In this document: positions 1-64,000 of the stretch, one piece after another | How the letters are laid out: each line of letters opens with the position of its first letter | Position numbering within the stretch: position 1 is the stretch's first letter | Source: Escherichia phage iGC_PHA_EC001 | Length of the DNA: 64,000 nt | Sequence record: OR437326.1 | Strand: one strand, 5' to 3' | The notes under the pieces: generated by a model | Database searches by the model: none | Told to the model about the DNA's origin: nothing | What the model saw: the letters and a program-made list of their open reading frames with translations, nothing else | Program-made: the position numbers and the translations under genes

Positions 1-330
1 ACCTTCGTTATCCAACATTTCAGCACAATGGTTAAAGAACTTAATGGCAAGACTAGCATTTTTTCCAAACGGAGGATTACCGACAAAAGCAGTTACACTA
101 CCAACAGACTCAACAGATTGAGCTAAAAAATCTGCCTCAATACAATCTTCAAACTTAGGGTCAATATCAAAAGAAGTTATGTTTTTAAAACAAGAAGAGA
201 AAGCCCCTTCTCCCGCAGATGGTTCTACGTAGTTAGCTTCCTCTCCAAAAATTTCTTTGATCTTATCACATAAGAACCCCGCATAAGCGGGGTTAGTGTA
301 ATATTGATCAAGTGTGTTCAACTTGCTCAA
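1..330 (-). CDS. N6-adenine DNA methyltransferase, gamma class (M.TaqI-like), N-terminal part; gene continues beyond left window edge
   Basis: Own minus-strand translation (not in ORF track): ..LDQYYTNPAYAGF..VEPSAGEGAF..SFDIDPKF..FVGNPPFGKN; motif I (EPSAGxGxF) followed by NPPF motif IV; putative TTG start 328-330 after RBS aggagg. Confidence 0.6.
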   Translation of the reverse strand, partial: MSKLNTLDQYYTNPAYAGFLCDKIKEIFGEEANYVEPSAGEGAFSSCFKNITSFDIDPKFEDCIEADFLAQSVESVGSVTAFVGNPPFGKNASLAIKFFNHCAEMLDNEG

Positions 331-339
331 TAGTCCTCC

Positions 340-771
340 TTAGTTGTTAGCGAACTCAATAGTGAGGTCAACTTTACCATCGTCAGAAATAACCATGTTT
401 TTGGTATTTTTAAAGATGATATCTACTTTACCTTCACTTACACGACAGAATGCAACACCATCTGCAACTTTATCGATATAATATTTGTAAGAAAGAATAC
501 CCACTTTACTACGACCAGCACCTTTTGTGAAAGAAGGGTTTACATCGAAACGGAAACCTTTAGAAGAAACAACACGGTAAGAACGTCCAGTTGGAAGATG
601 TTCAATAACAGAGACATTATTCTCAACAACTTTTACAGCAAACTCTTCAGGATGATCCTCAACAATCACATGTGGGATGGCAAATGCCAACGCTTGTTTG
701 TGTTTAATAACACCAGCACCCAGAGCACCAGCAGCTTTAACTTTTGCATTCAGATCGATTGTCATACGCAT
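340..771 (-). CDS. hypothetical protein (143 aa)
   Basis: ORF-track ORF, co-oriented in tight array; no motif recognised. Confidence 0.55.
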   Translation of the reverse strand: MRMTIDLNAKVKAAGALGAGVIKHKQALAFAIPHVIVEDHPEEFAVKVVENNVSVIEHLPTGRSYRVVSSKGFRFDVNPSFTKGAGRSKVGILSYKYYIDKVADGVAFCRVSEGKVDIIFKNTKNMVISDDGKVDLTIEFANN

Positions 772-848
772 TTTTACTTCTCCTCTTGTTTGGTTGATGA
801 GACAAGTATAAGTCCCTTCCGTAAAGTTGTCAACAGGTATTTTTAATA

Positions 849-866
849 AAAGGGCCGAAGCCCTTA
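849..866 (-). terminator. terminator hairpin after primase-helicase gene
   Basis: aagggc-cgaa-gccctt followed on minus strand by ttttatt. Confidence 0.55.
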
Positions 867-2642
867 ATAGTTGCTATCCGTAGGCAAATTAGCAGGATTG
901 TTGAAATACTGCTCTTTGTCATGCAGAGTTGCAGTTCTAATGTCATAGTAAAACTGCCCTGCCGGACCAGTTTCCGAGAACTCACGGTTTTTTAGGATAA
1001 AGCAATGAGTCGTATTGCGTTCTACAGGGTCTTCAGCGGCTTTATCTCGTTCCAAAGCTAAGGTAATACCAGCACCTTTAGCCAAGAAACTACTACCCAT
1101 TGCATCGTCCTCTGTTAAGTGTTCATTGCCACCATTAGCCGATTTCTTAACGTGCGAGATGACGATAATAGTTATAGCATACTCTTTCATGATGCGCTTC
1201 AACCATGTTGCTAACTCTTCCTGGGCTTGAACATCCATACCAGAAAGCAAATCAGAATAAGGGTCGATAACAAGAATTGTTACTCCAAAATAGATGATCA
1301 TCTCCAAAACTTTTTCTTTGATAGACTCCACATCTGCTCCACGATCATCACACACATAAAAACGTGGTGATCCATCTTCTCTTTCGTAAAAATCTAGGAT
1401 TTTTTCTTTATTCTCTTCCAAGATTTGAAATTTCTCTTCCGGTGTTTTCCTGTGTAGAGGAATATGCAGGAACGAGGACAACAGGTTACGAGAATATTTC
1501 TTATAAGTTGCTTCCAAGGACAGAATACCTAGGGTATGTTCTGGGTGCGCAACAATAATATGTTTGGTGATCTCGTTCACCATCAAAGTTTTACCGATAC
1601 TGGTCTTTGCCAGGATGACTGTAATCTCTTCCTCTACTAAACCACCACCCAGCATATTTGCAGCAACACGCATAAAAGGAGGCAAGGTAATCATCTTGGA
1701 TTCCAAGCATTCTAATGCAGCTTCATACAAGACATTAGAAGCATAAACACCTGCTGGGGTGTATAGACGAGCACTCCAAAAAGCTTTTACGAAATCTTTT
1801 GCACGACCTTCTTCCAGATACTGATTGGCATCCTTAAGATCCATCTGCATACGGTAGACTTTGTTACGAGGTAGCACCTTAACAATATTTTCAAATGCCT
1901 CATTACCTGCTTTGTCATTATCCATGCAAACAATAATCTTCTTAAATTTTTCAAAGAAAGGATATTGTGCCTGAACTTGTTTATACATACTGGTTTCACC
2001 AGTTGTGCCACTAACTACTGCTGGAAGTTCATATTTGTTGTCCAAGTTTTCAGACAGCATTTGATAAGCTGCCAGAGCATCGTGTTCACCACCTGTAATT
2101 ACCACAGTATGAGAACGGTCTGCAAAACGAATTTGTCCAAAAAGATCTACATCTTTACCTACTTGACCAATAGGTTTACTGAAATCTTTAGGATGAATAC
2201 GACGCTTAAAACCAACCAATTCTTTACCGATGGTAGTTGGATATAAACAACTTTCTACTACCATCTGATCCCCTTCCTGACGGTATTCATAACGCACACC
2301 ATAGAAAGATGAAACTTTTTCTTTAATGCCTCGATAACCACGTGGGTTGGTTGATGTTTCTTGAACAATTTTACGATGAATCTGTTTATTAAATTCCGAA
2401 CCCACAATCTCCTCCTCTTCTTCTAAAACTTCACCATTTTCTCGTAACCATTCTACGCTAGGAATAGTGTATTCACACGCAAAGCACTTAGCACCTTTAT
2501 GCTCTCCATTAGAATCTAATCCATAAACCATCAGGTTATTACGAGAGCGATCCTTGCCATTTTTCATGCAGCGCGGACAACCTGTATGCCCTTCCTTGCT
2601 AAGATCAACATCAAATCCATATTTAGTTATAATGTGCGACAC
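864..2642 (-). CDS. DNA primase-helicase (zinc finger + TOPRIM + DnaB-like helicase; T7 gp4-like architecture)
   Basis: N-terminal CPRC..CFAC zinc-binding motif, TOPRIM signatures VVITGGEHDALAAYQ and IVCMDNDKAG, P-loop ILAKTSIGKT and Walker B ILVIDPYSDL. Confidence 0.85.
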   Translation of the reverse strand: MSHIITKYGFDVDLSKEGHTGCPRCMKNGKDRSRNNLMVYGLDSNGEHKGAKCFACEYTIPSVEWLRENGEVLEEEEEIVGSEFNKQIHRKIVQETSTNPRGYRGIKEKVSSFYGVRYEYRQEGDQMVVESCLYPTTIGKELVGFKRRIHPKDFSKPIGQVGKDVDLFGQIRFADRSHTVVITGGEHDALAAYQMLSENLDNKYELPAVVSGTTGETSMYKQVQAQYPFFEKFKKIIVCMDNDKAGNEAFENIVKVLPRNKVYRMQMDLKDANQYLEEGRAKDFVKAFWSARLYTPAGVYASNVLYEAALECLESKMITLPPFMRVAANMLGGGLVEEEITVILAKTSIGKTLMVNEITKHIIVAHPEHTLGILSLEATYKKYSRNLLSSFLHIPLHRKTPEEKFQILEENKEKILDFYEREDGSPRFYVCDDRGADVESIKEKVLEMIIYFGVTILVIDPYSDLLSGMDVQAQEELATWLKRIMKEYAITIIVISHVKKSANGGNEHLTEDDAMGSSFLAKGAGITLALERDKAAEDPVERNTTHCFILKNREFSETGPAGQFYYDIRTATLHDKEQYFNNPANLPTDSNY

Positions 2643-2654
2643 TTTGTTCTCCTG

Positions 2655-2933
2655 TTAAAATGGTTCGTTAGTCTCCATCATATATTCTGCTTCTAGTTCT
2701 TCCATATGCTTTCTAAATTGGAAAGCAATTTCTGCTACAGTTACATTTAAATCTTTTTCAAAAACTTCTGTAGAGCCTTCATAAAAACGAATACCGTCAA
2801 TTAAAAGCCCTCCGTGGTAATCCCAATCACTTTCACGAGAAAGCGGGTTAGGCTCTTCATAATAGTAATCCACCTCCACAACTAAGGCTTTCCCGTTACG
2901 AGTGGTGTATTCAAAATCAAAAGTGTTAATCAT
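2655..2933 (-). CDS. hypothetical protein (92 aa)
   Basis: ORF in gene array, stop/start abutting neighbours. Confidence 0.5.
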   Translation of the reverse strand: MINTFDFEYTTRNGKALVVEVDYYYEEPNPLSRESDWDYHGGLLIDGIRFYEGSTEVFEKDLNVTVAEIAFQFRKHMEELEAEYMMETNEPF

Positions 2934-3877
2934 TATAGCTCCTCAAATAAAAGTCTACGACGCTCATTCAACACATCAATGTGATAATGAGTCCTGACAT
3001 ACTTAGCTAATGCTAATCCTTTCTCCATGCAAACATCGGGAGCACTTAATAAGTATTCCGTAATATCTTTCCACTCGGAAGGTGTTTCAGCAAAGAATAA
3101 CAAATCTTTAAACTCTTGTGGATGATAATTCTCACGAGGAGAACAGATCAAAGGTAAACCCTTAGCACCTGCCTCAAGAATTTTAAGATTGCTTTTTGCA
3201 TTATTAAACACGTTATCAATCAATGGCGCAAGACTGATTTGATGACCATCGTAAGATTCCATGTAGTTGGCATATGGTCTTACACCTTCATAAACACAAG
3301 TTGGTGCTACATTTTCTCTGATCACAGACCATTCACGACTACTTAAAACTTCAGAATCCCTACGAAAACCACATATTGTAAGATCTTTACCAAAATCGGG
3401 CAAGATAGCCAAATCTTGTTTATGTGTTTCACTTCCAGCCCAGACTAATGGAGTTTTGGAGTAGCGATCACGGGTCAACACAAATTGACCTTCATCGTAA
3501 GGAAGTCCATTAGGGATTATGTGCACATTATCATTGTATTGTGAAAGTTCAACTTGCAAAGCAGGTGTCGTAGTTGTAACAAGATCGCTGTGCTCTAAAA
3601 ACCATTTTAAATGTTCACGAATACCTGATTCAAAAATACCTTCTAGCATGTGTCCTTTTGGAATAACTAAAGAGTCATCCAAATCCATAACCATTTTAAA
3701 ACCTAGGTTTTTAAGGGCTAAAAAGCCCTCTTTACCTTTTGTTGGCACCCCGTTAAAAACGAAAACGTTGTGTTTAGGTTGTGAAGAGAACTGCCTTGAG
3801 TAAGGCAGCACTACCCTATGGAAATCGCAGACACTATAATTGATTCCGTTACGATTGTCAAGAATTATTTGTCCCAT
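2933..3877 (-). CDS. putative GT-B fold glycosyltransferase (paralog 1)
   Basis: Clear paralog of 3885..4871 (shared CDYHR, VWAG, NxKSNLKILEAGAKG(L/I)P); C-terminal KILEAGAKGLPLI resembles GT1/GT4 family motif. Confidence 0.5.
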   Translation of the reverse strand: MGQIILDNRNGINYSVCDFHRVVLPYSRQFSSQPKHNVFVFNGVPTKGKEGFLALKNLGFKMVMDLDDSLVIPKGHMLEGIFESGIREHLKWFLEHSDLVTTTTPALQVELSQYNDNVHIIPNGLPYDEGQFVLTRDRYSKTPLVWAGSETHKQDLAILPDFGKDLTICGFRRDSEVLSSREWSVIRENVAPTCVYEGVRPYANYMESYDGHQISLAPLIDNVFNNAKSNLKILEAGAKGLPLICSPRENYHPQEFKDLLFFAETPSEWKDITEYLLSAPDVCMEKGLALAKYVRTHYHIDVLNERRRLLFEEL

Positions 3878-3884
3878 ACTTCAC

Positions 3885-4871
3885 CTACAAACTTTCAATA
3901 ACCTGGCGTCGCAACTCGTTTGCATCTGCCAGATTATAATGTGTTCGAACATGTTCAGCCAAGAACAAGCCACGATCTTCCCGATAGTTTGGATTGCGAA
4001 GAAGCTTAACAATTTCGTAATGCCATTCTGCTTTATTCTCTGCGTAAGCAACAGCGCGAGCATCTACAGGGTTAAAATAAGGTAATACCTTAGAACAAAC
4101 AATTGGAATACCTTTTGCTCCAGCTTCCAGGATTTTGAGATTACTTTTACAATTATTAAAATCGTTATCTACCAAAGGAGCTATAGCAATAGCATGACTT
4201 TCGTAAACACTCATGTAATTATCTAAATCTTTTACAGCGGCTTTATATTTGGCATTTGGTAAATTTCTGCGAATCTTAATCCACTCTTGTCCCGTGATGC
4301 TTTGTGATGCTTCATATCCCGCAATAGTAAGAAGTTCATCATCGAAAGTATTAGAGACTAATCGTAAATCTGGTTCGTGACTAGCACCGCCAGCCCATAC
4401 AACAGGGGTACCGGATGAACGATCATTTGACAAAGTGAATTGTCCGCTATCAAAAGGAAGTGCATTTCGGATCACAACGACATTTCTATTTAAGTGACGG
4501 ATCTTATATGCCAAATATTCTGTAGTCACAATAACCACATCAGCAAGCTTAACCATAGCTACAATAGCATGAGTGTTTGACTCGTATAGACTTGCTAAAT
4601 AATGCTCTGGATTAAGTTGGTAAAAATCATCTAAATCTACAACAACCTTAACACCTTGACGTTTCAAAGATAAAACGTATTCTGCACCTTTAGAGTGGAT
4701 ACGGTTAAACACAACAATATCTTTCTTAGGTTGAAAATTATTGTTGTTAAATGGCATAACAATACGATGATAGTCACAACCGCTATGAGGTTTTGCATCA
4801 ATTTTTAGTTTAGACCATTTTTTATTTGACATGTGCCAGTGCCTCCTCATAGGAAATTCGGATTTTCCCAT
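3885..4871 (-). CDS. putative GT-B fold glycosyltransferase (paralog 2)
   Basis: Paralog of 2933..3877; start uncertain (Met1 at 4871 or Met14 at 4832, both with upstream RBS-like sequence). Confidence 0.5.
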   Translation of the reverse strand: MGKSEFPMRRHWHMSNKKWSKLKIDAKPHSGCDYHRIVMPFNNNNFQPKKDIVVFNRIHSKGAEYVLSLKRQGVKVVVDLDDFYQLNPEHYLASLYESNTHAIVAMVKLADVVIVTTEYLAYKIRHLNRNVVVIRNALPFDSGQFTLSNDRSSGTPVVWAGGASHEPDLRLVSNTFDDELLTIAGYEASQSITGQEWIKIRRNLPNAKYKAAVKDLDNYMSVYESHAIAIAPLVDNDFNNCKSNLKILEAGAKGIPIVCSKVLPYFNPVDARAVAYAENKAEWHYEIVKLLRNPNYREDRGLFLAEHVRTHYNLADANELRRQVIESL

Positions 4872-5505
4872 TTTTAATATCCTCTAAAGATGCTTTATAT
4901 TCTTCCCAGTTAATCCCGATAGCAGCTTCTTTCTCTTCTTTTGTCAGATTAGCAAAAGGCATAGGGTTGTTTCCAAAAACATCGTCTGGGTGGATATAAG
5001 CCATGATACGAAGTGGACAAGGTGTTGCCTGAATACCATGATTCAAACCAGCAGCTTGCAAACGGTGTCCCCATTCAGCATCTTCAAAACCATAGCCGTG
5101 AGTGTAAGGACGGAAATAACCCATCTTCTCAACAACGGCACGAGAATACATTGCAAATTGACACATTGCAAGTTCCCAGAGAATAACTTCTCCTTTGCTT
5201 CCAACAACTTTATCTTTGAAATACTCCGGCATACCAAAGAAATCCCATCCTCCAGAGACAGCTTGATCTACAAAGTATGTTTCCCATCCCTCCATGACTG
5301 GGTAGCAATCGTCGTCAAAAATAAACCAATAATCATAACCTTCTTCATAAAACTGGTGCATAAGTTCATTCCTGGCATAAGCTACACCTTTACGATCTGG
5401 ATCGTTGAATACTCGAAAATCTGCACGTGGATCTGTTACAAGGTAGTCTTTAAGTGGACGGACACCTACAGTGATAACACCCACTCCAATTTTAATATTT
5501 TCCAT
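4822..5505 (-). CDS. glycosyltransferase family 2-like (GT-A fold)
   Basis: DYWFIFDDDCYP (DxD-type motif) and HGYGFEDAEWGHR motif typical of GT-A galactosyl/glucosyltransferases. Confidence 0.6.
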   Translation of the reverse strand: MENIKIGVGVITVGVRPLKDYLVTDPRADFRVFNDPDRKGVAYARNELMHQFYEEGYDYWFIFDDDCYPVMEGWETYFVDQAVSGGWDFFGMPEYFKDKVVGSKGEVILWELAMCQFAMYSRAVVEKMGYFRPYTHGYGFEDAEWGHRLQAAGLNHGIQATPCPLRIMAYIHPDDVFGNNPMPFANLTKEEKEAAIGINWEEYKASLEDIKNGKIRISYEEALAHVK

Positions 5506-5513
5506 TTTCTCTC

Positions 5514-6077
5514 CTAAATAGTTTTACTGTGATCATGACAGTGTAATAAATGATGTATAGACCGTTGAGGATTTGTTTGACCTAATCTGTAAATGTGAAA
5601 CAGATACATTCCCCGCATCAATCCTAACCTCTTTCCTTTTTCATGTAAAGTGCGAGAGAAAATTAAGTCGAATTGGATAGATTTTTCTTCGAAAGGAATT
5701 TCATTCCACAATGATTTTCTAAAAAGCAAGAAGAAACCTGCCAGAGGTGTTCCGAAAGGAACTTCTTCAACACTCACTTTATGATATTCTCTTGCAATCT
5801 TAGCATATTCTATATGGTTTAGAATATCTGGATCATCATTAATTTGGTTAGAGAAAAGCTGATAACCACTGCCTAACCTGTTACAAGTTGCACCTATTAC
5901 ATCAAAAGGCGGGTTTGACATAACAAGCTCTTCAAGCATAGATGGTTGATCAGGTAGGAGGAACATTGTATCGGTATCTCTTAAACACACCCAACTATCA
6001 TCTGGAAGAACGGCAATGGCTTCATTGATAGCCTTGCCGATATTTCCTGTCAGATAGGGAGTAATATAATAAATCAT
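5514..6077 (-). CDS. putative nucleotide-sugar glycosyltransferase (GT-A-like)
   Basis: N-terminal YYITPY..N.G..NEAI..D.W..LRDTDTMF pattern reminiscent of GT-A Rossmann-like start; weak. Confidence 0.4.
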   Translation of the reverse strand: MIYYITPYLTGNIGKAINEAIAVLPDDSWVCLRDTDTMFLLPDQPSMLEELVMSNPPFDVIGATCNRLGSGYQLFSNQINDDPDILNHIEYAKIAREYHKVSVEEVPFGTPLAGFFLLFRKSLWNEIPFEEKSIQFDLIFSRTLHEKGKRLGLMRGMYLFHIYRLGQTNPQRSIHHLLHCHDHSKTI

Positions 6078-6094
6078 TCTCCCCCTCCGTTATA

Positions 6095-6286
6095 TTAACT
6101 GTCAGCTACAATCCCACGTTTAATCATTTCTTGTTGAATCTGGATCACACGATCTCGTGCTTCCATATATTCTTTAAAAGATTCTTGGAGATGGTCACGG
6201 GCTACGTCCCGTAGTTTAATCAGTTTGTCGTTTGTCACTTCTTGAAGAGAGATCTCGCCAGTTTCATTGGTCCCAAGCGTTTTCAT
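6095..6286 (-). CDS. hypothetical protein (63 aa)
   Basis: Small ORF in array. Confidence 0.4.
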   Translation of the reverse strand: MKTLGTNETGEISLQEVTNDKLIKLRDVARDHLQESFKEYMEARDRVIQIQQEMIKRGIVADS

Positions 6287-6542
6287 TTACAACCTCCTTA
6301 ATAGCTACTGCACAGTTCTTACAAATACATTGACCTTTGTTCTTAGAAATTTCAATGTAAGGTTCATTTTCGTTTTCTCCGCGTCGTGAGTCGTATATTA
6401 CTGTATTGAAGCAGACAACGCAAATGTTTTTAATAACGACATATTTTTGCACTTTCTGTTTAGTGCGAAAATTGACTTCAATGACTTCTCCCATCAATGA
6501 ATCTCCCCTAAAATGTTGTTTTGAGACATTACTGCGGAGCAT
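6264..6542 (-). CDS. hypothetical Cys-rich protein (92 aa)
   Basis: CVVC..CICKNC spacing suggests zinc ribbon. Confidence 0.45.
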   Translation of the reverse strand: MLRSNVSKQHFRGDSLMGEVIEVNFRTKQKVQKYVVIKNICVVCFNTVIYDSRRGENENEPYIEISKNKGQCICKNCAVAIKEVVNENAWDQ

Positions 6543-6778
6543 TCTACAGCATCATGAGTCCTTGCAAAACGCTCCCACAACACAGCATCTACTTTAAGAA
6601 CCATACAAGGATAAATACTGTCGTTGATCATATCAATGCTATATTTATCTACATCCTTTTCATCTTCCATAAACAAAGTAGCGTATGCTTCTAAATGCTT
6701 ACGGGTGTAGTATACATCCTCTTCAGTAAGACCGACAACCAGGTAACTTGCTACAACAACAGTATTATCTTCTTGCAT
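6494..6778 (-). CDS. hypothetical protein (94 aa from refined start)
   Basis: ORF-track ORF 6494..6841 trimmed to Met22 (MQEDNTVV) which has RBS aaggggag and abuts the upstream stop. Confidence 0.45.
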   Translation of the reverse strand: MQEDNTVVVASYLVVGLTEEDVYYTRKHLEAYATLFMEDEKDVDKYSIDMINDSIYPCMVLKVDAVLWERFARTHDAVECSAVMSQNNILGEIH

Positions 6779-6779
6779 T

Positions 6780-7301
6780 TTAACTCCCCTTTGGTAGATA
6801 GAAACCATGCACTTTATCTCGATAAACAAGACGCATATCACGTTCCCAGTGTGTCCTTATATTCCGTTTCTTGAAGTATAGAGCACCTTTAGTAACATCT
6901 AAAACAGACCGCAATTCAGGAAAATGTTTCTCTAAATAAAGTAAACGCTCCGCTATTGCTTTTGCTTCCTGCCACTTATCTTTCTCTGTTACGTTAAAAG
7001 TTTTCGCATATGAGAATTGTCCTTTCTGGAACAAGACTCCTCTGACTGTGTTAGGGAAGTAGGTATCATTTCTTCTGTTGATTACCACATTCCCAACGGC
7101 ATTCATTCCTTTTTTACCCAGACCGCGACCTTCTGCGTAAATTGCACAAGCTAATAGAATTTTATCATTATATTGCTTTGTACATTTGTGAACTACTTTA
7201 GCGGTTTTTACGTTTGCAGCTTCGGCTTTCGCCACAACAGGTGTAAATGTAAAAGCAGTTAAGGATAGTAACGCAACTGTTACAAAGTTTTTTATCAGCA
7301 A
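6780..7301 (-). CDS. SleB/CwlJ-like cell wall hydrolase with signal peptide
   Basis: N-terminal hydrophobic leader ending AKA; LLACAIYAEGRG and GNVVINRRN match the Hydrolase_2 (SleB) family pattern; TTG start after RBS aaggagg. Confidence 0.7.
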   Translation of the reverse strand: MLIKNFVTVALLSLTAFTFTPVVAKAEAANVKTAKVVHKCTKQYNDKILLACAIYAEGRGLGKKGMNAVGNVVINRRNDTYFPNTVRGVLFQKGQFSYAKTFNVTEKDKWQEAKAIAERLLYLEKHFPELRSVLDVTKGALYFKKRNIRTHWERDMRLVYRDKVHGFYLPKGS

Positions 7302-7324
7302 ATTTTGCCTCCTTTTTAAGTTAA

Positions 7325-7362
7325 CGAATTTCTAGTATAACACGATAGAGGCTTTATTGCAA
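7325..7362 (-). promoter_or_regulatory. sigma70-like promoter for the SleB-like gene
   Basis: Minus strand ttgcaa-N17-tatact upstream of RBS aaggagg. Confidence 0.45.
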
Positions 7363-7382
7363 GAGGGGGATTTCTCCCCCTC
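7363..7382 (-). terminator. hairpin terminator after the TerD gene
   Basis: gaggggga-tttc-tccccctc hairpin just downstream of the TerD stop. Confidence 0.5.
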
Positions 7383-7400
7383 AAAATCATTTGTTAATTA

Positions 7401-8003
7401 TTATGGACATTCATACCATTCTTTTTTACCACCGAAGGCCATCACCACATCACAAATATCCAGACCAGCTTTACCTACACCATATGCTTTCAGCTTCCAT
7501 TCCCCATCTTCACGAACCAAGGAAGCCACGTGGCAGATTGTGTTGCCAGCTACTTCAGGAGCCAGGAAGTCAAAATCCAGAATTTCCACATTGCGCTCGG
7601 AGTCGAAGATTTTAAGCATACCTTCAGAAGCATGACCAAAACGTTTCAGACCTGTATCATCATCAATGGTCAGAACAAAGGCAATCTCTTGTGCATCAGG
7701 AGAGATTTTAGCCAGAGTAATATCAATCTGCTCCATGCTGCCAGTTCCATCACGAACATCGTCACCAGCGAAGGTAGAACGTTCAGGATCAAACTTGTTA
7801 GCATAGCAAACCAGATGACGTGCAGACAGCATTTCAGGATTACCAGCGGCATTGTGACGACAAACCAGTGCACTTACATCCAGATCCAGTTTAGAATCAG
7901 ATTTCCAAGAGAATTCCAGGCGCAGTTCTTTCAGAGCCGGAGCAACTTTCTTCAGGGAAATTTTTTCGCTAGAGCCTTTTTTCAGGGAAATTTTATCAGT
8001 CAT
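7401..8003 (-). CDS. TerD-domain protein (tellurite-resistance TerD family)
   Basis: Aligns along its length with E. coli TerD as recalled: DLDVSAL, FAGDDVRDGTGSMEQIDI (Ca-binding GDN..GDGDDE region), FVLTIDD, EDGEWKLKAYGVGK. Confidence 0.9.
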   Translation of the reverse strand: MTDKISLKKGSSEKISLKKVAPALKELRLEFSWKSDSKLDLDVSALVCRHNAAGNPEMLSARHLVCYANKFDPERSTFAGDDVRDGTGSMEQIDITLAKISPDAQEIAFVLTIDDDTGLKRFGHASEGMLKIFDSERNVEILDFDFLAPEVAGNTICHVASLVREDGEWKLKAYGVGKAGLDICDVVMAFGGKKEWYECP

Positions 8004-8018
8004 CTTTTGTCTCCTCTA

Positions 8019-8288
8019 TTATTTAAGTGTAATACCAGTTACAGTCAATTCTACTTCCAAAAGCTTAGATGTGTTTTGGATTGATACTAATTGTGCATGA
8101 TGGTTTAGTTCTACAGCAGAATAATCATTTTCCCCATCATCTACTTTTAAATAAACAATGATTTCACTAAGGTCTAAACCATTTTCGTCAAATGCATTTT
8201 CATAGACGAAAGTATCTCCTACATCCAAATCTTTAATGGTAAGGCATCGTTTATTTACTTTTTGCTCATCAATTTCGAAGTTTAACAC
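8019..8288 (-). CDS. hypothetical protein, small paralog family (copy preceding TerD)
   Basis: Paralog of 9310..9588 (shared DLDVG.TF.Y, GLD, V.L.VT.ITLK). Confidence 0.55.
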   Translation of the reverse strand: MLNFEIDEQKVNKRCLTIKDLDVGDTFVYENAFDENGLDLSEIIVYLKVDDGENDYSAVELNHHAQLVSIQNTSKLLEVELTVTGITLK

Positions 8289-8517
8289 TTCTTCCTCCTA
8301 ATGTTATCTCCGGTTTGTATATACGAAGAATTATAGCATTTTCATTTTCTTTGTCAACCCATTCTTCATAATCGGGCCATACATGAATCTCTACTCTACT
8401 TACAATATCTTCCATTCGCACAGTCCCAATGAAATACTCTTTGAGACTGCGCATAATGAAAGCTTCTCTCTCGCGCCAATAATTTTCTATGACTTGAGAG
8501 GCAAGCTCGTCGATCAT
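8269..8517 (-). CDS. hypothetical protein (82 aa)
   Basis: ORF in operon between vWA and TerD genes. Confidence 0.45.
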   Translation of the reverse strand: MIDELASQVIENYWREREAFIMRSLKEYFIGTVRMEDIVSRVEIHVWPDYEEWVDKENENAIILRIYKPEITLGGRSVKLRN

Positions 8518-9308
8518 TTTTTAGCACCCACTTTAACAACCCACTCTCCGAACTCTTCAGATAAGAGTTTGTCATAAAGCTCTGAATCTGTCAAGTCTAA
8601 ATCTTTAATGCCAATAAAACCAACATTATCATAAGCATTTGCCAGTTCTTTCAGGAAGCCAAACTTCTCATTACCAACGCCAACCATGAACCAATAAATA
8701 GGTTTATTCTTATTCTCTTCGATAAGACGACGAACAGCACTAGGATCACCATTCTCACCATCCGTCTGGAAGAATACAACACTAGGGGTAACGTCAGCAC
8801 CTGGTTCAGATACAGCTACAACTTTTTCACGCTCTACAGACACTGTTTCAGTTTTACCAAGCAGACGATTAAAGAAGCCTTTCTTTGGAGCCTCCTCTTG
8901 TACCACTTGTTTAGTGGTAATATATTTAGTAACAGTGCCAAAATACTCATCGTAGATATCCGCCATTACAGGGGCGTAATTTGTTCCACCTCCGATACGA
9001 ACATTACGCATACATTTACCAACATAGTCATCGTAAACATCTGCTGTTGCTGGAGTAAGCTCTTGGGAACTCGTATTGAAGGCCCACATATCAATTTGTT
9101 GATTATCGTCGAACAGCATACCAAAAGGAAGCAGTTTACCTACAAAATCACTCACTACCCCACTAGAATATAGACCATGCATACTACCAGAAATATCTAG
9201 AGCACATGCTACACGAAGAACAATCTTACCTTCATTCAGGTTCTTATTCTTTTTCAGAGAGAAAGCAAGGTTTTCTTGACGTTTTTTCAGGCTGATTTTC
9301 TCGGACAT
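8514..9308 (-). CDS. von Willebrand factor A (vWA) domain protein with TerD-like N-terminus (TerY/TerF-like)
   Basis: MIDAS motif DISGSM; N-terminal KISLKK..FSLKK repeats like the TerD N-terminus. Confidence 0.7.
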   Translation of the reverse strand: MSEKISLKKRQENLAFSLKKNKNLNEGKIVLRVACALDISGSMHGLYSSGVVSDFVGKLLPFGMLFDDNQQIDMWAFNTSSQELTPATADVYDDYVGKCMRNVRIGGGTNYAPVMADIYDEYFGTVTKYITTKQVVQEEAPKKGFFNRLLGKTETVSVEREKVVAVSEPGADVTPSVVFFQTDGENGDPSAVRRLIEENKNKPIYWFMVGVGNEKFGFLKELANAYDNVGFIGIKDLDLTDSELYDKLLSEEFGEWVVKVGAKK

Positions 9309-9309
9309 A

Positions 9310-9588
9310 TTATTTCTCCTTTTTAAGTGTAATATTGGTAACTTCTAAATCTACTTCCACCATATTTGTATCTGGTGGGATGCAATGAGTATAGCCTCGT
9401 TGTGCTAGTGATCCATTAATACAAATCGCACTGTTTGTGGAATTTTTAATGAACACCAAGTTACGGTAGGTATCCAACCCTGCGTCTTCATAGGCATCAT
9501 AATACATGAATGTTGCCCCTACGTCAAGATCTTCGAAAGCAATAGGTAAATCTTGACTTTTTTCTTCTTGAATATTGAATCTAAACAC
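9310..9588 (-). CDS. hypothetical protein, small paralog family (copy preceding vWA gene)
   Basis: ORF-track ORF 9310..9654 trimmed to in-frame GTG with RBS gaggagg; paralog of 8019..8288. Confidence 0.5.
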   Translation of the reverse strand: MFRFNIQEEKSQDLPIAFEDLDVGATFMYYDAYEDAGLDTYRNLVFIKNSTNSAICINGSLAQRGYTHCIPPDTNMVEVDLEVTNITLKKEK

Positions 9589-10144
9589 GCATACCTCCTC
9601 TACCAATTTTGAAGCCCAAATCGTAAGCTTCCTTAGTGATCTTTTGTAACTCACTTATAGGAAGTGTTACAAGAGGATCATCTTCTTCAATTTCCATCTT
9701 GTCATCTTCTGTTTCAATGAGAGTATTATGCACTTTGTGATAAGGGTTGTCAACACGTTTAAACTTATTCTTTTCTGTGCTGAAAAAACAATCTGGATCT
9801 TCTTCACCATCACCCCAACCTTGGTTAGGATCTCCGTCAGATTGTTCTGTAGGGATTTCACCTGTAAAGTACTCTTCCAGCACCATAGCGATACCGTCCC
9901 TTGGATTTGAGGAATGCATCAAATCACAAACCTTACTCCAATCCATAGCCCATTCAAATCGTTCACGAACGCCGTTTTCATCCTCCTTTCCAGAGAAAAC
10001 ACAACCATAACTATCATAGTTGCCATACATCTCTTCAATAACAACACCGTCCTTCAAAAGAAAAAGATAACAAGGTGATCCGTCGAAAGAAGTAGAAAGG
10101 GCAGCTTTGCCCGATTCTTTGCACAAAAAGCTAAAACAACCCAT
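9581..10144 (-). CDS. hypothetical protein (187 aa), acidic
   Basis: ORF in operon. Confidence 0.5.
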   Translation of the reverse strand: MGCFSFLCKESGKAALSTSFDGSPCYLFLLKDGVVIEEMYGNYDSYGCVFSGKEDENGVRERFEWAMDWSKVCDLMHSSNPRDGIAMVLEEYFTGEIPTEQSDGDPNQGWGDGEEDPDCFFSTEKNKFKRVDNPYHKVHNTLIETEDDKMEIEEDDPLVTLPISELQKITKEAYDLGFKIGRGGMRV

Positions 10145-10347
10145 TACAAACCCTCCTTCAGATTATCAAGAGCTATAGTGGTTTCACAAGAGTCTCCATA
10201 AGTTTTATGATGTTCCAGAAAAGCTTCGGGTCCACCCCAGTCATTATCTTGCGTATTCCAGCCATCAATAAAAGCATCTTCAATGATTGTGATCAGTTCT
10301 TGTCGGGTTAACTGGATAATATTAGGATCGTTATCGTAGTTAAACAT
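10144..10347 (-). CDS. hypothetical protein (67 aa)
   Basis: ORF in operon, start overlaps upstream stop. Confidence 0.45.
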   Translation of the reverse strand: MFNYDNDPNIIQLTRQELITIIEDAFIDGWNTQDNDWGGPEAFLEHHKTYGDSCETTIALDNLKEGL

Positions 10348-10513
10348 CTTCTTCCTCCTCTAAAATATGGAACCCGTAATTACAATAATCCTGAAAGGTT
10401 TCGTGCGCAAGATCTTCTATATCCTCTTGAGACATATCATCTTCAATTTCGATATCCACAACCTCATTGCATCCACACCAAGCAGTTTCAATATTCACTC
10501 GTAATATTTTCAT
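10340..10513 (-). CDS. hypothetical small protein (57 aa)
   Basis: Own translation MKILRVNIETAWCGCNEVVD..; TAATG coupling to upstream gene and ATG overlap with downstream gene. Confidence 0.4.
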   Translation of the reverse strand: MKILRVNIETAWCGCNEVVDIEIEDDMSQEDIEDLAHETFQDYCNYGFHILEEEEDV

Positions 10514-10713
10514 TACTCCTCCTCCTCCTCATTGAAGTCAATATCTGCAATGAGTTCGAATTTACGGAAGTTACGACAACCTTCATAAATATAACAATCA
10601 CGACAAACTGCTAGAACACTTGGGGGATATATACCTCCCATCGGTGCGAATCGTTTTTCGTCATCATAACGGACACCAATGTCTTCATCAATTATATAGA
10701 TACGGATTCTCAT
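10513..10713 (-). CDS. hypothetical protein (66 aa)
   Basis: ORF in operon. Confidence 0.45.
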   Translation of the reverse strand: MRIRIYIIDEDIGVRYDDEKRFAPMGGIYPPSVLAVCRDCYIYEGCRNFRKFELIADIDFNEEEEE

Positions 10714-11822
10714 TTACCAAGCCCTCGTTTCACAGCAGCTACCATCCCGTCTTCCAGAGATTGAACTTCATTAATATAATCAACACGAGCAGCACGGGCT
10801 TCCGTATTGATGCGGTTAGTTTCTTCCAACATCTTAACCAAGTTTTCCTGATCGTGACGCAGAGTTTCAATATCCAACACTTGACGGTTAGCCAGTGCTG
10901 CTGCTTCGATCTGATTCTGTGTGGCAAGATCGCTACCCAGTTTAATTGCTAGGTTAAATTCATCAAGAACGTTATTCTGCGTCTCTGCTGCTTTCATTTG
11001 ACGTAAGCTCTCGATATACATTGAGAAGTTAGCAGAGTAAGCAGGAATAACATTATTTACTATGTTACGCGCAGATCGCATTAAGCTTGCAGAAACTTTT
11101 TGCATACCTTGTACACGCGGTCCCATTTGGACACACAGTAGGCGCAATGCTTTTAAATCTGCAATACGAATCTCCAGAAGATCCAAAGTATCTCGGATCA
11201 CTTGTCGCTGTTCTACTGCATCTTCTGGAAGAGCAGCCAAAGCTTGTTCTTCTTTTTCATAGGTTGCTGTTAGAAGCTGCATATCTCGGTTCAAACTTGC
11301 AGCATATTGTCCAATAGCTTGATGTAGCTTTTCAAGATATACCAAGGAATCTTCTTCTTTGCGAATATCCATTTGAAGGTTCTTTACCAACTCTTCAATA
11401 CGGTTATTAACATTATCAAACTCCCCAAACAGGTCTTCTTTCATACCCATAACTTTTTTAATGAGTTTAGTAATACCCTTGCTTTGTTTAATAGAGTTTG
11501 GATCAAGTTGTTTTGCCTGTTTAATCAAAGCTGTGAGTCGTTCACTCATCTGATCGCCTTGATTACTACGTTGATGTTTTAATACCTCGGCATTCAAGGA
11601 GCGCAAGGTTGTTCCTGCCTCTGCCCCAATCTCTTCGATCTCTTGTCGGGTCATAGAAGGCAAAACTGGAACTTCTTGCGGTGCCGCTGGTGCATAAACA
11701 GGACTGGCATCTAACACGCTTGGAGCGAATACAGATTTACTTGCATCTGTTGTTGCAGCAAATACGCTCATTTCAGGCTTCTTCTGACCACCAGTAGCTG
11801 CTTTTAAAAATGGACTTGTCAT
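10710..11822 (-). CDS. TelA-like toxic anion resistance family protein
   Basis: About 370 aa coiled-coil protein; N-terminal region (..KHQRSNQGDQMSERLTALIKQAKQLDPN) matches my recollection of the TelA N-terminal signature (D.GE....LT.L....K...P); size and architecture fit the TelA/KlaA family. Confidence 0.6.
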   Translation of the reverse strand: MTSPFLKAATGGQKKPEMSVFAATTDASKSVFAPSVLDASPVYAPAAPQEVPVLPSMTRQEIEEIGAEAGTTLRSLNAEVLKHQRSNQGDQMSERLTALIKQAKQLDPNSIKQSKGITKLIKKVMGMKEDLFGEFDNVNNRIEELVKNLQMDIRKEEDSLVYLEKLHQAIGQYAASLNRDMQLLTATYEKEEQALAALPEDAVEQRQVIRDTLDLLEIRIADLKALRLLCVQMGPRVQGMQKVSASLMRSARNIVNNVIPAYSANFSMYIESLRQMKAAETQNNVLDEFNLAIKLGSDLATQNQIEAAALANRQVLDIETLRHDQENLVKMLEETNRINTEARAARVDYINEVQSLEDGMVAAVKRGLGK

Positions 11823-12409
11823 TCTTCATTCTCCTCTTCTGCATCTCTTATATATGGTGAAACACCGTACTCTTTAGCTACTTTAACCCAATCGTCCCAT
11901 TTATACAACCATAATTTTCCTTCGGTCCCTTCTTTATCTGATTTCAACCACATATTAGGTTGCTTACCTGGGTACATGCGATTAGGTTTACGATTATAAC
12001 CTCTAACACATCTTGTCGCAAACCTATCTACCAGAACAAGAACATATTTATACTCGTGGTTCAACGGCTCTTTGGAAGTGGCTTTAGGATTAGCCCCTAA
12101 TTCTGCTGCCAGTTTTTGCCAATGAGCACCGTGCCTACTAAACTTACCCATACAACCATCAATAGCATGAGCAATTTCGTGCTTCATTGTATCCACGATC
12201 ATATCTCTTGTGGAGTTCTTATGCAAGTGCCAATTTACAACAACAATTTTATCTCGGTAGTTGCACCAACCGAAAGAGTTATTCACTTTGTTTCTAACAC
12301 AAGCTTTATATCCTGCTTCACGTAACATGTTGTAGTAAACAGGAAAATCTTCTTTTATTTCCTGCATCACTTCCCACCACAAGAGTTGCAAGTCTCTCTC
12401 GGTATGCAT
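11819..12409 (-). CDS. SprT-like zinc metalloprotease domain protein
   Basis: HEIAHAIDG (HExxH) within a SprT-like context (TMKHEIAHA..G..SRHGAHW). Confidence 0.6.
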   Translation of the reverse strand: MHTERDLQLLWWEVMQEIKEDFPVYYNMLREAGYKACVRNKVNNSFGWCNYRDKIVVVNWHLHKNSTRDMIVDTMKHEIAHAIDGCMGKFSRHGAHWQKLAAELGANPKATSKEPLNHEYKYVLVLVDRFATRCVRGYNRKPNRMYPGKQPNMWLKSDKEGTEGKLWLYKWDDWVKVAKEYGVSPYIRDAEEENEE

Positions 12410-12412
12410 AAC

Positions 12413-13006
12413 TTACACCTTAAAAGCGAAATGCGTGGTCGTGGCTTCAAAATCAGGGCCAGATAAACTTGCACTGAAATCTGAAATATTTGTAATTAAA
12501 AAGCTTTTATGCATACCTAACACAGCCACGCTTTCAATATCTTCTACTAACATTTCAATCATGTTAGAAACATGGCTGAACGTATAGTTTTGTTTTTTGA
12601 TGGTGTAGAAAGAAAGACTCCCACCTGCTGTATAAGATACCTCTTCAAAATCTTTAATCGTATATTGTGTGCCATCAGTAAAGAAAATGGTAGCTTTATT
12701 AGTAGCACGTTTCTTGTTTTTTGGTCCTTTTTTACGTTTACTGCGAGTAGGCAAACCGTTTGGAAATACTGTAGCTACAAATTCTTCAGGAGAAACCTCC
12801 TTACCGAAATCATAACCGTAAGAAACAGCGTCTATAAACTCGTCGTCTTCATTTTTAAAATAATGGAAATAGGGCCAATTTGAGAGATTATCGAGCATCT
12901 TATGCTCATCCACAGCAGAGAACGTATCCCTCAAAGCGCGTGTGATTTGCAAAGCATTAGGCAAACTTTTAACACCTGTAATGGAAGTACGAATAGAAAT
13001 TGTCAT
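12413..13006 (-). CDS. hypothetical protein (197 aa)
   Basis: ORF in operon. Confidence 0.5.
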   Translation of the reverse strand: MTISIRTSITGVKSLPNALQITRALRDTFSAVDEHKMLDNLSNWPYFHYFKNEDDEFIDAVSYGYDFGKEVSPEEFVATVFPNGLPTRSKRKKGPKNKKRATNKATIFFTDGTQYTIKDFEEVSYTAGGSLSFYTIKKQNYTFSHVSNMIEMLVEDIESVAVLGMHKSFLITNISDFSASLSGPDFEATTTHFAFKV

Positions 13007-13020
13007 TGTTTTTCTCCTTA

Positions 13021-13458
13021 TTAACGTCGCTTGCTACGAGATGAACTCTTTTTACTTAAAGGGCTATTGTAAGATTTGCGAGTTGTATAGCTACTATTTG
13101 TTTTAAAAGTTTGTCTCGGCTTTTCATAAGTTTTTATCTCTTGTTTAGGCTTACCATAAAAATTAGTTTTCGGTTTAGGTGTATTATAATGCTTATTAAT
13201 AATCGTTCTGTTATCGTTATAATCCCCACTGTTACGATTACTACCACCACTCATCATATGCCCTAACAACATACCTGTAGCAAACTCACCAACACCGCTA
13301 CTACTAGAACCGCCACCATTGTTGATAATAGTTGTATCTCCGTCAGATCCTTGTTGAGCGTATTGTTGAGGAGGTTGTTGGTATTGTGCAGGATTTGTTT
13401 CATCCTCGCAAGCTGTTAAAAAGATACAACCAATTAAAATCAGGGCTAGTTTTTTCAT
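13021..13458 (-). CDS. putative lipoprotein, Gly/Ser-rich with basic C-terminus
   Basis: ORF-track ORF trimmed to Met26: MKKLALILIGCIFLTAC = signal peptide plus lipobox (LTAC); RBS gaggaaag upstream. Confidence 0.55.
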   Translation of the reverse strand: MKKLALILIGCIFLTACEDETNPAQYQQPPQQYAQQGSDGDTTIINNGGGSSSSGVGEFATGMLLGHMMSGGSNRNSGDYNDNRTIINKHYNTPKPKTNFYGKPKQEIKTYEKPRQTFKTNSSYTTRKSYNSPLSKKSSSRSKRR

Positions 13459-13645
13459 ATTTGCTTTCCTCATTTTGACTATTAATACATCTGTGTTTGA
13501 AATCTCCAGAGAAGCAATAAAGTTGCTCTCCATCTCGGTATAAACTCACTTTACTGCCGTTGATTACGCTTGTCAATACAAAAATTACAACAAACAACCC
13601 TATTGCAAAACAAATATTTTCAAACACAATCAACAAGTATTTCAT
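13400..13645 (-). CDS. possible small membrane protein (overlaps lipoprotein gene start)
   Basis: Hydrophobic N-terminus; overlap makes it doubtful. Confidence 0.25.
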   Translation of the reverse strand: MKYLLIVFENICFAIGLFVVIFVLTSVINGSKVSLYRDGEQLYCFSGDFKHRCINSQNEESKYEKTSPDFNWLYLFNSLRG

Positions 13646-13992
13646 TTTAAAAATACCTCATCATCAGTTTCATTATCCCAGAAGAACAAATCCCAACCAT
13701 TCGGATCATTCCATTTGGCTGCTGGAGAAGTCCATATTTGTTCGATATCAATATTCAAAACTTCACCGTTTCGTTTTGAAACAGCTTTAGTTAATTCCCA
13801 ACGAGATACAGGCTCTACTTCCCCTGAACCACTCCCACAACAAGCTACCACGTTAGGAGGCAAATTAATTGGATCTTTGGTCACGATCATAACGCTTACC
13901 CCAGGGTAAACTTTTGAAAGATAATCTAAAACGTAATCCACATCACCAGATAAATCCCAAACAAGTTCTTGAATTTCATCAAAATTATTCAT
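13642..13992 (-). CDS. hypothetical protein (116 aa)
   Basis: ORF-track ORF. Confidence 0.5.
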   Translation of the reverse strand: MNNFDEIQELVWDLSGDVDYVLDYLSKVYPGVSVMIVTKDPINLPPNVVACCGSGSGEVEPVSRWELTKAVSKRNGEVLNIDIEQIWTSPAAKWNDPNGWDLFFWDNETDDEVFLK

Positions 13993-14008
13993 AAGTCTCT
14001 CCTATAAA

Positions 14009-14026
14009 ATAGCCTCCCGAAGGAGG
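14009..14026 (-). terminator. hairpin terminator after the TerC gene
   Basis: agcctcc-cgaa-ggaggct hairpin, T-rich on minus strand. Confidence 0.5.
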
Positions 14027-14034
14027 CTCATCTA

Positions 14035-15009
14035 TTAAACAGCAGCTTCTTCTTTTTCAGGGAAGATAAAGCTTGCAATAACACCAAGAGCTAATGTGCC
14101 TAGAACAATCATCAGACTTACGTTAGGGGAAATATCATGCGGGAGGAATGACCACTTGGCATGAAGTGTTTCACCGAACGGGTGATACATAAGTTTAGCA
14201 CCGACAAATACCAGAACCACAGCAACAGCTTTCTCTAAGTGAACCAGATATTTCACAGCCACACTTAACACAAAGAAAAGTGCACGTAAACCAAGAACAG
14301 CCATCAGCATTGCAGAATAAACTAGCAGAGGTTCTTGTGTCACACCGATCACAGCCGGAACTGAATCAAAAGAGAAGACAATATCTGTAAGCTCAATAAC
14401 AAACACACAAAGAAGAGCAGGAGTTGCATATTTAATACCATTCTTAATGGTGATGAACTTTTCACCATCCAGTGCATTGTGCACAGGCAGAACTTTACCT
14501 ACTAAACGAACAGCCCAATGCTTAGAGTAATCAATATCCTCTTCTTCGTCACCACCTTTGATGATAGCCACGGCAGACCAAGCTACAATCAAACCGAACA
14601 ACACTTGGACCGACCAATGAAGGTTAAACAAAGCGGTCCCTGCTGCAACAAAAATACCTCGGAAGACAATGGCTCCTGCAATTCCCCAAAGTAAAATCTT
14701 ATGTTGGAGATGTGTGCTCTTAATTCCAAAGCTTGCAAAAATTGCCATGAACACCATCAGGTTATCTACAGAAAGACTCTTTTCCAACACATAGCCACTT
14801 AGGAAAAGCGCGGCAAACTCTTTACCATGTTCTACCCAAATGAATGCGTAATATCCTAAAGCTAAAGCAATCCAAAAAACAGACCAAAGCAAAGCAGATT
14901 TAATTCCAATTTCTTTATTCTCTTTATGACCAAAGAAATCAATACCAATAGACAATGCTAAAATACCAACTAAAACAACTACATCAATAATGGGGAAACC
15001 GAGTTGCAT
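14035..15009 (-). CDS. TerC-family integral membrane protein
   Basis: Multi-pass hydrophobic protein with the family signature EKSLSVDN. Confidence 0.8.
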   Translation of the reverse strand: MQLGFPIIDVVVLVGILALSIGIDFFGHKENKEIGIKSALLWSVFWIALALGYYAFIWVEHGKEFAALFLSGYVLEKSLSVDNLMVFMAIFASFGIKSTHLQHKILLWGIAGAIVFRGIFVAAGTALFNLHWSVQVLFGLIVAWSAVAIIKGGDEEEDIDYSKHWAVRLVGKVLPVHNALDGEKFITIKNGIKYATPALLCVFVIELTDIVFSFDSVPAVIGVTQEPLLVYSAMLMAVLGLRALFFVLSVAVKYLVHLEKAVAVVLVFVGAKLMYHPFGETLHAKWSFLPHDISPNVSLMIVLGTLALGVIASFIFPEKEEAAV

Positions 15010-15026
15010 TCTTTTCTCCTCTCTTT

Positions 15027-15085
15027 GCGGGGAACTATTCCCCGCTTCATGTGATATATCTTACTCTTTTTAAGAACTATGTCAA
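15027..15085 (-). promoter_or_regulatory. early-type promoter plus 5-prime stem-loop cassette (minus-strand copy) driving TerC gene
   Basis: Minus strand: ttgaca-N16-taagat, then gcggggaatagttccccgc hairpin, RBS agagaggag, ATG; same architecture as the 18 plus-strand cassettes. Confidence 0.6.
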
Positions 15086-15088
15086 CAC

Positions 15089-15310
15089 TTATTTTGTTGA
15101 ATGAGAGGAAAAGATTCCTCGTAATACAGCCAGAATAAACGAAACACAAACCACGGTCCAGAAGGTTACTGGGACAGTGATATCTGCATGACCCATAACT
15201 TCAGCAACATAGTTGTAAGCCAGCAACAGTAACCAAGCTGGAATCAAACTAAGCATAAAAGCAATAACAAAAAAGCTTACCACTGCAACAATACCTGCAA
15301 AAACACCCAT
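15089..15310 (-). CDS. small hydrophobic membrane protein (73 aa)
   Basis: Two predicted TM helices. Confidence 0.45.
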   Translation of the reverse strand: MGVFAGIVAVVSFFVIAFMLSLIPAWLLLLAYNYVAEVMGHADITVPVTFWTVVCVSFILAVLRGIFSSHSTK

Positions 15311-15322
15311 ACTAATCTCCTC

Positions 15323-15796
15323 TTAAAGTTTATAAATAGTCACATCGTGACCTGTTTTTACTAAAGTTTCTTCAATCATCACTTGGATGATAGCCCAATT
15401 ACCTCCAGCATATCCAGCGCCAATCATAGGTAAGCCGATCTTACATTTTTGGTCACGGAGAAGCAAATCATTAGCCATAGCTATTAGTGCATCATAAAGT
15501 GCATCATAGTCCAACTGACGACCTTTAGCATTGTATCCGTAACGGTATTGCCCGTATAGATTATATACCAAAGGGTCTGATTGTTCGTCTGGCACCCCTA
15601 AACTAAAACAACCTAGTTTACTTTGATCACCAGCCATTGTGTCTAAGTCTGCTGCATATGCGTAAGGAAATGCTCGTTTGATTTGTGGGGCAATACCTGC
15701 CCCCATATTACACATACAATTGCAACAATGAGCAATAACAGTTACTTCACCTGCTTTAGCGGCATCAATAAGATTACCTGTTTTAATTTTAAGCAT
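15323..15796 (-). CDS. macro domain (ADP-ribose binding/processing) protein
   Basis: Trimmed to Met36 with RBS aaggag; VIAHCCNCMCNMGAGIA and IGLPMIGAGYAGG resemble macro-domain motifs. Confidence 0.55.
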   Translation of the reverse strand: MLKIKTGNLIDAAKAGEVTVIAHCCNCMCNMGAGIAPQIKRAFPYAYAADLDTMAGDQSKLGCFSLGVPDEQSDPLVYNLYGQYRYGYNAKGRQLDYDALYDALIAMANDLLLRDQKCKIGLPMIGAGYAGGNWAIIQVMIEETLVKTGHDVTIYKL

Positions 15797-15809
15797 TTTT
15801 AGCTCCTTA

Positions 15810-16637
15810 TTACAGAATGTGTTGTTTTGTGTAACGATCCAAGAATTCAAAGTTTTCAGCATACTTTGAAATTCGGTTGTAACCTTCTCCCAAGCATCCA
15901 AAGAAAAGTTGCTCTACATAGTAATGTGGCAATTGGCTAAGAATGATTTTGAAGTCTTCATGATTTTGGCCCATAAGATACTTAATAGGACGAACAAGAC
16001 ACTGTGCATCACGTTCTTCATTAATCATTTTAACAAACGCTTCTGGTGTATTAATGTAGTTAAAATTCAGTTTAGCTTCGGTATCTGCTTGATTACCTTC
16101 GTATTTTGCAAAATACAGGAAGTAAACATCATTTTTAACTTGATTTTCATCAAGGATCTCAATCAGTTTGTCTTCATGCGTTCCAGTGATATTTACATCA
16201 TCAATGAATACAAGCTTCTTATCACCCCAGAATTCTTTGTTGCAGTAGAATGTATCCCCATCAATAAGTTTCTTACGACTAGCTTTATCCAAGAAACCAT
16301 AATCGTTGATATAGCTAACTTTACGATGAATAATGTCCAGTTCTGCTGAACGACCTTGATCATATTGTGATTGCAACATATTAAAGTAATTAATAAAATG
16401 ATCTGTCATCATTGTTGCAGCATTATGCACATGGTTATAAGGAGAAGGAATGATAACAAATTGTTCCCCAATATGTTTCATTGCCACTTGAGCAAAAAAC
16501 TGAAGTGCCAATTCTTTACCCATACGACGCGCAGCTTGGTTACTACCAAATTTCAATTTTGAATAATCTTGGATATCAAAAGTAGCAGTTTCCAGGTCAT
16601 CAAATTTATTTGCAAAAATTTGAGTTTGATTACGCAT
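15810..16637 (-). CDS. phosphoribosyltransferase (type I PRTase fold) domain protein
   Basis: PRPP-binding motif KKLVFIDDVNITGTH. Confidence 0.6.
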   Translation of the reverse strand: MRNQTQIFANKFDDLETATFDIQDYSKLKFGSNQAARRMGKELALQFFAQVAMKHIGEQFVIIPSPYNHVHNAATMMTDHFINYFNMLQSQYDQGRSAELDIIHRKVSYINDYGFLDKASRKKLIDGDTFYCNKEFWGDKKLVFIDDVNITGTHEDKLIEILDENQVKNDVYFLYFAKYEGNQADTEAKLNFNYINTPEAFVKMINEERDAQCLVRPIKYLMGQNHEDFKIILSQLPHYYVEQLFFGCLGEGYNRISKYAENFEFLDRYTKQHIL

Positions 16638-17286
16638 TTACAATTTCTCCTCTTTTAAGTTTCTCTAGTAAGTCGTTAGGGTTCTTAATATGACAGAAGT
16701 TAAATCCTAAGTCAACACATTTTCCATCATATTCTTCACTATCGCCTACGTGCAACACTTCGTGCCCTAACAGAGGGATCGGAGAATACGTGAGCGTGCG
16801 AGCAAAGAATCGCGGATCTGGTTTACAAAGTAAAGCTTCATCCGAGAAATGGGTGAACTCAAAACAATTCCAACTATCAAACTTACAAGCACGACGCAGG
16901 ATATCCCCTGATATGAAGTTGGTATTGCTCTTAATACTCAAATCATAACGCCCCGAAAGATACAGCAAGTACATCGGCAGATCCACGGCTACGTGTGGTG
17001 GAAACTTAAGGAACCACTGTTCACACTCGAAACGAAGCTTTGCAGACTTCCAAGGCGTTATCCCAAGTTCAGAACCAAGTCTTTCCCAGGCATATGCTGC
17101 ACACTCGGCTTTGCCTTGAAGTGCTGCATTATCCAGTTCCTTTTTGATCTTTTTATAAGCTGCTCTTGCTTCCACTTCCGTAATATCTCCATATTTTGCG
17201 ATAGTCCAGGCTCGCATGTCTGCATAATTGGAGTTTGCTGTGATCAGTGTGTTCCATACATCAAAAGAGATATGTTTAATAGTCAT
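16630..17286 (-). CDS. HAD-superfamily hydrolase (subfamily IA-like)
   Basis: Motif I FDVWNTL, motif III-like KPDPRFF, motif IV HVGDS. Confidence 0.6.
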   Translation of the reverse strand: MTIKHISFDVWNTLITANSNYADMRAWTIAKYGDITEVEARAAYKKIKKELDNAALQGKAECAAYAWERLGSELGITPWKSAKLRFECEQWFLKFPPHVAVDLPMYLLYLSGRYDLSIKSNTNFISGDILRRACKFDSWNCFEFTHFSDEALLCKPDPRFFARTLTYSPIPLLGHEVLHVGDSEEYDGKCVDLGFNFCHIKNPNDLLEKLKRGEIVNA

Positions 17287-17287
17287 A

Positions 17288-17893
17288 TTAAGCCCACCAT
17301 GCGTCTAAGTTAAGATTACTGTCCACTACCACTTGTTCTATGTGGTAGCCTTTTATCTGTATCCCACTGTTCAAGAGCATATCATACGCTTCATTGAAAC
17401 GCAACTTATCTTCTGCGGAATATAAGCGAGCATTATAAAATCGGTAATCAACTTCTTCAGCATTAGAAGAAATACGGAAGAAGTTTGTTTCTACTTCGGG
17501 ATCACTTGCTGAAGTCTTAATGTGAACTTCTCCGTAATTTTCTTTACTTAGATCCATGAAAAGAACACAGGCAACATGTTTAAACATTCGTTCCAGTTTG
17601 TAACGAACAACATTGAAACCTGCATTCTCAAGTTTTTCTACACACTGCAACATTAAAGTAGTGTCGAGATCGCTTTGATACTTTGTTAACATACGATCAC
17701 GTTGAGACTTTGTATCCCGATGTAAATCAATTGTTGTGCATTTGGCACCAATAATCTTAGCTGCTTTCATCAACTCTTCAGAACTAACGTTAGATAAAGT
17801 AAGATGAAAATGGGCTTTCCACACTTTTTTAGCAGGGACACCAAAAGATTTATCCCCACTATTCGGCATGTTGACTACTACACTATGTTGCAT
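17288..17893 (-). CDS. hypothetical protein (201 aa)
   Basis: One HxTx motif (HLTL) reminiscent of 2H phosphoesterases but the second motif is not evident; unassigned. Confidence 0.45.
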   Translation of the reverse strand: MQHSVVVNMPNSGDKSFGVPAKKVWKAHFHLTLSNVSSEELMKAAKIIGAKCTTIDLHRDTKSQRDRMLTKYQSDLDTTLMLQCVEKLENAGFNVVRYKLERMFKHVACVLFMDLSKENYGEVHIKTSASDPEVETNFFRISSNAEEVDYRFYNARLYSAEDKLRFNEAYDMLLNSGIQIKGYHIEQVVVDSNLNLDAWWA

Positions 17894-17908
17894 TACTTAT
17901 CTCCTCAC

Positions 17909-18133
17909 TTAAAATGGAAGTCTTTGAAGTTCATCTCCTCCGATATCAAGTAATTTAGCAACATCTCGATCAGAAAGCAACTCTTTTCTTTGTAAAATAT
18001 CCACAAGGGTTGCAAGAATGTCCTTAACGTCCCGATCACTGTTCTTCAAAAGTTCTCCTGCCGTCCCTACTCTATCTCCTACAGCAAAATATGTAACCAT
18101 GAAACCTCCTAAGTTAATCTGATTGCCAACCAC
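17909..18133 (-). CDS. hypothetical protein (74 aa)
   Basis: ORF between HAD cluster and nrdG. Confidence 0.4.
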   Translation of the reverse strand: MVGNQINLGGFMVTYFAVGDRVGTAGELLKNSDRDVKDILATLVDILQRKELLSDRDVAKLLDIGGDELQRLPF

Positions 18134-18584
18134 TTGCCGTTTTGGTCCATAATCTTTGATTATCTGACCCTCTGAAAGGTTTTGTAGTTGGATTGTTTAT
18201 TTCATACTTTCCGTCTACAATAATGTCAACAAGATTTTTAATATACAAAGGCACTTCCTCAAAAGTATATCCTGTATACACCATTATATCTTTGCTTGAC
18301 CCATAAACGTCTCTAACCTTTTCTATAAGGTTTTTAACATTGTAAATATTCTGCGGATCTAATGGCTCTCCTCCTAAAATTGTTAAACCTTTTACAAACG
18401 GTCTTGACAAATCTTTTAAAACTTGCTCTACATTTTCGTGAGTGAACGGTTTCCCATAAGAATAAGACCAGGCTTTTTGGTTAAAACAGCCACGACAACC
18501 GTGGCTACAACCACTAACCCAGAGGGAGCACCTAACTCCCTCACCATTAATAAGATCTACAGGTTCATATCCTGCAAAATTCAA
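18114..18584 (-). CDS. nrdG: anaerobic ribonucleotide reductase activating protein (radical SAM)
   Basis: CSHGCRGC cluster (CxxxCxxC), 156 aa, similar to T4 NrdG as recalled; directly downstream of nrdD. Confidence 0.85.
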   Translation of the reverse strand: MNFAGYEPVDLINGEGVRCSLWVSGCSHGCRGCFNQKAWSYSYGKPFTHENVEQVLKDLSRPFVKGLTILGGEPLDPQNIYNVKNLIEKVRDVYGSSKDIMVYTGYTFEEVPLYIKNLVDIIVDGKYEINNPTTKPFRGSDNQRLWTKTASGWQSD

Positions 18585-20395
18585 AAATGTTTCTCCCTTT
18601 GCAAAACTTCCTGCATTTTACCTTTGTTGTAAGGGCGTGAATTAGGGGCAGAAAGATACCCTGACACACGTCTAACTACAGAAATAGTTTCTTCTTCATG
18701 GTTGCCACAATCAGGACACTCAAACCCTTTAGCCGTTGCCTTAAATTCTCCATGAAAACCACACTTAAAGCATTGATCCACGGGCTGATTAATACCAAAA
18801 TAGTGAATATGTTCATAAGCGTAGTCTACTAAAGTCTCCAAAGCTTCTAAGTTATTCTTTAAGTTTGGTGTTTCGACATAACTTATGTTACCACCATTAC
18901 TAATCTGTGCAAAACCTGCTTCATAATCCCATTTTTCAAAAGGATTTGTTACCAACCACACAGGTTGATGAAAAGAGTTAGTAAGATAGTCTCTTTCTAC
19001 CAAACCTGGGTATTTTTCATTTAAAGCTGTTGCAAACTTATAGCACAAAGATTCTGCTGGAGTTCCATAGAGACTAAACGCCAAATTAGATCGTTCTTTA
19101 AACACAGCACACACATCTTTCATATGTTGCAGAATGCTTTTACCAAGTTCCTTTTTATCTTTTTCTTCTGGATAAAGGATTTCCAAAGCTTCGGCAAGAC
19201 CTACATAACCAATACTAATAGAAGCATAACCACCTTCAAACAAAACACCAATTTCATCATTGGCATTTAAACGCGCTAAAGCCCCTTCCATGAAAAGAAT
19301 AGGGTTTTCAGATGCTTTGGTATGTCTGATACGGTTTACACGTAGCATGTGAGCATCGTAGGCTATCTCCATATGTTTATTAAGAAGATCGGTGAAAGAT
19401 TCTCCTTTACTTCTCGCTTCCGCAGCGATCAGAGGTAAGTTGATAGAAACTACTCCAAGGTTGAATCGTCCATCGTATTTTTCTCCTTGTTCGGTGGCAT
19501 AGTACGACAAAAAGGAACGACAACCCATACTCGTAACAGTACCATCTGCTGATCCCGTAACTTCTTTGTTCAAAGGAACAGAAATAAAATCTGGATAAAT
19601 ACGATCAGCACAACATGCCAAAGCTTGTTGCTTAAGGTCATAGTTAGGATCACTAGGTTTCATGTTAACACCTTCTTGTAAAAAGAAAATAACTTTAGGG
19701 AATACAGGCGTTACATGATCTTTGCCTAGACCGTTACTATGCACTTTAAGATAGTTAGCTGTAATCATTCTGCCAAAAACAGAGGTATCCAGACCCATAC
19801 TGATTGTAATAAAAGGAGATTGTCCATTAACACTCATTAAAGTATTAACCTGATACAAGAGAGTTTGCATAGCATCATATACATCTTGTTCGGTCATTTC
19901 CAGGGCTTCTTTCCTTGCATAACAACCGTAGCGACGTTTGGTTATCTCCATGTTTTTAAGGAAACTAGCTTCAACATAAGGACTAAGACCTTTATCAATG
20001 TGCGCACACGTCTGACCTCCATACTGACTGGAGGCAACAGCTTGGATGATTTGAGTTAGCACTGTGGTAGCTACTCCAATAGATTTTGGTTTTTCTATCT
20101 GTGCGGCTCCGATCTTAAAACCATTCTCTAACATATCTTGATAATTAACAAGACAACAGTTTGTAAGAGGAGAGAGTAGATAATCCAAGTCGTGAATATG
20201 TCCAAAACCTTCTGTATGCCACTCTGACAAGTTTTTTGGCAGTATCTGTGTCATTGCCATATGTTTGCTTAAAATCCCCGCCAAGAGATCCCTATGCGTG
20301 TTAACGAGGTGGGAAGGTTTGTTTGCATTCTCTCTAGTGTATGTTTCTGAAGTGCGATCTAAAAAAGAAAAAACATCTTGGTACAAATCTTTCAT
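18581..20395 (-). CDS. nrdD: anaerobic ribonucleoside-triphosphate reductase (T4-type, about 604 aa)
   Basis: Strong resemblance to T4 NrdD as recalled (NCCLV..MLENGFK.G.AQIE.PKSIGVAT; C-terminal Cys cluster and glycyl-radical motif RRVSGYL). Confidence 0.9.
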   Translation of the reverse strand: MKDLYQDVFSFLDRTSETYTRENANKPSHLVNTHRDLLAGILSKHMAMTQILPKNLSEWHTEGFGHIHDLDYLLSPLTNCCLVNYQDMLENGFKIGAAQIEKPKSIGVATTVLTQIIQAVASSQYGGQTCAHIDKGLSPYVEASFLKNMEITKRRYGCYARKEALEMTEQDVYDAMQTLLYQVNTLMSVNGQSPFITISMGLDTSVFGRMITANYLKVHSNGLGKDHVTPVFPKVIFFLQEGVNMKPSDPNYDLKQQALACCADRIYPDFISVPLNKEVTGSADGTVTSMGCRSFLSYYATEQGEKYDGRFNLGVVSINLPLIAAEARSKGESFTDLLNKHMEIAYDAHMLRVNRIRHTKASENPILFMEGALARLNANDEIGVLFEGGYASISIGYVGLAEALEILYPEEKDKKELGKSILQHMKDVCAVFKERSNLAFSLYGTPAESLCYKFATALNEKYPGLVERDYLTNSFHQPVWLVTNPFEKWDYEAGFAQISNGGNISYVETPNLKNNLEALETLVDYAYEHIHYFGINQPVDQCFKCGFHGEFKATAKGFECPDCGNHEEETISVVRRVSGYLSAPNSRPYNKGKMQEVLQREKHF

Positions 20396-20495
20396 TATTA
20401 ATCCTTATTTTGTGAGTAGAACTATTATTCTACCTCTTCCAACCGAAAAAAGCTTTGAGGAAAATCAAAAAAGGCGCAAAGTGCGCCTTTAAGTT

Positions 20496-21914
20496 TTATT
20501 GTTTGGAGAGGAATTGTCTTCCCATGATCTTACCGTTCTTTACAGCGGTCCCATCGTGTCCATTATAATCCCAAGTTCCATCAATGTTACGCAAGAAGCT
20601 ATCACGAACAGTGTAGGCTTTACCGTTCTCTACTTTACTTTCTTCAACAATAATCGCCATAACAAGCTTATTTTCAATTTCGGTAGTAACCGATTCTTTA
20701 ATACCCTCTGTAACTTCACGATCATATTGGATATAAACTCGCTCCTCGGTCACTTGCACGTCTACCACATTTTTAAATGTGTATGTCTGCTGTGTAGTGT
20801 AAAGGACACGAACAACACTCTTCTTACCTACTGGCGGCTTCTTACGAGGCTTACGGTAACGTGGTTTAGGGTTGTTAGTTGGAAGCCAACCAACAATATC
20901 CCGCTCATATCCAACATGACCCCAAGTGAAATGCGTAGCCGATCCACTATCCGTAGTTCCGTCACGAAAGAGAACTTCTACGTGACCACCACAAGGGCGG
21001 TGTCCACCATTATTATAGTTGTATTTTGCCGTGCGCGGGAGAATGAAGTATTCTTTAATCGCCCACTCTTCCAGATTGTCGATATTCCAAGTGAATACTG
21101 TTCCCTTAGCAACATCTGTTTGACCATTGTTGAAGCGAACCTGCACGAAATCTTCTGAAGGCATAACACCTGTGTTCGGCAGATATTCAAATGCAGTATC
21201 TTCCGCTACAAACTGTTCTTCCTCTTGCTCCTCAATACTTGGCACAGGCGCAGCTTCATCGTATTTCGCAGCAAACATATTTTTAAATTCTTGGGCCGTG
21301 ACTTGTACAAGGCCGCGATCACCAGTAGCAGCAGAGTGTGGGCGTGGTAAATCCCCAACTTCAATATGCATTGCATCTAAACCTGCTTGACGATCAAAGA
21401 AGATAACCTTGCGGAATTGTTTATCTTTATATTGTGGCAGTTCATACATACTTGGGTCGATTGTCTTCAAACGTTCAGCATCTTCTGGCTTCCAGAAGCT
21501 TTTACCTGTTGCAAATCTAAAGTCTACCAGTAGTTTAACAACATCTCCTAATGATAAACTATCTGCATCTACGAAAACGTCTTCGATTCCCAATAACCCT
21601 GATTTCTTAAGAATCAGATCTAACATGTAACCTCCTGTGGTTTGTTCTGCGTCTGGATAACGATCAACACTGGTGCTGGTTACACCGTTTATTTCACCAG
21701 TGGAGGCATTGTAGGAAATATATGGGAAGGTCATATCGTTCATTGCAAAATCACCTGAACAGGTTGGATCATCTTCTCCCTCCCAGCCATACACCTTCAC
21801 AATACCTTCACACAATTTGTCATACACACCAGCGCGACGTGCTGCTTCAGCAACTTCCTGTTTACGGGCAAATTTATTAATCATGATTCCTCCTGTTAAT
21901 TGCCATAGATGCAC
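20496..21914 (-). CDS. hypothetical protein (472 aa)
   Basis: Long ORF; start may be Met11 (MINKFARKQ); no confident motif. Confidence 0.55.
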   Translation of the reverse strand: MHLWQLTGGIMINKFARKQEVAEAARRAGVYDKLCEGIVKVYGWEGEDDPTCSGDFAMNDMTFPYISYNASTGEINGVTSTSVDRYPDAEQTTGGYMLDLILKKSGLLGIEDVFVDADSLSLGDVVKLLVDFRFATGKSFWKPEDAERLKTIDPSMYELPQYKDKQFRKVIFFDRQAGLDAMHIEVGDLPRPHSAATGDRGLVQVTAQEFKNMFAAKYDEAAPVPSIEEQEEEQFVAEDTAFEYLPNTGVMPSEDFVQVRFNNGQTDVAKGTVFTWNIDNLEEWAIKEYFILPRTAKYNYNNGGHRPCGGHVEVLFRDGTTDSGSATHFTWGHVGYERDIVGWLPTNNPKPRYRKPRKKPPVGKKSVVRVLYTTQQTYTFKNVVDVQVTEERVYIQYDREVTEGIKESVTTEIENKLVMAIIVEESKVENGKAYTVRDSFLRNIDGTWDYNGHDGTAVKNGKIMGRQFLSKQ

Positions 21915-22434
21915 GAGGTTCGGCTATGGCTGTTGCATAAATATATGGATGACCTTGTGGGGACAATCTTGTTCCGAATGACCCTAATTCTAAACCATTC
22001 ATGTCTTCCACGTCAAGCCCTATTTCTGTTTCTACAATTCTTGTTTGGACTTTGTAGTAGGTCCAGAAGAAGTATCGCATTTCTTCGGCATACTCTTTCA
22101 CTTCACCAAAGCTGGGATAGAACTCAATCAACTCCAGCTTCAAGAAGATGTTGAAGTGAGAATCATCCAACACTTCCTCTGTGCGGTAACATGGTGTCAG
22201 GGCCATGTAGGGATGACCAGCGATAAACTCGTAGCCATCCTTTTCCATTTGCAAGAATGATTGCTCGGCACTGGCAACATAAAACTTCCCATTAGGATGC
22301 CCCAAAGGAGCATCTTCTTTGCCAGGTGGCAGTGTGAATGCCAAAATATCTGCATCCACTAAATAAGGAACATCTAACATTTCAGCAAAGCGTCCATAAC
22401 TCTGGATGGCTTCGGCAATCACACCTGTGTTCAT
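21877..22434 (-). CDS. hypothetical protein (185 aa)
   Basis: ORF-track ORF. Confidence 0.5.
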   Translation of the reverse strand: MNTGVIAEAIQSYGRFAEMLDVPYLVDADILAFTLPPGKEDAPLGHPNGKFYVASAEQSFLQMEKDGYEFIAGHPYMALTPCYRTEEVLDDSHFNIFLKLELIEFYPSFGEVKEYAEEMRYFFWTYYKVQTRIVETEIGLDVEDMNGLELGSFGTRLSPQGHPYIYATAIAEPRASMAINRRNHD

Positions 22435-22682
22435 GACCTTCCTCCTGTGCGAAACGCACGTTTAGTAATGCTGGACATAATGATTAAATCTTGTAAAGTC
22501 ATATCTGGGAACTGTTGTTCTAAAACTCCCTCAACAGCACCTATAATATCTGATAATTCAACAAGTTGCATTATTTTGCAATCCTGTTCAACAGCATCAA
22601 AAAGTTCTTCTACTTCCTCTTTAATCTTTTCTATGCTGCCATAAGGTTGTTTCTTAATGTCTGTTATGTGATACCCCGCCAT
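22431..22682 (-). CDS. possible MazG-like nucleotide pyrophosphohydrolase domain protein (83 aa)
   Basis: EKIKEEVEELFDAVE..ELSDIIGAVEGVL resembles the EExxE..D helical motif of MazG/HisE-like enzymes; weak. Confidence 0.4.
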   Translation of the reverse strand: MAGYHITDIKKQPYGSIEKIKEEVEELFDAVEQDCKIMQLVELSDIIGAVEGVLEQQFPDMTLQDLIIMSSITKRAFRTGGRS

Positions 22683-24275
22683 TTAACGATCCTCTCTGAT
22701 TTGATTAATCTTACGAGCAAGGGCAGCTATAAGCTTATCTTCTTCGGATACAGGAGCCGTGCTCTTACCTAAACGATGCATGTCTAGAATCTCTTGAACA
22801 GTCCGGTTCCATTGTAGACATTTAATACAACGTGTATGTGCAACATACAGAAGGTTTCGTTCTGATTCTTCAAGACCTACCCACTCACCCTTCTTATCAT
22901 AATTAGAAGGAAAGTCATTTGCAACAATAACCTGATCCCACTCCAAACCTTTTGATTTGTGGGCTGTAGTTAAAGTAACTTTAGCCGTTGGAGAGTTACG
23001 GTGCATACGTAAAGTATATGCAATATTATTAGCTTTACCAGAAACAACAATGTTTAAAAGTCGTTTTGCATCAGGATCTGATTCTGCACACTCTACAAAT
23101 TCTTCCCAAGAAGTGTAAGGGAGAACTGTCTCATGCTTAACTTTGTCCAAATCACCTCTACGTAAAGCATTAACACTATCAACCATAGAAATGAAATCTT
23201 TGGTATCTACGTTAATAATAATCTCTTCTCCGTTAGCGATTCGGTCCATAGCTTCGAGCAACAGAGTCAAATTCTTACGGAAAATAATGGTGTAAGGTTT
23301 ACTATAATCTACCACATCAGAATGAAAACTTCCAGTGACAGTATCATAACCTTTGCCTACCAGCGGATGCTTCAGAGGTGAACGATCAGAAAGGATCGCA
23401 TTAGCAATTTCCGCAACTTTAGGACCAAAGCGAAAACAAGCTGTCAGAGGCAACTCAACCCCATATGTAGCCGTTTGCTTCATCATGTTCTGGCTTCCAC
23501 GGAACTGATAAATACTCTGAAATTCATCACCCACAACAACAATACGTTTAGCCGATTTAGCATTGCGAAGGATAGACAGGAATGCAGGGTTAACATCCTG
23601 GAATTCATCTCCGAAAATAATATCATATCCTAAGTCTTCTTTGCTCAATTCAAATAGTTTCACATAGGTGTCATGAGTCATAATTGTTTCTGATTTAGGA
23701 TCAATACGCTCACGCCAAAGTTGCTTCGCATATTTAACAACTTCGTTAATAAGTTTTTGTTCGTTGATGTTTTTACGTTTTAGGTCTGACATGTGCACTT
23801 TAGGAAAATGTTTATGTCCAATATGTTCATCGTCAGAAAACTCATATTTAGCTAAAGTTTGTTTTACCATTAACCCGATCATTGCACGAGTCAGTAGCAC
23901 TTTACCATTCTTATCGATCAAGTTCTGAATCTTGAATTTCTTGGCAATCTCACTACCAGTTCCAGCTACGTTAACATATTGACCTTCTGGACGAGATAAT
24001 TTGTGTCGAAGGTTTTGTGGAAGACGCTGGTAACAGATTGAATGTAGCGTTCGGCACATAACGTTAGGCGGCATTTTACGCCGAGCTTCCTCTGCCATAC
24101 TTTTGTTAAACGCCAAGTATAGAATACTATCATTTGTGCCATTAGCCAACATATACAGTGTTGACGTTTTACCTGATCCAGATTTAGCTTGAATTGTAAC
24201 GAAACGATTTTCTTTATACCCGCTTTCAATAGCGTATTGTTCCTCGGTAGGTGTAAAACTCAATTGTGTAGACAC
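22683..24275 (-). CDS. SF1 DNA helicase (Dda/RecD/UvrD-like)
   Basis: Walker A AKSGSGKTST, IIFGDEFQD, VVVGDEFQSIYQFRG, LTTAHKSKGLEWDQVIV. Confidence 0.75.
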   Translation of the reverse strand: MSTQLSFTPTEEQYAIESGYKENRFVTIQAKSGSGKTSTLYMLANGTNDSILYLAFNKSMAEEARRKMPPNVMCRTLHSICYQRLPQNLRHKLSRPEGQYVNVAGTGSEIAKKFKIQNLIDKNGKVLLTRAMIGLMVKQTLAKYEFSDDEHIGHKHFPKVHMSDLKRKNINEQKLINEVVKYAKQLWRERIDPKSETIMTHDTYVKLFELSKEDLGYDIIFGDEFQDVNPAFLSILRNAKSAKRIVVVGDEFQSIYQFRGSQNMMKQTATYGVELPLTACFRFGPKVAEIANAILSDRSPLKHPLVGKGYDTVTGSFHSDVVDYSKPYTIIFRKNLTLLLEAMDRIANGEEIIINVDTKDFISMVDSVNALRRGDLDKVKHETVLPYTSWEEFVECAESDPDAKRLLNIVVSGKANNIAYTLRMHRNSPTAKVTLTTAHKSKGLEWDQVIVANDFPSNYDKKGEWVGLEESERNLLYVAHTRCIKCLQWNRTVQEILDMHRLGKSTAPVSEEDKLIAALARKINQIREDR

Positions 24276-24289
24276 GTATTTCTCCTCTC

Positions 24290-24805
24290 TTAATAAAAAC
24301 TCTTGACAATCCTCATCATTTCCTTAGCTCTGCTGGCATAAGGTTCTTTTAGATTAGGTGGCAAATGTGCATTAATGTACCCCATTTGTTTTTCCCATGT
24401 CCACTTATCTTTAAATCTTGGCATGGTGTCTCCTGCTAAACTGTTTTCTTTTCGTGTTTGAATAATCCAATTACATGGAAAATGCACACCACCTTTACGG
24501 AAAGGAATATAATGTCCCAATGTGAATGCCTTATTGTTCTTTAAACGTCCAGCTAAATTAAGATTAACAATAAGACTACGAAACACGTAGTATTGATAAA
24601 GATTGTCAACAGTATATACAGAGTAGTATGCTCTAAGTGCATTATCTCGACTAAGATTACCAACATCCAAACTACACCAGTTTAAATTACTTGGATCGTA
24701 GTTGTGATTATCAATCCATTCTTCTCTTTCCTCAAATTCTGCATTAACAGCAGACTGCCCTGCTGTAGATACAAAAAGAGAATTTGCATCAAAGAACATA
24801 CTCAC
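24290..24805 (-). CDS. hypothetical protein (171 aa)
   Basis: ORF-track ORF. Confidence 0.5.
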   Translation of the reverse strand: MSMFFDANSLFVSTAGQSAVNAEFEEREEWIDNHNYDPSNLNWCSLDVGNLSRDNALRAYYSVYTVDNLYQYYVFRSLIVNLNLAGRLKNNKAFTLGHYIPFRKGGVHFPCNWIIQTRKENSLAGDTMPRFKDKWTWEKQMGYINAHLPPNLKEPYASRAKEMMRIVKSFY

Positions 24806-24812
24806 TCCCCCT

Positions 24813-25166
24813 TTAGTTTACATCGTTTAGAGCATTACCAATCTTTAAGATAATAACATCATTAAGAGCTTCTTCTCCATTAAGGCCAGAGAAAGCAGGA
24901 GTAACGAAAGTTACCATATAATAATGGTCTTCTTGTAGAATTGCGATAACGCCGTCTAGTTTAACATCTCCTGTGAAACGAAAAACTTTCAACTTTTGTT
25001 CTAAAGGAAGATCTCCTTCAACATTTAAAACCATATCTCCGACACCAAACTTTTCTGCCCCGATGTAGATGTAAGCTTGGTCCTCTTTTTTATGATAATA
25101 CAATGTTGCTTGTTTGTCTTGTAGTGTTGTGATACCAAACACATCTACATCAATAATATTTTTCAA
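24813..25166 (-). CDS. hypothetical protein (117 aa)
   Basis: ORF-track ORF. Confidence 0.5.
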   Translation of the reverse strand: MKNIIDVDVFGITTLQDKQATLYYHKKEDQAYIYIGAEKFGVGDMVLNVEGDLPLEQKLKVFRFTGDVKLDGVIAILQEDHYYMVTFVTPAFSGLNGEEALNDVIILKIGNALNDVN

Positions 25167-25178
25167 AAAATTCTCCTC

Positions 25179-25721
25179 TTATTTTGTGTTGACCTTATTT
25201 CGCATTAACCTGTGGGATACAGAGTTGCGAGATCTGTTTAGAACCTTACCAATCCCTGCATGACTATACCCTTCACTATTTAACTTTTCAAGAATCTGGT
25301 CTTCTTCCTCTGTCCAGTAGCGGCGTTTAGCTTGTCTATCATCCACACCATACATGATAGGTTGCTTTACATCCATCACTTTTAGCAATCTGACAGCCTC
25401 TTCCGCTTTCTCTTTTTTGAAACGGAGATAAGGGATTAAATTCTCAAGCAATCTTATCACACTTTCTCTGCTGCTAACATTGATATTATACATCAAATTA
25501 TCATATTTTTCAGCCCAAGCTACGCGCGATGTGAAAGAGACAGTATATCCATAACTTTCCAACTCTTTAGCCAAATCGGTCATTTCTTCTGCCGATCTCT
25601 CGTGTTGTGTAAGGTTTACTGTGTAGGAGTCTGAAGTCTCCCTGTTTCTGCTTATAATAGATCCATCACAATCTATGCAACCTGCGTAGTAAGCATAAAA
25701 CAGTTGTTCTTTTATGTCCAC
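25179..25721 (-). CDS. LAGLIDADG-like homing-endonuclease-type protein with C-terminal Myb/HTH-like DNA-binding region
   Basis: N-terminal FYAYYAGCIDCDGSIIS matches LAGLIDADG motif (LAGFVDGDGSI); C-terminal WTEEEDQILEKL..G..IGKVLNRSRNSVSHRL resembles Myb/SANT-type HTH. Confidence 0.5.
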   Translation of the reverse strand: MDIKEQLFYAYYAGCIDCDGSIISRNRETSDSYTVNLTQHERSAEEMTDLAKELESYGYTVSFTSRVAWAEKYDNLMYNINVSSRESVIRLLENLIPYLRFKKEKAEEAVRLLKVMDVKQPIMYGVDDRQAKRRYWTEEEDQILEKLNSEGYSHAGIGKVLNRSRNSVSHRLMRNKVNTK

Positions 25722-25725
25722 AATA

Positions 25726-26088
25726 TTAACCTAAACACATACGTGCGATCAGACCATGGATGAGCTTATCTGCTTCTTCACGATCATAGTCGGTATCTTC
25801 TATACCACCATCTTCGTCACGATAAACTTTACCTTCCAGGTACCCAGCATCGATCAAACCAATAATCAAATCGAACTGCCAGCAAGAGTTACCGAAAGGG
25901 CGTTTTCCACTGAAGCTATCTTCTTCTTCCCAAAGCGTAGAGAGCAGTCGTCTGAAATATTCACGCACAGTAACAGTGCCAAGATCATCGTCTTCAAAAA
26001 CAACATCTAAAGCATCTGGTTCAGCTTTCTCTACAACAGGCACATAACGTTGACCATTAATAACAACATCTACGATTGTTTCTCTCAT
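25726..26088 (-). CDS. hypothetical protein (120 aa)
   Basis: ORF-track ORF. Confidence 0.5.
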   Translation of the reverse strand: MRETIVDVVINGQRYVPVVEKAEPDALDVVFEDDDLGTVTVREYFRRLLSTLWEEEDSFSGKRPFGNSCWQFDLIIGLIDAGYLEGKVYRDEDGGIEDTDYDREEADKLIHGLIARMCLG

Positions 26089-26447
26089 TTTTCCTCCTTT
26101 TTGTATTCAATGAACATATCTGCATAGTAAGCTTTACGTTCTTCAAATTTAGCAGGGTTTACCACAATGAACAACACCTTTCTGTTGTCTTGTGGTTCTT
26201 TGACTGTAATATATAAATCTTTTGTGCAATAGAAACCTGTGGCTTTGTAAGCGTCACCCCAATTATCCACTCCACGATCTATACGATCAAACTTGCAGTT
26301 ATACTTTTTATCATCCACTTGGTAGACAGCCTCCCCACCATACCAAGTGAAGAATTGGCTACCTTCCACCCCAATCTTGAAACCATCACGGGCGGCTGTA
26401 GCATTGGTGGCAATCATCAACATCATGACACAAGGTAGCCTTTTCAT
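26085..26447 (-). CDS. secreted protein with signal peptide (120 aa)
   Basis: MKRLPCVMMLMIATNATAA leader. Confidence 0.5.
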   Translation of the reverse strand: MKRLPCVMMLMIATNATAARDGFKIGVEGSQFFTWYGGEAVYQVDDKKYNCKFDRIDRGVDNWGDAYKATGFYCTKDLYITVKEPQDNRKVLFIVVNPAKFEERKAYYADMFIEYKKEEK

Positions 26448-26753
26448 TTAGAATTCCTCTTCAGTCTTCTGTCGGTTTTTGAAGAATACTACGTCATATA
26501 CCTCTCCGTAACCATCATTTACACAGAACATAATAAAACGATCATCTTCTGCTGTTGGTGCGCGATGTTCAAGTTCAAAACTTTCAATAAAACCGCGTGA
26601 ATTTACGTAGTAGATTTCATCCTCGCCAGAGAACATCCAATCCCTGTCTATCAGATAGAAAGCTAAACTCACAGGCGACAACTCATCCTTCACAGAATCA
26701 TTGTACAGCATGTGGGCTGCAACTGCCAAGCTTAAAGTCGGGTTATACAACAT
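26448..26753 (-). CDS. hypothetical protein, tandem paralog a
   Basis: Paralog of 26753..27061 (E.E.R.P..EDD/E.FIM(F/Y).VN.G.GE...VVF.K). Confidence 0.5.
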   Translation of the reverse strand: MLYNPTLSLAVAAHMLYNDSVKDELSPVSLAFYLIDRDWMFSGEDEIYYVNSRGFIESFELEHRAPTAEDDRFIMFCVNDGYGEVYDVVFFKNRQKTEEEF

Positions 26754-27061
26754 TACACCTCCTCGTCAGACTCATCTGCTTTAGAGAATACAACATTAAA
26801 CGTTTCACCGCAACCATTATTTACGAAATACATGATAAAGTTTTCATCTTCGTCTACAGGGCCACGGTATTCCAGTTCGTAGCTATACAGAGAACTATCG
26901 CTTGTGGCTCCCTGCGGATACCAGAAATAGATCTCATCGAAAGATTTAACCCACTTCAAACCTGTACGATCCTCAAACACTAATGAGGAAGGATTGTCAG
27001 CATCTTTGACAGCTTCTTCATAATCTTGGTGGAACTTGACTGCTGTTGATAATGTGCTCAT
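26753..27061 (-). CDS. hypothetical protein, tandem paralog b
   Basis: ORF-track ORF trimmed to Met14 with RBS gaggagg. Confidence 0.5.
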   Translation of the reverse strand: MSTLSTAVKFHQDYEEAVKDADNPSSLVFEDRTGLKWVKSFDEIYFWYPQGATSDSSLYSYELEYRGPVDEDENFIMYFVNNGCGETFNVVFSKADESDEEV

Positions 27062-27234
27062 TATGCCTCCTCGTAATGTTTGCAAACAACGTGTCTCCAC
27101 GTCTTCTTATAATGTTCTCGCTTCGTCATAGCTTCTTGATAAGAGGGAATACGCTGTAACAGAAGTCTCCATTCACAATCTACGCCCATACGTCCGTACA
27201 AAGCATAACGAACATTGTTTTTCTTGTCTTGCAT
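27061..27234 (-). CDS. hypothetical small protein (57 aa)
   Basis: Own translation MQDKKNNVRYALYGRMGVDCEW..; RBS ggaggg; TAATG coupling to downstream gene. Confidence 0.35.
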   Translation of the reverse strand: MQDKKNNVRYALYGRMGVDCEWRLLLQRIPSYQEAMTKREHYKKTWRHVVCKHYEEA

Positions 27235-27253
27235 ACTCCCTCCGATCAGTTAA

Positions 27254-27451
27254 TTAAACTTTTCCCCAAGTACCAAAAGCACAGGAAGGGTAGATTCCAA
27301 CTTGAGGGTTTCCGTTATCATCTTTGAAAGTAAAACTGTTATTGTCTTTATCAAGAACTGTAGAATAAATCTTACCAACAGTAACGCAGTTGGAAGCTTG
27401 ACCCAGTTCAGTGAGAGTAAGACATTTCATTTTCTGTTTCTTTGTAGCCAT
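27254..27451 (-). CDS. hypothetical protein (65 aa)
   Basis: ORF-track ORF. Confidence 0.4.
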   Translation of the reverse strand: MATKKQKMKCLTLTELGQASNCVTVGKIYSTVLDKDNNSFTFKDDNGNPQVGIYPSCAFGTWGKV

Positions 27452-27533
27452 TTATAAAATCTCCTTAGTAAGTGAATCTTTATTCTACACAAAGAGCTTT
27501 GCACATGTCAAGTAACTCTTTGTCAGATTAGTC

Positions 27534-27803
27534 TTAATGATTAGTGATGTTGATGACAATCTTAGTTTCAACCTTAGCCCAACAGTAATCTGCTTCATTA
27601 AAACGACTAGTCACAATGTATTCTCCTGCACGAGAACCTGTTAAGCACACTGCACCTGTATCTGTAGCTAAGTAGTAGTCCCGTTCTTGTTCACTTACTT
27701 CTGAATCGTAGTAGTAGAAAACAGACATAGGTTCAATTTCAGATAAACGGTATAACTTTGGAACAGGGGATTTCTCGATAAACTCAACAGAAGTTTTACT
27801 CAT
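27534..27803 (-). CDS. hypothetical protein (89 aa)
   Basis: ORF-track ORF. Confidence 0.45.
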   Translation of the reverse strand: MSKTSVEFIEKSPVPKLYRLSEIEPMSVFYYYDSEVSEQERDYYLATDTGAVCLTGSRAGEYIVTSRFNEADYCWAKVETKIVINITNH

Positions 27804-28036
27804 TTGTTTTCTCCTAGATCTAAACTAATTAAGAAGTCACGAAGGATGATCATTTGTTCTGTAGACAATGATAATACACCTTCTCCATAAATATCACCAG
27901 ACCATTCGGTAGTTAGATCTAGTGTACCAGTACCAGGAAACCAATCAATAGTGATCTGATTACCATTAGAGTCAGGTAGTATTTCACTGACTAACATAAC
28001 ACACTCTCCTATTATTGTTCTTGATCTTACGATCAT
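27800..28036 (-). CDS. hypothetical protein (78 aa)
   Basis: ORF-track ORF. Confidence 0.45.
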   Translation of the reverse strand: MIVRSRTIIGECVMLVSEILPDSNGNQITIDWFPGTGTLDLTTEWSGDIYGEGVLSLSTEQMIILRDFLISLDLGENK

Positions 28037-28111
28037 CTACCGATAAGAACAAGTACTTAAATCTCTGTTCTTCGAACATCTAACGATAGAGATTAATCTA
28101 TTACATAATCT

Positions 28112-28172
28112 ATACTCGCTATCGCTCGACCCTTCGGGGTTAGGGTAGCATATTTTTTGAAAAAAGTCAACA
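28112..28172. repeat. about 60-bp repeated intergenic element, copy 1
   Basis: ctatactcgctatcgctcg..ttagggtagcatattttttgaaaaaagtcaa; second copy at 60237..60293 differs only in a short central segment. Confidence 0.6.
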
Positions 28173-28523
28173 CTTATTTTTGGTAAGTAGATAAATCAAT
28201 TGTTCACCTGCTTCTGGTGCATATAGTGCTTTAGTATCGAAGTCAAAGAAGTGAGTGACTCCTGTTACTTTGGATGCATGAATAGATGATCGTGCAAGCT
28301 TAAGCAGATTATCCATTTCCGCAATCTTTGCACGAAATACTGCACGTGTAGCGTCAAAAGCTGCATGTGGCATGTATTTACGATTTAGACTACTACGTTT
28401 AAATTTACGATAGTCTGCAATGATCCTGTTACGTTCTTTGTTCAAGTGCTTTACCAGTGCAGTATATACATGTGGTTCTTTGTTAGCCATTGTTAATCTC
28501 CTCTTCATATGTTGGTAGTGCAT
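28167..28523 (-). CDS. hypothetical protein (118 aa)
   Basis: ORF-track ORF. Confidence 0.5.
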   Translation of the reverse strand: MHYQHMKRRLTMANKEPHVYTALVKHLNKERNRIIADYRKFKRSSLNRKYMPHAAFDATRAVFRAKIAEMDNLLKLARSSIHASKVTGVTHFFDFDTKALYAPEAGEQLIYLLTKNKC

Positions 28524-28695
28524 GGTATGCGATCACAGGTGCCAAGTCAAAATAAAAATGACCATTGATAACAGCTATCGTGCCATTGCGTGTTTTGTTA
28601 ACTTCACAGAATCCCTTCTTGCCGTTTGCCATGATTACAAGCCACTCTCCGATAGGAACATCCTCGGTACCAGATACTTTAATCCATCCAATCAC
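28483..28695 (-). CDS. hypothetical protein (70 aa)
   Basis: ORF-track ORF; overlaps neighbour. Confidence 0.4.
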   Translation of the reverse strand: MIGWIKVSGTEDVPIGEWLVIMANGKKGFCEVNKTRNGTIAVINGHFYFDLAPVIAYHALPTYEEEINNG

Positions 28696-28952
28696 TTTAC
28701 TTCCCCTTTGTAATCGGACACTATACCAGGTCTTACTTTTGCCTTAAGATGTTTCAACTCTGCCATAGGAGTTGCCACTTGTATAAGGTTAATAATTTCA
28801 ACCTCGTAGATAGTATACTCATAACCCGCATACTTCCCGATGGAATGCAGGTATTTGATAGCATGTTCAGGTGAATCTGCTTCAACATACCCCAAATCTT
28901 TTGTAGTGCGGCCTTCACAGTCGCCTTCTGTAGTTACGTGATAAAGTGTCAT
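28692..28952 (-). CDS. hypothetical protein (86 aa)
   Basis: ORF-track ORF. Confidence 0.45.
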   Translation of the reverse strand: MTLYHVTTEGDCEGRTTKDLGYVEADSPEHAIKYLHSIGKYAGYEYTIYEVEIINLIQVATPMAELKHLKAKVRPGIVSDYKGEVK

Positions 28953-29098
28953 AAAACCTCCTCATAGTAAGGTAAAGCCTTGATCAATTGTTCTGAAGCA
29001 CCATTCTCTATCCATGTAGCCCCGTTGTCAAGAGAAACATACCCTTTCTTATCGATAAATTTACGAAGACAACCAGTGAACTTGTTTTTGTAGATCAT
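28949..29098 (-). CDS. hypothetical small protein (49 aa)
   Basis: Own translation MIYKNKFTGCLRKFIDKKGYVSLDNGATWIENGASEQLIKALPYYEEVL; ATGA overlaps at both ends. Confidence 0.35.
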   Translation of the reverse strand: MIYKNKFTGCLRKFIDKKGYVSLDNGATWIENGASEQLIKALPYYEEVL

Positions 29099-29538
29099 TT
29101 CTTCTTTCCTTTCTTTAATTTGTTGTGACCTTTACCCTTATAAAGCTTGTGATTACGAGCAGACGGGTTATTTTGGTTCTCCAGTCGGCTAACAGGTGTA
29201 TTCCAAAGGTTTCCTGCTACAAAAGATGCTGCCACAAGTTCTTCCAGGTATACAAAATCCAAAGCAGGTATCTTTGTTTCCCTAACCTCGCGTTCTACAT
29301 TAGACAACACGCCTTCTTCCTTACTGTCTTCTTTTTCAATTACAGACCAACCCTCTTCCTGCCAAGCTTCCCCTCTGAACCAAGTTTCCATGTTATAACC
29401 TTGTTCGTCGAGAATAACACCATCTCGCATCTCAAACCATTCGCCACCACAAAAATGGCGGTGCTCAACACGTCTACCTTCCTTCATTGCTTCTTTAGCT
29501 TCGGGCCAAGTCAGTTTGATGTTTTGGATGTTTTGCAT
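29095..29538 (-). CDS. hypothetical protein (147 aa), first gene of leftward block
   Basis: ORF-track ORF; Lys-rich C-terminus. Confidence 0.5.
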   Translation of the reverse strand: MQNIQNIKLTWPEAKEAMKEGRRVEHRHFCGGEWFEMRDGVILDEQGYNMETWFRGEAWQEEGWSVIEKEDSKEEGVLSNVEREVRETKIPALDFVYLEELVAASFVAGNLWNTPVSRLENQNNPSARNHKLYKGKGHNKLKKGKKK

Positions 29539-29652
29539 TTGTTTTCTCCTTTTGTTTGGTAGTAGTTGATCTTAACAAGATTAAAAAGTATGTCAATACT
29601 TGATCTGAAATTATTTTCAGGTATCATATATGAACATTAACAAGAGAGGTAG
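29539..29652. promoter_or_regulatory. divergent (strand-switch) control region
   Basis: Only gap between leftward and rightward gene blocks; AT-rich with ttgatc/ttaaca and tatcat hexamers on both strands. Confidence 0.4.
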
Positions 29653-29946
29653 ATGATGAACATTACTTTAGCAACTAAGAATATTTCTGAAACAATTAAC
29701 GGTTTTGGTGTGATTGTAGCCTTGCACGGTAACAATGAGAAATGGTTGGCTTCTTTTGAAGAGGATCGTCAGCACAACATCATTTTAGATGCTCCTATAA
29801 AAGTTATGCATATTGTTGGTGAAAGCAAAGTGCTCACTTCCTCCCGTTCAAAGGAACAAATTACAAACGAATTAGTAAAACTGCTTGACAATGTTCTTAA
29901 CATGTTTGATAATGCACCCATCGACACAAAACGTGTCTTAATGTGA
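29653..29946 (+). CDS. hypothetical protein (97 aa)
   Basis: ORF with RBS agaggtag. Confidence 0.5.
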   Translation: MMNITLATKNISETINGFGVIVALHGNNEKWLASFEEDRQHNIILDAPIKVMHIVGESKVLTSSRSKEQITNELVKLLDNVLNMFDNAPIDTKRVLM

Positions 29947-29958
29947 AAGGAGAACAAA

Positions 29959-30246
29959 ATGTACTATTCACAAGACGAAGTAGCAAACATTAAACTGGCA
30001 GTGGGAGATCTTATTGTGTCACCTAACTACTATTGGGATAACAGAGATTTGGTTGAAGTAGTAACCTATGTTGGAGTTGAAGGTATTGTGCTCTACACAC
30101 TAGGTGGAGGTGTTGTTGGGGAAATGGAACGTTATACGACAACGAAGAAACTGGTAAGCTCTTATCACATGTTTTTACACCAAGGTTCGGAAGAGTATAC
30201 AGCTTTCTTGTTGAAATTAGATGCAGATCGGGAGAAGGCACGATGA
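29959..30246 (+). CDS. hypothetical protein (95 aa)
   Basis: RBS aaggagaac. Confidence 0.5.
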   Translation: MYYSQDEVANIKLAVGDLIVSPNYYWDNRDLVEVVTYVGVEGIVLYTLGGGVVGEMERYTTTKKLVSSYHMFLHQGSEEYTAFLLKLDADREKAR

Positions 30247-30599
30247 AAATTGTACACGATGAAATTCAAATAGAAGAAAGTGACCTGATGGATTTGGATG
30301 CAGTTTTGGGGAAGGTAATCTATGCAGGAATTAAAGCCTTCCGTGAGAAGGCAAACAATAGCACGTTTGTCATGATCCCCACTAAACTGATGCGTGTTTT
30401 GTATCCAAATAGAAGTGCGCCGTATACAGATGAAGAAGAGGAGACAGGTAGAAGAGAGTGGTTAAATATTTTAGAAAAGATGGAGAATGCTTTTATTGAT
30501 AGTGGTAATCCAGAAATCGTGTATGCTGAAGATCAAAGGAAGGCACGATTAGAGGGCCGTCTTTTATTCGCTAGTTATTTTGATAATCTTTGGAGCTAA
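30243..30599 (+). CDS. hypothetical protein (118 aa)
   Basis: ORF-track ORF. Confidence 0.5.
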   Translation: MKIVHDEIQIEESDLMDLDAVLGKVIYAGIKAFREKANNSTFVMIPTKLMRVLYPNRSAPYTDEEEETGRREWLNILEKMENAFIDSGNPEIVYAEDQRKARLEGRLLFASYFDNLWS

Positions 30600-30601
30600 A
30601 T

Positions 30602-30778
30602 ATGTCTGAATTCTTCACAATGGCTTTCTTAGGGATCTATCTGATTATTAGTGCTGTTGGCTTAATCATGTCTCTAATAGAGGAAATGGGAATTAAGTGG
30701 AATTGTGTATTCGGTATAGCTCTTATGCTCACTCCGGTTTGGATCTACATCTGCAAAGCAGTTGAACTAATTGGTTAA
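30602..30778 (+). CDS. small membrane protein
   Basis: Trimmed to MSEFF; two hydrophobic segments. Confidence 0.45.
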   Translation: MSEFFTMAFLGIYLIISAVGLIMSLIEEMGIKWNCVFGIALMLTPVWIYICKAVELIG

Positions 30779-30789
30779 TATGGGGTAAT

Positions 30790-31041
30790 ATGATTCAGTT
30801 CCAAAAAGGTCAAAAGATGACGGTATACGACGCAAAAGATATGGAATTTGCACTTGAACTTCTCGAAGATGCAGGTTTTGTGTGGATCAACGGCGGAGAG
30901 AAGCCTACGGCTTGGCTTCCACATGAAAAAGTAGTCAACCACACCTTTCCTGACAGTATCAACTGGCATTCTGATGGTAAGATTTGCCGTGGAAGTTACC
31001 CAACAGGTGTCGAGTGGACCATTAAATTAGGAGGGCTTTAA
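30790..31041 (+). CDS. hypothetical protein (83 aa)
   Basis: ORF-track ORF. Confidence 0.45.
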   Translation: MIQFQKGQKMTVYDAKDMEFALELLEDAGFVWINGGEKPTAWLPHEKVVNHTFPDSINWHSDGKICRGSYPTGVEWTIKLGGL

Positions 31042-31042
31042 T

Positions 31043-31381
31043 ATGTTTAGTAAAGAGATGAGAGACGTAATTGCCACTCTGGTAGTTGATCATGGTGTTG
31101 AAGTTGAGCGTCACGTTTGGAAAGATGAGCCTCCTTTCTTTGATTTGGCATCACGGGCTAAAAGTCACATGTATCTCCTTGAAGATGATAAGGATTTTAT
31201 TCTGCGTATGCGTTATGATCGAGAGTTTAGAATTCCTCTTGACACAGATCCTGATGATGTAGTATTGTGGTTGGCAGAGCATTTCGCATTTAACGCTCTA
31301 CATGGAAGAAGTTTTGGTAATGAACGTTGGGATACCATTTGTCGTAAACATAATATTGAACCAGAATACGGGAGTATGTAA
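31043..31381 (+). CDS. hypothetical protein (112 aa)
   Basis: ORF-track ORF. Confidence 0.5.
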   Translation: MFSKEMRDVIATLVVDHGVEVERHVWKDEPPFFDLASRAKSHMYLLEDDKDFILRMRYDREFRIPLDTDPDDVVLWLAEHFAFNALHGRSFGNERWDTICRKHNIEPEYGSM

Positions 31382-31632
31382 TGTTAAGCGTTAAGCCTAA
31401 GATGATCAGTGAAGACCAGAAAGATTTCATTTACAAGTGTGGACGAATCTGGAGAGAGTATACCAAGGGTAACGAGGTCGTGGTGGTTACTGAACACCAG
31501 ATTGAAATCTCTGATCTTTTCGGTGATTATTTGCAAGTGATCAAATTAGGCATTGACAGAGGTTTGGTGCAGGTGTTAACATTATCCCAAGTTGAAGCAG
31601 AACACTTAGACAAAATCATTGTCGAGTTCTAA
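31381..31632 (+). CDS. hypothetical protein (83 aa)
   Basis: ORF-track ORF. Confidence 0.45.
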   Translation: MLSVKPKMISEDQKDFIYKCGRIWREYTKGNEVVVVTEHQIEISDLFGDYLQVIKLGIDRGLVQVLTLSQVEAEHLDKIIVEF

Positions 31633-31645
31633 GAGGAGAAAGAAT

Positions 31646-31810
31646 ATGATCTCTTTAGAATCAATAGCTTTTAAGAAAGGGTATACCGCAGGGTTCAAGT
31701 TTGGTATGTTTAATAAAGTAAATCCATACTGTCCAATGACACACAAAAAGGAATTCGAAGAATGGGAAGATGGATTTTCTAAAGGCTACCAGGCAAAGGG
31801 TTGGTTGTAA
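31646..31810 (+). CDS. hypothetical small protein (54 aa)
   Basis: Trimmed to Met10 with RBS aggagaaag. Confidence 0.4.
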   Translation: MISLESIAFKKGYTAGFKFGMFNKVNPYCPMTHKKEFEEWEDGFSKGYQAKGWL

Positions 31811-31819
31811 GGAGAGAAT

Positions 31820-31984
31820 ATGATTTTAAACTTCATCATCAACTTGTGTTTGACATTGGGACTACTCTGTGCAATAGTATCCCCTCTGGTTGGTGAATAT
31901 TGTTCTGAACTGGCGATGTTTATAGTTCTTGGTGCAGCTATTGCTAATATGTTTGTCGCTGCGATTTGTATGTTGTGGGAATAG
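31820..31984 (+). CDS. small membrane protein (54 aa)
   Basis: Own translation MILNFIINLCLTLGLLCAIVSPLVGEYCSELAMFIVLGAAIANMFVAAICMLWE; RBS aaggagag. Confidence 0.4.
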   Translation: MILNFIINLCLTLGLLCAIVSPLVGEYCSELAMFIVLGAAIANMFVAAICMLWE

Positions 31985-31995
31985 GAGGGAAGTTT

Positions 31996-32325
31996 ATGAA
32001 AAAATTAATCTTAGCCACATTGCTGGCTACCGTAAGCTTCACCACTTACGCTCAAAAATTTGTAGCAGTTAAAACGGATATTGGTAAAGATGTTGTGATC
32101 ACAGGCAACAAATTTTACTATACCCCTGGAAATGGTGTTCTAGAAGAGTGCCAAGATGTTGAGGCATATACAGGAAAAGAAGATAACACGGAACGTCCTT
32201 TTTATTCGATTATAGCTACTTGCAAAAATGAAATAGTAGCTATTAAACAATACAAAGATGCCCCTGGAGGAGAGTACTTATTAATCAAGAATATTAAGAG
32301 TGAAAAACTACAAAGTTTACAGTAA
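31996..32325 (+). CDS. secreted protein with signal peptide
   Basis: Trimmed to MKKLILATLLATVSFTTYA (signal peptide), RBS aggaggg. Confidence 0.5.
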   Translation: MKKLILATLLATVSFTTYAQKFVAVKTDIGKDVVITGNKFYYTPGNGVLEECQDVEAYTGKEDNTERPFYSIIATCKNEIVAIKQYKDAPGGEYLLIKNIKSEKLQSLQ

Positions 32326-32350
32326 TTATTTTAAAAGGAGAAACGTTCTA

Positions 32351-33490
32351 ATGAAATACACTATTTTTGGAGATGTGGCTGTTGTAAATAAGGAATATGG
32401 TGTTGAAGCTAATAAACTTCCTGCTGGAGTTTGGGTTGTCAACTGCGATCCGCACGGTAACTACTCTTTAGTGCGTGGCGAAAGTTTCTCTCTTCCGAAC
32501 ACTCTTTATGGGGAAACTAAAGACCGCGCCGCACATGTTATTAAAACATTTGCTCGTCGTAGTAAAGAAGGTAAAAATACTGGGGTGTTACTGACAGGAA
32601 CAAAGGGCAGTGGTAAGACGATGTTAGCTAAACTGATTAGCATGTCCCTAATGTCCACAGAAGGTTTAGGTATTCCAACCATTTTGGTGACACAGCCTTA
32701 CACAGATGCTGGATTCTTAGAATTTATGAGTAAAATTACAGATCGTGCTGTTGTTTTATTTGACGAGTTTGATAAAGTGTACGCTAAGAAAGAAGATCAG
32801 GAAGCACTGTTGACCTTGTTGGATGGAACAGGAAGTGGAAATAAACTTTACATCCTCACTAAAAATAGTGGCTATATCTCGGAATATTTTGTAAACCGTC
32901 CTAGTCGTATCTACTACAGTTTCAATTACGATAAACTGTCTAGTGAAACTATGTTAGATTACTTGGATAAGAACTTGGTAAATAAAAAGCACGTAGATAA
33001 CTTCCAACGTTTATGGGATGTTAGCACAGAGTTGTCTTTCGATGTTATTCAAGGCATTGTAGAAGAATTGAATTTCTATCCAAAAATGACTTTTAAAGAA
33101 TGTCTTGAAATGATGGGTATTTCTTTAGGGAACGATGCTAAATGGAATGTGGCTTCTATCGTAGCTAATGGCAAAACCTTGAAGGTGAATTGGATCAATA
33201 ACTGGCACGACTTCACCCCTACTAAGTTTTTGTCGGGTGCTTGTTCCCTGAACATCTATCTACAAAGTTTGAAAGATGATGAAGTGGAAGCAATAGAAAC
33301 CAACAGTTATGTTATCCTGGATGAAGATGGTGATCCACATATTGATCTATGTGCAACGGCGGATGGTCTAACTTGCGATCTGATTGAAGGTGGTAAGATT
33401 CTTGTGATGAGCACTACACCAGGAAACACTCTGCGAGTGGTGCTGGAGCCTGTAACACAACGTTCCACCACACTTGGTAGCGTGTTCTAA
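32351..33490 (+). CDS. P-loop ATPase (AAA-like)
   Basis: Walker A GTKGSGKT, Walker B VVLFDEFD; trimmed to MKYTIFG with RBS aaaggag. Confidence 0.6.
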   Translation: MKYTIFGDVAVVNKEYGVEANKLPAGVWVVNCDPHGNYSLVRGESFSLPNTLYGETKDRAAHVIKTFARRSKEGKNTGVLLTGTKGSGKTMLAKLISMSLMSTEGLGIPTILVTQPYTDAGFLEFMSKITDRAVVLFDEFDKVYAKKEDQEALLTLLDGTGSGNKLYILTKNSGYISEYFVNRPSRIYYSFNYDKLSSETMLDYLDKNLVNKKHVDNFQRLWDVSTELSFDVIQGIVEELNFYPKMTFKECLEMMGISLGNDAKWNVASIVANGKTLKVNWINNWHDFTPTKFLSGACSLNIYLQSLKDDEVEAIETNSYVILDEDGDPHIDLCATADGLTCDLIEGGKILVMSTTPGNTLRVVLEPVTQRSTTLGSVF

Positions 33491-33494
33491 TAAA

Positions 33495-33519
33495 GATGCC
33501 CCGCAAGGGGCATTTCTTA
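33495..33519 (+). terminator. rho-independent terminator
   Basis: gatgccccgcaaggggcat hairpin followed by ttcttat. Confidence 0.55.
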
Positions 33520-33531
33520 TAGGATGAAATC

Positions 33532-34740
33532 ATGAGTAAAGCTAAAAGTTGGGAAGAATATAAAGCAGAATGCGAGATCATAGCTCTCTCTAAAGGATAT
33601 AAAATTTTAGGCCATAAAGAATGGAAAGGGTGTGAGACTAAACTCCTGATAGAATGTCCTGTGCACGGTGTATGGGATACTTGTAAAATATCTAACTTTA
33701 AAAGTGGGAAGTCTTGCCCTTCTTGTGGTGAATTAACAAAAAGGGAGAAGAGAACGAAGAGCAGAGAGGACCAAGAGAAAGAGTGTGAAGAAGAAGCGTT
33801 AAAAAGAGGTTGGCGCTTCTTGGGTATCTATGGAGAATGGCTGAAAGCTAAAAAGACACGAGTAATCTTACGTTGTGATAGGGGTCACGAGTTTAACACA
33901 TCTACCATAGACAACTTTAAGAATAATAAACAAGGTTGTCCAGTTTGTCGTTTAGAGGATATAGGTAAACACAATAAGCTTTCAGACGATCAGCACATAC
34001 AAGATTTCATGAGTACGGGTGTGTTTCCCGAAGGCACTACCTTCACTAATACAGGGGAAAAAGCTGGGAGGAGCGAAATACTTTGGAGTGTATTTTGCCC
34101 TATCTGTGCTATAGATGAGTTTTCCAAAGCTGGGGTAGGAACGGGATATTTTATCGGTAGAGGTAGTTCATTAAAACAGGGTATGCGCCCTTGTCGTTGT
34201 TCTGCCAGTTACAAATATTCTGAAGAAGAGATGACATTTAGAGCAAAAAGTGACGTAGAACGTAGAGGGTACGTGTGGTTGGGGTGGATCGGGAAAGCTT
34301 CTATACTTGGGGATTTTGAATATGGTTGCAAGGATCATGGGAAACATGTGTGTAGTGCTAACAATTGGTTAAATAAGGGGTGTGGTTGCCCTGGTTGTGC
34401 AGGTATGAATCAACAACAAGCCTACATTAATTATATTTACGATGAGCAAGATATTATCTGTGCACTGAAGTTTGGTATTGCTAATAATAGTAATCGCCGT
34501 ATCAAAGAACAAAATAGTCGTAATGTGTTTACTATGAAACAGAGCCAAGTGTGGCACTTCCCTACTGTGAAGCAATGCAAAGATGCAGAAAAGCGTTGTA
34601 AGCGTGTCCTTCACACGGAAGCAGTGAGCAAATATTCTATGCCAGATGGCTACACAGAGACAGTGGAGTTATCTTGCATGGCATCAATACAAAATATTTA
34701 TAAACTTTATGGTGGAACATTACAGGAGGAAACATGTTAG
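33532..34740 (+). CDS. Cys-rich protein with four tandem zinc-ribbon-like modules and a C-terminal GIY-YIG/T5orf172-like region
   Basis: Repeated about 60-aa module ..G(Y/W)..LG...W......L.C..GH.......NFK..K..CP.C; C-terminus YINYIYDEQD..ALKFGIANN. Confidence 0.45.
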   Translation: MSKAKSWEEYKAECEIIALSKGYKILGHKEWKGCETKLLIECPVHGVWDTCKISNFKSGKSCPSCGELTKREKRTKSREDQEKECEEEALKRGWRFLGIYGEWLKAKKTRVILRCDRGHEFNTSTIDNFKNNKQGCPVCRLEDIGKHNKLSDDQHIQDFMSTGVFPEGTTFTNTGEKAGRSEILWSVFCPICAIDEFSKAGVGTGYFIGRGSSLKQGMRPCRCSASYKYSEEEMTFRAKSDVERRGYVWLGWIGKASILGDFEYGCKDHGKHVCSANNWLNKGCGCPGCAGMNQQQAYINYIYDEQDIICALKFGIANNSNRRIKEQNSRNVFTMKQSQVWHFPTVKQCKDAEKRCKRVLHTEAVSKYSMPDGYTETVELSCMASIQNIYKLYGGTLQEETC

Positions 34741-35099
34741 TTGACGTTCAAATTATGCGCAACGAAAGAATGGACTTCTTTGAAGCAGTAGAGAAACATC
34801 TGATCAGATGGGACTATGAATTTGTTCCTGCTGGATGTGGACCAGTAGAGCATTTAGCGGAAGACGACGATGTATACATGATCATTCGTCAAGTGTACCA
34901 GACAGACCAGTGTGAAGAAACTCCCGAACTAATTTTGTTTGAGTGCAAAGATCTTGCAAAATATTTTGACTATGGCGGAAAAGAGGGTCATAATCTCTCC
35001 AGATACAATAAACGTCTACTTATCTTAGACTACATGCGGAACAACAAACACAAACTCATCGACGCAGACGCAGTTTATGGCTACTGGTGGATGGACTAA
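34734..35099 (+). CDS. hypothetical protein (121 aa)
   Basis: ORF-track ORF. Confidence 0.5.
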   Translation: MLVDVQIMRNERMDFFEAVEKHLIRWDYEFVPAGCGPVEHLAEDDDVYMIIRQVYQTDQCEETPELILFECKDLAKYFDYGGKEGHNLSRYNKRLLILDYMRNNKHKLIDADAVYGYWWMD

Positions 35100-35112
35100 C
35101 AAAGGAGAAACT

Positions 35113-35292
35113 ATGGCACGTTTAGCAGATCATGAAATCTTTAAACCTATTCTGAACCACTATGATGAACTTAAAGCAGTGTTGGATTGTTATAAAGAGG
35201 ATGAAGAACGCTTGGAAGTCAATCTTAAGATAGTTCTGATGAAAGCTTTTCAAGACGGGCAAGCTAAAGTCTTAGAAGGTATGAAAAAATGA
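35113..35292 (+). CDS. hypothetical protein (59 aa)
   Basis: Trimmed to MARLADHEIF with RBS aaaggag. Confidence 0.4.
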   Translation: MARLADHEIFKPILNHYDELKAVLDCYKEDEERLEVNLKIVLMKAFQDGQAKVLEGMKK

Positions 35293-35831
35293 GAATAACT
35301 GACGAATATGTATTCTTCTTTTCACATAAAGATGTTTTTAGTAATTGGTATATTGCACCCTTTACAGAAACCGAACCAGGTTACAATCAGACATTTAATT
35401 GTGTCGAACAATACATGATGTGGCGTAAAGCTTTGCTTTTTAATGACCACAACACTGCACAGGCTATTCTGACTCATAGTTTGATACGGAAAGATGAGAA
35501 GATCCAAGCTTATTACAAACGTATGGGTAGGGCAGTGTCGGATTTTGATAACAATATGTGGGAAGAGAACCGTGAGCGTATTGTTATGCGAGGTTTATGC
35601 TTGAAATATGTACAGAATCCAGATTTGTATGCAGACTTACACCTTTACCAATACAAAACGTTTGTTGAAGCAAGCCCCTACGATAAGGTTTACGGAATTG
35701 GAATGGGGATGTATGAACCAGGGGTGCTAAACCCTGCCACCTGGAAAGGACAGAATCTTTTAGGCAAATATCATAATAAACTGATCGAAATACTTTTCCC
35801 AGACAAAATACCGCAAAGACGATATTTGTGA
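35289..35831 (+). CDS. NADAR-domain protein (YbiA/DUF1768-like N-glycosidase family)
   Basis: FSNWYIAPF, EQYMMWRKALLF, MGRAVSDFD..W, LKYVQNPDL, VEASPYDKVYGIGMG match the YbiA/NADAR family pattern as recalled. Confidence 0.7.
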   Translation: MRITDEYVFFFSHKDVFSNWYIAPFTETEPGYNQTFNCVEQYMMWRKALLFNDHNTAQAILTHSLIRKDEKIQAYYKRMGRAVSDFDNNMWEENRERIVMRGLCLKYVQNPDLYADLHLYQYKTFVEASPYDKVYGIGMGMYEPGVLNPATWKGQNLLGKYHNKLIEILFPDKIPQRRYL

Positions 35832-35886
35832 TATTTTAACTTTTTTCATTTTTAGAACAAAGGTGTCACTTTGTAGCACAGAAATA

Positions 35887-35925
35887 AGGCTCCTACAGCA
35901 CCGTAGAGAGCCTGTTATTTTGTCC
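35887..35925 (+). terminator. rho-independent terminator after NADAR gene
   Basis: ggctcctac-agcacc-gtagagagcc hairpin followed by tgttattttg. Confidence 0.5.
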
Positions 35926-36071
35926 TATACAAACCCTTGTCTTTTTCAGTTTGCATCACTAGGATTCGATCTGAGTGGGTTCCTGAAGGTCTGCCAATAA
36001 GATTAAAGGTTATCTCAAACTCCCATTACCTATTATCTCAAAAATCCCTCAAATTATTTAAACTTTTTAAG

Positions 36072-36260
36072 AATTTACAAAAGTGAAAGTTGAAAACCAA
36101 AATTTAAAGTTTAGGAAAATTATCTTAAAATGTCAGATACAAAACAAAACTCAAAAGTCAAGGAAAATTTTAAAAATTTTGCGCGCCCACAGTATTTAAA
36201 GTTTTTTTGCTTTTACAAAAATGAAAGTACAAAAGCAAAATTTAAAGTTTACAAAAATTT
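36072..36260. repeat. two imperfect direct repeats (about 45 bp) in AT-rich noncoding DNA
   Basis: ttacaaaagtgaaagttgaaaaccaaaatttaaagtttaggaaaatt (about 36072-36121) and ttacaaaaatgaaagtacaaaagcaaaatttaaagtttacaaaaatt (about 36211-36260). Confidence 0.55.
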
Positions 36261-36298
36261 ATGCAGATGGGAATGAGAAGAGTTCTCATATGGAAATG

Positions 36299-36322
36299 CA
36301 AATGATAATGATTCGCATTTAG
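36299..36322. promoter_or_regulatory. Fur-box-like palindromic motif, copy L1
   Basis: aatgataatgattcgcatttag; compare E. coli Fur box consensus gataatgataatcattatc. Confidence 0.35.
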
Positions 36323-36357
36323 GTTTATAAATGAGATTGATTCTTATTTGATAAGGT

Positions 36358-36388
36358 AAATGATAATCATTCTCATTTAGAGAATGAC
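36358..36388. promoter_or_regulatory. Fur-box-like palindromic motif, copy L2
   Basis: aaatgataatcattctcatttagagaatgac; near-perfect dyad. Confidence 0.4.
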
Positions 36389-36636
36389 GCGCAGGGGCGG
36401 TGTTTGTCTCGCGCTCCCGTGTCCCCTCGCCATGTAATAAGAATAACAGATCCAGCCAGGAAAGCAAGCGATTATTTTATCTTTACATTTCTTTACAAAT
36501 ATATAGCGCCCAGCCTACCGGCGATCAACCTTCCAACCAGTGCCCCTGGTATGTTAGCCCCGCCTTTACGCCGTGGGGTGGCGCTTCCTCTTCTGTATGT
36601 AAAACAGTATAAGCCCGATCCCTGGGCTTGTCAAGA

Positions 36637-36903
36637 TTATTTTTTGTTTTCTTGCCAGGTCAGGACACCTAGCCAAAAATGAATATCACCTTTTCCCCAA
36701 TGTGGTATATTGCTTTCTTTCCCACCTTCACGCGCCCAGGTAAAACCGCCCGTGTAACTTTGTAATTGATAACTATCCTCGACCTTATAATCTGATAGGT
36801 TGAGAACGGTTTCAACCTTTAAGCCCGTTGCGCTTGCTACCTGGTGCACCGTGCCGCCTTGCCAGCCCAATGAGTGCATAAGATGTAATGTAGTATTTGT
36901 CAT
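36637..36903 (-). CDS. hypothetical protein (88 aa) on opposite strand within GC-rich island
   Basis: Only sizeable ORF in the GC-rich segment 36390-37000; codon composition unlike flanking genes. Confidence 0.35.
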   Translation of the reverse strand: MTNTTLHLMHSLGWQGGTVHQVASATGLKVETVLNLSDYKVEDSYQLQSYTGGFTWAREGGKESNIPHWGKGDIHFWLGVLTWQENKK

Positions 36904-37012
36904 GGTGTCGCCCTTTCTTTGTTGTGCGCCCTGGTTGGCGCGGTAGAAAGATGATAGCCCTTTCCTTTATATATAGCAAGCAAAAAGAAAATAAAAAAGA
37001 TTGAAAAAGTGG

Positions 37013-37070
37013 TTGACGTTCGCCAGGTGGCGGCATAATATTTACCACGTAGCGCGGCAATGGTGCCGCT
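37013..37070 (+). promoter_or_regulatory. early promoter plus 5-prime stem-loop cassette 1
   Basis: ttgacg-N17-cataat then gcggcaatggtgccgc hairpin; RBS; ATG 37091. Confidence 0.6.
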
Positions 37071-37090
37071 CACTATTTGGAGTTAAGATC

Positions 37091-37288
37091 ATGGCAACAT
37101 TGCACATTGTGGCGAAAGCTGGACAAATCAACGTAATAGTAAACGGTTTTACTGAGTTCAGTCATCCCCAGGATGATCATGAAACGGTTTTATCTTTCAT
37201 TGATTCCCTGTTAGAAATGGGAGTCATTACAGAAGACCAGCACGCTACAAAATGCAAGCGCGTTAATCAAATTGCAGGGATAGAATAA
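37091..37288 (+). CDS. hypothetical protein (65 aa)
   Basis: Trimmed to MATLHIV downstream of cassette 1. Confidence 0.5.
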   Translation: MATLHIVAKAGQINVIVNGFTEFSHPQDDHETVLSFIDSLLEMGVITEDQHATKCKRVNQIAGIE

Positions 37289-37294
37289 AAAGTA

Positions 37295-37353
37295 TTGACA
37301 ACAAACAACAACCTGATAAGATGTATCACATAGGGCGGGAAGTGGTTTCCCGC
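37295..37353 (+). promoter_or_regulatory. early promoter plus 5-prime stem-loop cassette 2
   Basis: ttgaca..ctgataagatgtatcacata gggcgggaagtggtttcccgc; ATG 37379. Confidence 0.6.
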
Positions 37354-37378
37354 TCGTAACAGAAGAGAGATTATCATC

Positions 37379-37651
37379 ATGGCATCATATAGCGCAACAA
37401 TGATCGTAGCTGGCACAACTGGTAAACCTATGAGCGGTGTCGGATCTTTCGCTAATATCAATATTGACGGGCGTTTATCCCTGGACGCAGCGATTGCCAT
37501 TGCACGGGAAACATTTAAGAAAGAATGTAATTTCAACAAGCAAGATTATCTCGGTTTCGCTATTGAAAAAACCGCGCGCTTTGTTGATTATAAAAGCCCG
37601 AAAATGGTTGATACTACACTAAAAGCGCAAGATGTAGCGTTTTTGCTTTAA
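37379..37651 (+). CDS. hypothetical protein (90 aa)
   Basis: Follows cassette 2 with RBS agagagatt. Confidence 0.55.
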   Translation: MASYSATMIVAGTTGKPMSGVGSFANINIDGRLSLDAAIAIARETFKKECNFNKQDYLGFAIEKTARFVDYKSPKMVDTTLKAQDVAFLL

Positions 37652-37654
37652 GGC

Positions 37655-37710
37655 TTGACATTAACGAATAATTTGTTAATATGTTACATAAAGCGGGAAT
37701 AGTTCCCGCT
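37655..37710 (+). promoter_or_regulatory. early promoter plus 5-prime stem-loop cassette 3
   Basis: ttgaca-N17-taatat, gcgggaatagttcccgc; ATG 37728. Confidence 0.6.
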
Positions 37711-37727
37711 ATTTGTAAGGTGGTAGA

Positions 37728-37985
37728 ATGTTTTACATCAAATTAAAAGGTCACGTGATCGCGTTCAAAGATAACGCTTTTTACAGATTAGCAAAATATG
37801 CGTTAATACATCCCCACTATGTTTATATAAGGGGGCGTGACGAAATAAATATCTTTGATCAAACAACATGCGAAAACATCGAGATCCGCAAGGTTGGCGT
37901 ACGTGATTATCGTACATCTTTCTACCCTTGCAAGGATTCAGCAAGTCTTTTTAAGGTATGTCAATTGTTGAAAAAAGGTGGTTAA
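37728..37985 (+). CDS. hypothetical protein (85 aa)
   Basis: Follows cassette 3. Confidence 0.55.
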   Translation: MFYIKLKGHVIAFKDNAFYRLAKYALIHPHYVYIRGRDEINIFDQTTCENIEIRKVGVRDYRTSFYPCKDSASLFKVCQLLKKGG

Positions 37986-37986
37986 T

Positions 37987-38544
37987 ATGGGCCGCGAATA
38001 TGTGATCCAGTCTTGGGTAAAACATGAAGCAGATGATCCGCGCATCATTCCCGATCATCTTATCGATGAATCCACGGGATATAGCGGTGAGCAAATAGGT
38101 AACAGATTAGCACGTAGTAACGGCAACATAAAAGCGCGTTATGTGCGCCCTGGCTGGCTGGCAAATGGTAACGCTGATTTATCCAGTGCGGAAGATGCGA
38201 GCGACGGCGCGAAAGATAATCCTTTGTACAAAATTGATCCGGCTTTTCGTGTCCTGGATGAATACCCCAGCAAGATAGCGGCGCTTGATGAAGCATTGGA
38301 AAGTAAGCGCATCTCCTGGACCGCTTACAACATGGCAAAAAACGTACTTGATGGTAAATTGATTCAAGCTGAAAGAAAATTAGCCAAAATTGCAGCCATA
38401 GCCCAGGAGGAAGACGAGGAGACAACGGAAGAGGAAGAGTACGAAGAGATCCCGCCGTTGTTGTGTGTTGATGCTTTTCCTGATTATCAGCCGACAGAGG
38501 AAGAAAAAAGGATCGCACTAGAAAACTTTGAAAATAGTCTTTGA
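37987..38544 (+). CDS. hypothetical protein with acidic C-terminus
   Basis: Trimmed to MGREYVIQ (RBS aaaggtgg). Confidence 0.5.
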   Translation: MGREYVIQSWVKHEADDPRIIPDHLIDESTGYSGEQIGNRLARSNGNIKARYVRPGWLANGNADLSSAEDASDGAKDNPLYKIDPAFRVLDEYPSKIAALDEALESKRISWTAYNMAKNVLDGKLIQAERKLAKIAAIAQEEDEETTEEEEYEEIPPLLCVDAFPDYQPTEEEKRIALENFENSL

Positions 38545-38599
38545 CATATCGCCGCCACTGGCATAATATTTACCACGTAGGGCGGCAATGGTGCCGCTC
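38541..38599 (+). promoter_or_regulatory. early promoter plus 5-prime stem-loop cassette 4
   Basis: ttgaca-N17-cataat, gggcggcaatggtgccgctc. Confidence 0.6.
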
Positions 38600-38626
38600 A
38601 TAGTGAAATTATGCAAGAGGTTTACA

Positions 38627-38722
38627 ATGATTGATAAAGAAAATAGCTTGACGGTTGGAACGATTAACGCTATCATTCTTGCCGTTCCATTTTGGATTGT
38701 ATTAGCGGCTATTATTTTCTAA
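38627..38722 (+). CDS. small membrane peptide (31 aa)
   Basis: Own translation MIDKENSLTVGTINAIILAVPFWIVLAAIIF after cassette 4. Confidence 0.35.
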   Translation: MIDKENSLTVGTINAIILAVPFWIVLAAIIF

Positions 38723-38731
38723 AAAATATTC

Positions 38732-38792
38732 TTGACAACGTTTTTTAATCTGATAAGATGTATCACATAGGGCGGCGGAATACTTCCCCGCC
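38732..38792 (+). promoter_or_regulatory. early promoter plus 5-prime stem-loop cassette 5
   Basis: ttgaca..ctgataagatgtatcacata gggcggcggaatacttccccgcc; ATG 38814. Confidence 0.6.
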
Positions 38793-38813
38793 AAAACAAA
38801 AAAGGGTAACACA

Positions 38814-39176
38814 ATGAGCAAGCAAATCAATACTATCATGTTTAATCTGGTATCTTTCCGCGATGATATGAAAAATTTACCACGTGAAACGGTTGATATT
38901 CATGTTTCAGCTTATCGCGCCCTTATTGATATGTTACCGCTAAAACGTGATCAACATGCCGCTAATATGATGCTTAATGCTATGCTTAAAAAGATGATTC
39001 AAACGGATCTTACTCTGGCGTATGAGTATCAAGGGCGCTTATATGCTACTTACAACAAAGCGGTACCTGGTCTGGGAAGTACCGAAGAGTTGCACGGCTT
39101 AAACCTGGATCAAAACACTTGGGATAGTATGCGCCGCGTTATGGTATGGGCCGAAAGCGGTAAAATTTACGAATAA
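38814..39176 (+). CDS. hypothetical protein (120 aa)
   Basis: Follows cassette 5. Confidence 0.55.
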   Translation: MSKQINTIMFNLVSFRDDMKNLPRETVDIHVSAYRALIDMLPLKRDQHAANMMLNAMLKKMIQTDLTLAYEYQGRLYATYNKAVPGLGSTEELHGLNLDQNTWDSMRRVMVWAESGKIYE

Positions 39177-39182
39177 AAACGG

Positions 39183-39240
39183 TTGACACTGTTTAAAATT
39201 CTGGTATAGTTTATCACGTAGGGCGGCAATGGTGCCGCCA
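39183..39240 (+). promoter_or_regulatory. early promoter plus 5-prime stem-loop cassette 6
   Basis: ttgaca-N17-tatagt, gggcggcaatggtgccgcc. Confidence 0.6.
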
Positions 39241-39259
39241 ATAATGAAAGGTTAACATC

Positions 39260-39439
39260 ATGGCTATCATTGCAAAAACTGAGATTATAGGTTTAGATCC
39301 GATCCTCCTGGCTTATGAGGAAACTTTAAAAATGTATGTAGTGACCTATGGTGATTATGTGCGTGAATACGAATACATTGATCTTGCTTTCGAATGTTAC
39401 ATTCGCCAGGTCAATAAAGCCTATAACGATTATCGTTAA
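39260..39439 (+). CDS. hypothetical protein (59 aa)
   Basis: Own translation MAIIAKTEIIGLDPILLAYEETLKMYVV.. after cassette 6. Confidence 0.5.
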   Translation: MAIIAKTEIIGLDPILLAYEETLKMYVVTYGDYVREYEYIDLAFECYIRQVNKAYNDYR

Positions 39440-39450
39440 AAGTTTTAGTC

Positions 39451-39487
39451 TTATACTATTGACAATGAGTGATAGTATAAGCATAAT
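39451..39487 (+). promoter_or_regulatory. sigma70-like promoter with flanking 9-bp inverted repeat (operator-like), no stem-loop
   Basis: TTATACTAT-ttgacaatgagtg-ATAGTATAA then cataat; upstream of gene 39535. Confidence 0.45.
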
Positions 39488-39534
39488 AACTTTTATCGGG
39501 AATACTCCTAACTAATCAAAAGAGATTAAAGACT

Positions 39535-39900
39535 ATGGCTAAAAATATCAATGTTTCTGCTTATGCTACCCTGGCTAACACTGCTAAAATTGAACTATCC
39601 AGCATTGAAGCGGTACATATTAGCGCCCGTCGCTGGTTTCAAAAGTCTTATGGTAATACTTATTTCTCTTTGATGGTTGACGTTGAGATCGGCGGTAAAC
39701 TGATCGAAGTGGTTAACGTTCCGTTTCAATATGGCTATGGGGATCATTTTGATACCGTCGCCCTAGAAGAGTTTAGCAAGGTTATCAACCTGGAAGGTAA
39801 AGAGTTTTCAAATTATGCCTACCTTTCCCGTTTTTGCCGTGACAATGGGATCACTGTATACAGTCATGCGAGCGATGTAAAACGTAAAAAAGATTTATAA
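39535..39900 (+). CDS. hypothetical protein (121 aa)
   Basis: ORF-track ORF, RBS aaagag. Confidence 0.55.
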   Translation: MAKNINVSAYATLANTAKIELSSIEAVHISARRWFQKSYGNTYFSLMVDVEIGGKLIEVVNVPFQYGYGDHFDTVALEEFSKVINLEGKEFSNYAYLSRFCRDNGITVYSHASDVKRKKDL

Positions 39901-39905
39901 AAAGC

Positions 39906-39965
39906 ATTGACAGCACGAATAAAAAGAGTAAACTGTATTACATAGAGAGCGGGAACACTTCCCGC
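39906..39965 (+). promoter_or_regulatory. early promoter plus 5-prime stem-loop cassette 7
   Basis: ttgaca..gtaaactgtattacata, gcgggaacacttcccgc; ATG 39990. Confidence 0.6.
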
Positions 39966-39989
39966 CTCACTGAAAAAGAGAGAAAAATC

Positions 39990-40229
39990 ATGGCTAAATC
40001 TAAAATGTACAACGGTCACAAAAACAAAACTCATTGGAATGTAAGCCTTTGGATTAATAACGATGAATCGTTATACCGGTTGGCCCAAGATTTTATTAAC
40101 GCTAATGCTAATCGTAATGATGCGGCGCGGGATATGATGCTTTTTCTGGAACAAACTGGACAAGATAAAACGCCAGACGGTTTCAAATATAGCACTACTG
40201 CGATCCGTGCCGCGATGGTTGGAATGTAA
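39990..40229 (+). CDS. hypothetical protein (79 aa)
   Basis: Follows cassette 7. Confidence 0.55.
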   Translation: MAKSKMYNGHKNKTHWNVSLWINNDESLYRLAQDFINANANRNDAARDMMLFLEQTGQDKTPDGFKYSTTAIRAAMVGM

Positions 40230-40238
40230 TAAAAACAG

Positions 40239-40298
40239 TTGACAACGTTTAAAATTAGTGTAAGATGTATCACATAGGGCGGGAAGTGGTTTCCCGCC
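40239..40298 (+). promoter_or_regulatory. early promoter plus 5-prime stem-loop cassette 8
   Basis: ttgaca..gtaagatgtatcacata gggcgggaagtggtttcccgcc; ATG 40320. Confidence 0.6.
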
Positions 40299-40319
40299 AA
40301 AACAGAGAGATTAAAGATT

Positions 40320-40547
40320 ATGGCTATCAATATTGTTCGCGTATCCGGCACCGTTGGCACTTCCCAGGTTATTGCAGTTGTAACAAACAAAAAGATTAAT
40401 GATGTATGTGAGATCTTGAATAAGTGGGCTATTGCTAATTTTGGGGAATATGCAAGCGTCGAGTACATCGAATCCTACCAGGTGCCAACCATCAGCCTAA
40501 CCGATCTCAACGTTGATCGCCTGTTATGCCTGGATGAATTGATCTGA
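40320..40547 (+). CDS. hypothetical protein (75 aa)
   Basis: Follows cassette 8. Confidence 0.55.
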   Translation: MAINIVRVSGTVGTSQVIAVVTNKKINDVCEILNKWAIANFGEYASVEYIESYQVPTISLTDLNVDRLLCLDELI

Positions 40548-40556
40548 AAAAGATTG

Positions 40557-40614
40557 TTGACACCGGAAAGAAAAAGAGTAAACTGTATTACGTAGGGCGG
40601 CAATGGTGCCGCTC
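40557..40614 (+). promoter_or_regulatory. early promoter plus 5-prime stem-loop cassette 9
   Basis: ttgaca..gtaaactgtattacgta gggcggcaatggtgccgctc; ATG 40638. Confidence 0.6.
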
Positions 40615-40637
40615 ACAACAAAAGAGAGATTATTACG

Positions 40638-40850
40638 ATGGCTAATATCCGCACACTGTTAAAAAATGCAAGTCAAGTTTTATTTTCTGATCACGATCAT
40701 TTTAATAAAGATATTACAGGCGTGAAGAATATCAAAGATGTAAAAAGTGTTATGGGTATATATTGCAATGTTAAACGTGTTGGAACTTTCGGTGATAAAG
40801 TATTGTACCAATCAGGGGATTACAATTTTACTTTGACAATTATTTCATAA
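40638..40850 (+). CDS. hypothetical protein (70 aa)
   Basis: Follows cassette 9. Confidence 0.55.
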   Translation: MANIRTLLKNASQVLFSDHDHFNKDITGVKNIKDVKSVMGIYCNVKRVGTFGDKVLYQSGDYNFTLTIIS

Positions 40851-40856
40851 AACCGC

Positions 40857-40918
40857 TTGCAATCTTAATAAAATAAAGTAAACTGTATTACATCAAGGCG
40901 GCGGAATGGTCCACCGCC
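40857..40918 (+). promoter_or_regulatory. early promoter plus 5-prime stem-loop cassette 10
   Basis: ttgcaa..gtaaactgtattacatca ggcggcggaatggtccaccgcc; ATG 40943. Confidence 0.55.
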
Positions 40919-40942
40919 TAACAAAGAGAAGAGGAAAATATC

Positions 40943-41164
40943 ATGATCACTTTCGCTATTGTCGCCGTTGTCGCTGGTCAGGTTTACGTAAACGATACAT
41001 TCACCACAGAAGACAAGGCCGCAGGAGACATAACCGCCGTTTACAACGAGTGCAAGGCAGTAGAAAGGATGTTAGCGCCTTGTATGTTAATGAGTGAACG
41101 CCAGGACGGGATAACAGTGTTTACTAACATTGAAACAGGGTACCAAATGGTAGTAACAAAATAA
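40943..41164 (+). CDS. hypothetical protein (73 aa)
   Basis: Follows cassette 10. Confidence 0.55.
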   Translation: MITFAIVAVVAGQVYVNDTFTTEDKAAGDITAVYNECKAVERMLAPCMLMSERQDGITVFTNIETGYQMVVTK

Positions 41165-41167
41165 AGC

Positions 41168-41224
41168 TTGACACGGATTTAATTTTCAGTAAACTGTTAC
41201 ACGTAGGGCGGGAATAGTTCCCGC
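41168..41224 (+). promoter_or_regulatory. early promoter plus 5-prime stem-loop cassette 11
   Basis: ttgaca..gtaaactgttacacgta gggcgggaatagttcccgc; ATG 41243. Confidence 0.6.
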
Positions 41225-41242
41225 TAAAAAGAGAGAAAGACC

Positions 41243-41596
41243 ATGAAAGCACAAAATGCAATTAAAGAGTACATCCTTGCCGCTATCGATTTTAATGATT
41301 ACGGTATTACAACCGAAAAAGAGAAGATCGCGGAATTGATGCGCCGTTTTAATTCCGAGTACTGGTACCCTGATAATCAATCACGTTTTAATTATAGTAT
41401 TGTTAAAGCACTTGCATCATGGTTACAAGGCTTGCCATCAGATATTAACATAGCTTTCGAATATTGGGAAATTGATCGTTTGTTAACATCCTGGGGATAC
41501 ATTAAAGAGAATAGCAGCGATGATAAAATCCAACGAGAAAGGGAAAATTATTGGCTTTATATTGCAGGCGTGATCCTTGCTTGCTCTTATGAATGA
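41243..41596 (+). CDS. hypothetical protein (117 aa)
   Basis: Follows cassette 11. Confidence 0.55.
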   Translation: MKAQNAIKEYILAAIDFNDYGITTEKEKIAELMRRFNSEYWYPDNQSRFNYSIVKALASWLQGLPSDINIAFEYWEIDRLLTSWGYIKENSSDDKIQRERENYWLYIAGVILACSYE

Positions 41597-41602
41597 TAAA
41601 CC

Positions 41603-41657
41603 TTGACAATTTTACAAAACAGTTTAAATTAATAATATAGCGGCAATGGTGCCGCTC
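41603..41657 (+). promoter_or_regulatory. early promoter plus 5-prime stem-loop cassette 12
   Basis: ttgaca-N17-taatat, gcggcaatggtgccgctc; ATG 41676. Confidence 0.55.
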
Positions 41658-41675
41658 ATATAAAGAGGAAACAAA

Positions 41676-41822
41676 ATGAATACATCTAATCGCGCAGAAA
41701 AAATTCAATCTTCCAAGATCCGCAAGGCCTGGAACGAGGAAGTGATCCGCAAAGGCGACAAGCGTAATAAAACAAAGCGCGGGAAGAGTGACAAATATAA
41801 TTGGATGGATTTAGAGGATTAA
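41676..41822 (+). CDS. small basic protein (48 aa)
   Basis: Own translation MNTSNRAEKIQSSKIRKAWNEEVIRKGDKRNKTKRGKSDKYNWMDLED after cassette 12. Confidence 0.45.
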   Translation: MNTSNRAEKIQSSKIRKAWNEEVIRKGDKRNKTKRGKSDKYNWMDLED

Positions 41823-41829
41823 CATAACA

Positions 41830-41858
41830 AGGGCGCACCAAGCGCCCTTTCTTTTTAC
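41830..41858 (+). terminator. rho-independent terminator (repeated hairpin family, copy 1)
   Basis: agggcgcaccaagcgccct followed by ttctttttac. Confidence 0.65.
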
Positions 41859-41877
41859 ATGTAGAGGATAAACAAAA

Positions 41878-42063
41878 ATGACTTTAAACGAGCTTAAAAC
41901 AGCCTACAACGCAACATTAAAAATAGCCGTGCGTTACCGTGACGAATACGGTTTTATTGCGCAGGGCGTTATCCTGGGCTTTTCTGACGATGGTTTGATC
42001 TATGTTGATGCACATCACAACAAGGTTAAACCGGAAAACGTTATCAGTATAAAATATCTTTAA
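41878..42063 (+). CDS. hypothetical protein (61 aa)
   Basis: ORF-track ORF, RBS agaggataa. Confidence 0.45.
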   Translation: MTLNELKTAYNATLKIAVRYRDEYGFIAQGVILGFSDDGLIYVDAHHNKVKPENVISIKYL

Positions 42064-42068
42064 AAGTG

Positions 42069-42128
42069 GTTGACACCATAACCGGACCTGTTAAACTGTA
42101 TTACATCAGGCGGGGAATAGTTCCCACC
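42069..42128 (+). promoter_or_regulatory. early promoter plus 5-prime stem-loop cassette 13
   Basis: ttgaca..gttaaactgtattacatca ggcggggaatagttcccacc; ATG 42148. Confidence 0.55.
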
Positions 42129-42147
42129 ATACAAAAAGGTAAATATT

Positions 42148-42354
42148 ATGATCACCGCAAAACAAGAAAAAATCATTATCGACGTTGCAGCCGTAGCCGC
42201 TATTGCTATTATCGGTACCTACTATGACACCGCGCGTCCTTCCTCCTTGCATGAGATCGCCGCCGTTGCATCAGTTGGCGTACTGTTTTACGTTGGTAAA
42301 CGCTATTTATCACCAATGATTAACAAGCTGACACCGTGGAAAAATAAAGGTTGA
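42148..42354 (+). CDS. small membrane protein (68 aa)
   Basis: Hydrophobic segment AAVAAIAIIGTYY; follows cassette 13. Confidence 0.5.
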   Translation: MITAKQEKIIIDVAAVAAIAIIGTYYDTARPSSLHEIAAVASVGVLFYVGKRYLSPMINKLTPWKNKG

Positions 42355-42405
42355 TCCTGTTTTATATTGTGTTATAGTTATCGTGTAGGGCGGCAATGGT
42401 GCCGC
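42351..42405 (+). promoter_or_regulatory. early promoter plus 5-prime stem-loop cassette 14
   Basis: ttgatc..ttatagttatcgtgta gggcggcaatggtgccgc; ATG 42426. Confidence 0.5.
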
Positions 42406-42425
42406 GCCCCTTTGAGGATGCAATC

Positions 42426-42710
42426 ATGAGTAAAGCTAACACCGTGCTAATGTTTTCCCTGATTAATGATCCCGCTTACTTGTCCAACATGACGCAGGAG
42501 GGTAACACATTAACGGCAACATTCACCAATAAGCTTGACCGAGTGATCATCATCTCACTGAAAACAGTTAGTAAAGGCTTTTACTCGTTAGCTTATCATT
42601 GGATCACTGATACCGATGAGACAAGCCAGGACTATAGCGCCCCTTTCCCTGAATCAATGGCACGGGAGATCATCGCCGCCGTTGTAAATGATGGTTTGTT
42701 TACTGGATAA
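42426..42710 (+). CDS. hypothetical protein (94 aa)
   Basis: Trimmed to MSKANTVLMF after cassette 14. Confidence 0.5.
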   Translation: MSKANTVLMFSLINDPAYLSNMTQEGNTLTATFTNKLDRVIIISLKTVSKGFYSLAYHWITDTDETSQDYSAPFPESMAREIIAAVVNDGLFTG

Positions 42711-42728
42711 AATAATTCAGAAAAAGGC

Positions 42729-42785
42729 TTGCAATCATTTTGGGATAATGTATATTTAATGCATAGGGCGGCGGGAATAGTTCCC
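42729..42785 (+). promoter_or_regulatory. early promoter plus 5-prime stem-loop cassette 15
   Basis: ttgcaa-N17-tatatt..gcata gggcggcgggaatagttccc; ATG 42809. Confidence 0.5.
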
Positions 42786-42808
42786 AAAGCAAACGAGAGG
42801 ATTACACG

Positions 42809-42928
42809 ATGAGCAAGTACACAGTAGAATACACGGTAGAGAATCCGGCAGTATCCGAAGGTAAAAAGATGACATTTGCCATCAGTATAATCGCTTTCGT
42901 TGTCACTATCTTATCAATCATCTTATAA
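42809..42928 (+). CDS. small membrane peptide (39 aa)
   Basis: Own translation MSKYTVEYTVENPAVSEGKKMTFAISIIAFVVTILSIIL. Confidence 0.4.
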   Translation: MSKYTVEYTVENPAVSEGKKMTFAISIIAFVVTILSIIL

Positions 42929-42938
42929 GGTGCACACC

Positions 42939-43100
42939 ATGAAAACAACAGATATTATCAAAGAGATCGCCCTTGCCGCTGACGTTGAGATCGAGGAAGT
43001 GATCGCGCTCAATCTTACAGAAAACGATCTGCGCAACTATGAAGCGGAAAGCGTGAAAGCAAGTGGCGCGGTCCTGGCATATAATCCGGCTAACAAATAG
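42939..43100 (+). CDS. hypothetical protein (53 aa)
   Basis: Trimmed to MKTTDIIKEIA. Confidence 0.4.
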   Translation: MKTTDIIKEIALAADVEIEEVIALNLTENDLRNYEAESVKASGAVLAYNPANK

Positions 43101-43101
43101 T

Positions 43102-43159
43102 TTGACAAGCTGAATCAACCTGATAAGATGTATCACATAGGGGCGACAAGCGCCCCGCC
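43102..43159 (+). promoter_or_regulatory. early promoter plus 5-prime stem-loop cassette 16
   Basis: ttgaca..ctgataagatgtatcacata ggggcgacaagcgccccgcc; ATG 43181. Confidence 0.6.
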
Positions 43160-43180
43160 TAACAGAAGAGAGAAAAAATC

Positions 43181-43459
43181 ATGACCATCGTTAAATTAAC
43201 AACCGAAGAAATGAAAACAATGTTAACCACTAATTTACAAAATTGGAAAATTGGTGTTGACGTTGAAACAGTGTGCAAGTTGAACGACAAACTAACACCG
43301 GACGACATTGAAACGATCATCCGTGCAGATTTCTATGATGCTTTATACGATGATTCCACAGTCCTTGAAACGATGTTGGATAACGCTTGGATCAATCCCG
43401 ATTTGGCGGCTTATGGTCATCTTGCCTTTGAAGCCATCCATAATGTTTATAATCGTTAA
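43181..43459 (+). CDS. hypothetical protein (92 aa)
   Basis: Follows cassette 16. Confidence 0.55.
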   Translation: MTIVKLTTEEMKTMLTTNLQNWKIGVDVETVCKLNDKLTPDDIETIIRADFYDALYDDSTVLETMLDNAWINPDLAAYGHLAFEAIHNVYNR

Positions 43460-43469
43460 GGGGGATAAC

Positions 43470-43580
43470 ATGAATCCGAAAGATATGCAAGCATGGAAAG
43501 GGTACGACGATCTAAGCGCCTTGCGCAATAAGTCAAGCCGTAACCTTAGACGGTTGGAAGCAAAGAAAAAGAAAAAATAG
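43470..43580 (+). CDS. small basic protein (36 aa)
   Basis: MNPKDMQAWKGYDDLSALRNKSSRNLRRLEAKKKKK with RBS aagggggat. Confidence 0.4.
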   Translation: MNPKDMQAWKGYDDLSALRNKSSRNLRRLEAKKKKK

Positions 43581-43581
43581 T

Positions 43582-43640
43582 TTGACAAGTCCGCCTAGTC
43601 TGATAATATGTATCTTGTAGGGCGGCAATGGTGCCGCTCA
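43582..43640 (+). promoter_or_regulatory. early promoter plus 5-prime stem-loop cassette 17
   Basis: ttgaca..ctgataatatgtatcttgta gggcggcaatggtgccgctc; ATG 43659. Confidence 0.6.
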
Positions 43641-43658
43641 CAAGAAGAGAGAAAAATC

Positions 43659-43943
43659 ATGAAAATAACAAAAAGCCTAACTAATTATGCAGCACGTCGC
43701 GGATTATGTTTAACCGTTGAAAACTTAGGGAAAGAAGACTTTTTGTGTTTTTGGGAGCTTGAAAATGATTGCGAGTGGATGTTTTCTTATTCTATCTGCG
43801 AAGATCAAAACGGTTGTTTGTTAACCTGGCGCGGTAATATCTATTTACCGGAAGAAATCAAAGAGGAACTACCAGGCACGATCATGACTGAGAAACAGCT
43901 TAAGGAAGTGATCAATTTTGTAGGGCAAAACATTAAAAAATAA
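43659..43943 (+). CDS. hypothetical protein (94 aa)
   Basis: Trimmed to MKITKSLTNY after cassette 17. Confidence 0.55.
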   Translation: MKITKSLTNYAARRGLCLTVENLGKEDFLCFWELENDCEWMFSYSICEDQNGCLLTWRGNIYLPEEIKEELPGTIMTEKQLKEVINFVGQNIKK

Positions 43944-43947
43944 TAAT

Positions 43948-44011
43948 TTGACAGTAGGCAAACAACGTAGTAAAGTTTATTACATAGAGCGGCGGAATGG
44001 TCCACCGCTCA
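43948..44011 (+). promoter_or_regulatory. early promoter plus 5-prime stem-loop cassette 18
   Basis: ttgaca..gtaaagtttattacata gagcggcggaatggtccaccgctc; cassette ATG at 44031 opens only an 11-codon frame. Confidence 0.55.
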
Positions 44012-44050
44012 CAACAGAAGAGAAACAAATCATGATCCCGACTATGTTTT

Positions 44051-44362
44051 ATGTATCGCGCAAAGGTTAATCTCGTTGGTTATCTGACAGATGAAACTAT
44101 CCGTAAAAATTGGCGTAATGCTGATTTACTGGCTTGCTTATTGATTAATAGTGTCGCTGATGCTTTCCAGTGTGAAACAGCCGAGAGCCTGGAGGCAAAC
44201 TTGTTCGACAATATGGATCAAGCCATTGAAACCTATATTCAATCAAATTTAGATAGCTGGAACAGTAAAACATGGCCTGACAGCTTACGCGATACAACTG
44301 ATCAACTGATCCGCCTTGCCCTGATGGTTGAACGCGATAACGTTTACAACCGCACAAAGTAA
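44051..44362 (+). CDS. hypothetical protein (103 aa); start ambiguous (possible frameshift relative to cassette ATG at 44031)
   Basis: ORF-track ORF; the RBS-positioned ATG at 44031 is in another frame. Confidence 0.45.
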   Translation: MYRAKVNLVGYLTDETIRKNWRNADLLACLLINSVADAFQCETAESLEANLFDNMDQAIETYIQSNLDSWNSKTWPDSLRDTTDQLIRLALMVERDNVYNRTK

Positions 44363-44371
44363 GATTGTACA

Positions 44372-44395
44372 AGGGGCGCACTAAGCGCCCTTTAA
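44372..44395 (+). terminator. terminator hairpin (repeated family, copy 2)
   Basis: aggggcgcactaagcgccctt then tt. Confidence 0.55.
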
Positions 44396-44421
44396 CGTAA
44401 AGAAATGTAAATAATGCGCTA

Positions 44422-44457
44422 TCCCCTATTGACAGGGGATCGGCGTTATATTATATT
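44422..44457 (+). promoter_or_regulatory. sigma70-like promoter with palindrome over -35
   Basis: tcccctaTTGACAgggga-..-tatatt; precedes gene 44503. Confidence 0.45.
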
Positions 44458-44502
44458 TAACTCACTGGCAGCAAACAACGAAACGAAACAAAGGACAACA
44501 CC

Positions 44503-44922
44503 ATGAACATTAAATCAAATAATCCAGCTTACTCCTTCGATAACGCTTTTTGTCACGGTAGCGCCGCCAAAGGCTTCGAAATCGATGGTAAATTGGTTAT
44601 CGTGAACGTTGACGGGGAAGAGGTTGCAGTGTATCCGGTAAACGATGTTAAAAGCCGTTTACAATGCCGCATGGATGTTACCGCATATCAGCTTGATCCG
44701 GTCCGTGTAGTTGCCCTGGTATTAGAGGAAGAGATCAAAGCAATGCATCATAGCAATAAGTTTATTGGTGACGCGCAGGACAATATGAACGTTTGCCGCC
44801 ATAAAGTTAATGAAGCCTTGAAAGAATGCGGTTTTAAGGATCTGATGATCAAACGTGATGAAAAATTCCGCTTTCGTAATGACCTGGCAAACCGGATCTA
44901 CTCAATCTATGAAGCGTTATAA
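44503..44922 (+). CDS. hypothetical protein (139 aa)
   Basis: ORF-track ORF. Confidence 0.55.
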   Translation: MNIKSNNPAYSFDNAFCHGSAAKGFEIDGKLVIVNVDGEEVAVYPVNDVKSRLQCRMDVTAYQLDPVRVVALVLEEEIKAMHHSNKFIGDAQDNMNVCRHKVNEALKECGFKDLMIKRDEKFRFRNDLANRIYSIYEAL

Positions 44923-44935
44923 TTGACAACAAAAC

Positions 44936-44965
44936 AAGGGGCGCACTAAGCGCCCTTTCTTTTTG
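44936..44965 (+). terminator. rho-independent terminator (repeated family, copy 3)
   Basis: aaggggcgcactaagcgccctt followed by tctttttg. Confidence 0.65.
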
Positions 44966-45926
44966 CCTGAATAATGTTGATAGATTCCGCCTATGGAAAA
45001 CAGACACAGAACAAAACTGAATAAATAGCGGTATCAAGCTAATCAACCATTAAACGAATAACCATACCTCCCAGGGTAACAGGCTGTTAGAGAGCCATTT
45101 ATAGCGGTTAAAATCGATCAACAACCAACAACAAACCATCAAAAACACCCTTTTACCTCCTTTCTAGTGCAATGATAACCATTATCATCTATCCATGTTT
45201 ATCTATGCAATATAAGTGCATAACTATAATGTTGATAATAGTTCGCAACAACTAACTAACCAACAACCTAAAACAATAAGCAAACTAATCATAATCAAAG
45301 GAATAATAGCAAGATGATTGATAACGACAAACAATCAAACCATGATGAATACTAAGCAAGATAACGATAACACGACAAAACAACCAACTAACGAACAATA
45401 ACAAACGAAACCATTAAAATAATAACTATTAGCAAAATAGTGCCTGAATGAAATCATTACAAAACGAATCATTCCCAGGATCATCATTAGCACGCTATGC
45501 CGGACACATAGCGAGCTAATAATAAGCCAACTACACCCCAACAATCATAACCATCGGTGATGGTTATTTCTTGTTACTGCGTAGCTTGCAATAATTGCAA
45601 GCGTAATGACGCTTACACTTATTGCGCTGGCTTATTATTAGCATTATATGTAATTACCAAGATCATAACATTAGCGCAATAACAATAATCATTGTAGTAA
45701 TTACAAGATGAAATCATTAGCAAGATGAATAATTGCACGTAGCAACATGAGCGAATAGCGACAGGTTGCATAGTGTGCACATAGTGTATAAACATACAGG
45801 AAAATAAAGGCTAATCTTTTGGGGGCGAATACTATCGCGTAGCGATATGTTGAGCATCTTCTCTTAAACGTAAATAAAATCAGAAAATTCTTGATTTATT
45901 TTAGTTTTTATGTTAATAAACGTTTA

Positions 45927-45948
45927 AATAATAATCATTCTCATATAA
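45927..45948. promoter_or_regulatory. Fur-box-like palindromic motif, copy R1
   Basis: aataataatcattctcatataa. Confidence 0.3.
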
Positions 45949-46105
45949 ATAATAGTCTGCTTGTCATGAGCGGGATCAGTTGACAATGTTCCGTCATATG
46001 ATGAGGTTGCCAAACCATTGATAAATAAGTGTTTGTGTGATTTATAATCAAGTGGCCCACCTTGTCGCTACGTTGGCATGAGCCTTGCATAAGTCATTGA
46101 ATACG

Positions 46106-46127
46106 AATGATAATTATTCTCATTCGC
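46106..46127. promoter_or_regulatory. Fur-box-like palindromic motif, copy R2
   Basis: aatgataattattctcattcgc. Confidence 0.35.
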
Positions 46128-46466
46128 ATGATATTTGGGAATTGTCGCTGCGTGGACCTGACGGCCCGAAAATTCGCGTTAAGCACTTCTTACGTATGCG
46201 CCATGATTTTTTGCCATATGATATTGATTCTATTAGATATTCTTGCCATGATTGCCATGAAACAGGGTGTGTCGAAATAATCTCTCCCCGTAGATATTTT
46301 GGGTTACTTTTTATACAAGAGTGGGGTGTCAAAAATAATCGGTATATATGGGATAATTGATAGGAATCCCCTATGATAATTCTATTGTAATTCCCTAAGA
46401 TCGATCGTATGATGTTGGTGATTGATGATTGCCATGAAAGATGGCTAACGATGAGAGGAGATTATC

Positions 46467-46871
46467 ATGCAAGAGAGTAAAAATGTTCCGTTGAGTAGTG
46501 CAGAATTGATTCGATTCTACAAAGCATGGATGGCTGATCACTTCAGCATGGATCGCACGAAGAATGGTCTGTGCACTTGTCTTGTAAATTTCCTAGCCTC
46601 AACACTACAACCTGAAAACCCGACAGAGGATCAATGGATAACCTACTTAAAGATACGTAATAAGATTGTAAGAGAGATGAAATCTCAATTTCTTTGTGCT
46701 AACCTGTCTTATGTCTTTCCATTTAATATGGGCTTCCAAGATTATGAAAATGAAGTCAAACACAAAAGGTGTCATGAAAACCAACTACGTGTGCAATGGG
46801 TTAAGGACAGAATTGAAGATTGTTTGAATAATTATGAGGATGTGTTATGCGAACAAAACAAATCTCGTTAA
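46467..46871 (+). CDS. paralog family A member 1 (FY..W..../GLC/CHxN/WVKD signature)
   Basis: LIRFYKAWMADHF..NGLCTCL..PFN..CHENQLRVQWVKDRIEDC. Confidence 0.6.
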   Translation: MQESKNVPLSSAELIRFYKAWMADHFSMDRTKNGLCTCLVNFLASTLQPENPTEDQWITYLKIRNKIVREMKSQFLCANLSYVFPFNMGFQDYENEVKHKRCHENQLRVQWVKDRIEDCLNNYEDVLCEQNKSR

Positions 46872-47212
46872 GTAGTACAATGTTGTTGATGTTTTATAAA
46901 AGGTGGTTGGAAGGAGATACTTCCCTTAATCGCACAGAGCACGGGTTGTGTTTATGTATTAATCATTTTGTGCGAAGTCATTATGCAAAGGATGTGCATA
47001 GTCCCAGATGGTATGATGACATGGCGAACAGCTTGGTATATGAAATGCGCAAGCAATTTGAAGAAGCTGGTCTTTGTGCTATTAATCCATTTAACAAAGA
47101 ATATGCAGATTACTTCTTTGAAGTTGAGAACAAAATGTGTCATCTGAATCCGCTTCGCATTCAGTGGGTGAAAGATCGCATTGAAGATGCAAATAATGCT
47201 TGCATTGAATAA
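46847..47212 (+). CDS. paralog family A member 2
   Basis: MFYKRWLEGD..HGLCLCI..NPFN..CHLNPLRIQWVKDRIED. Confidence 0.6.
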   Translation: MRTKQISLSSTMLLMFYKRWLEGDTSLNRTEHGLCLCINHFVRSHYAKDVHSPRWYDDMANSLVYEMRKQFEEAGLCAINPFNKEYADYFFEVENKMCHLNPLRIQWVKDRIEDANNACIE

Positions 47213-47262
47213 AGATGTTTGTATAATGGATGACATAACAGATAGCCAATGAGGAGATTGAA

Positions 47263-47472
47263 ATGTCAAATATGAAAACTGTATCCTTGTATTTAGCTAA
47301 CACGGATCGTGTGCACACCCTTGCTAATGCAAGTCGTGTACTCGTGCAGTTCCGAAACTTTGCACCGTCCGTTGTGACAGGCAGTGAAACGTGTGTTATC
47401 GATTTCATTAACGAATACTTCCGAGGGAATCCGGTTAGTCGTTACTTTATTAAGGGTCTGAAGGATGCATAA
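47263..47472 (+). CDS. hypothetical protein (69 aa)
   Basis: ORF-track ORF, RBS gaggag. Confidence 0.5.
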   Translation: MSNMKTVSLYLANTDRVHTLANASRVLVQFRNFAPSVVTGSETCVIDFINEYFRGNPVSRYFIKGLKDA

Positions 47473-47473
47473 T

Positions 47474-47695
47474 ATGAAACGCATGAAAATTCGTATTGAG
47501 AATGATGGTGGTTATAAAGGATTGGCACATGCAAAATTTCCACTTGTGCTGGAAGCTACTGTGGAATACAGTGGGCTTGCGCATGTGCGATTCTCGAAGA
47601 TGATGGAAGTGCAGGAATGGTTTTGGGACGAGATAGATGCACGAGAAGGGGAAGATTATGTTTTCTTTCCTCATGAATATAACATTATCTATTAA
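47474..47695 (+). CDS. hypothetical protein, paralog pair B (copy 1)
   Basis: Trimmed to MKRMKIRIEN; paralog of 51415..51636 (MKIR(I/V)..FP/IPFV(L/V)EA..W..E...DYVFF..E.N). Confidence 0.5.
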   Translation: MKRMKIRIENDGGYKGLAHAKFPLVLEATVEYSGLAHVRFSKMMEVQEWFWDEIDAREGEDYVFFPHEYNIIY

Positions 47696-47707
47696 AGGTT
47701 GTGTGCA

Positions 47708-47947
47708 ATGATCACACCACAACAGAATGAAGCAGCAATGGATCTTCTTGATAGTTTGTATTTCGATAATTGGTACTCTGAATGTGAATGGATGAATATG
47801 CAAACTCTGAAAGAGAAGACAGAAGCGTTGATTACAGTAGATCAATTTCTTGCAGAGACGGAAAGAATGAATTATGATATGGCATCTCGCGCACGACGCG
47901 TTTCCATTTTCAATAAAATGTTAGCATTATGGGGAGGTAGAAAATGA
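47708..47947 (+). CDS. hypothetical protein (79 aa)
   Basis: Trimmed to MITPQQNE. Confidence 0.45.
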   Translation: MITPQQNEAAMDLLDSLYFDNWYSECEWMNMQTLKEKTEALITVDQFLAETERMNYDMASRARRVSIFNKMLALWGGRK

Positions 47948-48405
47948 GACAATTCACTATACTGGCAGCTTATGTGCAATGTGTTCACGATTATGTTAGT
48001 GCTCATACAGGTTTGCTGGAAGTTAATAGTAAAATTGAAGGCAATATGGGTACTGTCTGTGTGCAACATACTTTATCCAATGTGCCGTTTAAAGTGTTCA
48101 CTGTTGTAGCTGCCGATTACAATCGTGTAGATGTGCGTTTCTTGGATCATAATTTTCGTAACGCACTAGATAATATCGAAGATTATCTTCCCGTGAAACC
48201 TTTGTCATTTCCACCGAGTCGTGCAAATAATGTAGTGACAAACCTTAATGAAAGGAATGTGGCTATGCATAAAAAAGTCCGTCAACTGAAAACACTGATG
48301 GAAATGCAAGAAGAGATTGAAAAAGAACTGAAAGAAGATTTTGGTATGCTTCCAAAAGACGCTTTGAAATGGTATGATGAACTAGGAGGAGAAAGTTATG
48401 AATAA
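47944..48405 (+). CDS. hypothetical protein (153 aa)
   Basis: ORF-track ORF. Confidence 0.5.
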   Translation: MRQFTILAAYVQCVHDYVSAHTGLLEVNSKIEGNMGTVCVQHTLSNVPFKVFTVVAADYNRVDVRFLDHNFRNALDNIEDYLPVKPLSFPPSRANNVVTNLNERNVAMHKKVRQLKTLMEMQEEIEKELKEDFGMLPKDALKWYDELGGESYE

Positions 48406-48592
48406 AGGAACTACTGTATATTTAGTAACAAAGAATACCCCAGGCTGGAGCCAATGCAGCACTGTCCCTTACAAGATCTGTGCAACATTAGAACTAGCAC
48501 AACGTGCAGAAGCAGAAGTGGATGCCATGCAATACAGCTATGGTGAGATCATTCCTTTTACTCTTGAACAAGAAGGAGCACATCATGTTTAA
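48398..48592 (+). CDS. hypothetical protein (64 aa), related to C-terminal half of MFK family
   Basis: TTVYLVTKN..CSTVPYKICATLELAQRAEAE resembles C-terminal module of 48585..49040 and 49046..49504. Confidence 0.45.
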   Translation: MNKGTTVYLVTKNTPGWSQCSTVPYKICATLELAQRAEAEVDAMQYSYGEIIPFTLEQEGAHHV

Positions 48593-49040
48593 AGTAGGGT
48601 TTACTTATAAATTCAAAAGCGTTGCTGACCAAGGAGATATGGCAACACATGGCAAAGCAAATATTGCTGTTTGCCAAGCGATTGGAAACGAAGTTTTCAA
48701 AGTTATGAATACAGATGATAAGTATGGGCATGTTCTTGAGTTTTATATCAATGGTACCCTCTATACAGCAGGTGTTACCCCAGGGTTTAATTCGTATACT
48801 TATTTGATTGATAACGAAGAATTTAAATATTTTGAAGAAGTAAAGGAGGAAACAATGGGTAAAGCAGAACCACAGTGGCACGTTGTGATCGTAGAATCAG
48901 AGTGTGTAGATGTTTGTTCTAGTTTTGAAAAAGCTTCTGAAGTCGCTACAAAAGCTAAGAAGGCTTATCCGTCTTCGACGGTTGAGATTTACGCTCGTGT
49001 TGCAGTAGCAAACACCACAACCACTATTGATAAGGAGTAA
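48585..49040 (+). CDS. MFK-family protein (tandem paralog 1 of 3)
   Basis: Trimmed to MFKVGFTYKF (RBS agaaggag). Confidence 0.55.
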   Translation: MFKVGFTYKFKSVADQGDMATHGKANIAVCQAIGNEVFKVMNTDDKYGHVLEFYINGTLYTAGVTPGFNSYTYLIDNEEFKYFEEVKEETMGKAEPQWHVVIVESECVDVCSSFEKASEVATKAKKAYPSSTVEIYARVAVANTTTTIDKE

Positions 49041-49045
49041 AGCCA

Positions 49046-49504
49046 ATGTTCAAAGAAGGTCATGTCTACCGTTTCCAGGATGAAGATTATATGCGACTAT
49101 ATTCTACCTTTGATAACAGTATTGCTGCTATCATTGGAGAGAATTTTTTCGAGGTGTTGAGCACTGATGCAAATGGTAATATCTTGTCAATGGTTGTAAT
49201 AGGTATGAGAGACGGTATTATCACTGCTGGTGACGGGGATCGTTACATAATCAATTCTGCTCATATAGATTATTTTGTTGACGGTGGTATTCGCGGTGGT
49301 CGTGGAAAACCCCAAGAAGAACCTGTTGATACAACAAAAGAAGAGTGGTATGTTGTAATGACTGATGACACCTGTATTTCTGGATTTGAAAGTTATGAAG
49401 AAGCTTTGAAAGAAGCAGCAGAGCATAAAATGGCTAATCCTACAGAAGAGGTTGAAGTTTATAAACGTTTGGTTGTTGCTACCATCGGCGTATCTTTTGT
49501 TTAA
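49046..49504 (+). CDS. MFK-family protein (tandem paralog 2 of 3)
   Basis: MFKEGHVYRF..; C-terminal EWYVVMTDDTCISGFESYEEALKEA matches paralog 1. Confidence 0.55.
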   Translation: MFKEGHVYRFQDEDYMRLYSTFDNSIAAIIGENFFEVLSTDANGNILSMVVIGMRDGIITAGDGDRYIINSAHIDYFVDGGIRGGRGKPQEEPVDTTKEEWYVVMTDDTCISGFESYEEALKEAAEHKMANPTEEVEVYKRLVVATIGVSFV

Positions 49505-49516
49505 AAGGGGAATGTT

Positions 49517-49954
49517 ATGTTTAAAGTTAATGCTGTTTACTGTTTCAAAACTAAAGCTGCCCGTGAAGCTTTCTCTATGATCTCTGATGAAAATTTCAAA
49601 ATGGCAGCTTTGATTGAAGGGTCTTGTTTCCGCGTCGAAGATGTTAGTGAATCAGGCTCTGTTTGCTCATTGACTTTATTGGACAGCGGGGATATTATTG
49701 AAGCTGGACAGTATCCGTTCAGAAGTTGGGGGATGTTGTTAGCTCGCGGAGAGCGTAACTTTTTTATGTGCGTGTCTGCGGGGGAAGTTGTGAAAGAAAC
49801 TAAGGATGTTTCTGTTTACAATTCTGAATTTATAAGTTATAGTGAGTATCAACATCTGGAAGGCATTGTTGGTCACTTGTTATCTCTGATTGACATTGAA
49901 TGTGACCTGCCTGAATCATTGAAAGAAGAGTTGAAAGCATTAGATCTGTTATAA
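49517..49954 (+). CDS. MFK-family protein (tandem paralog 3 of 3)
   Basis: MFKVNAVYCF.. N-terminal signature. Confidence 0.5.
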   Translation: MFKVNAVYCFKTKAAREAFSMISDENFKMAALIEGSCFRVEDVSESGSVCSLTLLDSGDIIEAGQYPFRSWGMLLARGERNFFMCVSAGEVVKETKDVSVYNSEFISYSEYQHLEGIVGHLLSLIDIECDLPESLKEELKALDLL

Positions 49955-49981
49955 TGTTTCGCACAACGAAAGGAGAATAAG

Positions 49982-50281
49982 ATGAATCTGACCGAACAGT
50001 TACGCCGTATTGCAAAAGAAGCTTCCTTCAACTTCCCTGTTGAAGAAGTGATCGAGACATGCTTTGCTGAAGCACGAGCGGGAAACTCTTCAAGAAATTT
50101 CACGCCATCTGATTTTGGTCTGAATAATTCTCCCACCCACCCAGAGCAGATCTACAATCAGGTGAAGTGGATGGATGAAGCAGTAGCAATTCTTCGTGAG
50201 CGTGGGCTTATTGTTTATAAAGAAATGGATCTGAACGGGGCATACGAGTGGATCACTATTGATTGGTCCGAGGTGAAATGA
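49982..50281 (+). CDS. hypothetical protein (99 aa)
   Basis: ORF-track ORF. Confidence 0.5.
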   Translation: MNLTEQLRRIAKEASFNFPVEEVIETCFAEARAGNSSRNFTPSDFGLNNSPTHPEQIYNQVKWMDEAVAILRERGLIVYKEMDLNGAYEWITIDWSEVK

Positions 50282-50514
50282 TGAAAGGTAACAAGATGAA
50301 AGTTAATCAAGTGCCTAGCGCATACACTTTGTGGCTTGCGCGAGCGTTACACCAGACGATCAAAGACCCTAAGAAGCCAATGAAGAGTGGGAAGAAGTTT
50401 ATGTCTAAGGGCAAAACAACTTTTGGCTTCACTCGTATGTCTGTTAAGATGAAAAGGTTGGGGTACAAGCCAAACTACGCTCGTTACCCTTCCGAATACA
50501 ACTGGTTTGACTAA
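50278..50514 (+). CDS. hypothetical basic protein (78 aa)
   Basis: ATGA-coupled start; K-rich. Confidence 0.45.
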   Translation: MMKGNKMKVNQVPSAYTLWLARALHQTIKDPKKPMKSGKKFMSKGKTTFGFTRMSVKMKRLGYKPNYARYPSEYNWFD

Positions 50515-50527
50515 AAGGAGAAAGACT

Positions 50528-50704
50528 ATGGCTACTTTTCAACAACTGAAAGATGTTTCACGTTTAGTAAGAAAAATCCGAGAAGCAGACGCTGCTGTGC
50601 GGAATGCATTAACGCCAGCAGAGCGTGAAGATCTTGAAGAGGAGGTGAAAACAGCCGAGAATGCTTTTGCTGTGTATCTTTCAACACTGTATACAGGAGG
50701 TTAA
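50528..50704 (+). CDS. hypothetical protein (58 aa)
   Basis: Trimmed to MATFQQLKD with RBS aaaggagaaag. Confidence 0.45.
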   Translation: MATFQQLKDVSRLVRKIREADAAVRNALTPAEREDLEEEVKTAENAFAVYLSTLYTGG

Positions 50705-51019
50705 ATGTCAGAAGAACTTAAAGAATTTTATCAGGCATATCATAACTGGCTGTTAGCTGGTGCTCCAGATAATAATCCTTTCTGGCATGATAAAGGATTA
50801 TGTAGTTGCCTCTACCTTTGGACTGGAGGTTATGATGATCTAAATTATGAAATGCAAATGCAATTCCGTGAGGCAGGATTGTCTGAAGAATACCCGTTTG
50901 ATGAAGGAGACTGGTTTAAATATGATTTTGCACAAAGAAACGGGCTATTGCATTTGAATGCTGCCCGTATAAAATGGGTAAAAGACCATGCTACACAGGA
51001 GGATGTGCAATGCCAATAG
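50705..51019 (+). CDS. paralog family A member 3
   Basis: EFYQAYHNWLLAGAPDNNPF..KGLCSCL..YPFDEG..LHLNAARIKWVKDH. Confidence 0.6.
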   Translation: MSEELKEFYQAYHNWLLAGAPDNNPFWHDKGLCSCLYLWTGGYDDLNYEMQMQFREAGLSEEYPFDEGDWFKYDFAQRNGLLHLNAARIKWVKDHATQEDVQCQ

Positions 51020-51210
51020 TGTTTAGTTTCTTAGTAATTGTTATGATTGTTCTTTTCGCGGCATGGCTTTGGGATTTTGACCCAGGAGCAGCGCAGCAAA
51101 GAGCTACAGACTGGAAAGAACAATGTATTGTGCTCAAACATGAACGAAATGCGGAGAAATTTCTTGACCTAGAGTGTGATCGCCTTGTAAGATACAAGCA
51201 AGATAAATAA
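51010..51210 (+). CDS. small membrane protein (66 aa)
   Basis: Trimmed to MPIVFSFLVIVMIVLFAAWLW (TM helix), RBS aggagg. Confidence 0.45.
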   Translation: MPIVFSFLVIVMIVLFAAWLWDFDPGAAQQRATDWKEQCIVLKHERNAEKFLDLECDRLVRYKQDK

Positions 51211-51212
51211 CC

Positions 51213-51413
51213 TTGAGGTGCAAAATGGTAATTGAGATTAAACTTGAATATGCTGGGGCTGTTGCCCTGATCGCACAAATGTTGGGAGCAAAGATTGAAG
51301 AAGTGTGTATCAATGCCTGGAGTGTAGAGATTAATGTTCCTATGGATAACATTGCTAATCGCTTGCTGGTAGCAGAGTGTGAACGCACCAACATAATCTA
51401 CAAAGGAGCATAA
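51213..51413 (+). CDS. hypothetical protein (66 aa)
   Basis: ORF-track ORF. Confidence 0.45.
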   Translation: MRCKMVIEIKLEYAGAVALIAQMLGAKIEEVCINAWSVEINVPMDNIANRLLVAECERTNIIYKGA

Positions 51414-51414
51414 T

Positions 51415-51636
51415 ATGAAAATTAGAGTTTGTGATGTATTGGGTTATGTTGGTTTTGAGAATGTTCAGATTCCTTTTGTTGTTGAAGCACATCTTGTTAG
51501 CGATGACATGACAACATTCTTTGTTACGATAGAAGAAATGTCCAAAGTTGAGGGATGGGAGTGGTTTGAAGAAGATGTTTGGGAAGGTTGTGATTACGTA
51601 TTTTTCTCTGATGAAGTGAATGTTCTTTCGGAGTAG
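51415..51636 (+). CDS. hypothetical protein, paralog pair B (copy 2)
   Basis: Paralog of 47474..47695. Confidence 0.5.
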   Translation: MKIRVCDVLGYVGFENVQIPFVVEAHLVSDDMTTFFVTIEEMSKVEGWEWFEEDVWEGCDYVFFSDEVNVLSE

Positions 51637-51638
51637 GT

Positions 51639-51845
51639 ATGTCTCGTTTTACAAAAGCAGTGTCCATATGTAAGAAACAGTATGAAAGTGATTACGGAAT
51701 ATTTAATATTCCAGTGGATCATACGAAGTATTGTTCATGTGGTGGCAGAATGAAGAAAACAGTGATTTATGCGGATAGTGGAGACGAACTTGTTCCGGTT
51801 ATGGTTTGCAAAGCTTGTCATTCTGTTAAAACATTAAAAGCGTAA
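51639..51845 (+). CDS. hypothetical Cys-rich protein (68 aa)
   Basis: C..C....CSCGG..and CKACH pairs suggest zinc ribbon. Confidence 0.45.
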   Translation: MSRFTKAVSICKKQYESDYGIFNIPVDHTKYCSCGGRMKKTVIYADSGDELVPVMVCKACHSVKTLKA

Positions 51846-51849
51846 GGAG

Positions 51850-51915
51850 TCGGGACACCCGACGATTGGAGCTAAAAATTTTGCGTACAACCCTTTCCGC
51901 CCAACAGGGGCGCGT
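51850..51915 (+). other. structured GC-rich leader/terminator region
   Basis: gtcgggacacccgac hairpin and cgcccaacaggggcg hairpin between genes. Confidence 0.3.
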
Positions 51916-51940
51916 CGGGTAAATAAAGAGGAGAGTTTAT

Positions 51941-52339
51941 ATGAAAAAGATCATCGTAGGTTTCTTGTTACTCATTGCATCACTTGGAACAGCAAATGCG
52001 TCTCAAGTTTATGAGTGTGTGTCAGATGTGGTTGTTAAAAATCTGAAAGGTGAAGTGATTTCTGGTCCTAAGAAAATGGCTTCTGTTGTCATTAATAAAG
52101 ATAACTCCTTTATCCTTAAAAATTCAGGTGGTGCTTTGATGAGTGGCATTCTGCAATACACAGGAGAAAAAAGTAAAGATGGTAGTGCTATGTATGGTTC
52201 ACAACAATTTATTGGCACTACTGAAGTTGTGATGATGCGCACAGAGTATCGAGACACTTTGGCTTGGTTTGCATTTCTAAAAAATGATAAAACAATAACG
52301 AATGTTCTTACTCTAGAAGCTGATTGTACGCAACGATAA
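51941..52339 (+). CDS. secreted protein with signal peptide (132 aa)
   Basis: MKKIIVGFLLLIASLGTANA leader. Confidence 0.55.
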   Translation: MKKIIVGFLLLIASLGTANASQVYECVSDVVVKNLKGEVISGPKKMASVVINKDNSFILKNSGGALMSGILQYTGEKSKDGSAMYGSQQFIGTTEVVMMRTEYRDTLAWFAFLKNDKTITNVLTLEADCTQR

Positions 52340-52348
52340 GGGGGATTT

Positions 52349-52804
52349 ATGACTAAAATGAGACATTACGCTGTAAACTGCAACGATGCTTGGTGTTTGT
52401 GTCCTGATGATCCGACAGAAGGCACATTTGTAAGATATGAGGATTATAAAGAGTTATCGGATGCTGTGATCGCATTGTTAACTGATATCCGTTCACGTTA
52501 TCCAGGACAAGATTTCACTTGCCCTCACATCAAACTTCTTGCCCTTCTGGTAGAAGGGGAGGAACAAGTGGAAGATGGCTTCAAGCGTGTAGAGTATCAA
52601 GGTGAAACTTTAGAGGTTCCTGAATTTGTTAATTATATTGCAACAGATTCGAATGGCGAGCGTTATGGTTACAGTCATAAACCGGAGATTCCAGATTTCG
52701 CTTATGCGTGGCGTATTCCTTATCAAGTTTTTAATGCTGCGGATTACTGGTATTTAGGAGAAGGAGATAGCCGTAATTGGCGTGACTCCTTGGCTCAGGT
52801 TTAA
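52349..52804 (+). CDS. hypothetical protein (151 aa)
   Basis: ORF-track ORF. Confidence 0.5.
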   Translation: MTKMRHYAVNCNDAWCLCPDDPTEGTFVRYEDYKELSDAVIALLTDIRSRYPGQDFTCPHIKLLALLVEGEEQVEDGFKRVEYQGETLEVPEFVNYIATDSNGERYGYSHKPEIPDFAYAWRIPYQVFNAADYWYLGEGDSRNWRDSLAQV

Positions 52805-52808
52805 TACT

Positions 52809-53072
52809 ATGAAAGAAACATTACCAGCAGCCTACCGTCTGAATGATGAACGTATTTGGGAGTGGACCGACGTTTCTTGTTTTTACCCTGAAATAGTTCA
52901 ATATTGGCGAGCGAAAGGGTGTGTTGTAGTTATCAACCCTTGTGGACCAGTAGATGAAGATTGCTTGTATCTCGATGGAAAGTGGCACAGTTATTGTCGC
53001 TGGCCTTTTGAGTGGATGTGTAAAGAAGATCTACCAGAGAGTTGGGAGTATCCAAAAGCAAATAGGAGATAA
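52809..53072 (+). CDS. hypothetical protein (87 aa)
   Basis: Trimmed to MKETLPAAY; start uncertain. Confidence 0.4.
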   Translation: MKETLPAAYRLNDERIWEWTDVSCFYPEIVQYWRAKGCVVVINPCGPVDEDCLYLDGKWHSYCRWPFEWMCKEDLPESWEYPKANRR

Positions 53073-53073
53073 T

Positions 53074-53436
53074 ATGTCTAAAGATTTTGTTGAAGTATTT
53101 GTCAAAGATGAAGAAACTGGTTTAGGCACGGGTTTCATTTGTGAAGAAACTTTTAAGCGTGAACAAGAAAAAGCTATTCTTATGCACCGCTATGATCATG
53201 CACTAGAACAATGGAAAAATGCAGAACAAAAATGCAAAAACCTTTACGCAGAAAATAGAAAACTACAAGATCAAATGGAGTTGTTAGCTATCAGTTTACG
53301 ATCTCTCATTTTGGCTGTAGAAGATGGCTTTAAAAATCCAGATGGTTTTCCTGTGAGCGATATTGAACATGATTTGTATCTTGCTCGTGGTGCTTACTTC
53401 TATGTTAAACAGAAGTGTGTAGAAGGAGAGAAGTGA
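53074..53436 (+). CDS. hypothetical coiled-coil protein (120 aa)
   Basis: Trimmed to MSKDFVEVF with RBS aggagat. Confidence 0.5.
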   Translation: MSKDFVEVFVKDEETGLGTGFICEETFKREQEKAILMHRYDHALEQWKNAEQKCKNLYAENRKLQDQMELLAISLRSLILAVEDGFKNPDGFPVSDIEHDLYLARGAYFYVKQKCVEGEK

Positions 53437-53633
53437 TGGAAGAAAAACTGGAACGTATTATCGAGTTAGCCATGTCTATTGGCTACGACGATTGTTTTCT
53501 CCAAACTATTGGAGAAACACAGAACGATTACGACTCTTGGGTGAAAGAGTTGGAAGAACTCAAAACTTCCTTGATTGCTGACTTTGCTGAAGCAGAGGAT
53601 AAAGCAGATCGTTACAACCATCTGTGTCGATAA
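53436..53633 (+). CDS. hypothetical protein (65 aa)
   Basis: Trimmed to MEEKLERIIEL, RBS gaaggagag. Confidence 0.45.
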   Translation: MEEKLERIIELAMSIGYDDCFLQTIGETQNDYDSWVKELEELKTSLIADFAEAEDKADRYNHLCR

Positions 53634-53636
53634 GCC

Positions 53637-53666
53637 TTGACATTTATTTTATGTATGGTGTACATT
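53637..53666 (+). promoter_or_regulatory. sigma70-like promoter
   Basis: ttgaca-N18-tacatt upstream of gene 53692. Confidence 0.4.
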
Positions 53667-53691
53667 ATCAACGTGAGCAAGGTGGTGTAAT

Positions 53692-53964
53692 ATGAATAAA
53701 GATCGGTTTCTTTCTTTAGTCGCGGAAGCGCCTTTTGATGTTCTTGGGGTGAGATTATGGAAAGACAGAAACTATGGGTTAGATGTTCAAACATACTCTC
53801 TTTGGTTGGTTGGGGAGCACAGCTTAGATGAAAGCTTGTGCATGGGTAGGGATTCTCGTTCCCTCTGTTTAAAGTTCAGAAGCTTAGAACGCGCAAACAA
53901 AGAGCAAGAAAAACTAACGAGGTGGCTAAATGAAAACAAGCGCAAGGTTGATGGAGTTTTATAA
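53692..53964 (+). CDS. hypothetical protein (90 aa)
   Basis: ORF-track ORF. Confidence 0.5.
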   Translation: MNKDRFLSLVAEAPFDVLGVRLWKDRNYGLDVQTYSLWLVGEHSLDESLCMGRDSRSLCLKFRSLERANKEQEKLTRWLNENKRKVDGVL

Positions 53965-54256
53965 AATTTATCTAGCATGGATTGATGTTGGTGCTCCTGA
54001 TGGTAAACCTTTTCGGCGGGATTGCGGTTTGTGTGCCAACTTATTCGACTATGTGCACGCGGATGGCTACAATCCCCTTATAACAACCTTGTCAGATGAA
54101 ATGCACGCACAGTTTTACCACAAAGGGTTGAGTCAAGAATTACCCTTCAATGAGAACTACGATGCATATGTCTTAGAATCAGATGCAGAGGTATGTCACC
54201 TGAATGTGGACAGGATTAATTGGGTAAGAGATTGTATTGCAGAGGAGGATGAATAA
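53930..54256 (+). CDS. paralog family A member 4
   Basis: EFYKIYLAWIDVGAPDGKPF..CGLCANL..LPFNEN..CHLNVDRINWVRD. Confidence 0.6.
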   Translation: MKTSARLMEFYKIYLAWIDVGAPDGKPFRRDCGLCANLFDYVHADGYNPLITTLSDEMHAQFYHKGLSQELPFNENYDAYVLESDAEVCHLNVDRINWVRDCIAEEDE

Positions 54257-54426
54257 TGTCGGATTATAACTGGTATGAACTTGAGGCTGTTTGTCAGTTT
54301 TATGACTCAATAGTTCTGCGTGATCCAATCTGTCAAGAATTGAGTCGCCGTGCAAGTGCATTGGCAATCCGTGTTAAAATAAACGGTTGGAACGCAGATT
54401 TGGAAAAGAGTTGGAATTTCTCTTAG
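54256..54426 (+). CDS. hypothetical small protein (56 aa)
   Basis: Own translation MSDYNWYELEAVCQFYDSIVLRDPICQELSRR..; TAATG coupling. Confidence 0.4.
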   Translation: MSDYNWYELEAVCQFYDSIVLRDPICQELSRRASALAIRVKINGWNADLEKSWNFS

Positions 54427-54478
54427 AAAACACGCGGGTCTTCCGCAAAGTGTTCCCTGAATGGTTTGAGATGGAAGA

Positions 54479-54697
54479 ATGATCATGTGGATTGTGCGTC
54501 TTAAGTATGATGGCAAGTTTCCGTGGGAGAAAGATGTTTGTGCTTGTGATTCGGCAGCACATGCCAAAGCAGCGGGTCAGGCAGTAGTTGACATGTATAA
54601 CAACACTTCCGTTGATCCAGAAATGGCAGGTGTTACAATGAGCATGTTCACTTACTATTCTTTTGAGGTTTACTATCATGAAGGAGAGTGGAAATGA
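54479..54697 (+). CDS. hypothetical protein (72 aa)
   Basis: ORF-track ORF. Confidence 0.45.
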   Translation: MIMWIVRLKYDGKFPWEKDVCACDSAAHAKAAGQAVVDMYNNTSVDPEMAGVTMSMFTYYSFEVYYHEGEWK

Positions 54698-55014
54698 GCG
54701 AAGAACTATTAACATTTTACCGCACGTATTTGGCATGGTTGGAAGCTGGTGCTCCTGAAGGCGAACCGTTCACCCGTTGCACAGGTTTGTGCTCGAACCT
54801 CTATGATTTTTACGATATGGGTGAAAGCGAACGATACGAACCCGTACTGGATGAAATGCATGAACAGTTCTACCACAAAGATTTGGTTATGGTGTTGCCT
54901 TTCAACAGTAATTTTGGAAAGTACACCTTAGAAGCGGAAAAAAGCCGTTGTCATTTGAATGTGGATCGTGTGAACTGGGTAAAAGAACGTGTAGCAGAAG
55001 AAATAAATAGTTGA
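54694..55014 (+). CDS. paralog family A member 5
   Basis: Trimmed to MSEELLTFYRTYLAWLEAGAPEGEPF..TGLCSNL..LPFNSN..CHLNVDRVNWVKE. Confidence 0.6.
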   Translation: MSEELLTFYRTYLAWLEAGAPEGEPFTRCTGLCSNLYDFYDMGESERYEPVLDEMHEQFYHKDLVMVLPFNSNFGKYTLEAEKSRCHLNVDRVNWVKERVAEEINS

Positions 55015-55039
55015 CAGAAGGATCTGTCTTTGTCATAAT
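55011..55039 (+). promoter_or_regulatory. sigma70-like promoter with palindrome over -35
   Basis: ttGACAGAaggaTCTGTCtttgt cataat. Confidence 0.45.
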
Positions 55040-55068
55040 CATCTCATCGAAACAAAGAGGAGAAAATC

Positions 55069-55482
55069 ATGAAAAAGTTTATTTGCACCCGTTCCACTAA
55101 CAGTGATATCCTTGTAGGTAAGGTTATCAAAGGAGAACTCTTCCATGCAAACGGTAAGAAATATATTCTGCTGAAAGATTCTTTCAACGGGGAATATCCG
55201 CGCTGCACTTTCTTCAATTACAACACTCCATTTGCTTTAGAAGGAGATGCTTGGGACTGGGCTGAACTCAATCCTTGTTGTGAAGAAGAAGAATCTATGT
55301 TCTCAGGTTTAAACGTTTACCGTGTAGATTACACCATGTGCGGAGCGGAACATTCTGTTCGCGTAGAAGCCGAATCCAAGCTACAAGCACCTTTCAAGGC
55401 GGGATTGACTTTGGGTCATTGTTTGGCAAACATTGAAGATGTTGTGATCCAAAGAGTTGTTTTAGAGAAAGAGGCTATTTGA
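55069..55482 (+). CDS. hypothetical protein (137 aa)
   Basis: ORF-track ORF, RBS aagaggag. Confidence 0.55.
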   Translation: MKKFICTRSTNSDILVGKVIKGELFHANGKKYILLKDSFNGEYPRCTFFNYNTPFALEGDAWDWAELNPCCEEEESMFSGLNVYRVDYTMCGAEHSVRVEAESKLQAPFKAGLTLGHCLANIEDVVIQRVVLEKEAI

Positions 55483-55507
55483 CAGAAAACGGTGCAATAT
55501 TTAAAAT
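55479..55507 (+). promoter_or_regulatory. sigma70-like promoter
   Basis: ttgaca-N17-taaaat. Confidence 0.45.
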
Positions 55508-55535
55508 ATAAAGATTAACCACAAAAGGAGAGAAA

Positions 55536-55835
55536 ATGCAAGTTGAAGACCTGATCCAGATTCTGAATAAAGCCAAAGAGAAGGGTGCTATCAAAGACTG
55601 GAAACGTGAAACGAGTGAAGACCTATCTCACTGTTGCCGAGAATTTTACATCGAAGGTATTGCTGACGATCATTATATTATCGAATGGTATATCAACTTA
55701 ATGACTCTTAAGCACGGTTCGTTTGAGATTTGGTTTGATGACATTGATGTAAATGGTTTTCATCCTGGCTATAAAATCGCTATGCAGTTGTCTTATCGTA
55801 GAGAAGTTGTAGCACATTTGGGTTTACATAACTAA
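55536..55835 (+). CDS. hypothetical protein (99 aa)
   Basis: ORF-track ORF, RBS aaaggagag. Confidence 0.55.
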   Translation: MQVEDLIQILNKAKEKGAIKDWKRETSEDLSHCCREFYIEGIADDHYIIEWYINLMTLKHGSFEIWFDDIDVNGFHPGYKIAMQLSYRREVVAHLGLHN

Positions 55836-55845
55836 GGAGAAAAGA

Positions 55846-56169
55846 ATGGAAGCAGTTGTTAACGAAGCTATTATGAACTTATCCTTCTTGTTAGCTGGTT
55901 TAGGAGGTGTTCTCATAGGTTTGGCTCTTATCTGGTGTATTCGTCGATTAATCGGGTACCGACAAAAAGGTGTTTCATGTTTTGTATCTTACAATTTTAC
56001 AACTGCTTACAGCAATGAAGTTGGATCTGGTAATGCTCAAGCATTTTTACCAACATATCCTCCTACGGTGGAGGATATTCGAAACTTGGAAGTAGAACTT
56101 ATGGGACTAGGTGATAACTATACATCTCTAGTTATTCAAAATATTTTTCGACTAAAACAGGAGGCGTGA
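55846..56169 (+). CDS. membrane protein (107 aa)
   Basis: TM helix LSFLLAGLGGVLIGLALIWCI. Confidence 0.5.
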   Translation: MEAVVNEAIMNLSFLLAGLGGVLIGLALIWCIRRLIGYRQKGVSCFVSYNFTTAYSNEVGSGNAQAFLPTYPPTVEDIRNLEVELMGLGDNYTSLVIQNIFRLKQEA

Positions 56170-56382
56170 ATGAAGGTACATTACCCTCATCCCTTTGATC
56201 CTAAAAACAAAGCCGTAATTCTTCGTCAGTGGCAACGGATTTGTCGTACTAAATGTCCAATCAATAGCCCACACAATGTAGACAAGGACTATCTTGGGAC
56301 ATTTGTTGAATACACTTACATAGACAAAAACAAGCGTAAACAACATGTCGAGGAATACTGCTTAAGAGTAGAATGGCTGTAA
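56170..56382 (+). CDS. hypothetical protein (70 aa)
   Basis: ORF-track ORF. Confidence 0.45.
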   Translation: MKVHYPHPFDPKNKAVILRQWQRICRTKCPINSPHNVDKDYLGTFVEYTYIDKNKRKQHVEEYCLRVEWL

Positions 56383-56394
56383 ATAATAAATACC

Positions 56395-56423
56395 TTGACA
56401 AGTGTTTATTCGTTTTGTAAAGT
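56395..56423 (+). promoter_or_regulatory. sigma70-like promoter
   Basis: ttgaca-N17-taaagt upstream of recombinase gene. Confidence 0.4.
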
Positions 56424-56452
56424 GAGAATACAGCAATAGTTTAGGAGTGGTT

Positions 56453-57124
56453 ATGAAAAAGTTTGTTGTTTACAGTCGTCTTTCTAAACAGAAAAAAGGT
56501 GAGGCACAATATGGTATGGAGAGCCAAGAGAATGATATCCGTTACTTCTTAGACTCTGTGCCTGATGCGGAAGTTATTGGTCAATTTTCTGAATACTATT
56601 CGGGTAAGGGCGATTGGAAGCAACGTAAGGAACTGGTTAAAGCGGTTGAAATGTGTAAAGCTACCGGAGCAACTTTATTGGTAGCTAAAGTTGACCGCTT
56701 GGGTCGTAACAACGCCTCCGTAGCAACTCTTCTAGAAATGATCGATGTTAAGATAGCCATCATGCCAGACGCAGATAAAATGGTTATACAGCTTCTGTCT
56801 GTTCTGGCTGAACAAGAAGTTAGAGGTATTGCTGATCGTATTAAAAAGGGTCTTGCTGTAGCAAAAAGCAAAGGTGTTTTATTAGGCAGTGCTAATCCTA
56901 AAACTGCCGCTGCACGTAGAAAAGGAAAAATGGAATACAACTCTGTTAAAGCAGACGCTTTTGCAGAGACATTCCGTGAACGCTTGGAGATCCTTAGAGA
57001 TTTAAATACACCTTACAAAACTATTGCTGAAAAATTCAATAGTAAGAAAATAGCAACAGCACGTGGTGGTAAATGGGATGCTAAAACTGTTTCTCGTTTG
57101 TGTGCCAGACTGAACATTAAATAG
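56453..57124 (+). CDS. serine recombinase (resolvase/invertase family)
   Basis: Trimmed to MKKFVVYSRLSKQ; catalytic-domain motifs YSRLS..Q....GMESQ and TLLVAKVDRLGRN; C-terminal HTH-like region. Confidence 0.75.
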   Translation: MKKFVVYSRLSKQKKGEAQYGMESQENDIRYFLDSVPDAEVIGQFSEYYSGKGDWKQRKELVKAVEMCKATGATLLVAKVDRLGRNNASVATLLEMIDVKIAIMPDADKMVIQLLSVLAEQEVRGIADRIKKGLAVAKSKGVLLGSANPKTAAARRKGKMEYNSVKADAFAETFRERLEILRDLNTPYKTIAEKFNSKKIATARGGKWDAKTVSRLCARLNIK

Positions 57125-57132
57125 GAGAGGAT

Positions 57133-57555
57133 ATGAAACAAGAAAATGAATCTGTAGATCACTTAATCATGCTGTCAGCCCTTTTTGCCGGATGGGACGT
57201 ATTTTTTGAAAATTTGTTCAATTCTGCTACAGATGGTTCCGATTTTATGCGCCAGTTTAAACGACGAACTGTTGAGGACTATGCTTTCTATTCAGGTCTG
57301 ATTGAAAAAGGTTACGAAGATACAAATACAACACTCACCATTAAAGTTTTAGATGTGATGTTTAGTGTTATAGATGCTATCGACGAAAGTCTTCCGATCC
57401 TAGACAATTGTAATACGAAAGCCTATGTTTACAAAATAGCTCGTGCTTATGTGTCTGCAAACAGTTGTCTTCTTTCCACCCAGATTGCCGTGAACAATCT
57501 TGCCAACTTGTTCGATGAAGGAGAAACTTTTTATGACAATCGATTTGAAGTGTAA
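57133..57555 (+). CDS. hypothetical protein (140 aa)
   Basis: ORF-track ORF. Confidence 0.5.
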   Translation: MKQENESVDHLIMLSALFAGWDVFFENLFNSATDGSDFMRQFKRRTVEDYAFYSGLIEKGYEDTNTTLTIKVLDVMFSVIDAIDESLPILDNCNTKAYVYKIARAYVSANSCLLSTQIAVNNLANLFDEGETFYDNRFEV

Positions 57556-57898
57556 GAGGATTCTTTTAGATTTCTATAATAATTGGTTAGAACACCTCCG
57601 TCTCTTTCCAAGAGAAAGTGGTTACGCTGATGTTGGCTTATGCCGAGGTCTACGTATGTATATAAGTGATGAATTTCGGGCTGAGCATTCTTTAGCATAT
57701 TCTGTTTATGGTATGCAATTAGCCAGTTTTGAAAACGCTGGCTTAGATACAACTTTCCCATTTAACACAGCAAAATCTTTTGAGCAAGAGTGTAAGGAAA
57801 AACGTTGCATGTTTAATGAAAAACGTGTACAGTGGGTTAAGGATCAAGTTAAACAACTGGAACAAGAGTTGGATTTCTTCTATGATGAGGCAGAATAA
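57533..57898 (+). CDS. paralog family A member 6
   Basis: Trimmed to MTIDLKCKRILLDFYNNWL..VGLCRGL..FPFN..CMFNEKRVQWVKDQ. Confidence 0.55.
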   Translation: MTIDLKCKRILLDFYNNWLEHLRLFPRESGYADVGLCRGLRMYISDEFRAEHSLAYSVYGMQLASFENAGLDTTFPFNTAKSFEQECKEKRCMFNEKRVQWVKDQVKQLEQELDFFYDEAE

Positions 57899-58170
57899 TG
57901 GATAGACAAACCTTAAAAACAATGGCAGATGCCACTAATTCCCCATACTTTGAAAAAGTAAGTAAATTGGTAGCTCAAGCCGCAGAGGAAGGATATTATA
58001 ACATAAACATCCACAACCCAAGTCTTATACTAGAAATGCCAGGTGATAAGAAGATACAAGAGAGTATCTGTGAAGGTATTGTTAGTTACTGGCGCGAGCG
58101 TGGGTGTGGTGCAAACATGGCTTTAGACAGTGCAAACGTTGTAAGATATATAAATATTTCTTGGGGGTGA
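57898..58170 (+). CDS. hypothetical protein (90 aa)
   Basis: ORF-track ORF. Confidence 0.5.
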   Translation: MDRQTLKTMADATNSPYFEKVSKLVAQAAEEGYYNINIHNPSLILEMPGDKKIQESICEGIVSYWRERGCGANMALDSANVVRYINISWG

Positions 58171-58211
58171 TTTTATGATTCAATGCACTCATATCCAAAT
58201 TACTTGGAGAG

Positions 58212-58787
58212 ATGAACTTTACCATTTGGGGGCAATTTACTGTAGGGGAAACATACCCTATCATTAAACATAATCCTAACATCGCAAACTTTGACAGGAT
58301 GGTTCTTGTTGAGGACGATCTGGGTCAAACTTATTCTTTAGATCTAAAATATCCGTTTTCTTACGGCTACGATTGGATCGTTACTTTTGAAGACGTGGAG
58401 GAAAATAAAACAATGAACGAAAAAAATTCTTGGTATTATCGTTGTGAACTGCCGCCAGTAGGTGAAAAGGTTATCTTTGTTCCTGATTTGGAAAGATATT
58501 CTTGGGAAAGTTCTTATTCTGTTCCTAAAGAAGGCACCGAAGTTGAAGTTATTGCACATCGCACAACTTCGCATGGTAACGATGTAGCAGTTGTTTTCTG
58601 GGATGATGAAGGCGCTGCTTGTGCAGGTGGCTTTGTTGCAGGTAATTTTGAACCCCTGCCAGATCCTTTGAAGGAGGCAATTTTAGGCGTAGCTTCTTTT
58701 GGACTCTCTTACACATCTGCACAAGAGATCGTGGAAGGTATTTTAAACGGTACCGTTCCAAACGAAATTTTTAAACAGATTAAATAA
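58212..58787 (+). CDS. hypothetical protein (191 aa); start uncertain
   Basis: ORF-track ORF; well-placed RBS precedes an out-of-frame ATG at about 58175. Confidence 0.5.
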   Translation: MNFTIWGQFTVGETYPIIKHNPNIANFDRMVLVEDDLGQTYSLDLKYPFSYGYDWIVTFEDVEENKTMNEKNSWYYRCELPPVGEKVIFVPDLERYSWESSYSVPKEGTEVEVIAHRTTSHGNDVAVVFWDDEGAACAGGFVAGNFEPLPDPLKEAILGVASFGLSYTSAQEIVEGILNGTVPNEIFKQIK

Positions 58788-58793
58788 TAGTTG

Positions 58794-58815
58794 CACCCCG
58801 TTCTGCGGGGTGTTA
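58794..58815 (+). terminator. terminator hairpin
   Basis: caccccg-ttct-gcggggtg then ttattg. Confidence 0.5.
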
Positions 58816-58838
58816 TTGTATATGTAAAGGAGGCGCTA

Positions 58839-59177
58839 ATGTATTACACTGAAGACTACATACTGTATAACTTTTTTAAAGGTTGGTTGAAATGGGCGGA
58901 ACAAGCTCCTGTCGGAGATTGTGTTTTTCCTTGGGATTCTCGTCAAGGTTTGTGTCGTTGTTTGGAAGATTGGCTTATAACCACAAACTACAATTCAGAA
59001 ACTAAGAAATCTACATCAAACAGATTAAAAATGTTATTTGAAGAAGATGGTTTAGATCCAATTTATCCTTTCGGTGAGGAAAGTTTCCACAATGGTCTTT
59101 TCCTTGGCACTCAACATTATGATAAAGATCGCGTAGATTGGGTAAAAGAAAAGGTAGCACAGTATGAATGGGGTTAA
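58839..59177 (+). CDS. paralog family A member 7
   Basis: Trimmed to MYYTEDYILYNFFKGWLKWAE..QGLCRCL..YPFGEE..DKDRVDWVKE, RBS aaaggagg. Confidence 0.55.
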   Translation: MYYTEDYILYNFFKGWLKWAEQAPVGDCVFPWDSRQGLCRCLEDWLITTNYNSETKKSTSNRLKMLFEEDGLDPIYPFGEESFHNGLFLGTQHYDKDRVDWVKEKVAQYEWG

Positions 59178-59367
59178 GAATTATCACCGCTGGTTAGAAA
59201 GCTATCTTAAGAAATGTGAACTTGGCGTTCCAGGTTATACTTACGACACGGACGAGATCCTTGATGAAATGGAAGTTTGGTTTAAAGAGCCTCGTGAACT
59301 ATTGGAAAACATTCTAATGGCTTGGGATGGTACGGCACAAAGCATTGAAGGAGGTAGAAATGAGTAA
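59164..59367 (+). CDS. hypothetical protein (67 aa)
   Basis: ORF-track ORF. Confidence 0.45.
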   Translation: MNGVKNYHRWLESYLKKCELGVPGYTYDTDEILDEMEVWFKEPRELLENILMAWDGTAQSIEGGRNE

Positions 59368-59494
59368 GAAATTGTTTAATATTCGTGAGAACCGTGATGG
59401 ATCGTTCTCTGTAGTCAATGAGTTTAACGTTTCGGTTGGGACTTTTATTACTAAACGTCAAGCAGAACAAGTAAGAGATACTTTAAACAAGTAA
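59360..59494 (+). CDS. hypothetical small protein (44 aa)
   Basis: Own translation MSKKLFNIRENRDGSFSVVNEFNVSVGTFITKRQAEQVRDTLNK; strong RBS gaaggaggt. Confidence 0.45.
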   Translation: MSKKLFNIRENRDGSFSVVNEFNVSVGTFITKRQAEQVRDTLNK

Positions 59495-59511
59495 ATTTTT
59501 AAGGGGGACTT

Positions 59512-59931
59512 ATGTTAGGTAAGATCAAAGCCTTTTTCAAACGTATCATCGAAGGAAGTCCAACAGAAGGTGCATTAGGAAGATCTCTAACAGGAGAACC
59601 ACTTGCCATAATTTCTATCAGTCGGCATGGGGGGTATTCCATTCGACAAACACCTTTAGGTATAAAAGGTAGTATGCTTTCTTGGACAATATCTCAAGTT
59701 GGTGATAACAGACTTGCAGCTATAGCATTGCTTCGTGGGGAGTATGACTATTGTTTATCAGCATCTTGTAAAAAGCACCTCATAGAGCACATTAAAGACA
59801 GAGTAGAAAGAGAAGGCGGATACTTCTTCGAAACTAAGAGAAACGAACAAGGAACTCTTGACTTCACTAAGGTTTACTGGGACAATCATACTCGTCAAAC
59901 TGTTGAACAACTTCTGGAGGAAAGATGTTAA
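59512..59931 (+). CDS. hypothetical protein (139 aa)
   Basis: ORF-track ORF, RBS aagggggac. Confidence 0.55.
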   Translation: MLGKIKAFFKRIIEGSPTEGALGRSLTGEPLAIISISRHGGYSIRQTPLGIKGSMLSWTISQVGDNRLAAIALLRGEYDYCLSASCKKHLIEHIKDRVEREGGYFFETKRNEQGTLDFTKVYWDNHTRQTVEQLLEERC

Positions 59932-60134
59932 AAGCTTTTGCTATATACTCTACTGTAGGATTCTTTTATTGGATTATAGTTATTGTCGGATGTTGGTTAG
60001 GTTCTTCTGTTGTGATGGGAGAATGGTTAACATACAATGTATTTGAATGGGATGTAGTTTGTAGATCATTACTTGTTATATGGACTGCTATTGTTTGTTG
60101 GATAACTGTTAGTCTAACATTAGATCTATATTGA
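59925..60134 (+). CDS. small membrane protein (69 aa)
   Basis: Two hydrophobic segments. Confidence 0.45.
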   Translation: MLKAFAIYSTVGFFYWIIVIVGCWLGSSVVMGEWLTYNVFEWDVVCRSLLVIWTAIVCWITVSLTLDLY

Positions 60135-60236
60135 TTAATAGATGGTAGATAGATGATCATAGTTTATCTACCTTCACTTACGTTTCATACCTCACTATCG
60201 TGAGTAACATGAAACATTATTATATAGAAATCTACT

Positions 60237-60293
60237 ACTCGCTATCGCTCGTAAACATATGTTTAGGGTACCATATTTTTTTGAAAAAGTCAA
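60237..60293. repeat. about 60-bp repeated intergenic element, copy 2
   Basis: ctactactcgctatcgctcg..tttagggtaccatatttttttgaaaaagtcaa; see copy 1 at 28112..28172. Confidence 0.6.
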
Positions 60294-60303
60294 TGCTGAC
60301 TCA

Positions 60304-60390
60304 CCTATCAATTATCCGTTTAAGATAAGTCTTACCTATCAATCTAACTCTTAACTAGTATTGCACCTATAGTAAGACTATTCCTATAGT
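60304..60390. repeat. short direct repeats (iteron-like) in intergenic region
   Basis: cctatcaat twice and cctatagt twice within about 90 bp. Confidence 0.35.
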
Positions 60391-60427
60391 TATTAACCCT
60401 CTTCTTCTGTAGAATGTAATTAGATCC

Positions 60428-60456
60428 TTGACAAACTCACAAAGCTTGTGTTACAT
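60428..60456 (+). promoter_or_regulatory. sigma70-like promoter
   Basis: ttgaca-N17-ttacat upstream of gene 60495. Confidence 0.45.
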
Positions 60457-60494
60457 TGTGTCTCACAGGTGAATAATACCGAACAGGAGGAAGA

Positions 60495-60710
60495 ATGAGT
60501 TCCAATTTTCTATACAAAGCAAAAGATTCACGAGATGGAGAGAACCATTGGTGGTTGATCACAGCAGATGGTGTTATCATCCTACCGTGGGACGGAGAGA
60601 CGAAAGTTCAAATACTAGAGAAAGTAAAAGGTGTTAGTTTTAATGTTAGTCATGACATAACAACTTTCAAAGCTTTTGCTATGAATCCTAGTCTTGTTGC
60701 TGAATGGTAA
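60495..60710 (+). CDS. hypothetical protein (71 aa)
   Basis: RBS aggagg; C-terminal VAEW shared with next gene. Confidence 0.5.
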   Translation: MSSNFLYKAKDSRDGENHWWLITADGVIILPWDGETKVQILEKVKGVSFNVSHDITTFKAFAMNPSLVAEW

Positions 60711-60723
60711 TCCAGGAGAAAAT

Positions 60724-60942
60724 ATGACTAAAATGTATGCAGCCGTTGATAAGCTGGATGGGTCTGATTCTGTTTTTATTTTGAATAAAATGGGTGTCTT
60801 AGTTTATGCCCGAACTTCTCAAAACATAGAACACCAAGTGGAAGCAGCACAAATTTTAGAGCAAATAACCCCTCCATACCTATACTCAAATGTTGAGCGT
60901 TTTAACGATGCACTTGGTTTGACGTTAATAGCGGAATGGTAA
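60724..60942 (+). CDS. hypothetical protein (72 aa)
   Basis: Trimmed to MTKMYAAV; C-terminal IAEW. Confidence 0.5.
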   Translation: MTKMYAAVDKLDGSDSVFILNKMGVLVYARTSQNIEHQVEAAQILEQITPPYLYSNVERFNDALGLTLIAEW

Positions 60943-60944
60943 TA

Positions 60945-61142
60945 ATGGCGAAAATGTTGGAAATTGATAATGTCGTAACAATCACTACGTCCATGCCTTG
61001 TCCTCCTATGCCTTGTCCCTATTGTGGTGGTGCAGGATATGTTATGGCGGATGTAGGTCAAATTTACGAGTGTAACCCGTGCAAAACCACAGGTTATATC
61101 CAAATAGAATCAGAGGAGAAACACTATGAGCCAAAACGCTAA
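60945..61142 (+). CDS. hypothetical Cys-rich protein (65 aa)
   Basis: CPPMPCPYCGG..CNPCK suggests zinc ribbon. Confidence 0.45.
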   Translation: MAKMLEIDNVVTITTSMPCPPMPCPYCGGAGYVMADVGQIYECNPCKTTGYIQIESEEKHYEPKR

Positions 61143-61575
61143 AGAAAAAGAAGTAATCACGGTAATCCGTCAGATGGAAGGTGCCGAAAACAATGCTTTT
61201 GTTACTAAGATTCTTCTTAATATCTTTGAAGATGTTATTTTAAACAATCCTGGTCATAAAGATTATCAGTATGATGTTATGATGGGTGCTTTGCTTGAAA
61301 TTAACAAAAACACTTTTGCTGAATATGAGCAACACATGCTTTTACCAGAGGAAGATCAGGATTATTTGTTATCTGGTGCTTTAAGTGCACAAGAAAATTT
61401 CTACCACGTTCTTAATATGGCTTATGCAGATGAACTTGCTGTTTCCCTTGAAGAGCGGATTCAAATGGTTCGTGACGTAATGAATGAACAAATCCAAGAA
61501 GTTGAAGATCTGGTAGCAGAGCCTTTAGCAGAAATTCGTGCAGCTATTGAAAAACAAAAAGGAACTCAATCATGA
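61126..61575 (+). CDS. hypothetical protein (149 aa)
   Basis: ORF-track ORF. Confidence 0.5.
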   Translation: MSQNAKEKEVITVIRQMEGAENNAFVTKILLNIFEDVILNNPGHKDYQYDVMMGALLEINKNTFAEYEQHMLLPEEDQDYLLSGALSAQENFYHVLNMAYADELAVSLEERIQMVRDVMNEQIQEVEDLVAEPLAEIRAAIEKQKGTQS

Positions 61576-61739
61576 TGCAAGTAGGTGATGTGGTTTGTCT
61601 TAAAGGTGCAAACAAACAAATGACAGTAATAGAAAGTTATGGTGAATCTTGTAAAGTAACTTGGTTCGATGAAAACGGGGAATTGCAACACGCCATACTC
61701 GATCAAAAAGCTTTGAGGAAGGTTGAAGAAAAAGAATGA
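61572..61739 (+). CDS. small protein (55 aa), YodC/DUF2158-like
   Basis: Own translation MMQVGDVVCLKGANKQMTVIESYGE.. resembles the small GD.V.LKSGGP.MTV family; ATGA coupling both ends. Confidence 0.45.
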   Translation: MMQVGDVVCLKGANKQMTVIESYGESCKVTWFDENGELQHAILDQKALRKVEEKE

Positions 61740-61999
61740 GCCATCCGTCAATATTTTTCTGTTTTGTAGATCTTGAAAACGAGTCTTTAATCGTTGATAG
61801 TGAGGGTTACTTCACTTATTGGGAATCCGAGCACGAAACTATAAGTGTAGTGAAAGAAATTATGCAAACCAATCCAAACCTACCAGCGCATAAGTACGGT
61901 ATTGCAAAAGTGTTTGTTACTAAAACAGAGTACACAAAAGAGCGAAGCACTTTGTACCATAATATTGAAGTGATTCACTATTTCAAAGATGTTATTTAG
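61736..61999 (+). CDS. hypothetical protein (87 aa)
   Basis: ORF-track ORF. Confidence 0.5.
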   Translation: MSHPSIFFCFVDLENESLIVDSEGYFTYWESEHETISVVKEIMQTNPNLPAHKYGIAKVFVTKTEYTKERSTLYHNIEVIHYFKDVI

Positions 62000-62007
62000 G
62001 AGGTTAT

Positions 62008-62616
62008 ATGGAAGAGAAGATTTGGGATGGTAAAGATCCTTTAGAAGTTGGACACGTAGCGCGTGTCAAAAAATCTACTACAGGTCCTGGTTTTTCTGGT
62101 TTGTATCATATACCAGAAGAAGGTCAGCACGTTACAATTTTGGCTCGTGACAAACAAAACGGAGCAACGCCTGTGTGGATTGTTCGTTGGTATGACAAAG
62201 ATCTTAACATTTGCTTGTCACCTATTATGGCTCATTTGCTGGAAGCCCCTTGCTCTGAAGAAGCTCTAATTTTTGTTTCGGCTTTTCAGAAAGCCACAGG
62301 TTTAACATTAGATGCAAAAGATGTGCAAAAAGCATTTGACATTATTCAGGAAGACAACGATACTACATCTAACGACGAACTGGTTGAAGTTACAATCTTA
62401 TCTTCAGCAGATATCCGAGAGATTGATAATTGTGATTTTCCAATCACATTTAAAATGTCGCAGAAAGACATACAGTCATCTGGAAGTTGTTTTGGTATAC
62501 CTCGTTGGTTTTTTGATTCTATCAAAAATTCTACTACAGAGGGATCAGACTATGATCAAGATGACATGCTTTGGTTCTTAAAAAACCGAGAGATTGTTCT
62601 CTCACCACTTAAATAA
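62008..62616 (+). CDS. hypothetical protein (202 aa)
   Basis: RBS ttaggaggtt. Confidence 0.55.
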   Translation: MEEKIWDGKDPLEVGHVARVKKSTTGPGFSGLYHIPEEGQHVTILARDKQNGATPVWIVRWYDKDLNICLSPIMAHLLEAPCSEEALIFVSAFQKATGLTLDAKDVQKAFDIIQEDNDTTSNDELVEVTILSSADIREIDNCDFPITFKMSQKDIQSSGSCFGIPRWFFDSIKNSTTEGSDYDQDDMLWFLKNREIVLSPLK

Positions 62617-62625
62617 GGAGAAATA

Positions 62626-62727
62626 ATGGTTTCATTTATCGTAGGTGTAGTTGTAGGCTATCTTATTAACAAATATCAAGACGTTATCACGGCAAAAGTA
62701 AAAGACATTTTAGACTCATCTAAATAA
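62626..62727 (+). CDS. small membrane peptide (33 aa)
   Basis: Own translation MVSFIVGVVVGYLINKYQDVITAKVKDILDSSK; RBS aaggagaa. Confidence 0.4.
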   Translation: MVSFIVGVVVGYLINKYQDVITAKVKDILDSSK

Positions 62728-62739
62728 TCTATCAAAGCT

Positions 62740-62765
62740 GCATCTTCAATAGGTGCAGCCTTTTA
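62740..62765 (+). terminator. possible terminator hairpin
   Basis: gctgca-tcttcaatagg-tgcagc then ctttt. Confidence 0.35.
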
Positions 62766-62779
62766 AAAGGAGATATGGC

Positions 62780-62953
62780 ATGACTAAACGCACTGATTTT
62801 AAATGTATGCATTGTGGGAAATCTTTTGGGGATCATCAAGCTCGCACATTCAACTGTCCACGTAAAGGTCGCGGAAATTTTAAAGGTTTTAATCCCGCAC
62901 ATGTTTATTCTCCAGATTACGATAAGCCAGAAGAAGAAAAATTTGTTATTTAA
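62780..62953 (+). CDS. small zinc-ribbon-like protein (57 aa)
   Basis: Trimmed to MTKRTDFKCMHCGK..FNCPRKG; RBS aaaggagat. Confidence 0.45.
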   Translation: MTKRTDFKCMHCGKSFGDHQARTFNCPRKGRGNFKGFNPAHVYSPDYDKPEEEKFVI

Positions 62954-62965
62954 TAAGGAGGTCAT

Positions 62966-63247
62966 ATGGAACTCGTTCAAGAATTGTATAATGCTTTAGG
63001 AGCAAAAGGAAAAGATTGGCCCGAACATGCGCTTATTGCTATAAGAGACTCCGATGGTGAGATTAAGTTTTCAAGTGTAAGTAAAGAGCACATCGTAGAA
63101 ACAAAACTGGGTATTTACATGCGTGGAACTTATTGCTTATTCAACACCAGAATGGTAGAAGCTCCTGTTATTGAAGATGGAACAAAAGATTGCCCCACAA
63201 TCGTAACAAAAGCTGAATATGAGAAGTTTTTCTACGCTAAGGCTTGA
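62966..63247 (+). CDS. hypothetical protein (93 aa)
   Basis: RBS ataaggaggt. Confidence 0.55.
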   Translation: MELVQELYNALGAKGKDWPEHALIAIRDSDGEIKFSSVSKEHIVETKLGIYMRGTYCLFNTRMVEAPVIEDGTKDCPTIVTKAEYEKFFYAKA

Positions 63248-63290
63248 CACAGAAACAATACTATAGGATAGTGATCCTATCGTAGCAATA

Positions 63291-63313
63291 GAACCCGCTT
63301 CGGCGGGTTTTTC
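63291..63313 (+). terminator. terminator-like hairpin flanked by direct repeat gtagcaatag
   Basis: aacccgc-ttcg-gcgggtt followed by tttc; preceded by ttgaca and palindrome taggatagtgatccta. Confidence 0.5.
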
Positions 63314-63337
63314 ATATCTGTAGCAATAGGAGGTCGT

Positions 63338-63568
63338 GTGTTAAATAAAATCGAAGAAGGTTGTATGGCATTTTTGGTAGATAACCCGTTTCTCTTTATG
63401 GTTAAGGTCCATGTAGGAGAGTATTTAGGTTATGACGAATGGGATTGTATTATCAATAGTGAAATGCACCACTACCAACCAACAATACTTAAGACGGATC
63501 AAATGGCGCGTATTACAGTAGAGGATGAATTGATCATTGAGTTATACGAGAGAGCACTACACAAGTAA
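63338..63568 (+). CDS. hypothetical protein (76 aa), GTG start
   Basis: RBS aggagg 4 nt upstream of GTG. Confidence 0.45.
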   Translation: MLNKIEEGCMAFLVDNPFLFMVKVHVGEYLGYDEWDCIINSEMHHYQPTILKTDQMARITVEDELIIELYERALHK

Positions 63569-63610
63569 GCTAGAACCCACCTAAATCGAACAGAGACGCT
63601 CTAAAATAGA

Positions 63611-63640
63611 AAAGGCACCCACTTGGGTGCCTTTGTTTTA
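63611..63640. terminator. bidirectional rho-independent terminator between convergent genes
   Basis: aaaa-ggcaccc-actt-gggtgcc-tttgtttta. Confidence 0.7.
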
Positions 63641-63910
63641 TTCTTCGTTAGATTGCGTTTCAGACGCGTTAAATTCGGTTTCAGTACAACTTGCTAGGTA
63701 ACTTATATTTTGCATCACTACAACTACAGGTGTTTGAAGTTTATCTTCTAGCCCAGCAGCCACTTGAGCCAAAGCATTATCAATATTCGATTTCCTAACA
63801 CCTGTTCCATGTCCTGTTGCCAAGTAAAGATTACCTTCCCCTTTTTGTGTAGCATTGGCAAAGTAGTAAACGTAATGTGCAAGGTAGTAATCACGGATTT
63901 CTTCAGTCAT
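63638..63910 (-). CDS. hypothetical protein (90 aa)
   Basis: ORF-track ORF with RBS aggaga; convergent to rightward block. Confidence 0.5.
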   Translation of the reverse strand: MTEEIRDYYLAHYVYYFANATQKGEGNLYLATGHGTGVRKSNIDNALAQVAAGLEDKLQTPVVVVMQNISYLASCTETEFNASETQSNEE

Positions 63911-63928
63911 TTTATTCTCCTAATAAGA

Positions 63929-63946
63929 AAGGGGCCGAAGCCCCTT
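63929..63946 (-). other. hairpin between two leftward genes
   Basis: aaggggc-cgaa-gcccctt; same cgaa-loop hairpin type as at 849-866. Confidence 0.35.
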
Positions 63947-63953
63947 GAGTGGT

Positions 63954-64000
63954 TTATTTGTTTAAGTGGTCTTCGACCATTTTAATAAAACCTTCATTGC
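63954..64000 (-). CDS. C-terminal end of a leftward gene that starts beyond the right window edge
   Basis: In-frame open sequence ending with TAA at 63954-63956 (..AMKVLLKWSKTT). Confidence 0.3.
   Translation of the reverse strand, partial: NEGFIKMVEDHLNK

Follow-up and report, generated by a model that had tools for sequence, protein, structure and literature searches.

Three small, adjacent genes in the genome of an E. coli phage all begin with the residues MFK. Are they the products of a recent triplication, and to what family of proteins do they belong? The genes lie in a stretch of 64,000 nucleotides (the window), and the phage is a Phapecoctavirus: an E. coli myovirus like phAPEC8, with a genome of ~150 kb. 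An earlier note on this DNA explained them by recent local duplication and domain shuffling in an early region, an assignment of the locus that is itself presumptive. We think it likely that the three genes belong to the phage GoF/Frd.2/MotB.1 family and lie in a plastic locus, that they are old paralogs, and that the locus is a cassette array with breakpoints at a shared start motif and with chimeras.

The three genes are indeed present, on the plus strand among other small genes that are tightly packed and run the same way, and we call them M1, M2 and M3. M1 (48585-49040; 151 aa) has an N-domain (residues 1-86; 48585-48842), an acidic linker that is of low confidence in the model (residues 87-96), and a C-module (residues 97-151; 48873-49037). 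M2 (49046-49504; 152 aa; phrog_3710 at 2.4e-33) has an N-domain (residues 1-80; 49046-49285), then a Gly/Pro/Glu linker, and a C-module (residues 98-152; 49337-49501). M3 (49517-49954; 145 aa) matched phrog_22975 at 6e-97, phrog_622 at 3e-10 and phrog_3710 at 6e-7. Its N-domain (residues 1-88; 49517-49780) is followed by a C-terminal tail (49781-49951) that is unrelated to the C-module of M1 and M2, and M3 had no match to the C-module HMM. Each of the three has a Shine-Dalgarno motif and the start ATGTTYAAAG, a sequence that occurs exactly three times in the window, always at these starts. The array is bounded by a 153-aa gene on its 5' side (47944-48405, plus strand; phrog_14944) and a 99-aa gene on its 3' side (49982-50281, plus strand; phrog_15686), each directly next to it in 14 of 14 related loci. 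A scan for sigma-70 promoters found 34, against 29.3 +/- 5.5 expected from shuffles, and so was not above shuffles. Among orthologs pN/pS was 0.11-0.44. Because of these values, the Shine-Dalgarno motifs and the tight packing, we take M1, M2, M3 and their neighbours to be real genes; M2 was in 59 phage records.

We found that M1, M2 and M3 are one family, as had been claimed, with an N-terminal domain of ~85 residues in common. By BLASTP, M1 and M2 share 27% identity across 151 aa (60 bits). M3 is marginal (26 bits to M1) and had no BLASTP match to M2, as might be expected if the MFK resemblance were due to chance or to N-terminal convergence and there were no true family. It is extremely improbable that this is so. 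A leave-out HMM, made from 30 family members that are each at most 35% identical to M1, M2 or M3, gave 61.5 bits for M1, 58.9 for M3 and 48.3 for M2. The next-best of 374 ORFs in the window scored 5.3 bits; that is, there are exactly three copies in 64 kb. Independent PHROG profiles agree on the family: 3710, 622, 5347 and 5804 match all three proteins, always from residue 1.

The C-module shared by M1 and M2, also pointed out earlier, held up in alignment (Smith-Waterman score 94 against a shuffle mean of 24.8, with 0 of 2000 shuffles reaching 94), and that of M2 scored 75.6 bits with the C-module HMM. It is a beta-beta-alpha-beta unit of ~55 residues. ClpS was considered as its identity and rejected: only 44-45 residues align, about half of ClpS, the adaptor fold of which has a full core of ~80 aa with an N-degron binding pocket, and the C-module lacks a sequence-profile match to it. 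A search of Pfam gave no ClpS match and only a weak one to DUF7336 (E 0.0037, below the cut-off), and there was no match among PDB sequences. As a small alpha/beta motif, the C-module also looks like SPOR and other folds.

The short ORF in front of M1, s48398 (48398-48592, plus strand; 64 aa; phrog_24303 at 2e-44), was said to carry the C-module as well. It overlaps both of its neighbours, the upstream gene at its 5' end and M1 at its 3' end, and its pN/pS was 0.11 among 8 orthologs. We take s48398 to be a real gene but, at the level of sequence, not demonstrably a copy of the C-module. Smith-Waterman scores to the C-module were 18-24, the same as the shuffle mean of 22. The C-module HMM gave -0.5 bits, with 222 of 868 scored shuffles equal or better, and hhalign gave a probability of ~0.1-0.3%, even with a 42%-identical homolog added. 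That homolog is upstream of the array in a distant contig, L017. We also weighed whether s48398 is a stand-alone and very diverged C-module with homology visible only at the level of the fold. Its AlphaFold model has only the order strand, strand, helix, with which the C-module also begins; the gene immediately precedes the array and comes and goes with it, as a whole unit, among relatives; and L017 has two more genes of 58-62 aa beside the homolog, with a similar 'S/T-x-EEA' helix start. Given the shuffle-level scores, this origin seems unlikely to us: the pLDDT of the model is low (57.6), a hairpin loop of ~14 residues would stand against one of 2 in the C-module, and 'S-x-EEA' is no more than a generic helix N-cap.

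Several comparisons connect the N-domain to a family known from T4. In record LR597654, M2 is annotated as 'goF mRNA metabolism modulator of RB69' and M3 as 'RNA metabolism moderator of RB51', and goF-annotated PHROGs were matched weakly. An HMM made from 39 N-domain sequences, of which the leave-out HMM is a version, gave 57.2 bits to T4 GoF (hhalign 98.5%, E 1.8e-15, residues 3-96), 33.5 bits to T4 Frd.2 (hhalign 95.4%) and 17.3 bits to T4 MotB.1 (hhalign 89.4%). The T4 controls MotB.2, Frd.3 and Cef had no score with this HMM and 0.2-0.3% by hhalign. The AlphaFold model of M1 (pLDDT 84.9; below 50 at linker residues 89-94) has an N-domain of five strands plus helices and a separate C-domain. 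The predicted N-domain is an SH3-type barrel, a five-stranded bent antiparallel beta-sheet (SH3/LSm-like) for which FeoA-type SH3 proteins are the nearest solved structures. The sequences also follow the family plan of N-terminal domain, flexible linker and variable C-terminal domain: acidic or Gly-rich linkers are visible, and the C-termini of M1 and M2 differ from that of M3. Foldseek against viral models gave 74 matches at E <= 1e-3. Those bearing names were mostly T4-like phage proteins, and all the named ones were uncharacterised.

Was the array made recently? Adjacent genes on the same strand with the common start ATGTTYAAAG are what a recent in-situ triplication of one MFK gene would leave. 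We nevertheless consider such an event very unlikely, and with it a recent segmental duplication of the neighbouring gene pair (below). The paralogs are 25-44% identical at the protein level. At the nucleotide level the window had no self-similarity between M genes or between B genes (below); in the self-comparison, which had been suggested as a check, the relationships were seen only between proteins (M1-M2, 60 bits; B1-B2, 48 bits). Identity at third codon positions between paralogs was 37-44%, and the best off-diagonal nucleotide HSP was between two genes of another family (A1/A2, 70% over 70 nt). Each N-domain was nearer to relatives in other phages than to its own array: with N-domains only, M2 scored 62 bits and M3 72 bits to proteins from elsewhere (P0026 and P0032), against 34 bits for M1-M2. 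A neighbour-joining tree, itself unsupported, put M1, M2 and M3 with different outside relatives. In addition, the order of the array recurs in the distant contig L017, where the s48398 homolog is followed by a double-domain gene and then by one like M3. Because the paralogs have no DNA similarity, have closer relatives outside and are matched by a syntenic array in L017, we conclude that the array is old. As judged from sequence, M1, M2 and M3 are paralogs that diverged long ago and have stayed next to one another; they did not arise by a recent triplication. The local paralogy and the domain shuffling in the earlier account therefore stand, and its "recent" does not.

The gene pair tells a similar story. 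B1 (47474-47695) and B2 (51415-51636), both 73 aa and on the plus strand, are paralogs as proposed: they are 38% identical over 71 aa (48 bits), and phrog_15322 matches both over their full length (at 1.2e-41 and 2.5e-44). Their pN/pS values were 0.12 and 0.15. B2 is in 14 of 14 related loci, and B1 is absent from phage anhysbys and from L015. By tblastn, family B was mainly in Stephanstirmvirinae-type phages, usually with two copies in Phapecoctavirus and one in Justusliebigvirus. B1 and B2 appear to be a separate, old two-copy family restricted mainly to Stephanstirmvirinae.

Each B gene was said to follow a member of family A (phrog_2510), and an A gene upstream of each is what a duplicated A-B segment would give. 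There is an A gene upstream of each, although not directly. A1 and A2 (46467-46871 and 46847-47212, plus strand; 6e-21 and 2e-23) are tandem and overlapping, and are separated from B1 by one unrelated gene (47263-47472, plus strand; phrog_6496). A3 (50705-51019, plus strand; 6.6e-29) is separated from B2 by two unrelated genes (50974-51413, plus strand; phrog_15662 and phrog_26355). The first intervening gene had no similarity to either of the others (50974-51210 and 51213-51413). Nor are A2 and A3 mutual nearest paralogs. The nearest to A2 is A1 (43% identity, 94 bits), and the nearest to A3 are 53930-54256 (42%) and 54688-55014 (38%). At the position of A1 and A2, the number of copies in related genomes is 1, 2 or 3. 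With seven copies of family A in the window, all within 13 kb, a nearby A gene is expected. From the sequences compared, the proximity of A and B reflects gene-family density and not a duplicated block, and the segmental duplication is not borne out.

What does change among close relatives is the number of genes in the array. We compared the architecture of 14 related loci and found from 1 to 4 GoF-like genes per locus, the copy-number variation that the earlier note had suggested looking for. Whole gene units (s48398, M1, M2, M3 and D, a 261-aa gene with two N-domains) were gained or lost between genomes that are otherwise 92-98% identical. The window, dw-ec, ASO2A and anhysbys have s-M1-M2-M3; ECO340P1 and ESCO37 have s-M1-M2-D-M3; phAPEC8_ev052 has M2-D-M3; TSP7_1 and ZCKP1 have s-M2-M3; SKA64 and ESCO5 have M2-M3; and L013, L014 and L015 have a single M1N+altC gene. 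In the phage collection at >=80% coverage, M3 was in 61 records (61 of 61 matching), M2 in 53, s48398 with M1 in 19 and D in 17. That M1, M2, D and even M3 are each missing from some of these loci suggests that a phage can do without any one copy.

Among the junctions that were read, a subset of those in these loci, the breakpoint coincided with ATGTTTAAAG, the start that the genes have in common. The s48398 3' end of ZCKP1 and TSP7_1 continues directly into ATGTTT|AAAGAAGG, the body of M2. The spacer at the end of M2 is identical before D (ECO340P1) and before M3 (window), and in genomes without s48398 the end of the 47944 gene is directly before M2 or M1N. No PeSL-like promoter/terminator motif was detected at the studied region. 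Breakpoints at start codons could reflect survivorship and need not mark a recombination hot spot, because only indels that keep genes intact persist.

Domains were shuffled as well, in agreement with the earlier note. The phAPEC8 protein phAPEC8_0024 joins the N-domain of M2 to the C-module of D at a KPQEEP linker, and another chimera, on 22 contigs, joins the N-domain of M1 to a different C-module (P0012). A third form, with the N-terminus of B and the tail of D (P0017), was on a single 1.3-kb contig with 0.75x coverage and may be an assembly artefact.

We propose that M1, M2 and M3 are built from an N-terminal SH3-type barrel, a flexible acidic linker and an exchangeable C-terminal part, and that whole gene units enter or leave the array. 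Copy number may change by unequal or illegitimate recombination, for which the short homology in the paralogs' conserved ribosome-binding site and first codons could be the substrate. Recombination in the linker would give the chimeric N/C combinations.

The founding member, T4 GoF, has a decades-old and unexplained genetic link to Rho and mRNA stability. The GoF/Frd.2/MotB.1 proteins are prereplicative (early) and non-essential in the laboratory; wild-type GoF and MotB.1 had little effect in a reporter assay, and only the GoF D25Y mutant stabilised RNA (Kim et al. 2025, PMC12152347). By analogy, M1, M2 and M3 would be abundant, non-essential, prereplicative accessory proteins. The common barrel might bind RNA or a host protein while the variable C-terminal part diversifies the output; modulation of mRNA stability, as with GoF(D25Y), is a plausible example.

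SH3, Tudor and FeoA domains are usually protein-protein adaptors. It is possible, if somewhat doubtful, that the barrel is such an adaptor and not an RNA binder, and that the array is a set of diversifying effectors directed at host proteins (anti-defence or takeover), with copy-number variation as an arms race. A GoF pull-down recovered mainly GoF itself, there were no PADLOC matches, and selection on the orthologs is purifying and not diversifying (pN/pS 0.11-0.44). A more speculative notion, which we think improbable, is that the array is a modular effector toolkit, with an SH3/LSm-type 'handle' and swappable C-terminal modules (ClpS-like alpha/beta, with stand-alone relatives such as s48398). 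The ribosome-binding site and ATGTTTAAAG would then be a built-in recombination site for swapping, stacking (the double-domain gene) and dropping cassettes, which would tune host takeover or counter-defence to E. coli strains.

Returning to the GoF-family cassette array that we favour, three genes so far called 'hypothetical', in a genus much used for phage therapy, can now be placed in the GoF family, which extends beyond T4-like phages. Genomes with 1-4 genes, the chimeric N/C combinations and the double-domain form are natural variants for experiments. Cassettes that come and go at a coding-start motif give a modest but concrete illustration of turnover in the hyperplastic regions of large phages. 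These are new members of a known family, locus plasticity of this sort is already familiar, and the results establish no new principle.

The array is best compared with three kinds of known system. The first is fold relatives. Identity to FeoA and to the C-terminal SH3-like domain of DtxR/IdeR (CATH 2.30.30.90) is only 5-15%, with no sequence-profile link; this likeness, seen in models, is one of fold and not of family membership. [quoted passage not shown] The second is that T4 family itself. Here as there, a homologous N-terminal barrel of ~85-95 aa (by profile and hhalign), with FeoA as the nearest solved fold, leads into a flexible linker and then a C-terminal domain that varies, and several paralogs per genome (two of the T4 genes are <=1.5 kb apart) are small genes amid a block of hypothetical genes. 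[quoted passage not shown] The third is PeSL-mediated shuffling in T4-type hyperplastic regions (Arbiol et al. 2010, PMC2839356; Comeau et al. 2014, PMC4122927). In those phages too, gene-sized cassettes are reported to come and go or to be replaced between near-identical genomes, with the exchanges at short conserved motifs that flank small genes of unknown function. There the motif is a promoter-stem-loop, whereas here the paralogs have their ribosome-binding site and first codons in common (ATGTTTAAAG).

We found that three adjacent genes on the + strand, M1 (48585-49040), M2 (49046-49504) and M3 (49517-49954), belong, as new members, to a known phage family and that they lie in a plastic cassette locus. 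The earlier note had described them as related, and profile comparisons bore this out. In a protein-level self-comparison (BLASTP), M1 and M2 were 27% identical over their full length (60 bits), M1 and M3 aligned over 85 residues at only 26 bits, and no match was seen between M2 and M3. PHROGs 3710, 622, 5347 and 5804 each matched all three proteins from residue 1. We also used an HMM built from 30 family members, each at most 35% identical to M1, M2 or M3, that came from an exhaustive HMMER search (61 cluster representatives) and excluded the three proteins and their close relatives. This leave-out HMM scored M1 at 61.5, M3 at 58.9 and M2 at 48.3 bits; the next-best of the 374 window ORFs scored 5.3 bits. 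Because of this gap, we conclude that the 64 kb contain exactly three copies of the N-domain (the N-terminal ~85 residues). Orthologs are under purifying selection (pN/pS 0.11-0.44).

Word-indexed homolog searches returned close relatives almost exclusively, and a PDB sequence search with the MFK profile gave chance matches only. Among the 61 HMMER representatives, several very long repeat proteins that align to no more than profile positions 42-80 were treated as spurious. In P0028, P0029, P0051, P0055, P0059, P0069 and P0070 (899-3266 aa), the match to the GoF-like profile is confined to positions ~33-81 and recurs in 5-16 stretches, which is probably a chance likeness to a repeat motif.

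The AlphaFold2 model of M1, made from a 9-sequence alignment, is confident (pLDDT 84.9) and has two domains: an N-domain of five strands and three helices, a disordered linker, and a beta-beta-alpha-beta C-module. [quoted passage not shown] 2025; PMC12152347). PHROG matches to goF were weak. Against our family profile, the T4 proteins scored 57 (GoF), 33.5 (Frd.2) and 17 bits (MotB.1), with hhalign probabilities of 98.5%, 95.4% and 89.4%, respectively; their T4 neighbours MotB.2, Frd.3 and Cef gave no score. Based on these matches, we place M1, M2 and M3 in the GoF/Frd.2/MotB.1 family. Foldseek against viral models gave 74 matches at E <= 1e-3; the named ones are for the most part T4-like phage proteins, all uncharacterised. 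Functional data in the family are limited to T4 GoF(D25Y), probably a gain-of-function mutant, which stabilises an mRNA; neither wild-type GoF nor MotB.1 has much effect (PMC12152347). Unlike the T4 proteins, M1, M2 and M3 sit in a different phage subfamily, and the M1/M2 C-module has no counterpart among the T4 C-terminal domains.

The C-module is the ~55-residue C-terminal part that M1 and M2 were said to share. They do share it (Smith-Waterman score 94, shuffle mean 24.8, with 0 of 2000 shuffles reaching 94), and M3 lacks it. The module had also been reported in the short ORF s48398 (48398-48592, 64 aa). This ORF is a real gene (phrog_24303 match; pN/pS 0.11 across 8 orthologs), but its resemblance to the C-module does not exceed background. 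By Smith-Waterman it scored 18-24, equal to the shuffle mean of 22; the C-module HMM gave -0.5 bits, with 222 of 868 scored shuffles equal or better; and hhalign gave a probability of ~0.1-0.3%, which did not improve when a homolog on a distant contig (42% identical) was included. The AlphaFold model of s48398 is poor (pLDDT 57.6), and its predicted strand-strand-helix order is compatible with the C-module without being diagnostic. On that distant contig (L017, 339-886), the s48398 homolog is followed by two genes of 58-62 aa, just upstream of a double-domain GoF-like gene. These two genes have a similar strand/helix pattern and an 'S/T-x-EEA' motif, and neither has significant similarity to the other or to the C-module.

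The duplications are old, and the earlier view that they were recent is wrong. A nucleotide self-comparison of the window found nothing for the M genes or for B1 and B2 (below); the best off-diagonal match was between the family A genes A1 and A2 (70% over 70 nt). Third-codon-position identity between paralogs in protein-guided alignments was 37-44%. Every M copy has an N-domain closer to some protein outside this genome than to its array siblings: N-domain-only scores were 62 bits for M2-P0026, 72 for M3-P0032 and 42 for M1-P0047, and 34 and 26 bits for M1-M2 and M1-M3 within the array. A rough neighbour-joining tree (no support values) placed the three apart. P0032, an M3-like protein (43% N-domain identity), is encoded on contig L017 directly downstream of a 258-aa double-domain gene, with the s48398 homolog further upstream. 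Because so distant a contig carries all three, the array and its neighbour must be old.

The locus is polymorphic among relatives. The region has matches in 126 phage records (80-99% DNA identity), led by ~150-kb Phapecoctavirus genomes (subfamily Stephanstirmvirinae), of which phage dw-ec is the closest (96.9%). We scanned 14 related loci with profiles (10 GenBank phages, the window and 3 metagenomic genomes) and read the architecture from one conserved flanking gene (47944-48405) to the other (49982-50281). The order s48398-M1-M2-M3 was found in the window, dw-ec, ASO2A and anhysbys. ECO340P1 and ESCO37 have s48398-M1-M2-D-M3, where the D gene (261 aa) combines two N-domains with one C-module, and phAPEC8_ev052 has M2-D-M3. 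TSP7_1 and ZCKP1 have s48398-M2-M3, SKA64 and ESCO5 have M2-M3, and loci L013, L014 and L015 have just one gene, in which the M1 N-domain is joined to a different C-module. Thus, the copy-number variation looked for in related genomes exists: the locus holds 1-4 genes and 1-5 N-domains between flanks that are 92-98% identical. Among records of the phage collection at at least 80% coverage, M3 was found in 61, M2 in 53, s48398 plus M1 in 19 and D in 17; M1 orthologs at at least 90% identity were present in 23 of 54 matching records. A second variable spot lies between the 99-aa gene and A3 (50281-50705), where relatives have one to four extra genes that the window lacks (e.g. dw-ec 5219-5973 and phAPEC8_ev052 5486-6714, locus coordinates).

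The surrounding genes (46467-51845) are small, all on the + strand, and each preceded by a Shine-Dalgarno motif, with intergenic gaps of -46 to +50 nt. GenBank labels are 'hypothetical' in nearly every case, the exception being phAPEC8_ev052, where the M2 ortholog is 'goF mRNA metabolism modulator of RB69' and the M3 ortholog 'RNA metabolism moderator of RB51'. In the literature searched, we found no description of these genes in phAPEC8-like phages. No gene reached the Pfam cut-off (weak matches were to FRD2, DUF2782 and DUF7336), PADLOC found nothing relevant, the 64 kb contain no tRNA or tmRNA genes and no Rfam families at gathering threshold, and the promoter and terminator scan did no better than shuffles. 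Upstream of the array, gene 47944-48405 (153 aa) is annotated 'transcription-repair coupling factor' in SKA64, probably an over-annotation, since its sole support is a Pfam TRCF match (E 0.061) far below cut-off. Just upstream of the block, a strong bidirectional terminator-like hairpin (44936-44958) is followed by ~1.5 kb without convincing ORFs (44936-46466), and several related-phage GenBank records start inside this stretch. It could contain early promoters or lie close to genome ends. GC skew switches from negative to positive near 30 kb of the window.

Family B has two members in the window, B1 (47474-47695) and B2 (51415-51636), and their proposed paralogy holds (38% identity, 48 bits, full-length phrog_15322 match in both). 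B1 is absent from anhysbys and L015; B2 is in every locus examined. ZCKP1 has two adjacent B-like ORFs (1836-2274) and no match there to the 47263-47472 gene family. The 'EGWF' chimera P0017 suggested that family B might be a degenerate form of the GoF N-domain, an idea that was rejected (hhalign 0.5%). Family A (phrog_2510) is represented by seven diverged genes in 13 kb: A1 (46467-46871), A2 (46847-47212), A3 (50705-51019), 53930-54256, 54688-55014, 57500-57898 and 58791-59177. Its invariant positions include G-L-C, P-F and R..WV; it has no Pfam match, and a PDB search with its profile gave chance matches only. Copy number in the upstream cluster is 1, 2 or 3 among related genomes, and in L014 one ORF fuses A and B. 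A family A gene does lie upstream of each B gene, as noted earlier, but not adjacent to it: one gene (phrog_6496) separates A2 from B1, and two (phrog_15662, phrog_26355) separate A3 from B2. These intervening genes are mutually unrelated (different PHROGs, no BLAST similarity), and the nearest paralog of A2 is A1, whereas those of A3 are 53930 and 54688. A duplicated A-B block thus finds no support. Of the earlier interpretation, paralogy and shuffling stand; recency, the segmental A-B pair and the s48398 module do not.

In the junctions read, the breakpoint lies at the shared start ATGTTTAAAG, a 10-mer found in the window only at the starts of M1, M2 and M3. In the window, M1 follows the 3' end of s48398; in ZCKP1 and TSP7_1, this end continues into ATGTTT|AAAGAAGG, the body of M2. 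The M2-end spacer is identical before D in ECO340P1 and before M3 in the window, and where s48398 is absent the end of the 47944-48405 gene directly precedes M2 or the M1 N-domain. Two robust chimeras reveal recombination between paralogs inside genes, in support of domain shuffling: phAPEC8_0024 (M2 N-domain fused to the D C-module within the KPQEEP linker) and P0012 (M1 N-domain and another C-module, on 22 contigs). P0017 (B N-terminus and D tail) was discounted as a third, being on one 1.3-kb contig at 0.75x coverage.

We infer that copy number changes by unequal or illegitimate recombination at short homology, namely the conserved ribosome-binding site and first codons. It is possible that breakpoints are seen at starts through survivorship of intact genes, which could give the same pattern. 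By analogy, the M proteins may be early, dispensable accessory factors, with a barrel that would bind RNA or a host protein and a C-terminal part that would vary the outcome. In function, the proposed recombination at gene starts would resemble the PeSL-mediated shuffling of T4-type hyperplastic regions (PMC2839356, PMC4122927).

Follow-up and report, generated by a model that had tools for sequence, protein, structure and literature searches.

A small serine recombinase gene in the early region of phAPEC8-like lytic coliphages, with a conserved catalytic domain and a fast-evolving DNA-binding domain

Introduction

The described proteins that come closest to the phage gene product studied here are the small resolvases and invertases (Tn3 and gamma-delta resolvase, Sin, Gin and Hin), the large serine recombinases (Bxb1, phiC31, TP901-1 and A118) and the Mpi-type invertases of Bacteroides. 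Gin in phage Mu and Cin in phage P1 switch tail-fibre genes, and Mpi acts in trans on distant sites. Moreover, in serine recombinases it is usual for the DNA-binding domain to diverge more quickly than the catalytic domain. In the vibriophage ICP1, a serine recombinase that belongs to a satellite is exploited by the phage in its conflict with that satellite (PMC9638900).

Here we describe a serine recombinase gene from Escherichia phage iGC_PHA_EC001 (OR437326.1), of which a stretch of 64,000 nucleotides, hereafter the window, was analysed. The window belongs to Phapecoctavirus (subfamily Stephanstirmvirinae), that is, to the phAPEC8-like lytic E. coli myoviruses with genomes of ~150 kb. Phages of this genus and of Justusliebigvirus have repeatedly been proposed for phage therapy. 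Some genome papers on the group state that no recombinase gene is predicted or present (PMC10269720; PMC12474050). The sole published comment that we found on the gene is a remark, made without experiment, on ORF101 of phage SKA64 (PMC10282059), and our literature search found no experimental work on the protein family in lytic phages. The gene is nevertheless already known as an annotation. As a discovery it is ordinary and the question of its function is a modest one.

Results and Discussion

An intact serine recombinase gene

The features of the locus are collected in Table 1. An earlier note, made from the letters of the window, had placed a serine recombinase gene here, and both the placement and the family assignment stand up. 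The protein matches the Pfam family Resolvase (PF00239) at residues 5–142 with 66 bits against a cut-off of 23.3 (E = 5.2e-18), as do 50/50 members of its family. It also matches the PHROG 125 profile over residues 1–222 (E = 2.6e-32), the name of which, 'DNA invertase', is an annotation label with no assayed function behind it. Searched against the PDB, the family profile hits Gin best (1e-17), followed by Tn3 resolvase (1e-15), and gamma-delta resolvase was matched as well. The AlphaFold (AF2) model, with a pLDDT of 88.6, consists of beta-alpha-beta units and a long helix at residues 109–139. Among its top Foldseek matches Sin, gamma-delta, TP901-1 and Bxb1 superpose.

The three motifs on which the note had relied (YSRLS, GMESQ and VDRLGRN) are all present, and lie in the longer matches VVYSRLS (Y7, R9, S11), YGMESQ (Q25) and VDRLGRN (D81, R82, R85). 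Loss of catalytic residues, which the note had named as fatal to its call, did not occur: an alignment of 50 homologues of 29–100% identity shows no variation at Y7, R9, S11, Q25, R58, D81, R82 or R85. The protein thus has the hallmarks of the superfamily, namely the Y-x-R-x-S motif with the serine nucleophile, the D-R-x-x-R cluster and an alpha/beta fold followed by the alpha-E helix. At the level of sequence and modelled structure, these data show that the ORF is a genuine, intact and conserved small serine recombinase gene, and the encoded enzyme is predicted to be catalytically competent.

Table 1. Features of the recombinase locus, in window coordinates.
Feature	Position	Strand	Basis or remark
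Serine recombinase CDS	56453..57124	+	ORF list, sequence, Pfam, PHROG; 223 aa plus stop codon
Catalytic domain with long alpha-E helix (aa 1-145)	56453..56887	+	Pfam, AF2 model, invariant residues
Ser11 nucleophile codon TCT	56483-56485	+	Within the catalytic domain
C-terminal five-helix DNA-binding domain, predicted (aa 146-223)	56888..57121	+	Weak PF07508 match, AF2 helices
Shine-Dalgarno AGGAG	56443..56447	+	Seen in the sequence, 5 nt ahead of the ATG
Sigma-70-like promoter TTGACA-17 nt-TAAAGT	56395..56423	+	Consensus scan, 10/12 positions
26-bp imperfect palindrome AATAAATACCTT-GA-CAAGTGTTTATT	56385..56410	.	Overlaps the -35 hexamer; weak candidate operator or recombinase site

The ATG at 56453 is taken as the true start, because a GTG at 56447 lies inside the ribosome-binding site and homologues begin with MKKFVVY; the stop codon ends at 57124. 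The note had also given the gene a promoter of its own, and a promoter-like site is indeed found directly upstream. It is identical in the four Phapecoctavirus genomes that were compared, and orthologues in phi92, in L007 and in ICP1 likewise have a TTGACA- or TTGACT-type site directly upstream. Four close relatives (L011, L021, L022 and L023) are without a site of this type and have upstream gaps of merely 10–44 bp. From the consensus match we infer promoter function for 56395–56423, and the recombinase gene appears to be transcribed from a host-type promoter.

The C-terminal domain

In the AF2 model the C-terminal domain comprises helices at residues 149–156, 162–172, 175–183, 188–197 and 210–219. 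A Pfam scan at E ≤ 1 returned the Resolvase match and a weak match to Recombinase (PF07508), and nothing else. The latter reaches 18.2 bits against a cut-off of 21.1 and pairs residues 187–216 with profile positions 19–48. PF07508 is matched by 23/50 family members (best E = 5.9e-6), and PF20552, 'Recombinase-like HTH', by two. HTH_7, the Hin-type domain, was matched neither by the ORF nor by any of the 50 members. Neither a zinc ribbon nor a coiled coil was found in the 223-aa protein by the Pfam scan or in the AF2 model. The features of a large serine recombinase, i.e. a full Recombinase domain, a zinc ribbon with coiled coil and a length of >400 aa, are therefore not those of this protein. 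Of the NCBIfam equivalogs, none of YneB, XisF, Mpi and CcrB comes near its cut-off; the YneB family (NF049883) scores 32.5 bits against 175, and the Mpi family master DNA invertase (NF009949) 22.6 bits against 272.

By these matches the predicted C-terminal domain is akin to the beginning of the 'Recombinase' domain of large serine recombinases, where the helix-turn-helix lies, and not to the HTH of the Hin/resolvase group. The protein is described here as a short serine recombinase that carries a truncated Recombinase-domain HTH, and this placement within the subfamilies is new.

The two domains differ in their evolution. In the comparison of the window with phiWec181, residues 1–145 share 95% identity (dN 0.039, dS 1.46, omega ~0.03), as against 37% in the C-terminal domain (dN 0.70, dS 0.90), and the DNA-binding domains of the window and of phi92 are 41% identical. 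In most other pairs with an estimate, dN of the C-terminal domain is 3–5 times that of the catalytic domain, and in the most divergent pair, phi92 and L007, it is just 1.2 times. The observation that the DNA-binding domain evolves 3–18 times faster than the catalytic domain is new here, although dS is saturated and hence the dN/dS figures and rate ratios are rough. The pattern indicates that the catalytic machinery is strongly constrained, and that DNA recognition is probably diverging quickly or being swapped.

Distribution of the gene

A tblastn search finds the gene in 162 phage records. The 4-kb stretch around it is 98–99% identical to >60 GenBank Phapecoctavirus genomes. In 62 GenBank phage records the protein is ≥99% identical, and among the matches listed all are of Phapecoctavirus type with 99.6–100% identity. 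In the same search the phiWec181 group stands at ~74%, Klebsiella phages at 55% and Vibrio phages of 128–137 kb at 35–39%, and the Justusliebigvirus members, including phi92 gp053, share 57% identity over the full length and the same architecture. ICP1 carries a homologue of 30% identity, among the matches listed in DRC isolates only; it lies between gp30 and gp41 in a gene block without reference gp numbers. Moreover, IMG/VR holds at least 542 relatives and a protein search gave 93 clusters of them. Judging by these records the gene is nearly universal in Phapecoctavirus, and is carried by both phAPEC8-like and phi92-like lytic coliphages.

Existing labels vary. In GenBank phi92 gp053 is already a 'DNA invertase', and the Phapecoctavirus equivalents include phAPEC8_0049, a 'resolvase' in ESCO13, a 'serine recombinase' in UP17 and ORF101 of SKA64. 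Across all records the gene has been called 'integrase', 'DNA invertase', 'resolvase', 'methionine ABC transporter ATP-binding protein' and 'hypothetical protein'.

Genome position and mobility

The first 29.5 kb of the window hold leftward genes for replication and nucleotide metabolism (primase/helicase, NrdD/G, a UvrD-type helicase, TerC), and from ~30 kb to 64 kb small rightward genes follow. For the related phage Schickermooser a direct terminal repeat of 329 bp has been determined (PMC6563267), which maps to 45853–46181 of the window. This puts the physical ends of the genome within the window. The recombinase gene, which starts ~10.3 kb to the right of the left genome end, belongs to the rightward early block at that end. 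This bears out the note's placement of the gene in the early region of a lytic phage.

Its locus differs between genera. In Phapecoctavirus the gene lies downstream of a DUF7202 gene, within the early block. In contrast, the phi92 copy, together with its promoter-like site, lies between gp054 and gp052 in a leftward block with PhoH, lysozyme and an HslV-like protease. The orthologues of gp054 and gp052 are adjacent in Phapecoctavirus (WPEC2, ASO2A) with a 45-bp hairpin between them, such that the presence or absence of ~730 bp (promoter plus ORF) is clean at this junction. The Vibrio homologue sits in a phi92-like PhoH-protease-ligase-rIIA/B block, which two further loci (L003 and L007) resemble; an initial assignment of the Vibrio gene to a pre-early, T5-like location was withdrawn on this account. 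At most ~60 bp of upstream DNA moved along with the gene. This comparison suggests that it moved between genera as a gene-plus-promoter cassette, an observation that is new here.

No conserved partner gene was found: the immediate neighbours differ in every lineage examined and are without known function. A comparison of eight orthologues for terminal inverted repeats of a mobile cassette gave just short, non-conserved matches. There is no second copy of the gene in the genome and no transposase near it, the context being that of a phage genome. The note had considered a remnant of a mobile element; the different loci do suggest movement of a cassette, but with its ORF intact and strong purifying selection acting on it, the gene is no remnant. 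In Schickermooser, six small indels that add up to 19 bp fall in the first 300 nt of the copy, a disruption reported here for the first time. If these indels are real, the gene is dispensable for plaque formation. It may be a gene that is conserved across Stephanstirmvirinae yet dispensable.

Searches for inverted repeats and recombination sites

The note had offered three roles for the enzyme beyond its family membership: an invertase of a switchable segment, a resolvase, or the remnant dealt with above. Its proposed genome-wide search for inverted repeats and invertible segments was run on a composite genome of 148.9 kb, made of the window and the rest of ASO2A, and found no such segment. 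In this self-comparison there is no inverted repeat above chance, the longest being a terminator-like hairpin sequence of 21 nt and the others chance 18-mers. Likewise, none above chance lies within 6 kb of the gene, and a search across the window returned just terminator-like hairpin sequences and chance matches. All significant direct repeats in the 148.9 kb are promoter/stem-loop cassettes at 36.9–44.1 kb, with the exception of a 66-nt pair at 28107 and 60229. By megablast the tail-fibre, early and metabolic regions each occupy colinear single places in the best-matching relatives; for more distant records the output gave extra places without their strand. The tail-fibre region in particular has one colinear place in every Phapecoctavirus record listed and varies by module replacement. 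A weak inverted repeat lies nearby in 11/80 homologous loci. The inversion of a segment of the phage genome by this enzyme is thus not supported by the genomes compared.

Two sets of repeated elements were rejected as recombinase sites. Fur-box-like near-palindromes of 23 bp occur at 36299, 36357, 45925 and 46104. They were set aside because their centre is a single base, whereas the cuts made by serine recombinases flank a centre of 2 bp, because 15/16 positions match the E. coli Fur consensus, and because they are conserved in the terminal repeat of phi92 despite DNA-binding domains of 41% identity. The GC-rich stem-loops that follow the repeated early promoters at 36.9–44.1 kb were discarded because the changes in their stems are compensatory, as is the case in RNA hairpins. 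Moreover, alignment of the terminal repeat with that of phi92 revealed no suitable dyad for a Cre/lox-like cyclisation.

Tn3- and Sin-type resolvases have a multi-subsite res region next to the gene and a transposon or plasmid context. In the 70 bp upstream of the phage gene there is one weak 26-bp dyad (Table 1). It pairs at 9/12 arm positions and ranks at about the 84th–93rd percentile of 120-bp windows in related loci, which is not significant. It is unique in the 148.9-kb genome and is not conserved in those close relatives that have no intergenic region here (gaps of 10–44 bp). On these three grounds it was not accepted as a res site and is kept as a weak candidate only. It is placed similarly to dyad sites that precede plasmid and viral homologues by 5–67 bp. 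In five distant viral homologues a single palindrome lies 5–33 bp upstream of the gene, with a shared TAACGTTCGTTA-like core that occurs once per locus in the four loci re-scanned. In the upstream 120 bp of 92 homologues the palindrome score is somewhat raised, with a mean percentile of 0.60 relative to other windows of the same loci, a comparison that is confounded by intergenic versus coding sequence and by related loci. Some distant members of the family have upstream palindromes with a ACGTTCGT core, which we take to resemble the Mpi site; near the recombinase gene of the window a motif of the ACGTTCGT type was not found.

Homologues on small plasmids

Full-length homologues of 220–240 aa, with 35–40% identity and the same architecture, are found on plasmids of 5.8–6.4 kb, namely Klebsiella pIIIF7SW-P1_2, Marinovum pMaD11 and Synechococcus pIITB3_2. 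The Marinovum plasmid alone has annotated genes for RepA and a ParA-like protein, and the genes of the other two are mostly unannotated. A dyad site lies <70 bp upstream of the gene on the Klebsiella and Synechococcus plasmids and ~440 bp upstream on that of Marinovum. In Klebsiella it reads TATCATTTGTTTGCCG-AA-CGGCAAATTTATGATA. Other homologues are located in mobile elements with a separate integrase or primase-type gene.

A possible single-site reaction on replicating DNA

Because of the homologues on 6-kb plasmids we favour, tentatively and as a possibility that falls well short of being probable, a single-site, resolvase-like (res/lox-type) reaction on replicating phage DNA, with one site per genome copy. 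As inferred from the family, dimers would occupy a short site of dyad symmetry, and two sites so occupied would come together in a synaptic tetramer. Ser11 would then cut all four strands, giving covalent 5'-phosphoserine links, and half of the tetramer would rotate by 180 degrees before the ends are rejoined. In this way, direct copies of the site on replicating multimers or concatemers, or on sister genomes, might be recombined into unit-length circles, and the homologues on small plasmids would presumably resolve multimers likewise. The note's resolvase survives in this form as plausible, with respect to the plasmid homologues, although no res site was identified. We use the term for site-specific multimer resolution and not in the Holliday-junction sense.

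Several observations run against the single-site reaction. No cognate site was found in the phage and the sole upstream dyad is statistically weak. In contrast to classical res-resolvase pairs, the gene changed its locus with ≤ ~60 bp of upstream sequence. Nor is it obvious why multimers would have to be resolved in a phage that packages its DNA from concatemers. Fast evolution of the DNA-binding domain is easier to reconcile with an external target that changes than with a fixed site on the phage genome itself, and the six small indels in Schickermooser imply that the gene may be dispensable.

Alternative readings

Two readings are suggested by existing labels. A DNA invertase that switches a phage segment, e.g. 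the tail-fibre genes, is called to mind by the name of PHROG 125, by several GenBank records that say the same, and by Gin as the best PDB profile match. The absence of any inverted repeat above chance in 148.9 kb, a tail-fibre region that stays colinear and changes by module replacement, the missing Hin-type HTH_7 domain and the rarity of inverted repeats near homologous loci make this role extremely improbable. A cryptic integrase, with occasional integration or pseudolysogeny, would agree with the way the N-terminal motifs are spaced and with the partial Recombinase domain, both reminiscent of phage serine integrases, with the label 'integrase' of one relative and with the many distant homologues near the ends of 30–50-kb viral contigs. 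We regard it as very unlikely. Positions 50000–64000 of the window have no match in 5,426 complete E. coli genomes, there is no repressor or lysogeny module, and a protein of 223 aa with neither a zinc-ribbon nor a coiled-coil domain is not built as such an integrase. Moreover, a published note states that SKA64 matches no prophages (PMC10282059). Integration into E. coli is therefore not supported by these comparisons, and the earlier statement that integrase context is absent holds.

The remaining readings look away from the phage's own replication. It is unlikely, though worth keeping in view, that the protein is a conflict enzyme made early and acting in trans, which would rearrange, excise or break the DNA of the host, a prophage, a satellite or a co-infecting phage. 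A catalytic domain that is nearly frozen beside a DNA-binding domain that is turning over (in phiWec181 95% versus 37% identity, dN 0.04 versus 0.70) would suit such a role; however, faster divergence of the DNA-binding domain is usual in serine recombinases, and with dS saturated the ratios are rough. The phage genome contains no partner site, but no target was identified either, and we know of no precedent for a serine recombinase of a lytic phage as a conflict enzyme. The gene lies among variable early accessory genes, may be dispensable, and is itself accessory in ICP1, with DRC isolates alone among the matches listed and a gene block without reference gp numbers. To this may be added that ICP1 exploits the serine recombinase of a satellite in its conflict with that satellite (PMC9638900). 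Rather unlikely, in our view, is a selfish or neutral free-standing cassette of little benefit to the phage, comparable to a homing-endonuclease gene or a moron. Such a cassette would be moved either by the recombinase that it encodes or through illegitimate recombination. The clean ~730-bp difference between the phi92 gp054 and gp052 orthologues, the change of locus between genera, neighbours that differ in every lineage examined and the disrupted copy in Schickermooser all point this way. Yet the gene is nearly universal, its product is 99.6–100% identical in Phapecoctavirus isolates among the matches listed, and purifying selection is very strong at dS >1, which is unusual for a gene useless to its carrier; nor are there recognisable terminal repeats or element ends, or a second genome copy. 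More speculatively still, and with little confidence, these proteins could form a class of short recombinases derived from large serine recombinases and used early by large lytic phages against foreign DNA (of the host, prophages, satellites or competing phages), with the DNA-binding domain swapped or diversified after its targets, or alternatively a self-mobilising cassette of ~0.7 kb.

Significance and comparison with known systems

For safety screening it helps to state clearly that this is a non-integrative small serine recombinase, present subfamily-wide, with no sign of lysogeny. The puzzle is that a strictly lytic lineage has long kept a site-specific recombinase that is predicted to be active, the catalytic domain almost frozen and the DNA-binding domain fast. 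Its target, once found, would tell whether lytic phages use conservative site-specific recombination in replication or in genome conflict.

With Tn3 and gamma-delta resolvase, Sin, Gin and Hin the phage protein shares size, catalytic fold, the long alpha-E helix and the catalytic residues. It differs from the Hin/resolvase group in its C-terminus, which there is an HTH_7 of ~45 aa and here a Recombinase-related domain of ~80 aa with five helices, and in six extra residues between the nucleophilic Ser and the S-x-x-x-Q motif. Such spacing is typical of large serine recombinases. In contrast to the resolvase/invertase group, moreover, neither a res or hix site nor a transposase or an invertible segment was recognised beside the gene. 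The Mpi-type invertases of Bacteroides (NF009949) are similar in their small size and in the full-length alignment of the ORF to the model, but the score is far below the cut-off and so the ORF is not a member. With the large serine recombinases (Bxb1, phiC31, TP901-1, A118) it agrees in the spacing of its N-terminal motifs and in the first helical portion of the Recombinase domain, and Foldseek aligns ~250 columns of its model both with Bxb1 and with an attL-bound serine integrase. Its catalytic core resembles that of these enzymes, from which it is set apart by a length of less than half of theirs and by the lack of zinc ribbon, coiled coil, attP/attB context and lysogeny. The plasmid homologues, lastly, have long non-coding regions of ~650–680 bp upstream of the gene in Klebsiella and Marinovum, and are found on circular replicons, where multimer resolution makes sense.

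Results and discussion

Other phages also carry the recombinase gene or a homologue of it (Table). The copy in phage Schickermooser carries six small indels (1, 1, 7, 1, 2 and 7 bp), all within the first 300 nt, and is nearly identical over the remainder. Its annotation covers just the C-terminal 128 aa of the protein. Either the gene is truly a pseudogene in this phage, or the indels are errors of sequencing or assembly. In the Vibrio phage ICP1 isolate 2017_DRC_82, the homologue sits between gp30 and gp41 in a block whose genes lack the reference 'gp' numbers, and is therefore an accessory gene present in some ICP1 isolates. Five GenBank records (OR352956.1, LR597654.1, NC_052662.1, OR062526.1 and OR352955.1; matches H25, H30, H34, H38 and H40) label the identical ORF 'methionine ABC transporter ATP-binding protein', which looks like a propagated annotation error; elsewhere it is called an integrase, resolvase, DNA invertase or hypothetical protein.

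Coordinates of recombinase homologues and of repeated features in the window
Feature	Sequence or locus	Positions
Schickermooser recombinase copy	L014 (NC_048196.1)	11216-11966
ICP1 2017_DRC_82 recombinase homologue, 30% identity	L009	5001-5756
The same ICP1 homologue	MW794148.1	18717-19472
PHROG 2510 paralogues, ~110-130 aa	window	50156-50995, 53930-54256, 54688-55014, 57533-57898, 58839-59177
56-76-nt promoter/stem-loop unit, at least 8 direct copies	window	36975-44040
72-nt AT-rich direct repeat, 82% identical	window, non-coding stretch at ~35.9-36.4 kb	36050-36121, 36188-36259
66-nt direct repeat, 82% identical	window	28107-28170, 60229-60293
23-bp near-palindrome TAAATGATAATCATTCTCATTTA, four copies	window	36299-36327, 36357-36385, 45925-45953, 46104-46132
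Map position of the Schickermooser 329-bp direct terminal repeat	window	45853-46181

Around the recombinase gene, copies of a paralogous family lie to either side. Common to its members are the motif Y..WL..G.P at the N-terminus and one similar to HLNVDRVNWVKE at the C-terminus. The loci of distant viral homologues L043, L052, L062, L090 and L101 have in common palindromes of 26 bp that are centred on TT and whose core is similar to TAACGTTCGTTA; they lie 5-33 bp before the start of the recombinase gene. On re-scanning, the core was present once per locus in four of these five. The palindromes look like the cognate crossover sites of these enzymes, and they resemble the ARACGTWCGT repeats of Mpi, the 'master' DNA invertase of Bacteroides.

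The terminal repeat of Schickermooser maps inside the window, so the physical genome ends lie within it. This repeat can be aligned to the 343-bp terminal repeat of the Justusliebigvirus phage phi92, with both ends conserved. Two of the four copies of the near-palindrome fall within the terminal repeat, and both are kept in that of phi92. By our reading, the motif agrees at 15 of 16 positions with the E. coli Fur-box consensus, GATAATGATAATCATTATC; these copies may point to iron- or Fur-responsive control at the genome ends. The other two copies adjoin the pair of 72-nt AT-rich repeats, a region that could be an origin or related to packaging. The 66-nt repeat has one copy in the leftward gene block and the other in the early block.

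Lastly, in each of the 56-76-nt units a GC-rich stem-loop, for example GGGCGGCAATGGTGCCGC, comes directly after a sigma-70-like promoter, whose sequence is TTGACA-N17-TAAGAT or has TAAACT as its second hexamer, and every unit has a small plus-strand ORF downstream. Variation in the stems is accounted for by compensatory changes. Similar repeated cassettes of terminator, promoter and RBS flank distant recombinase homologues, and the units in the window are similar to the promoter-early-stem-loop cassettes of T4-type phages.
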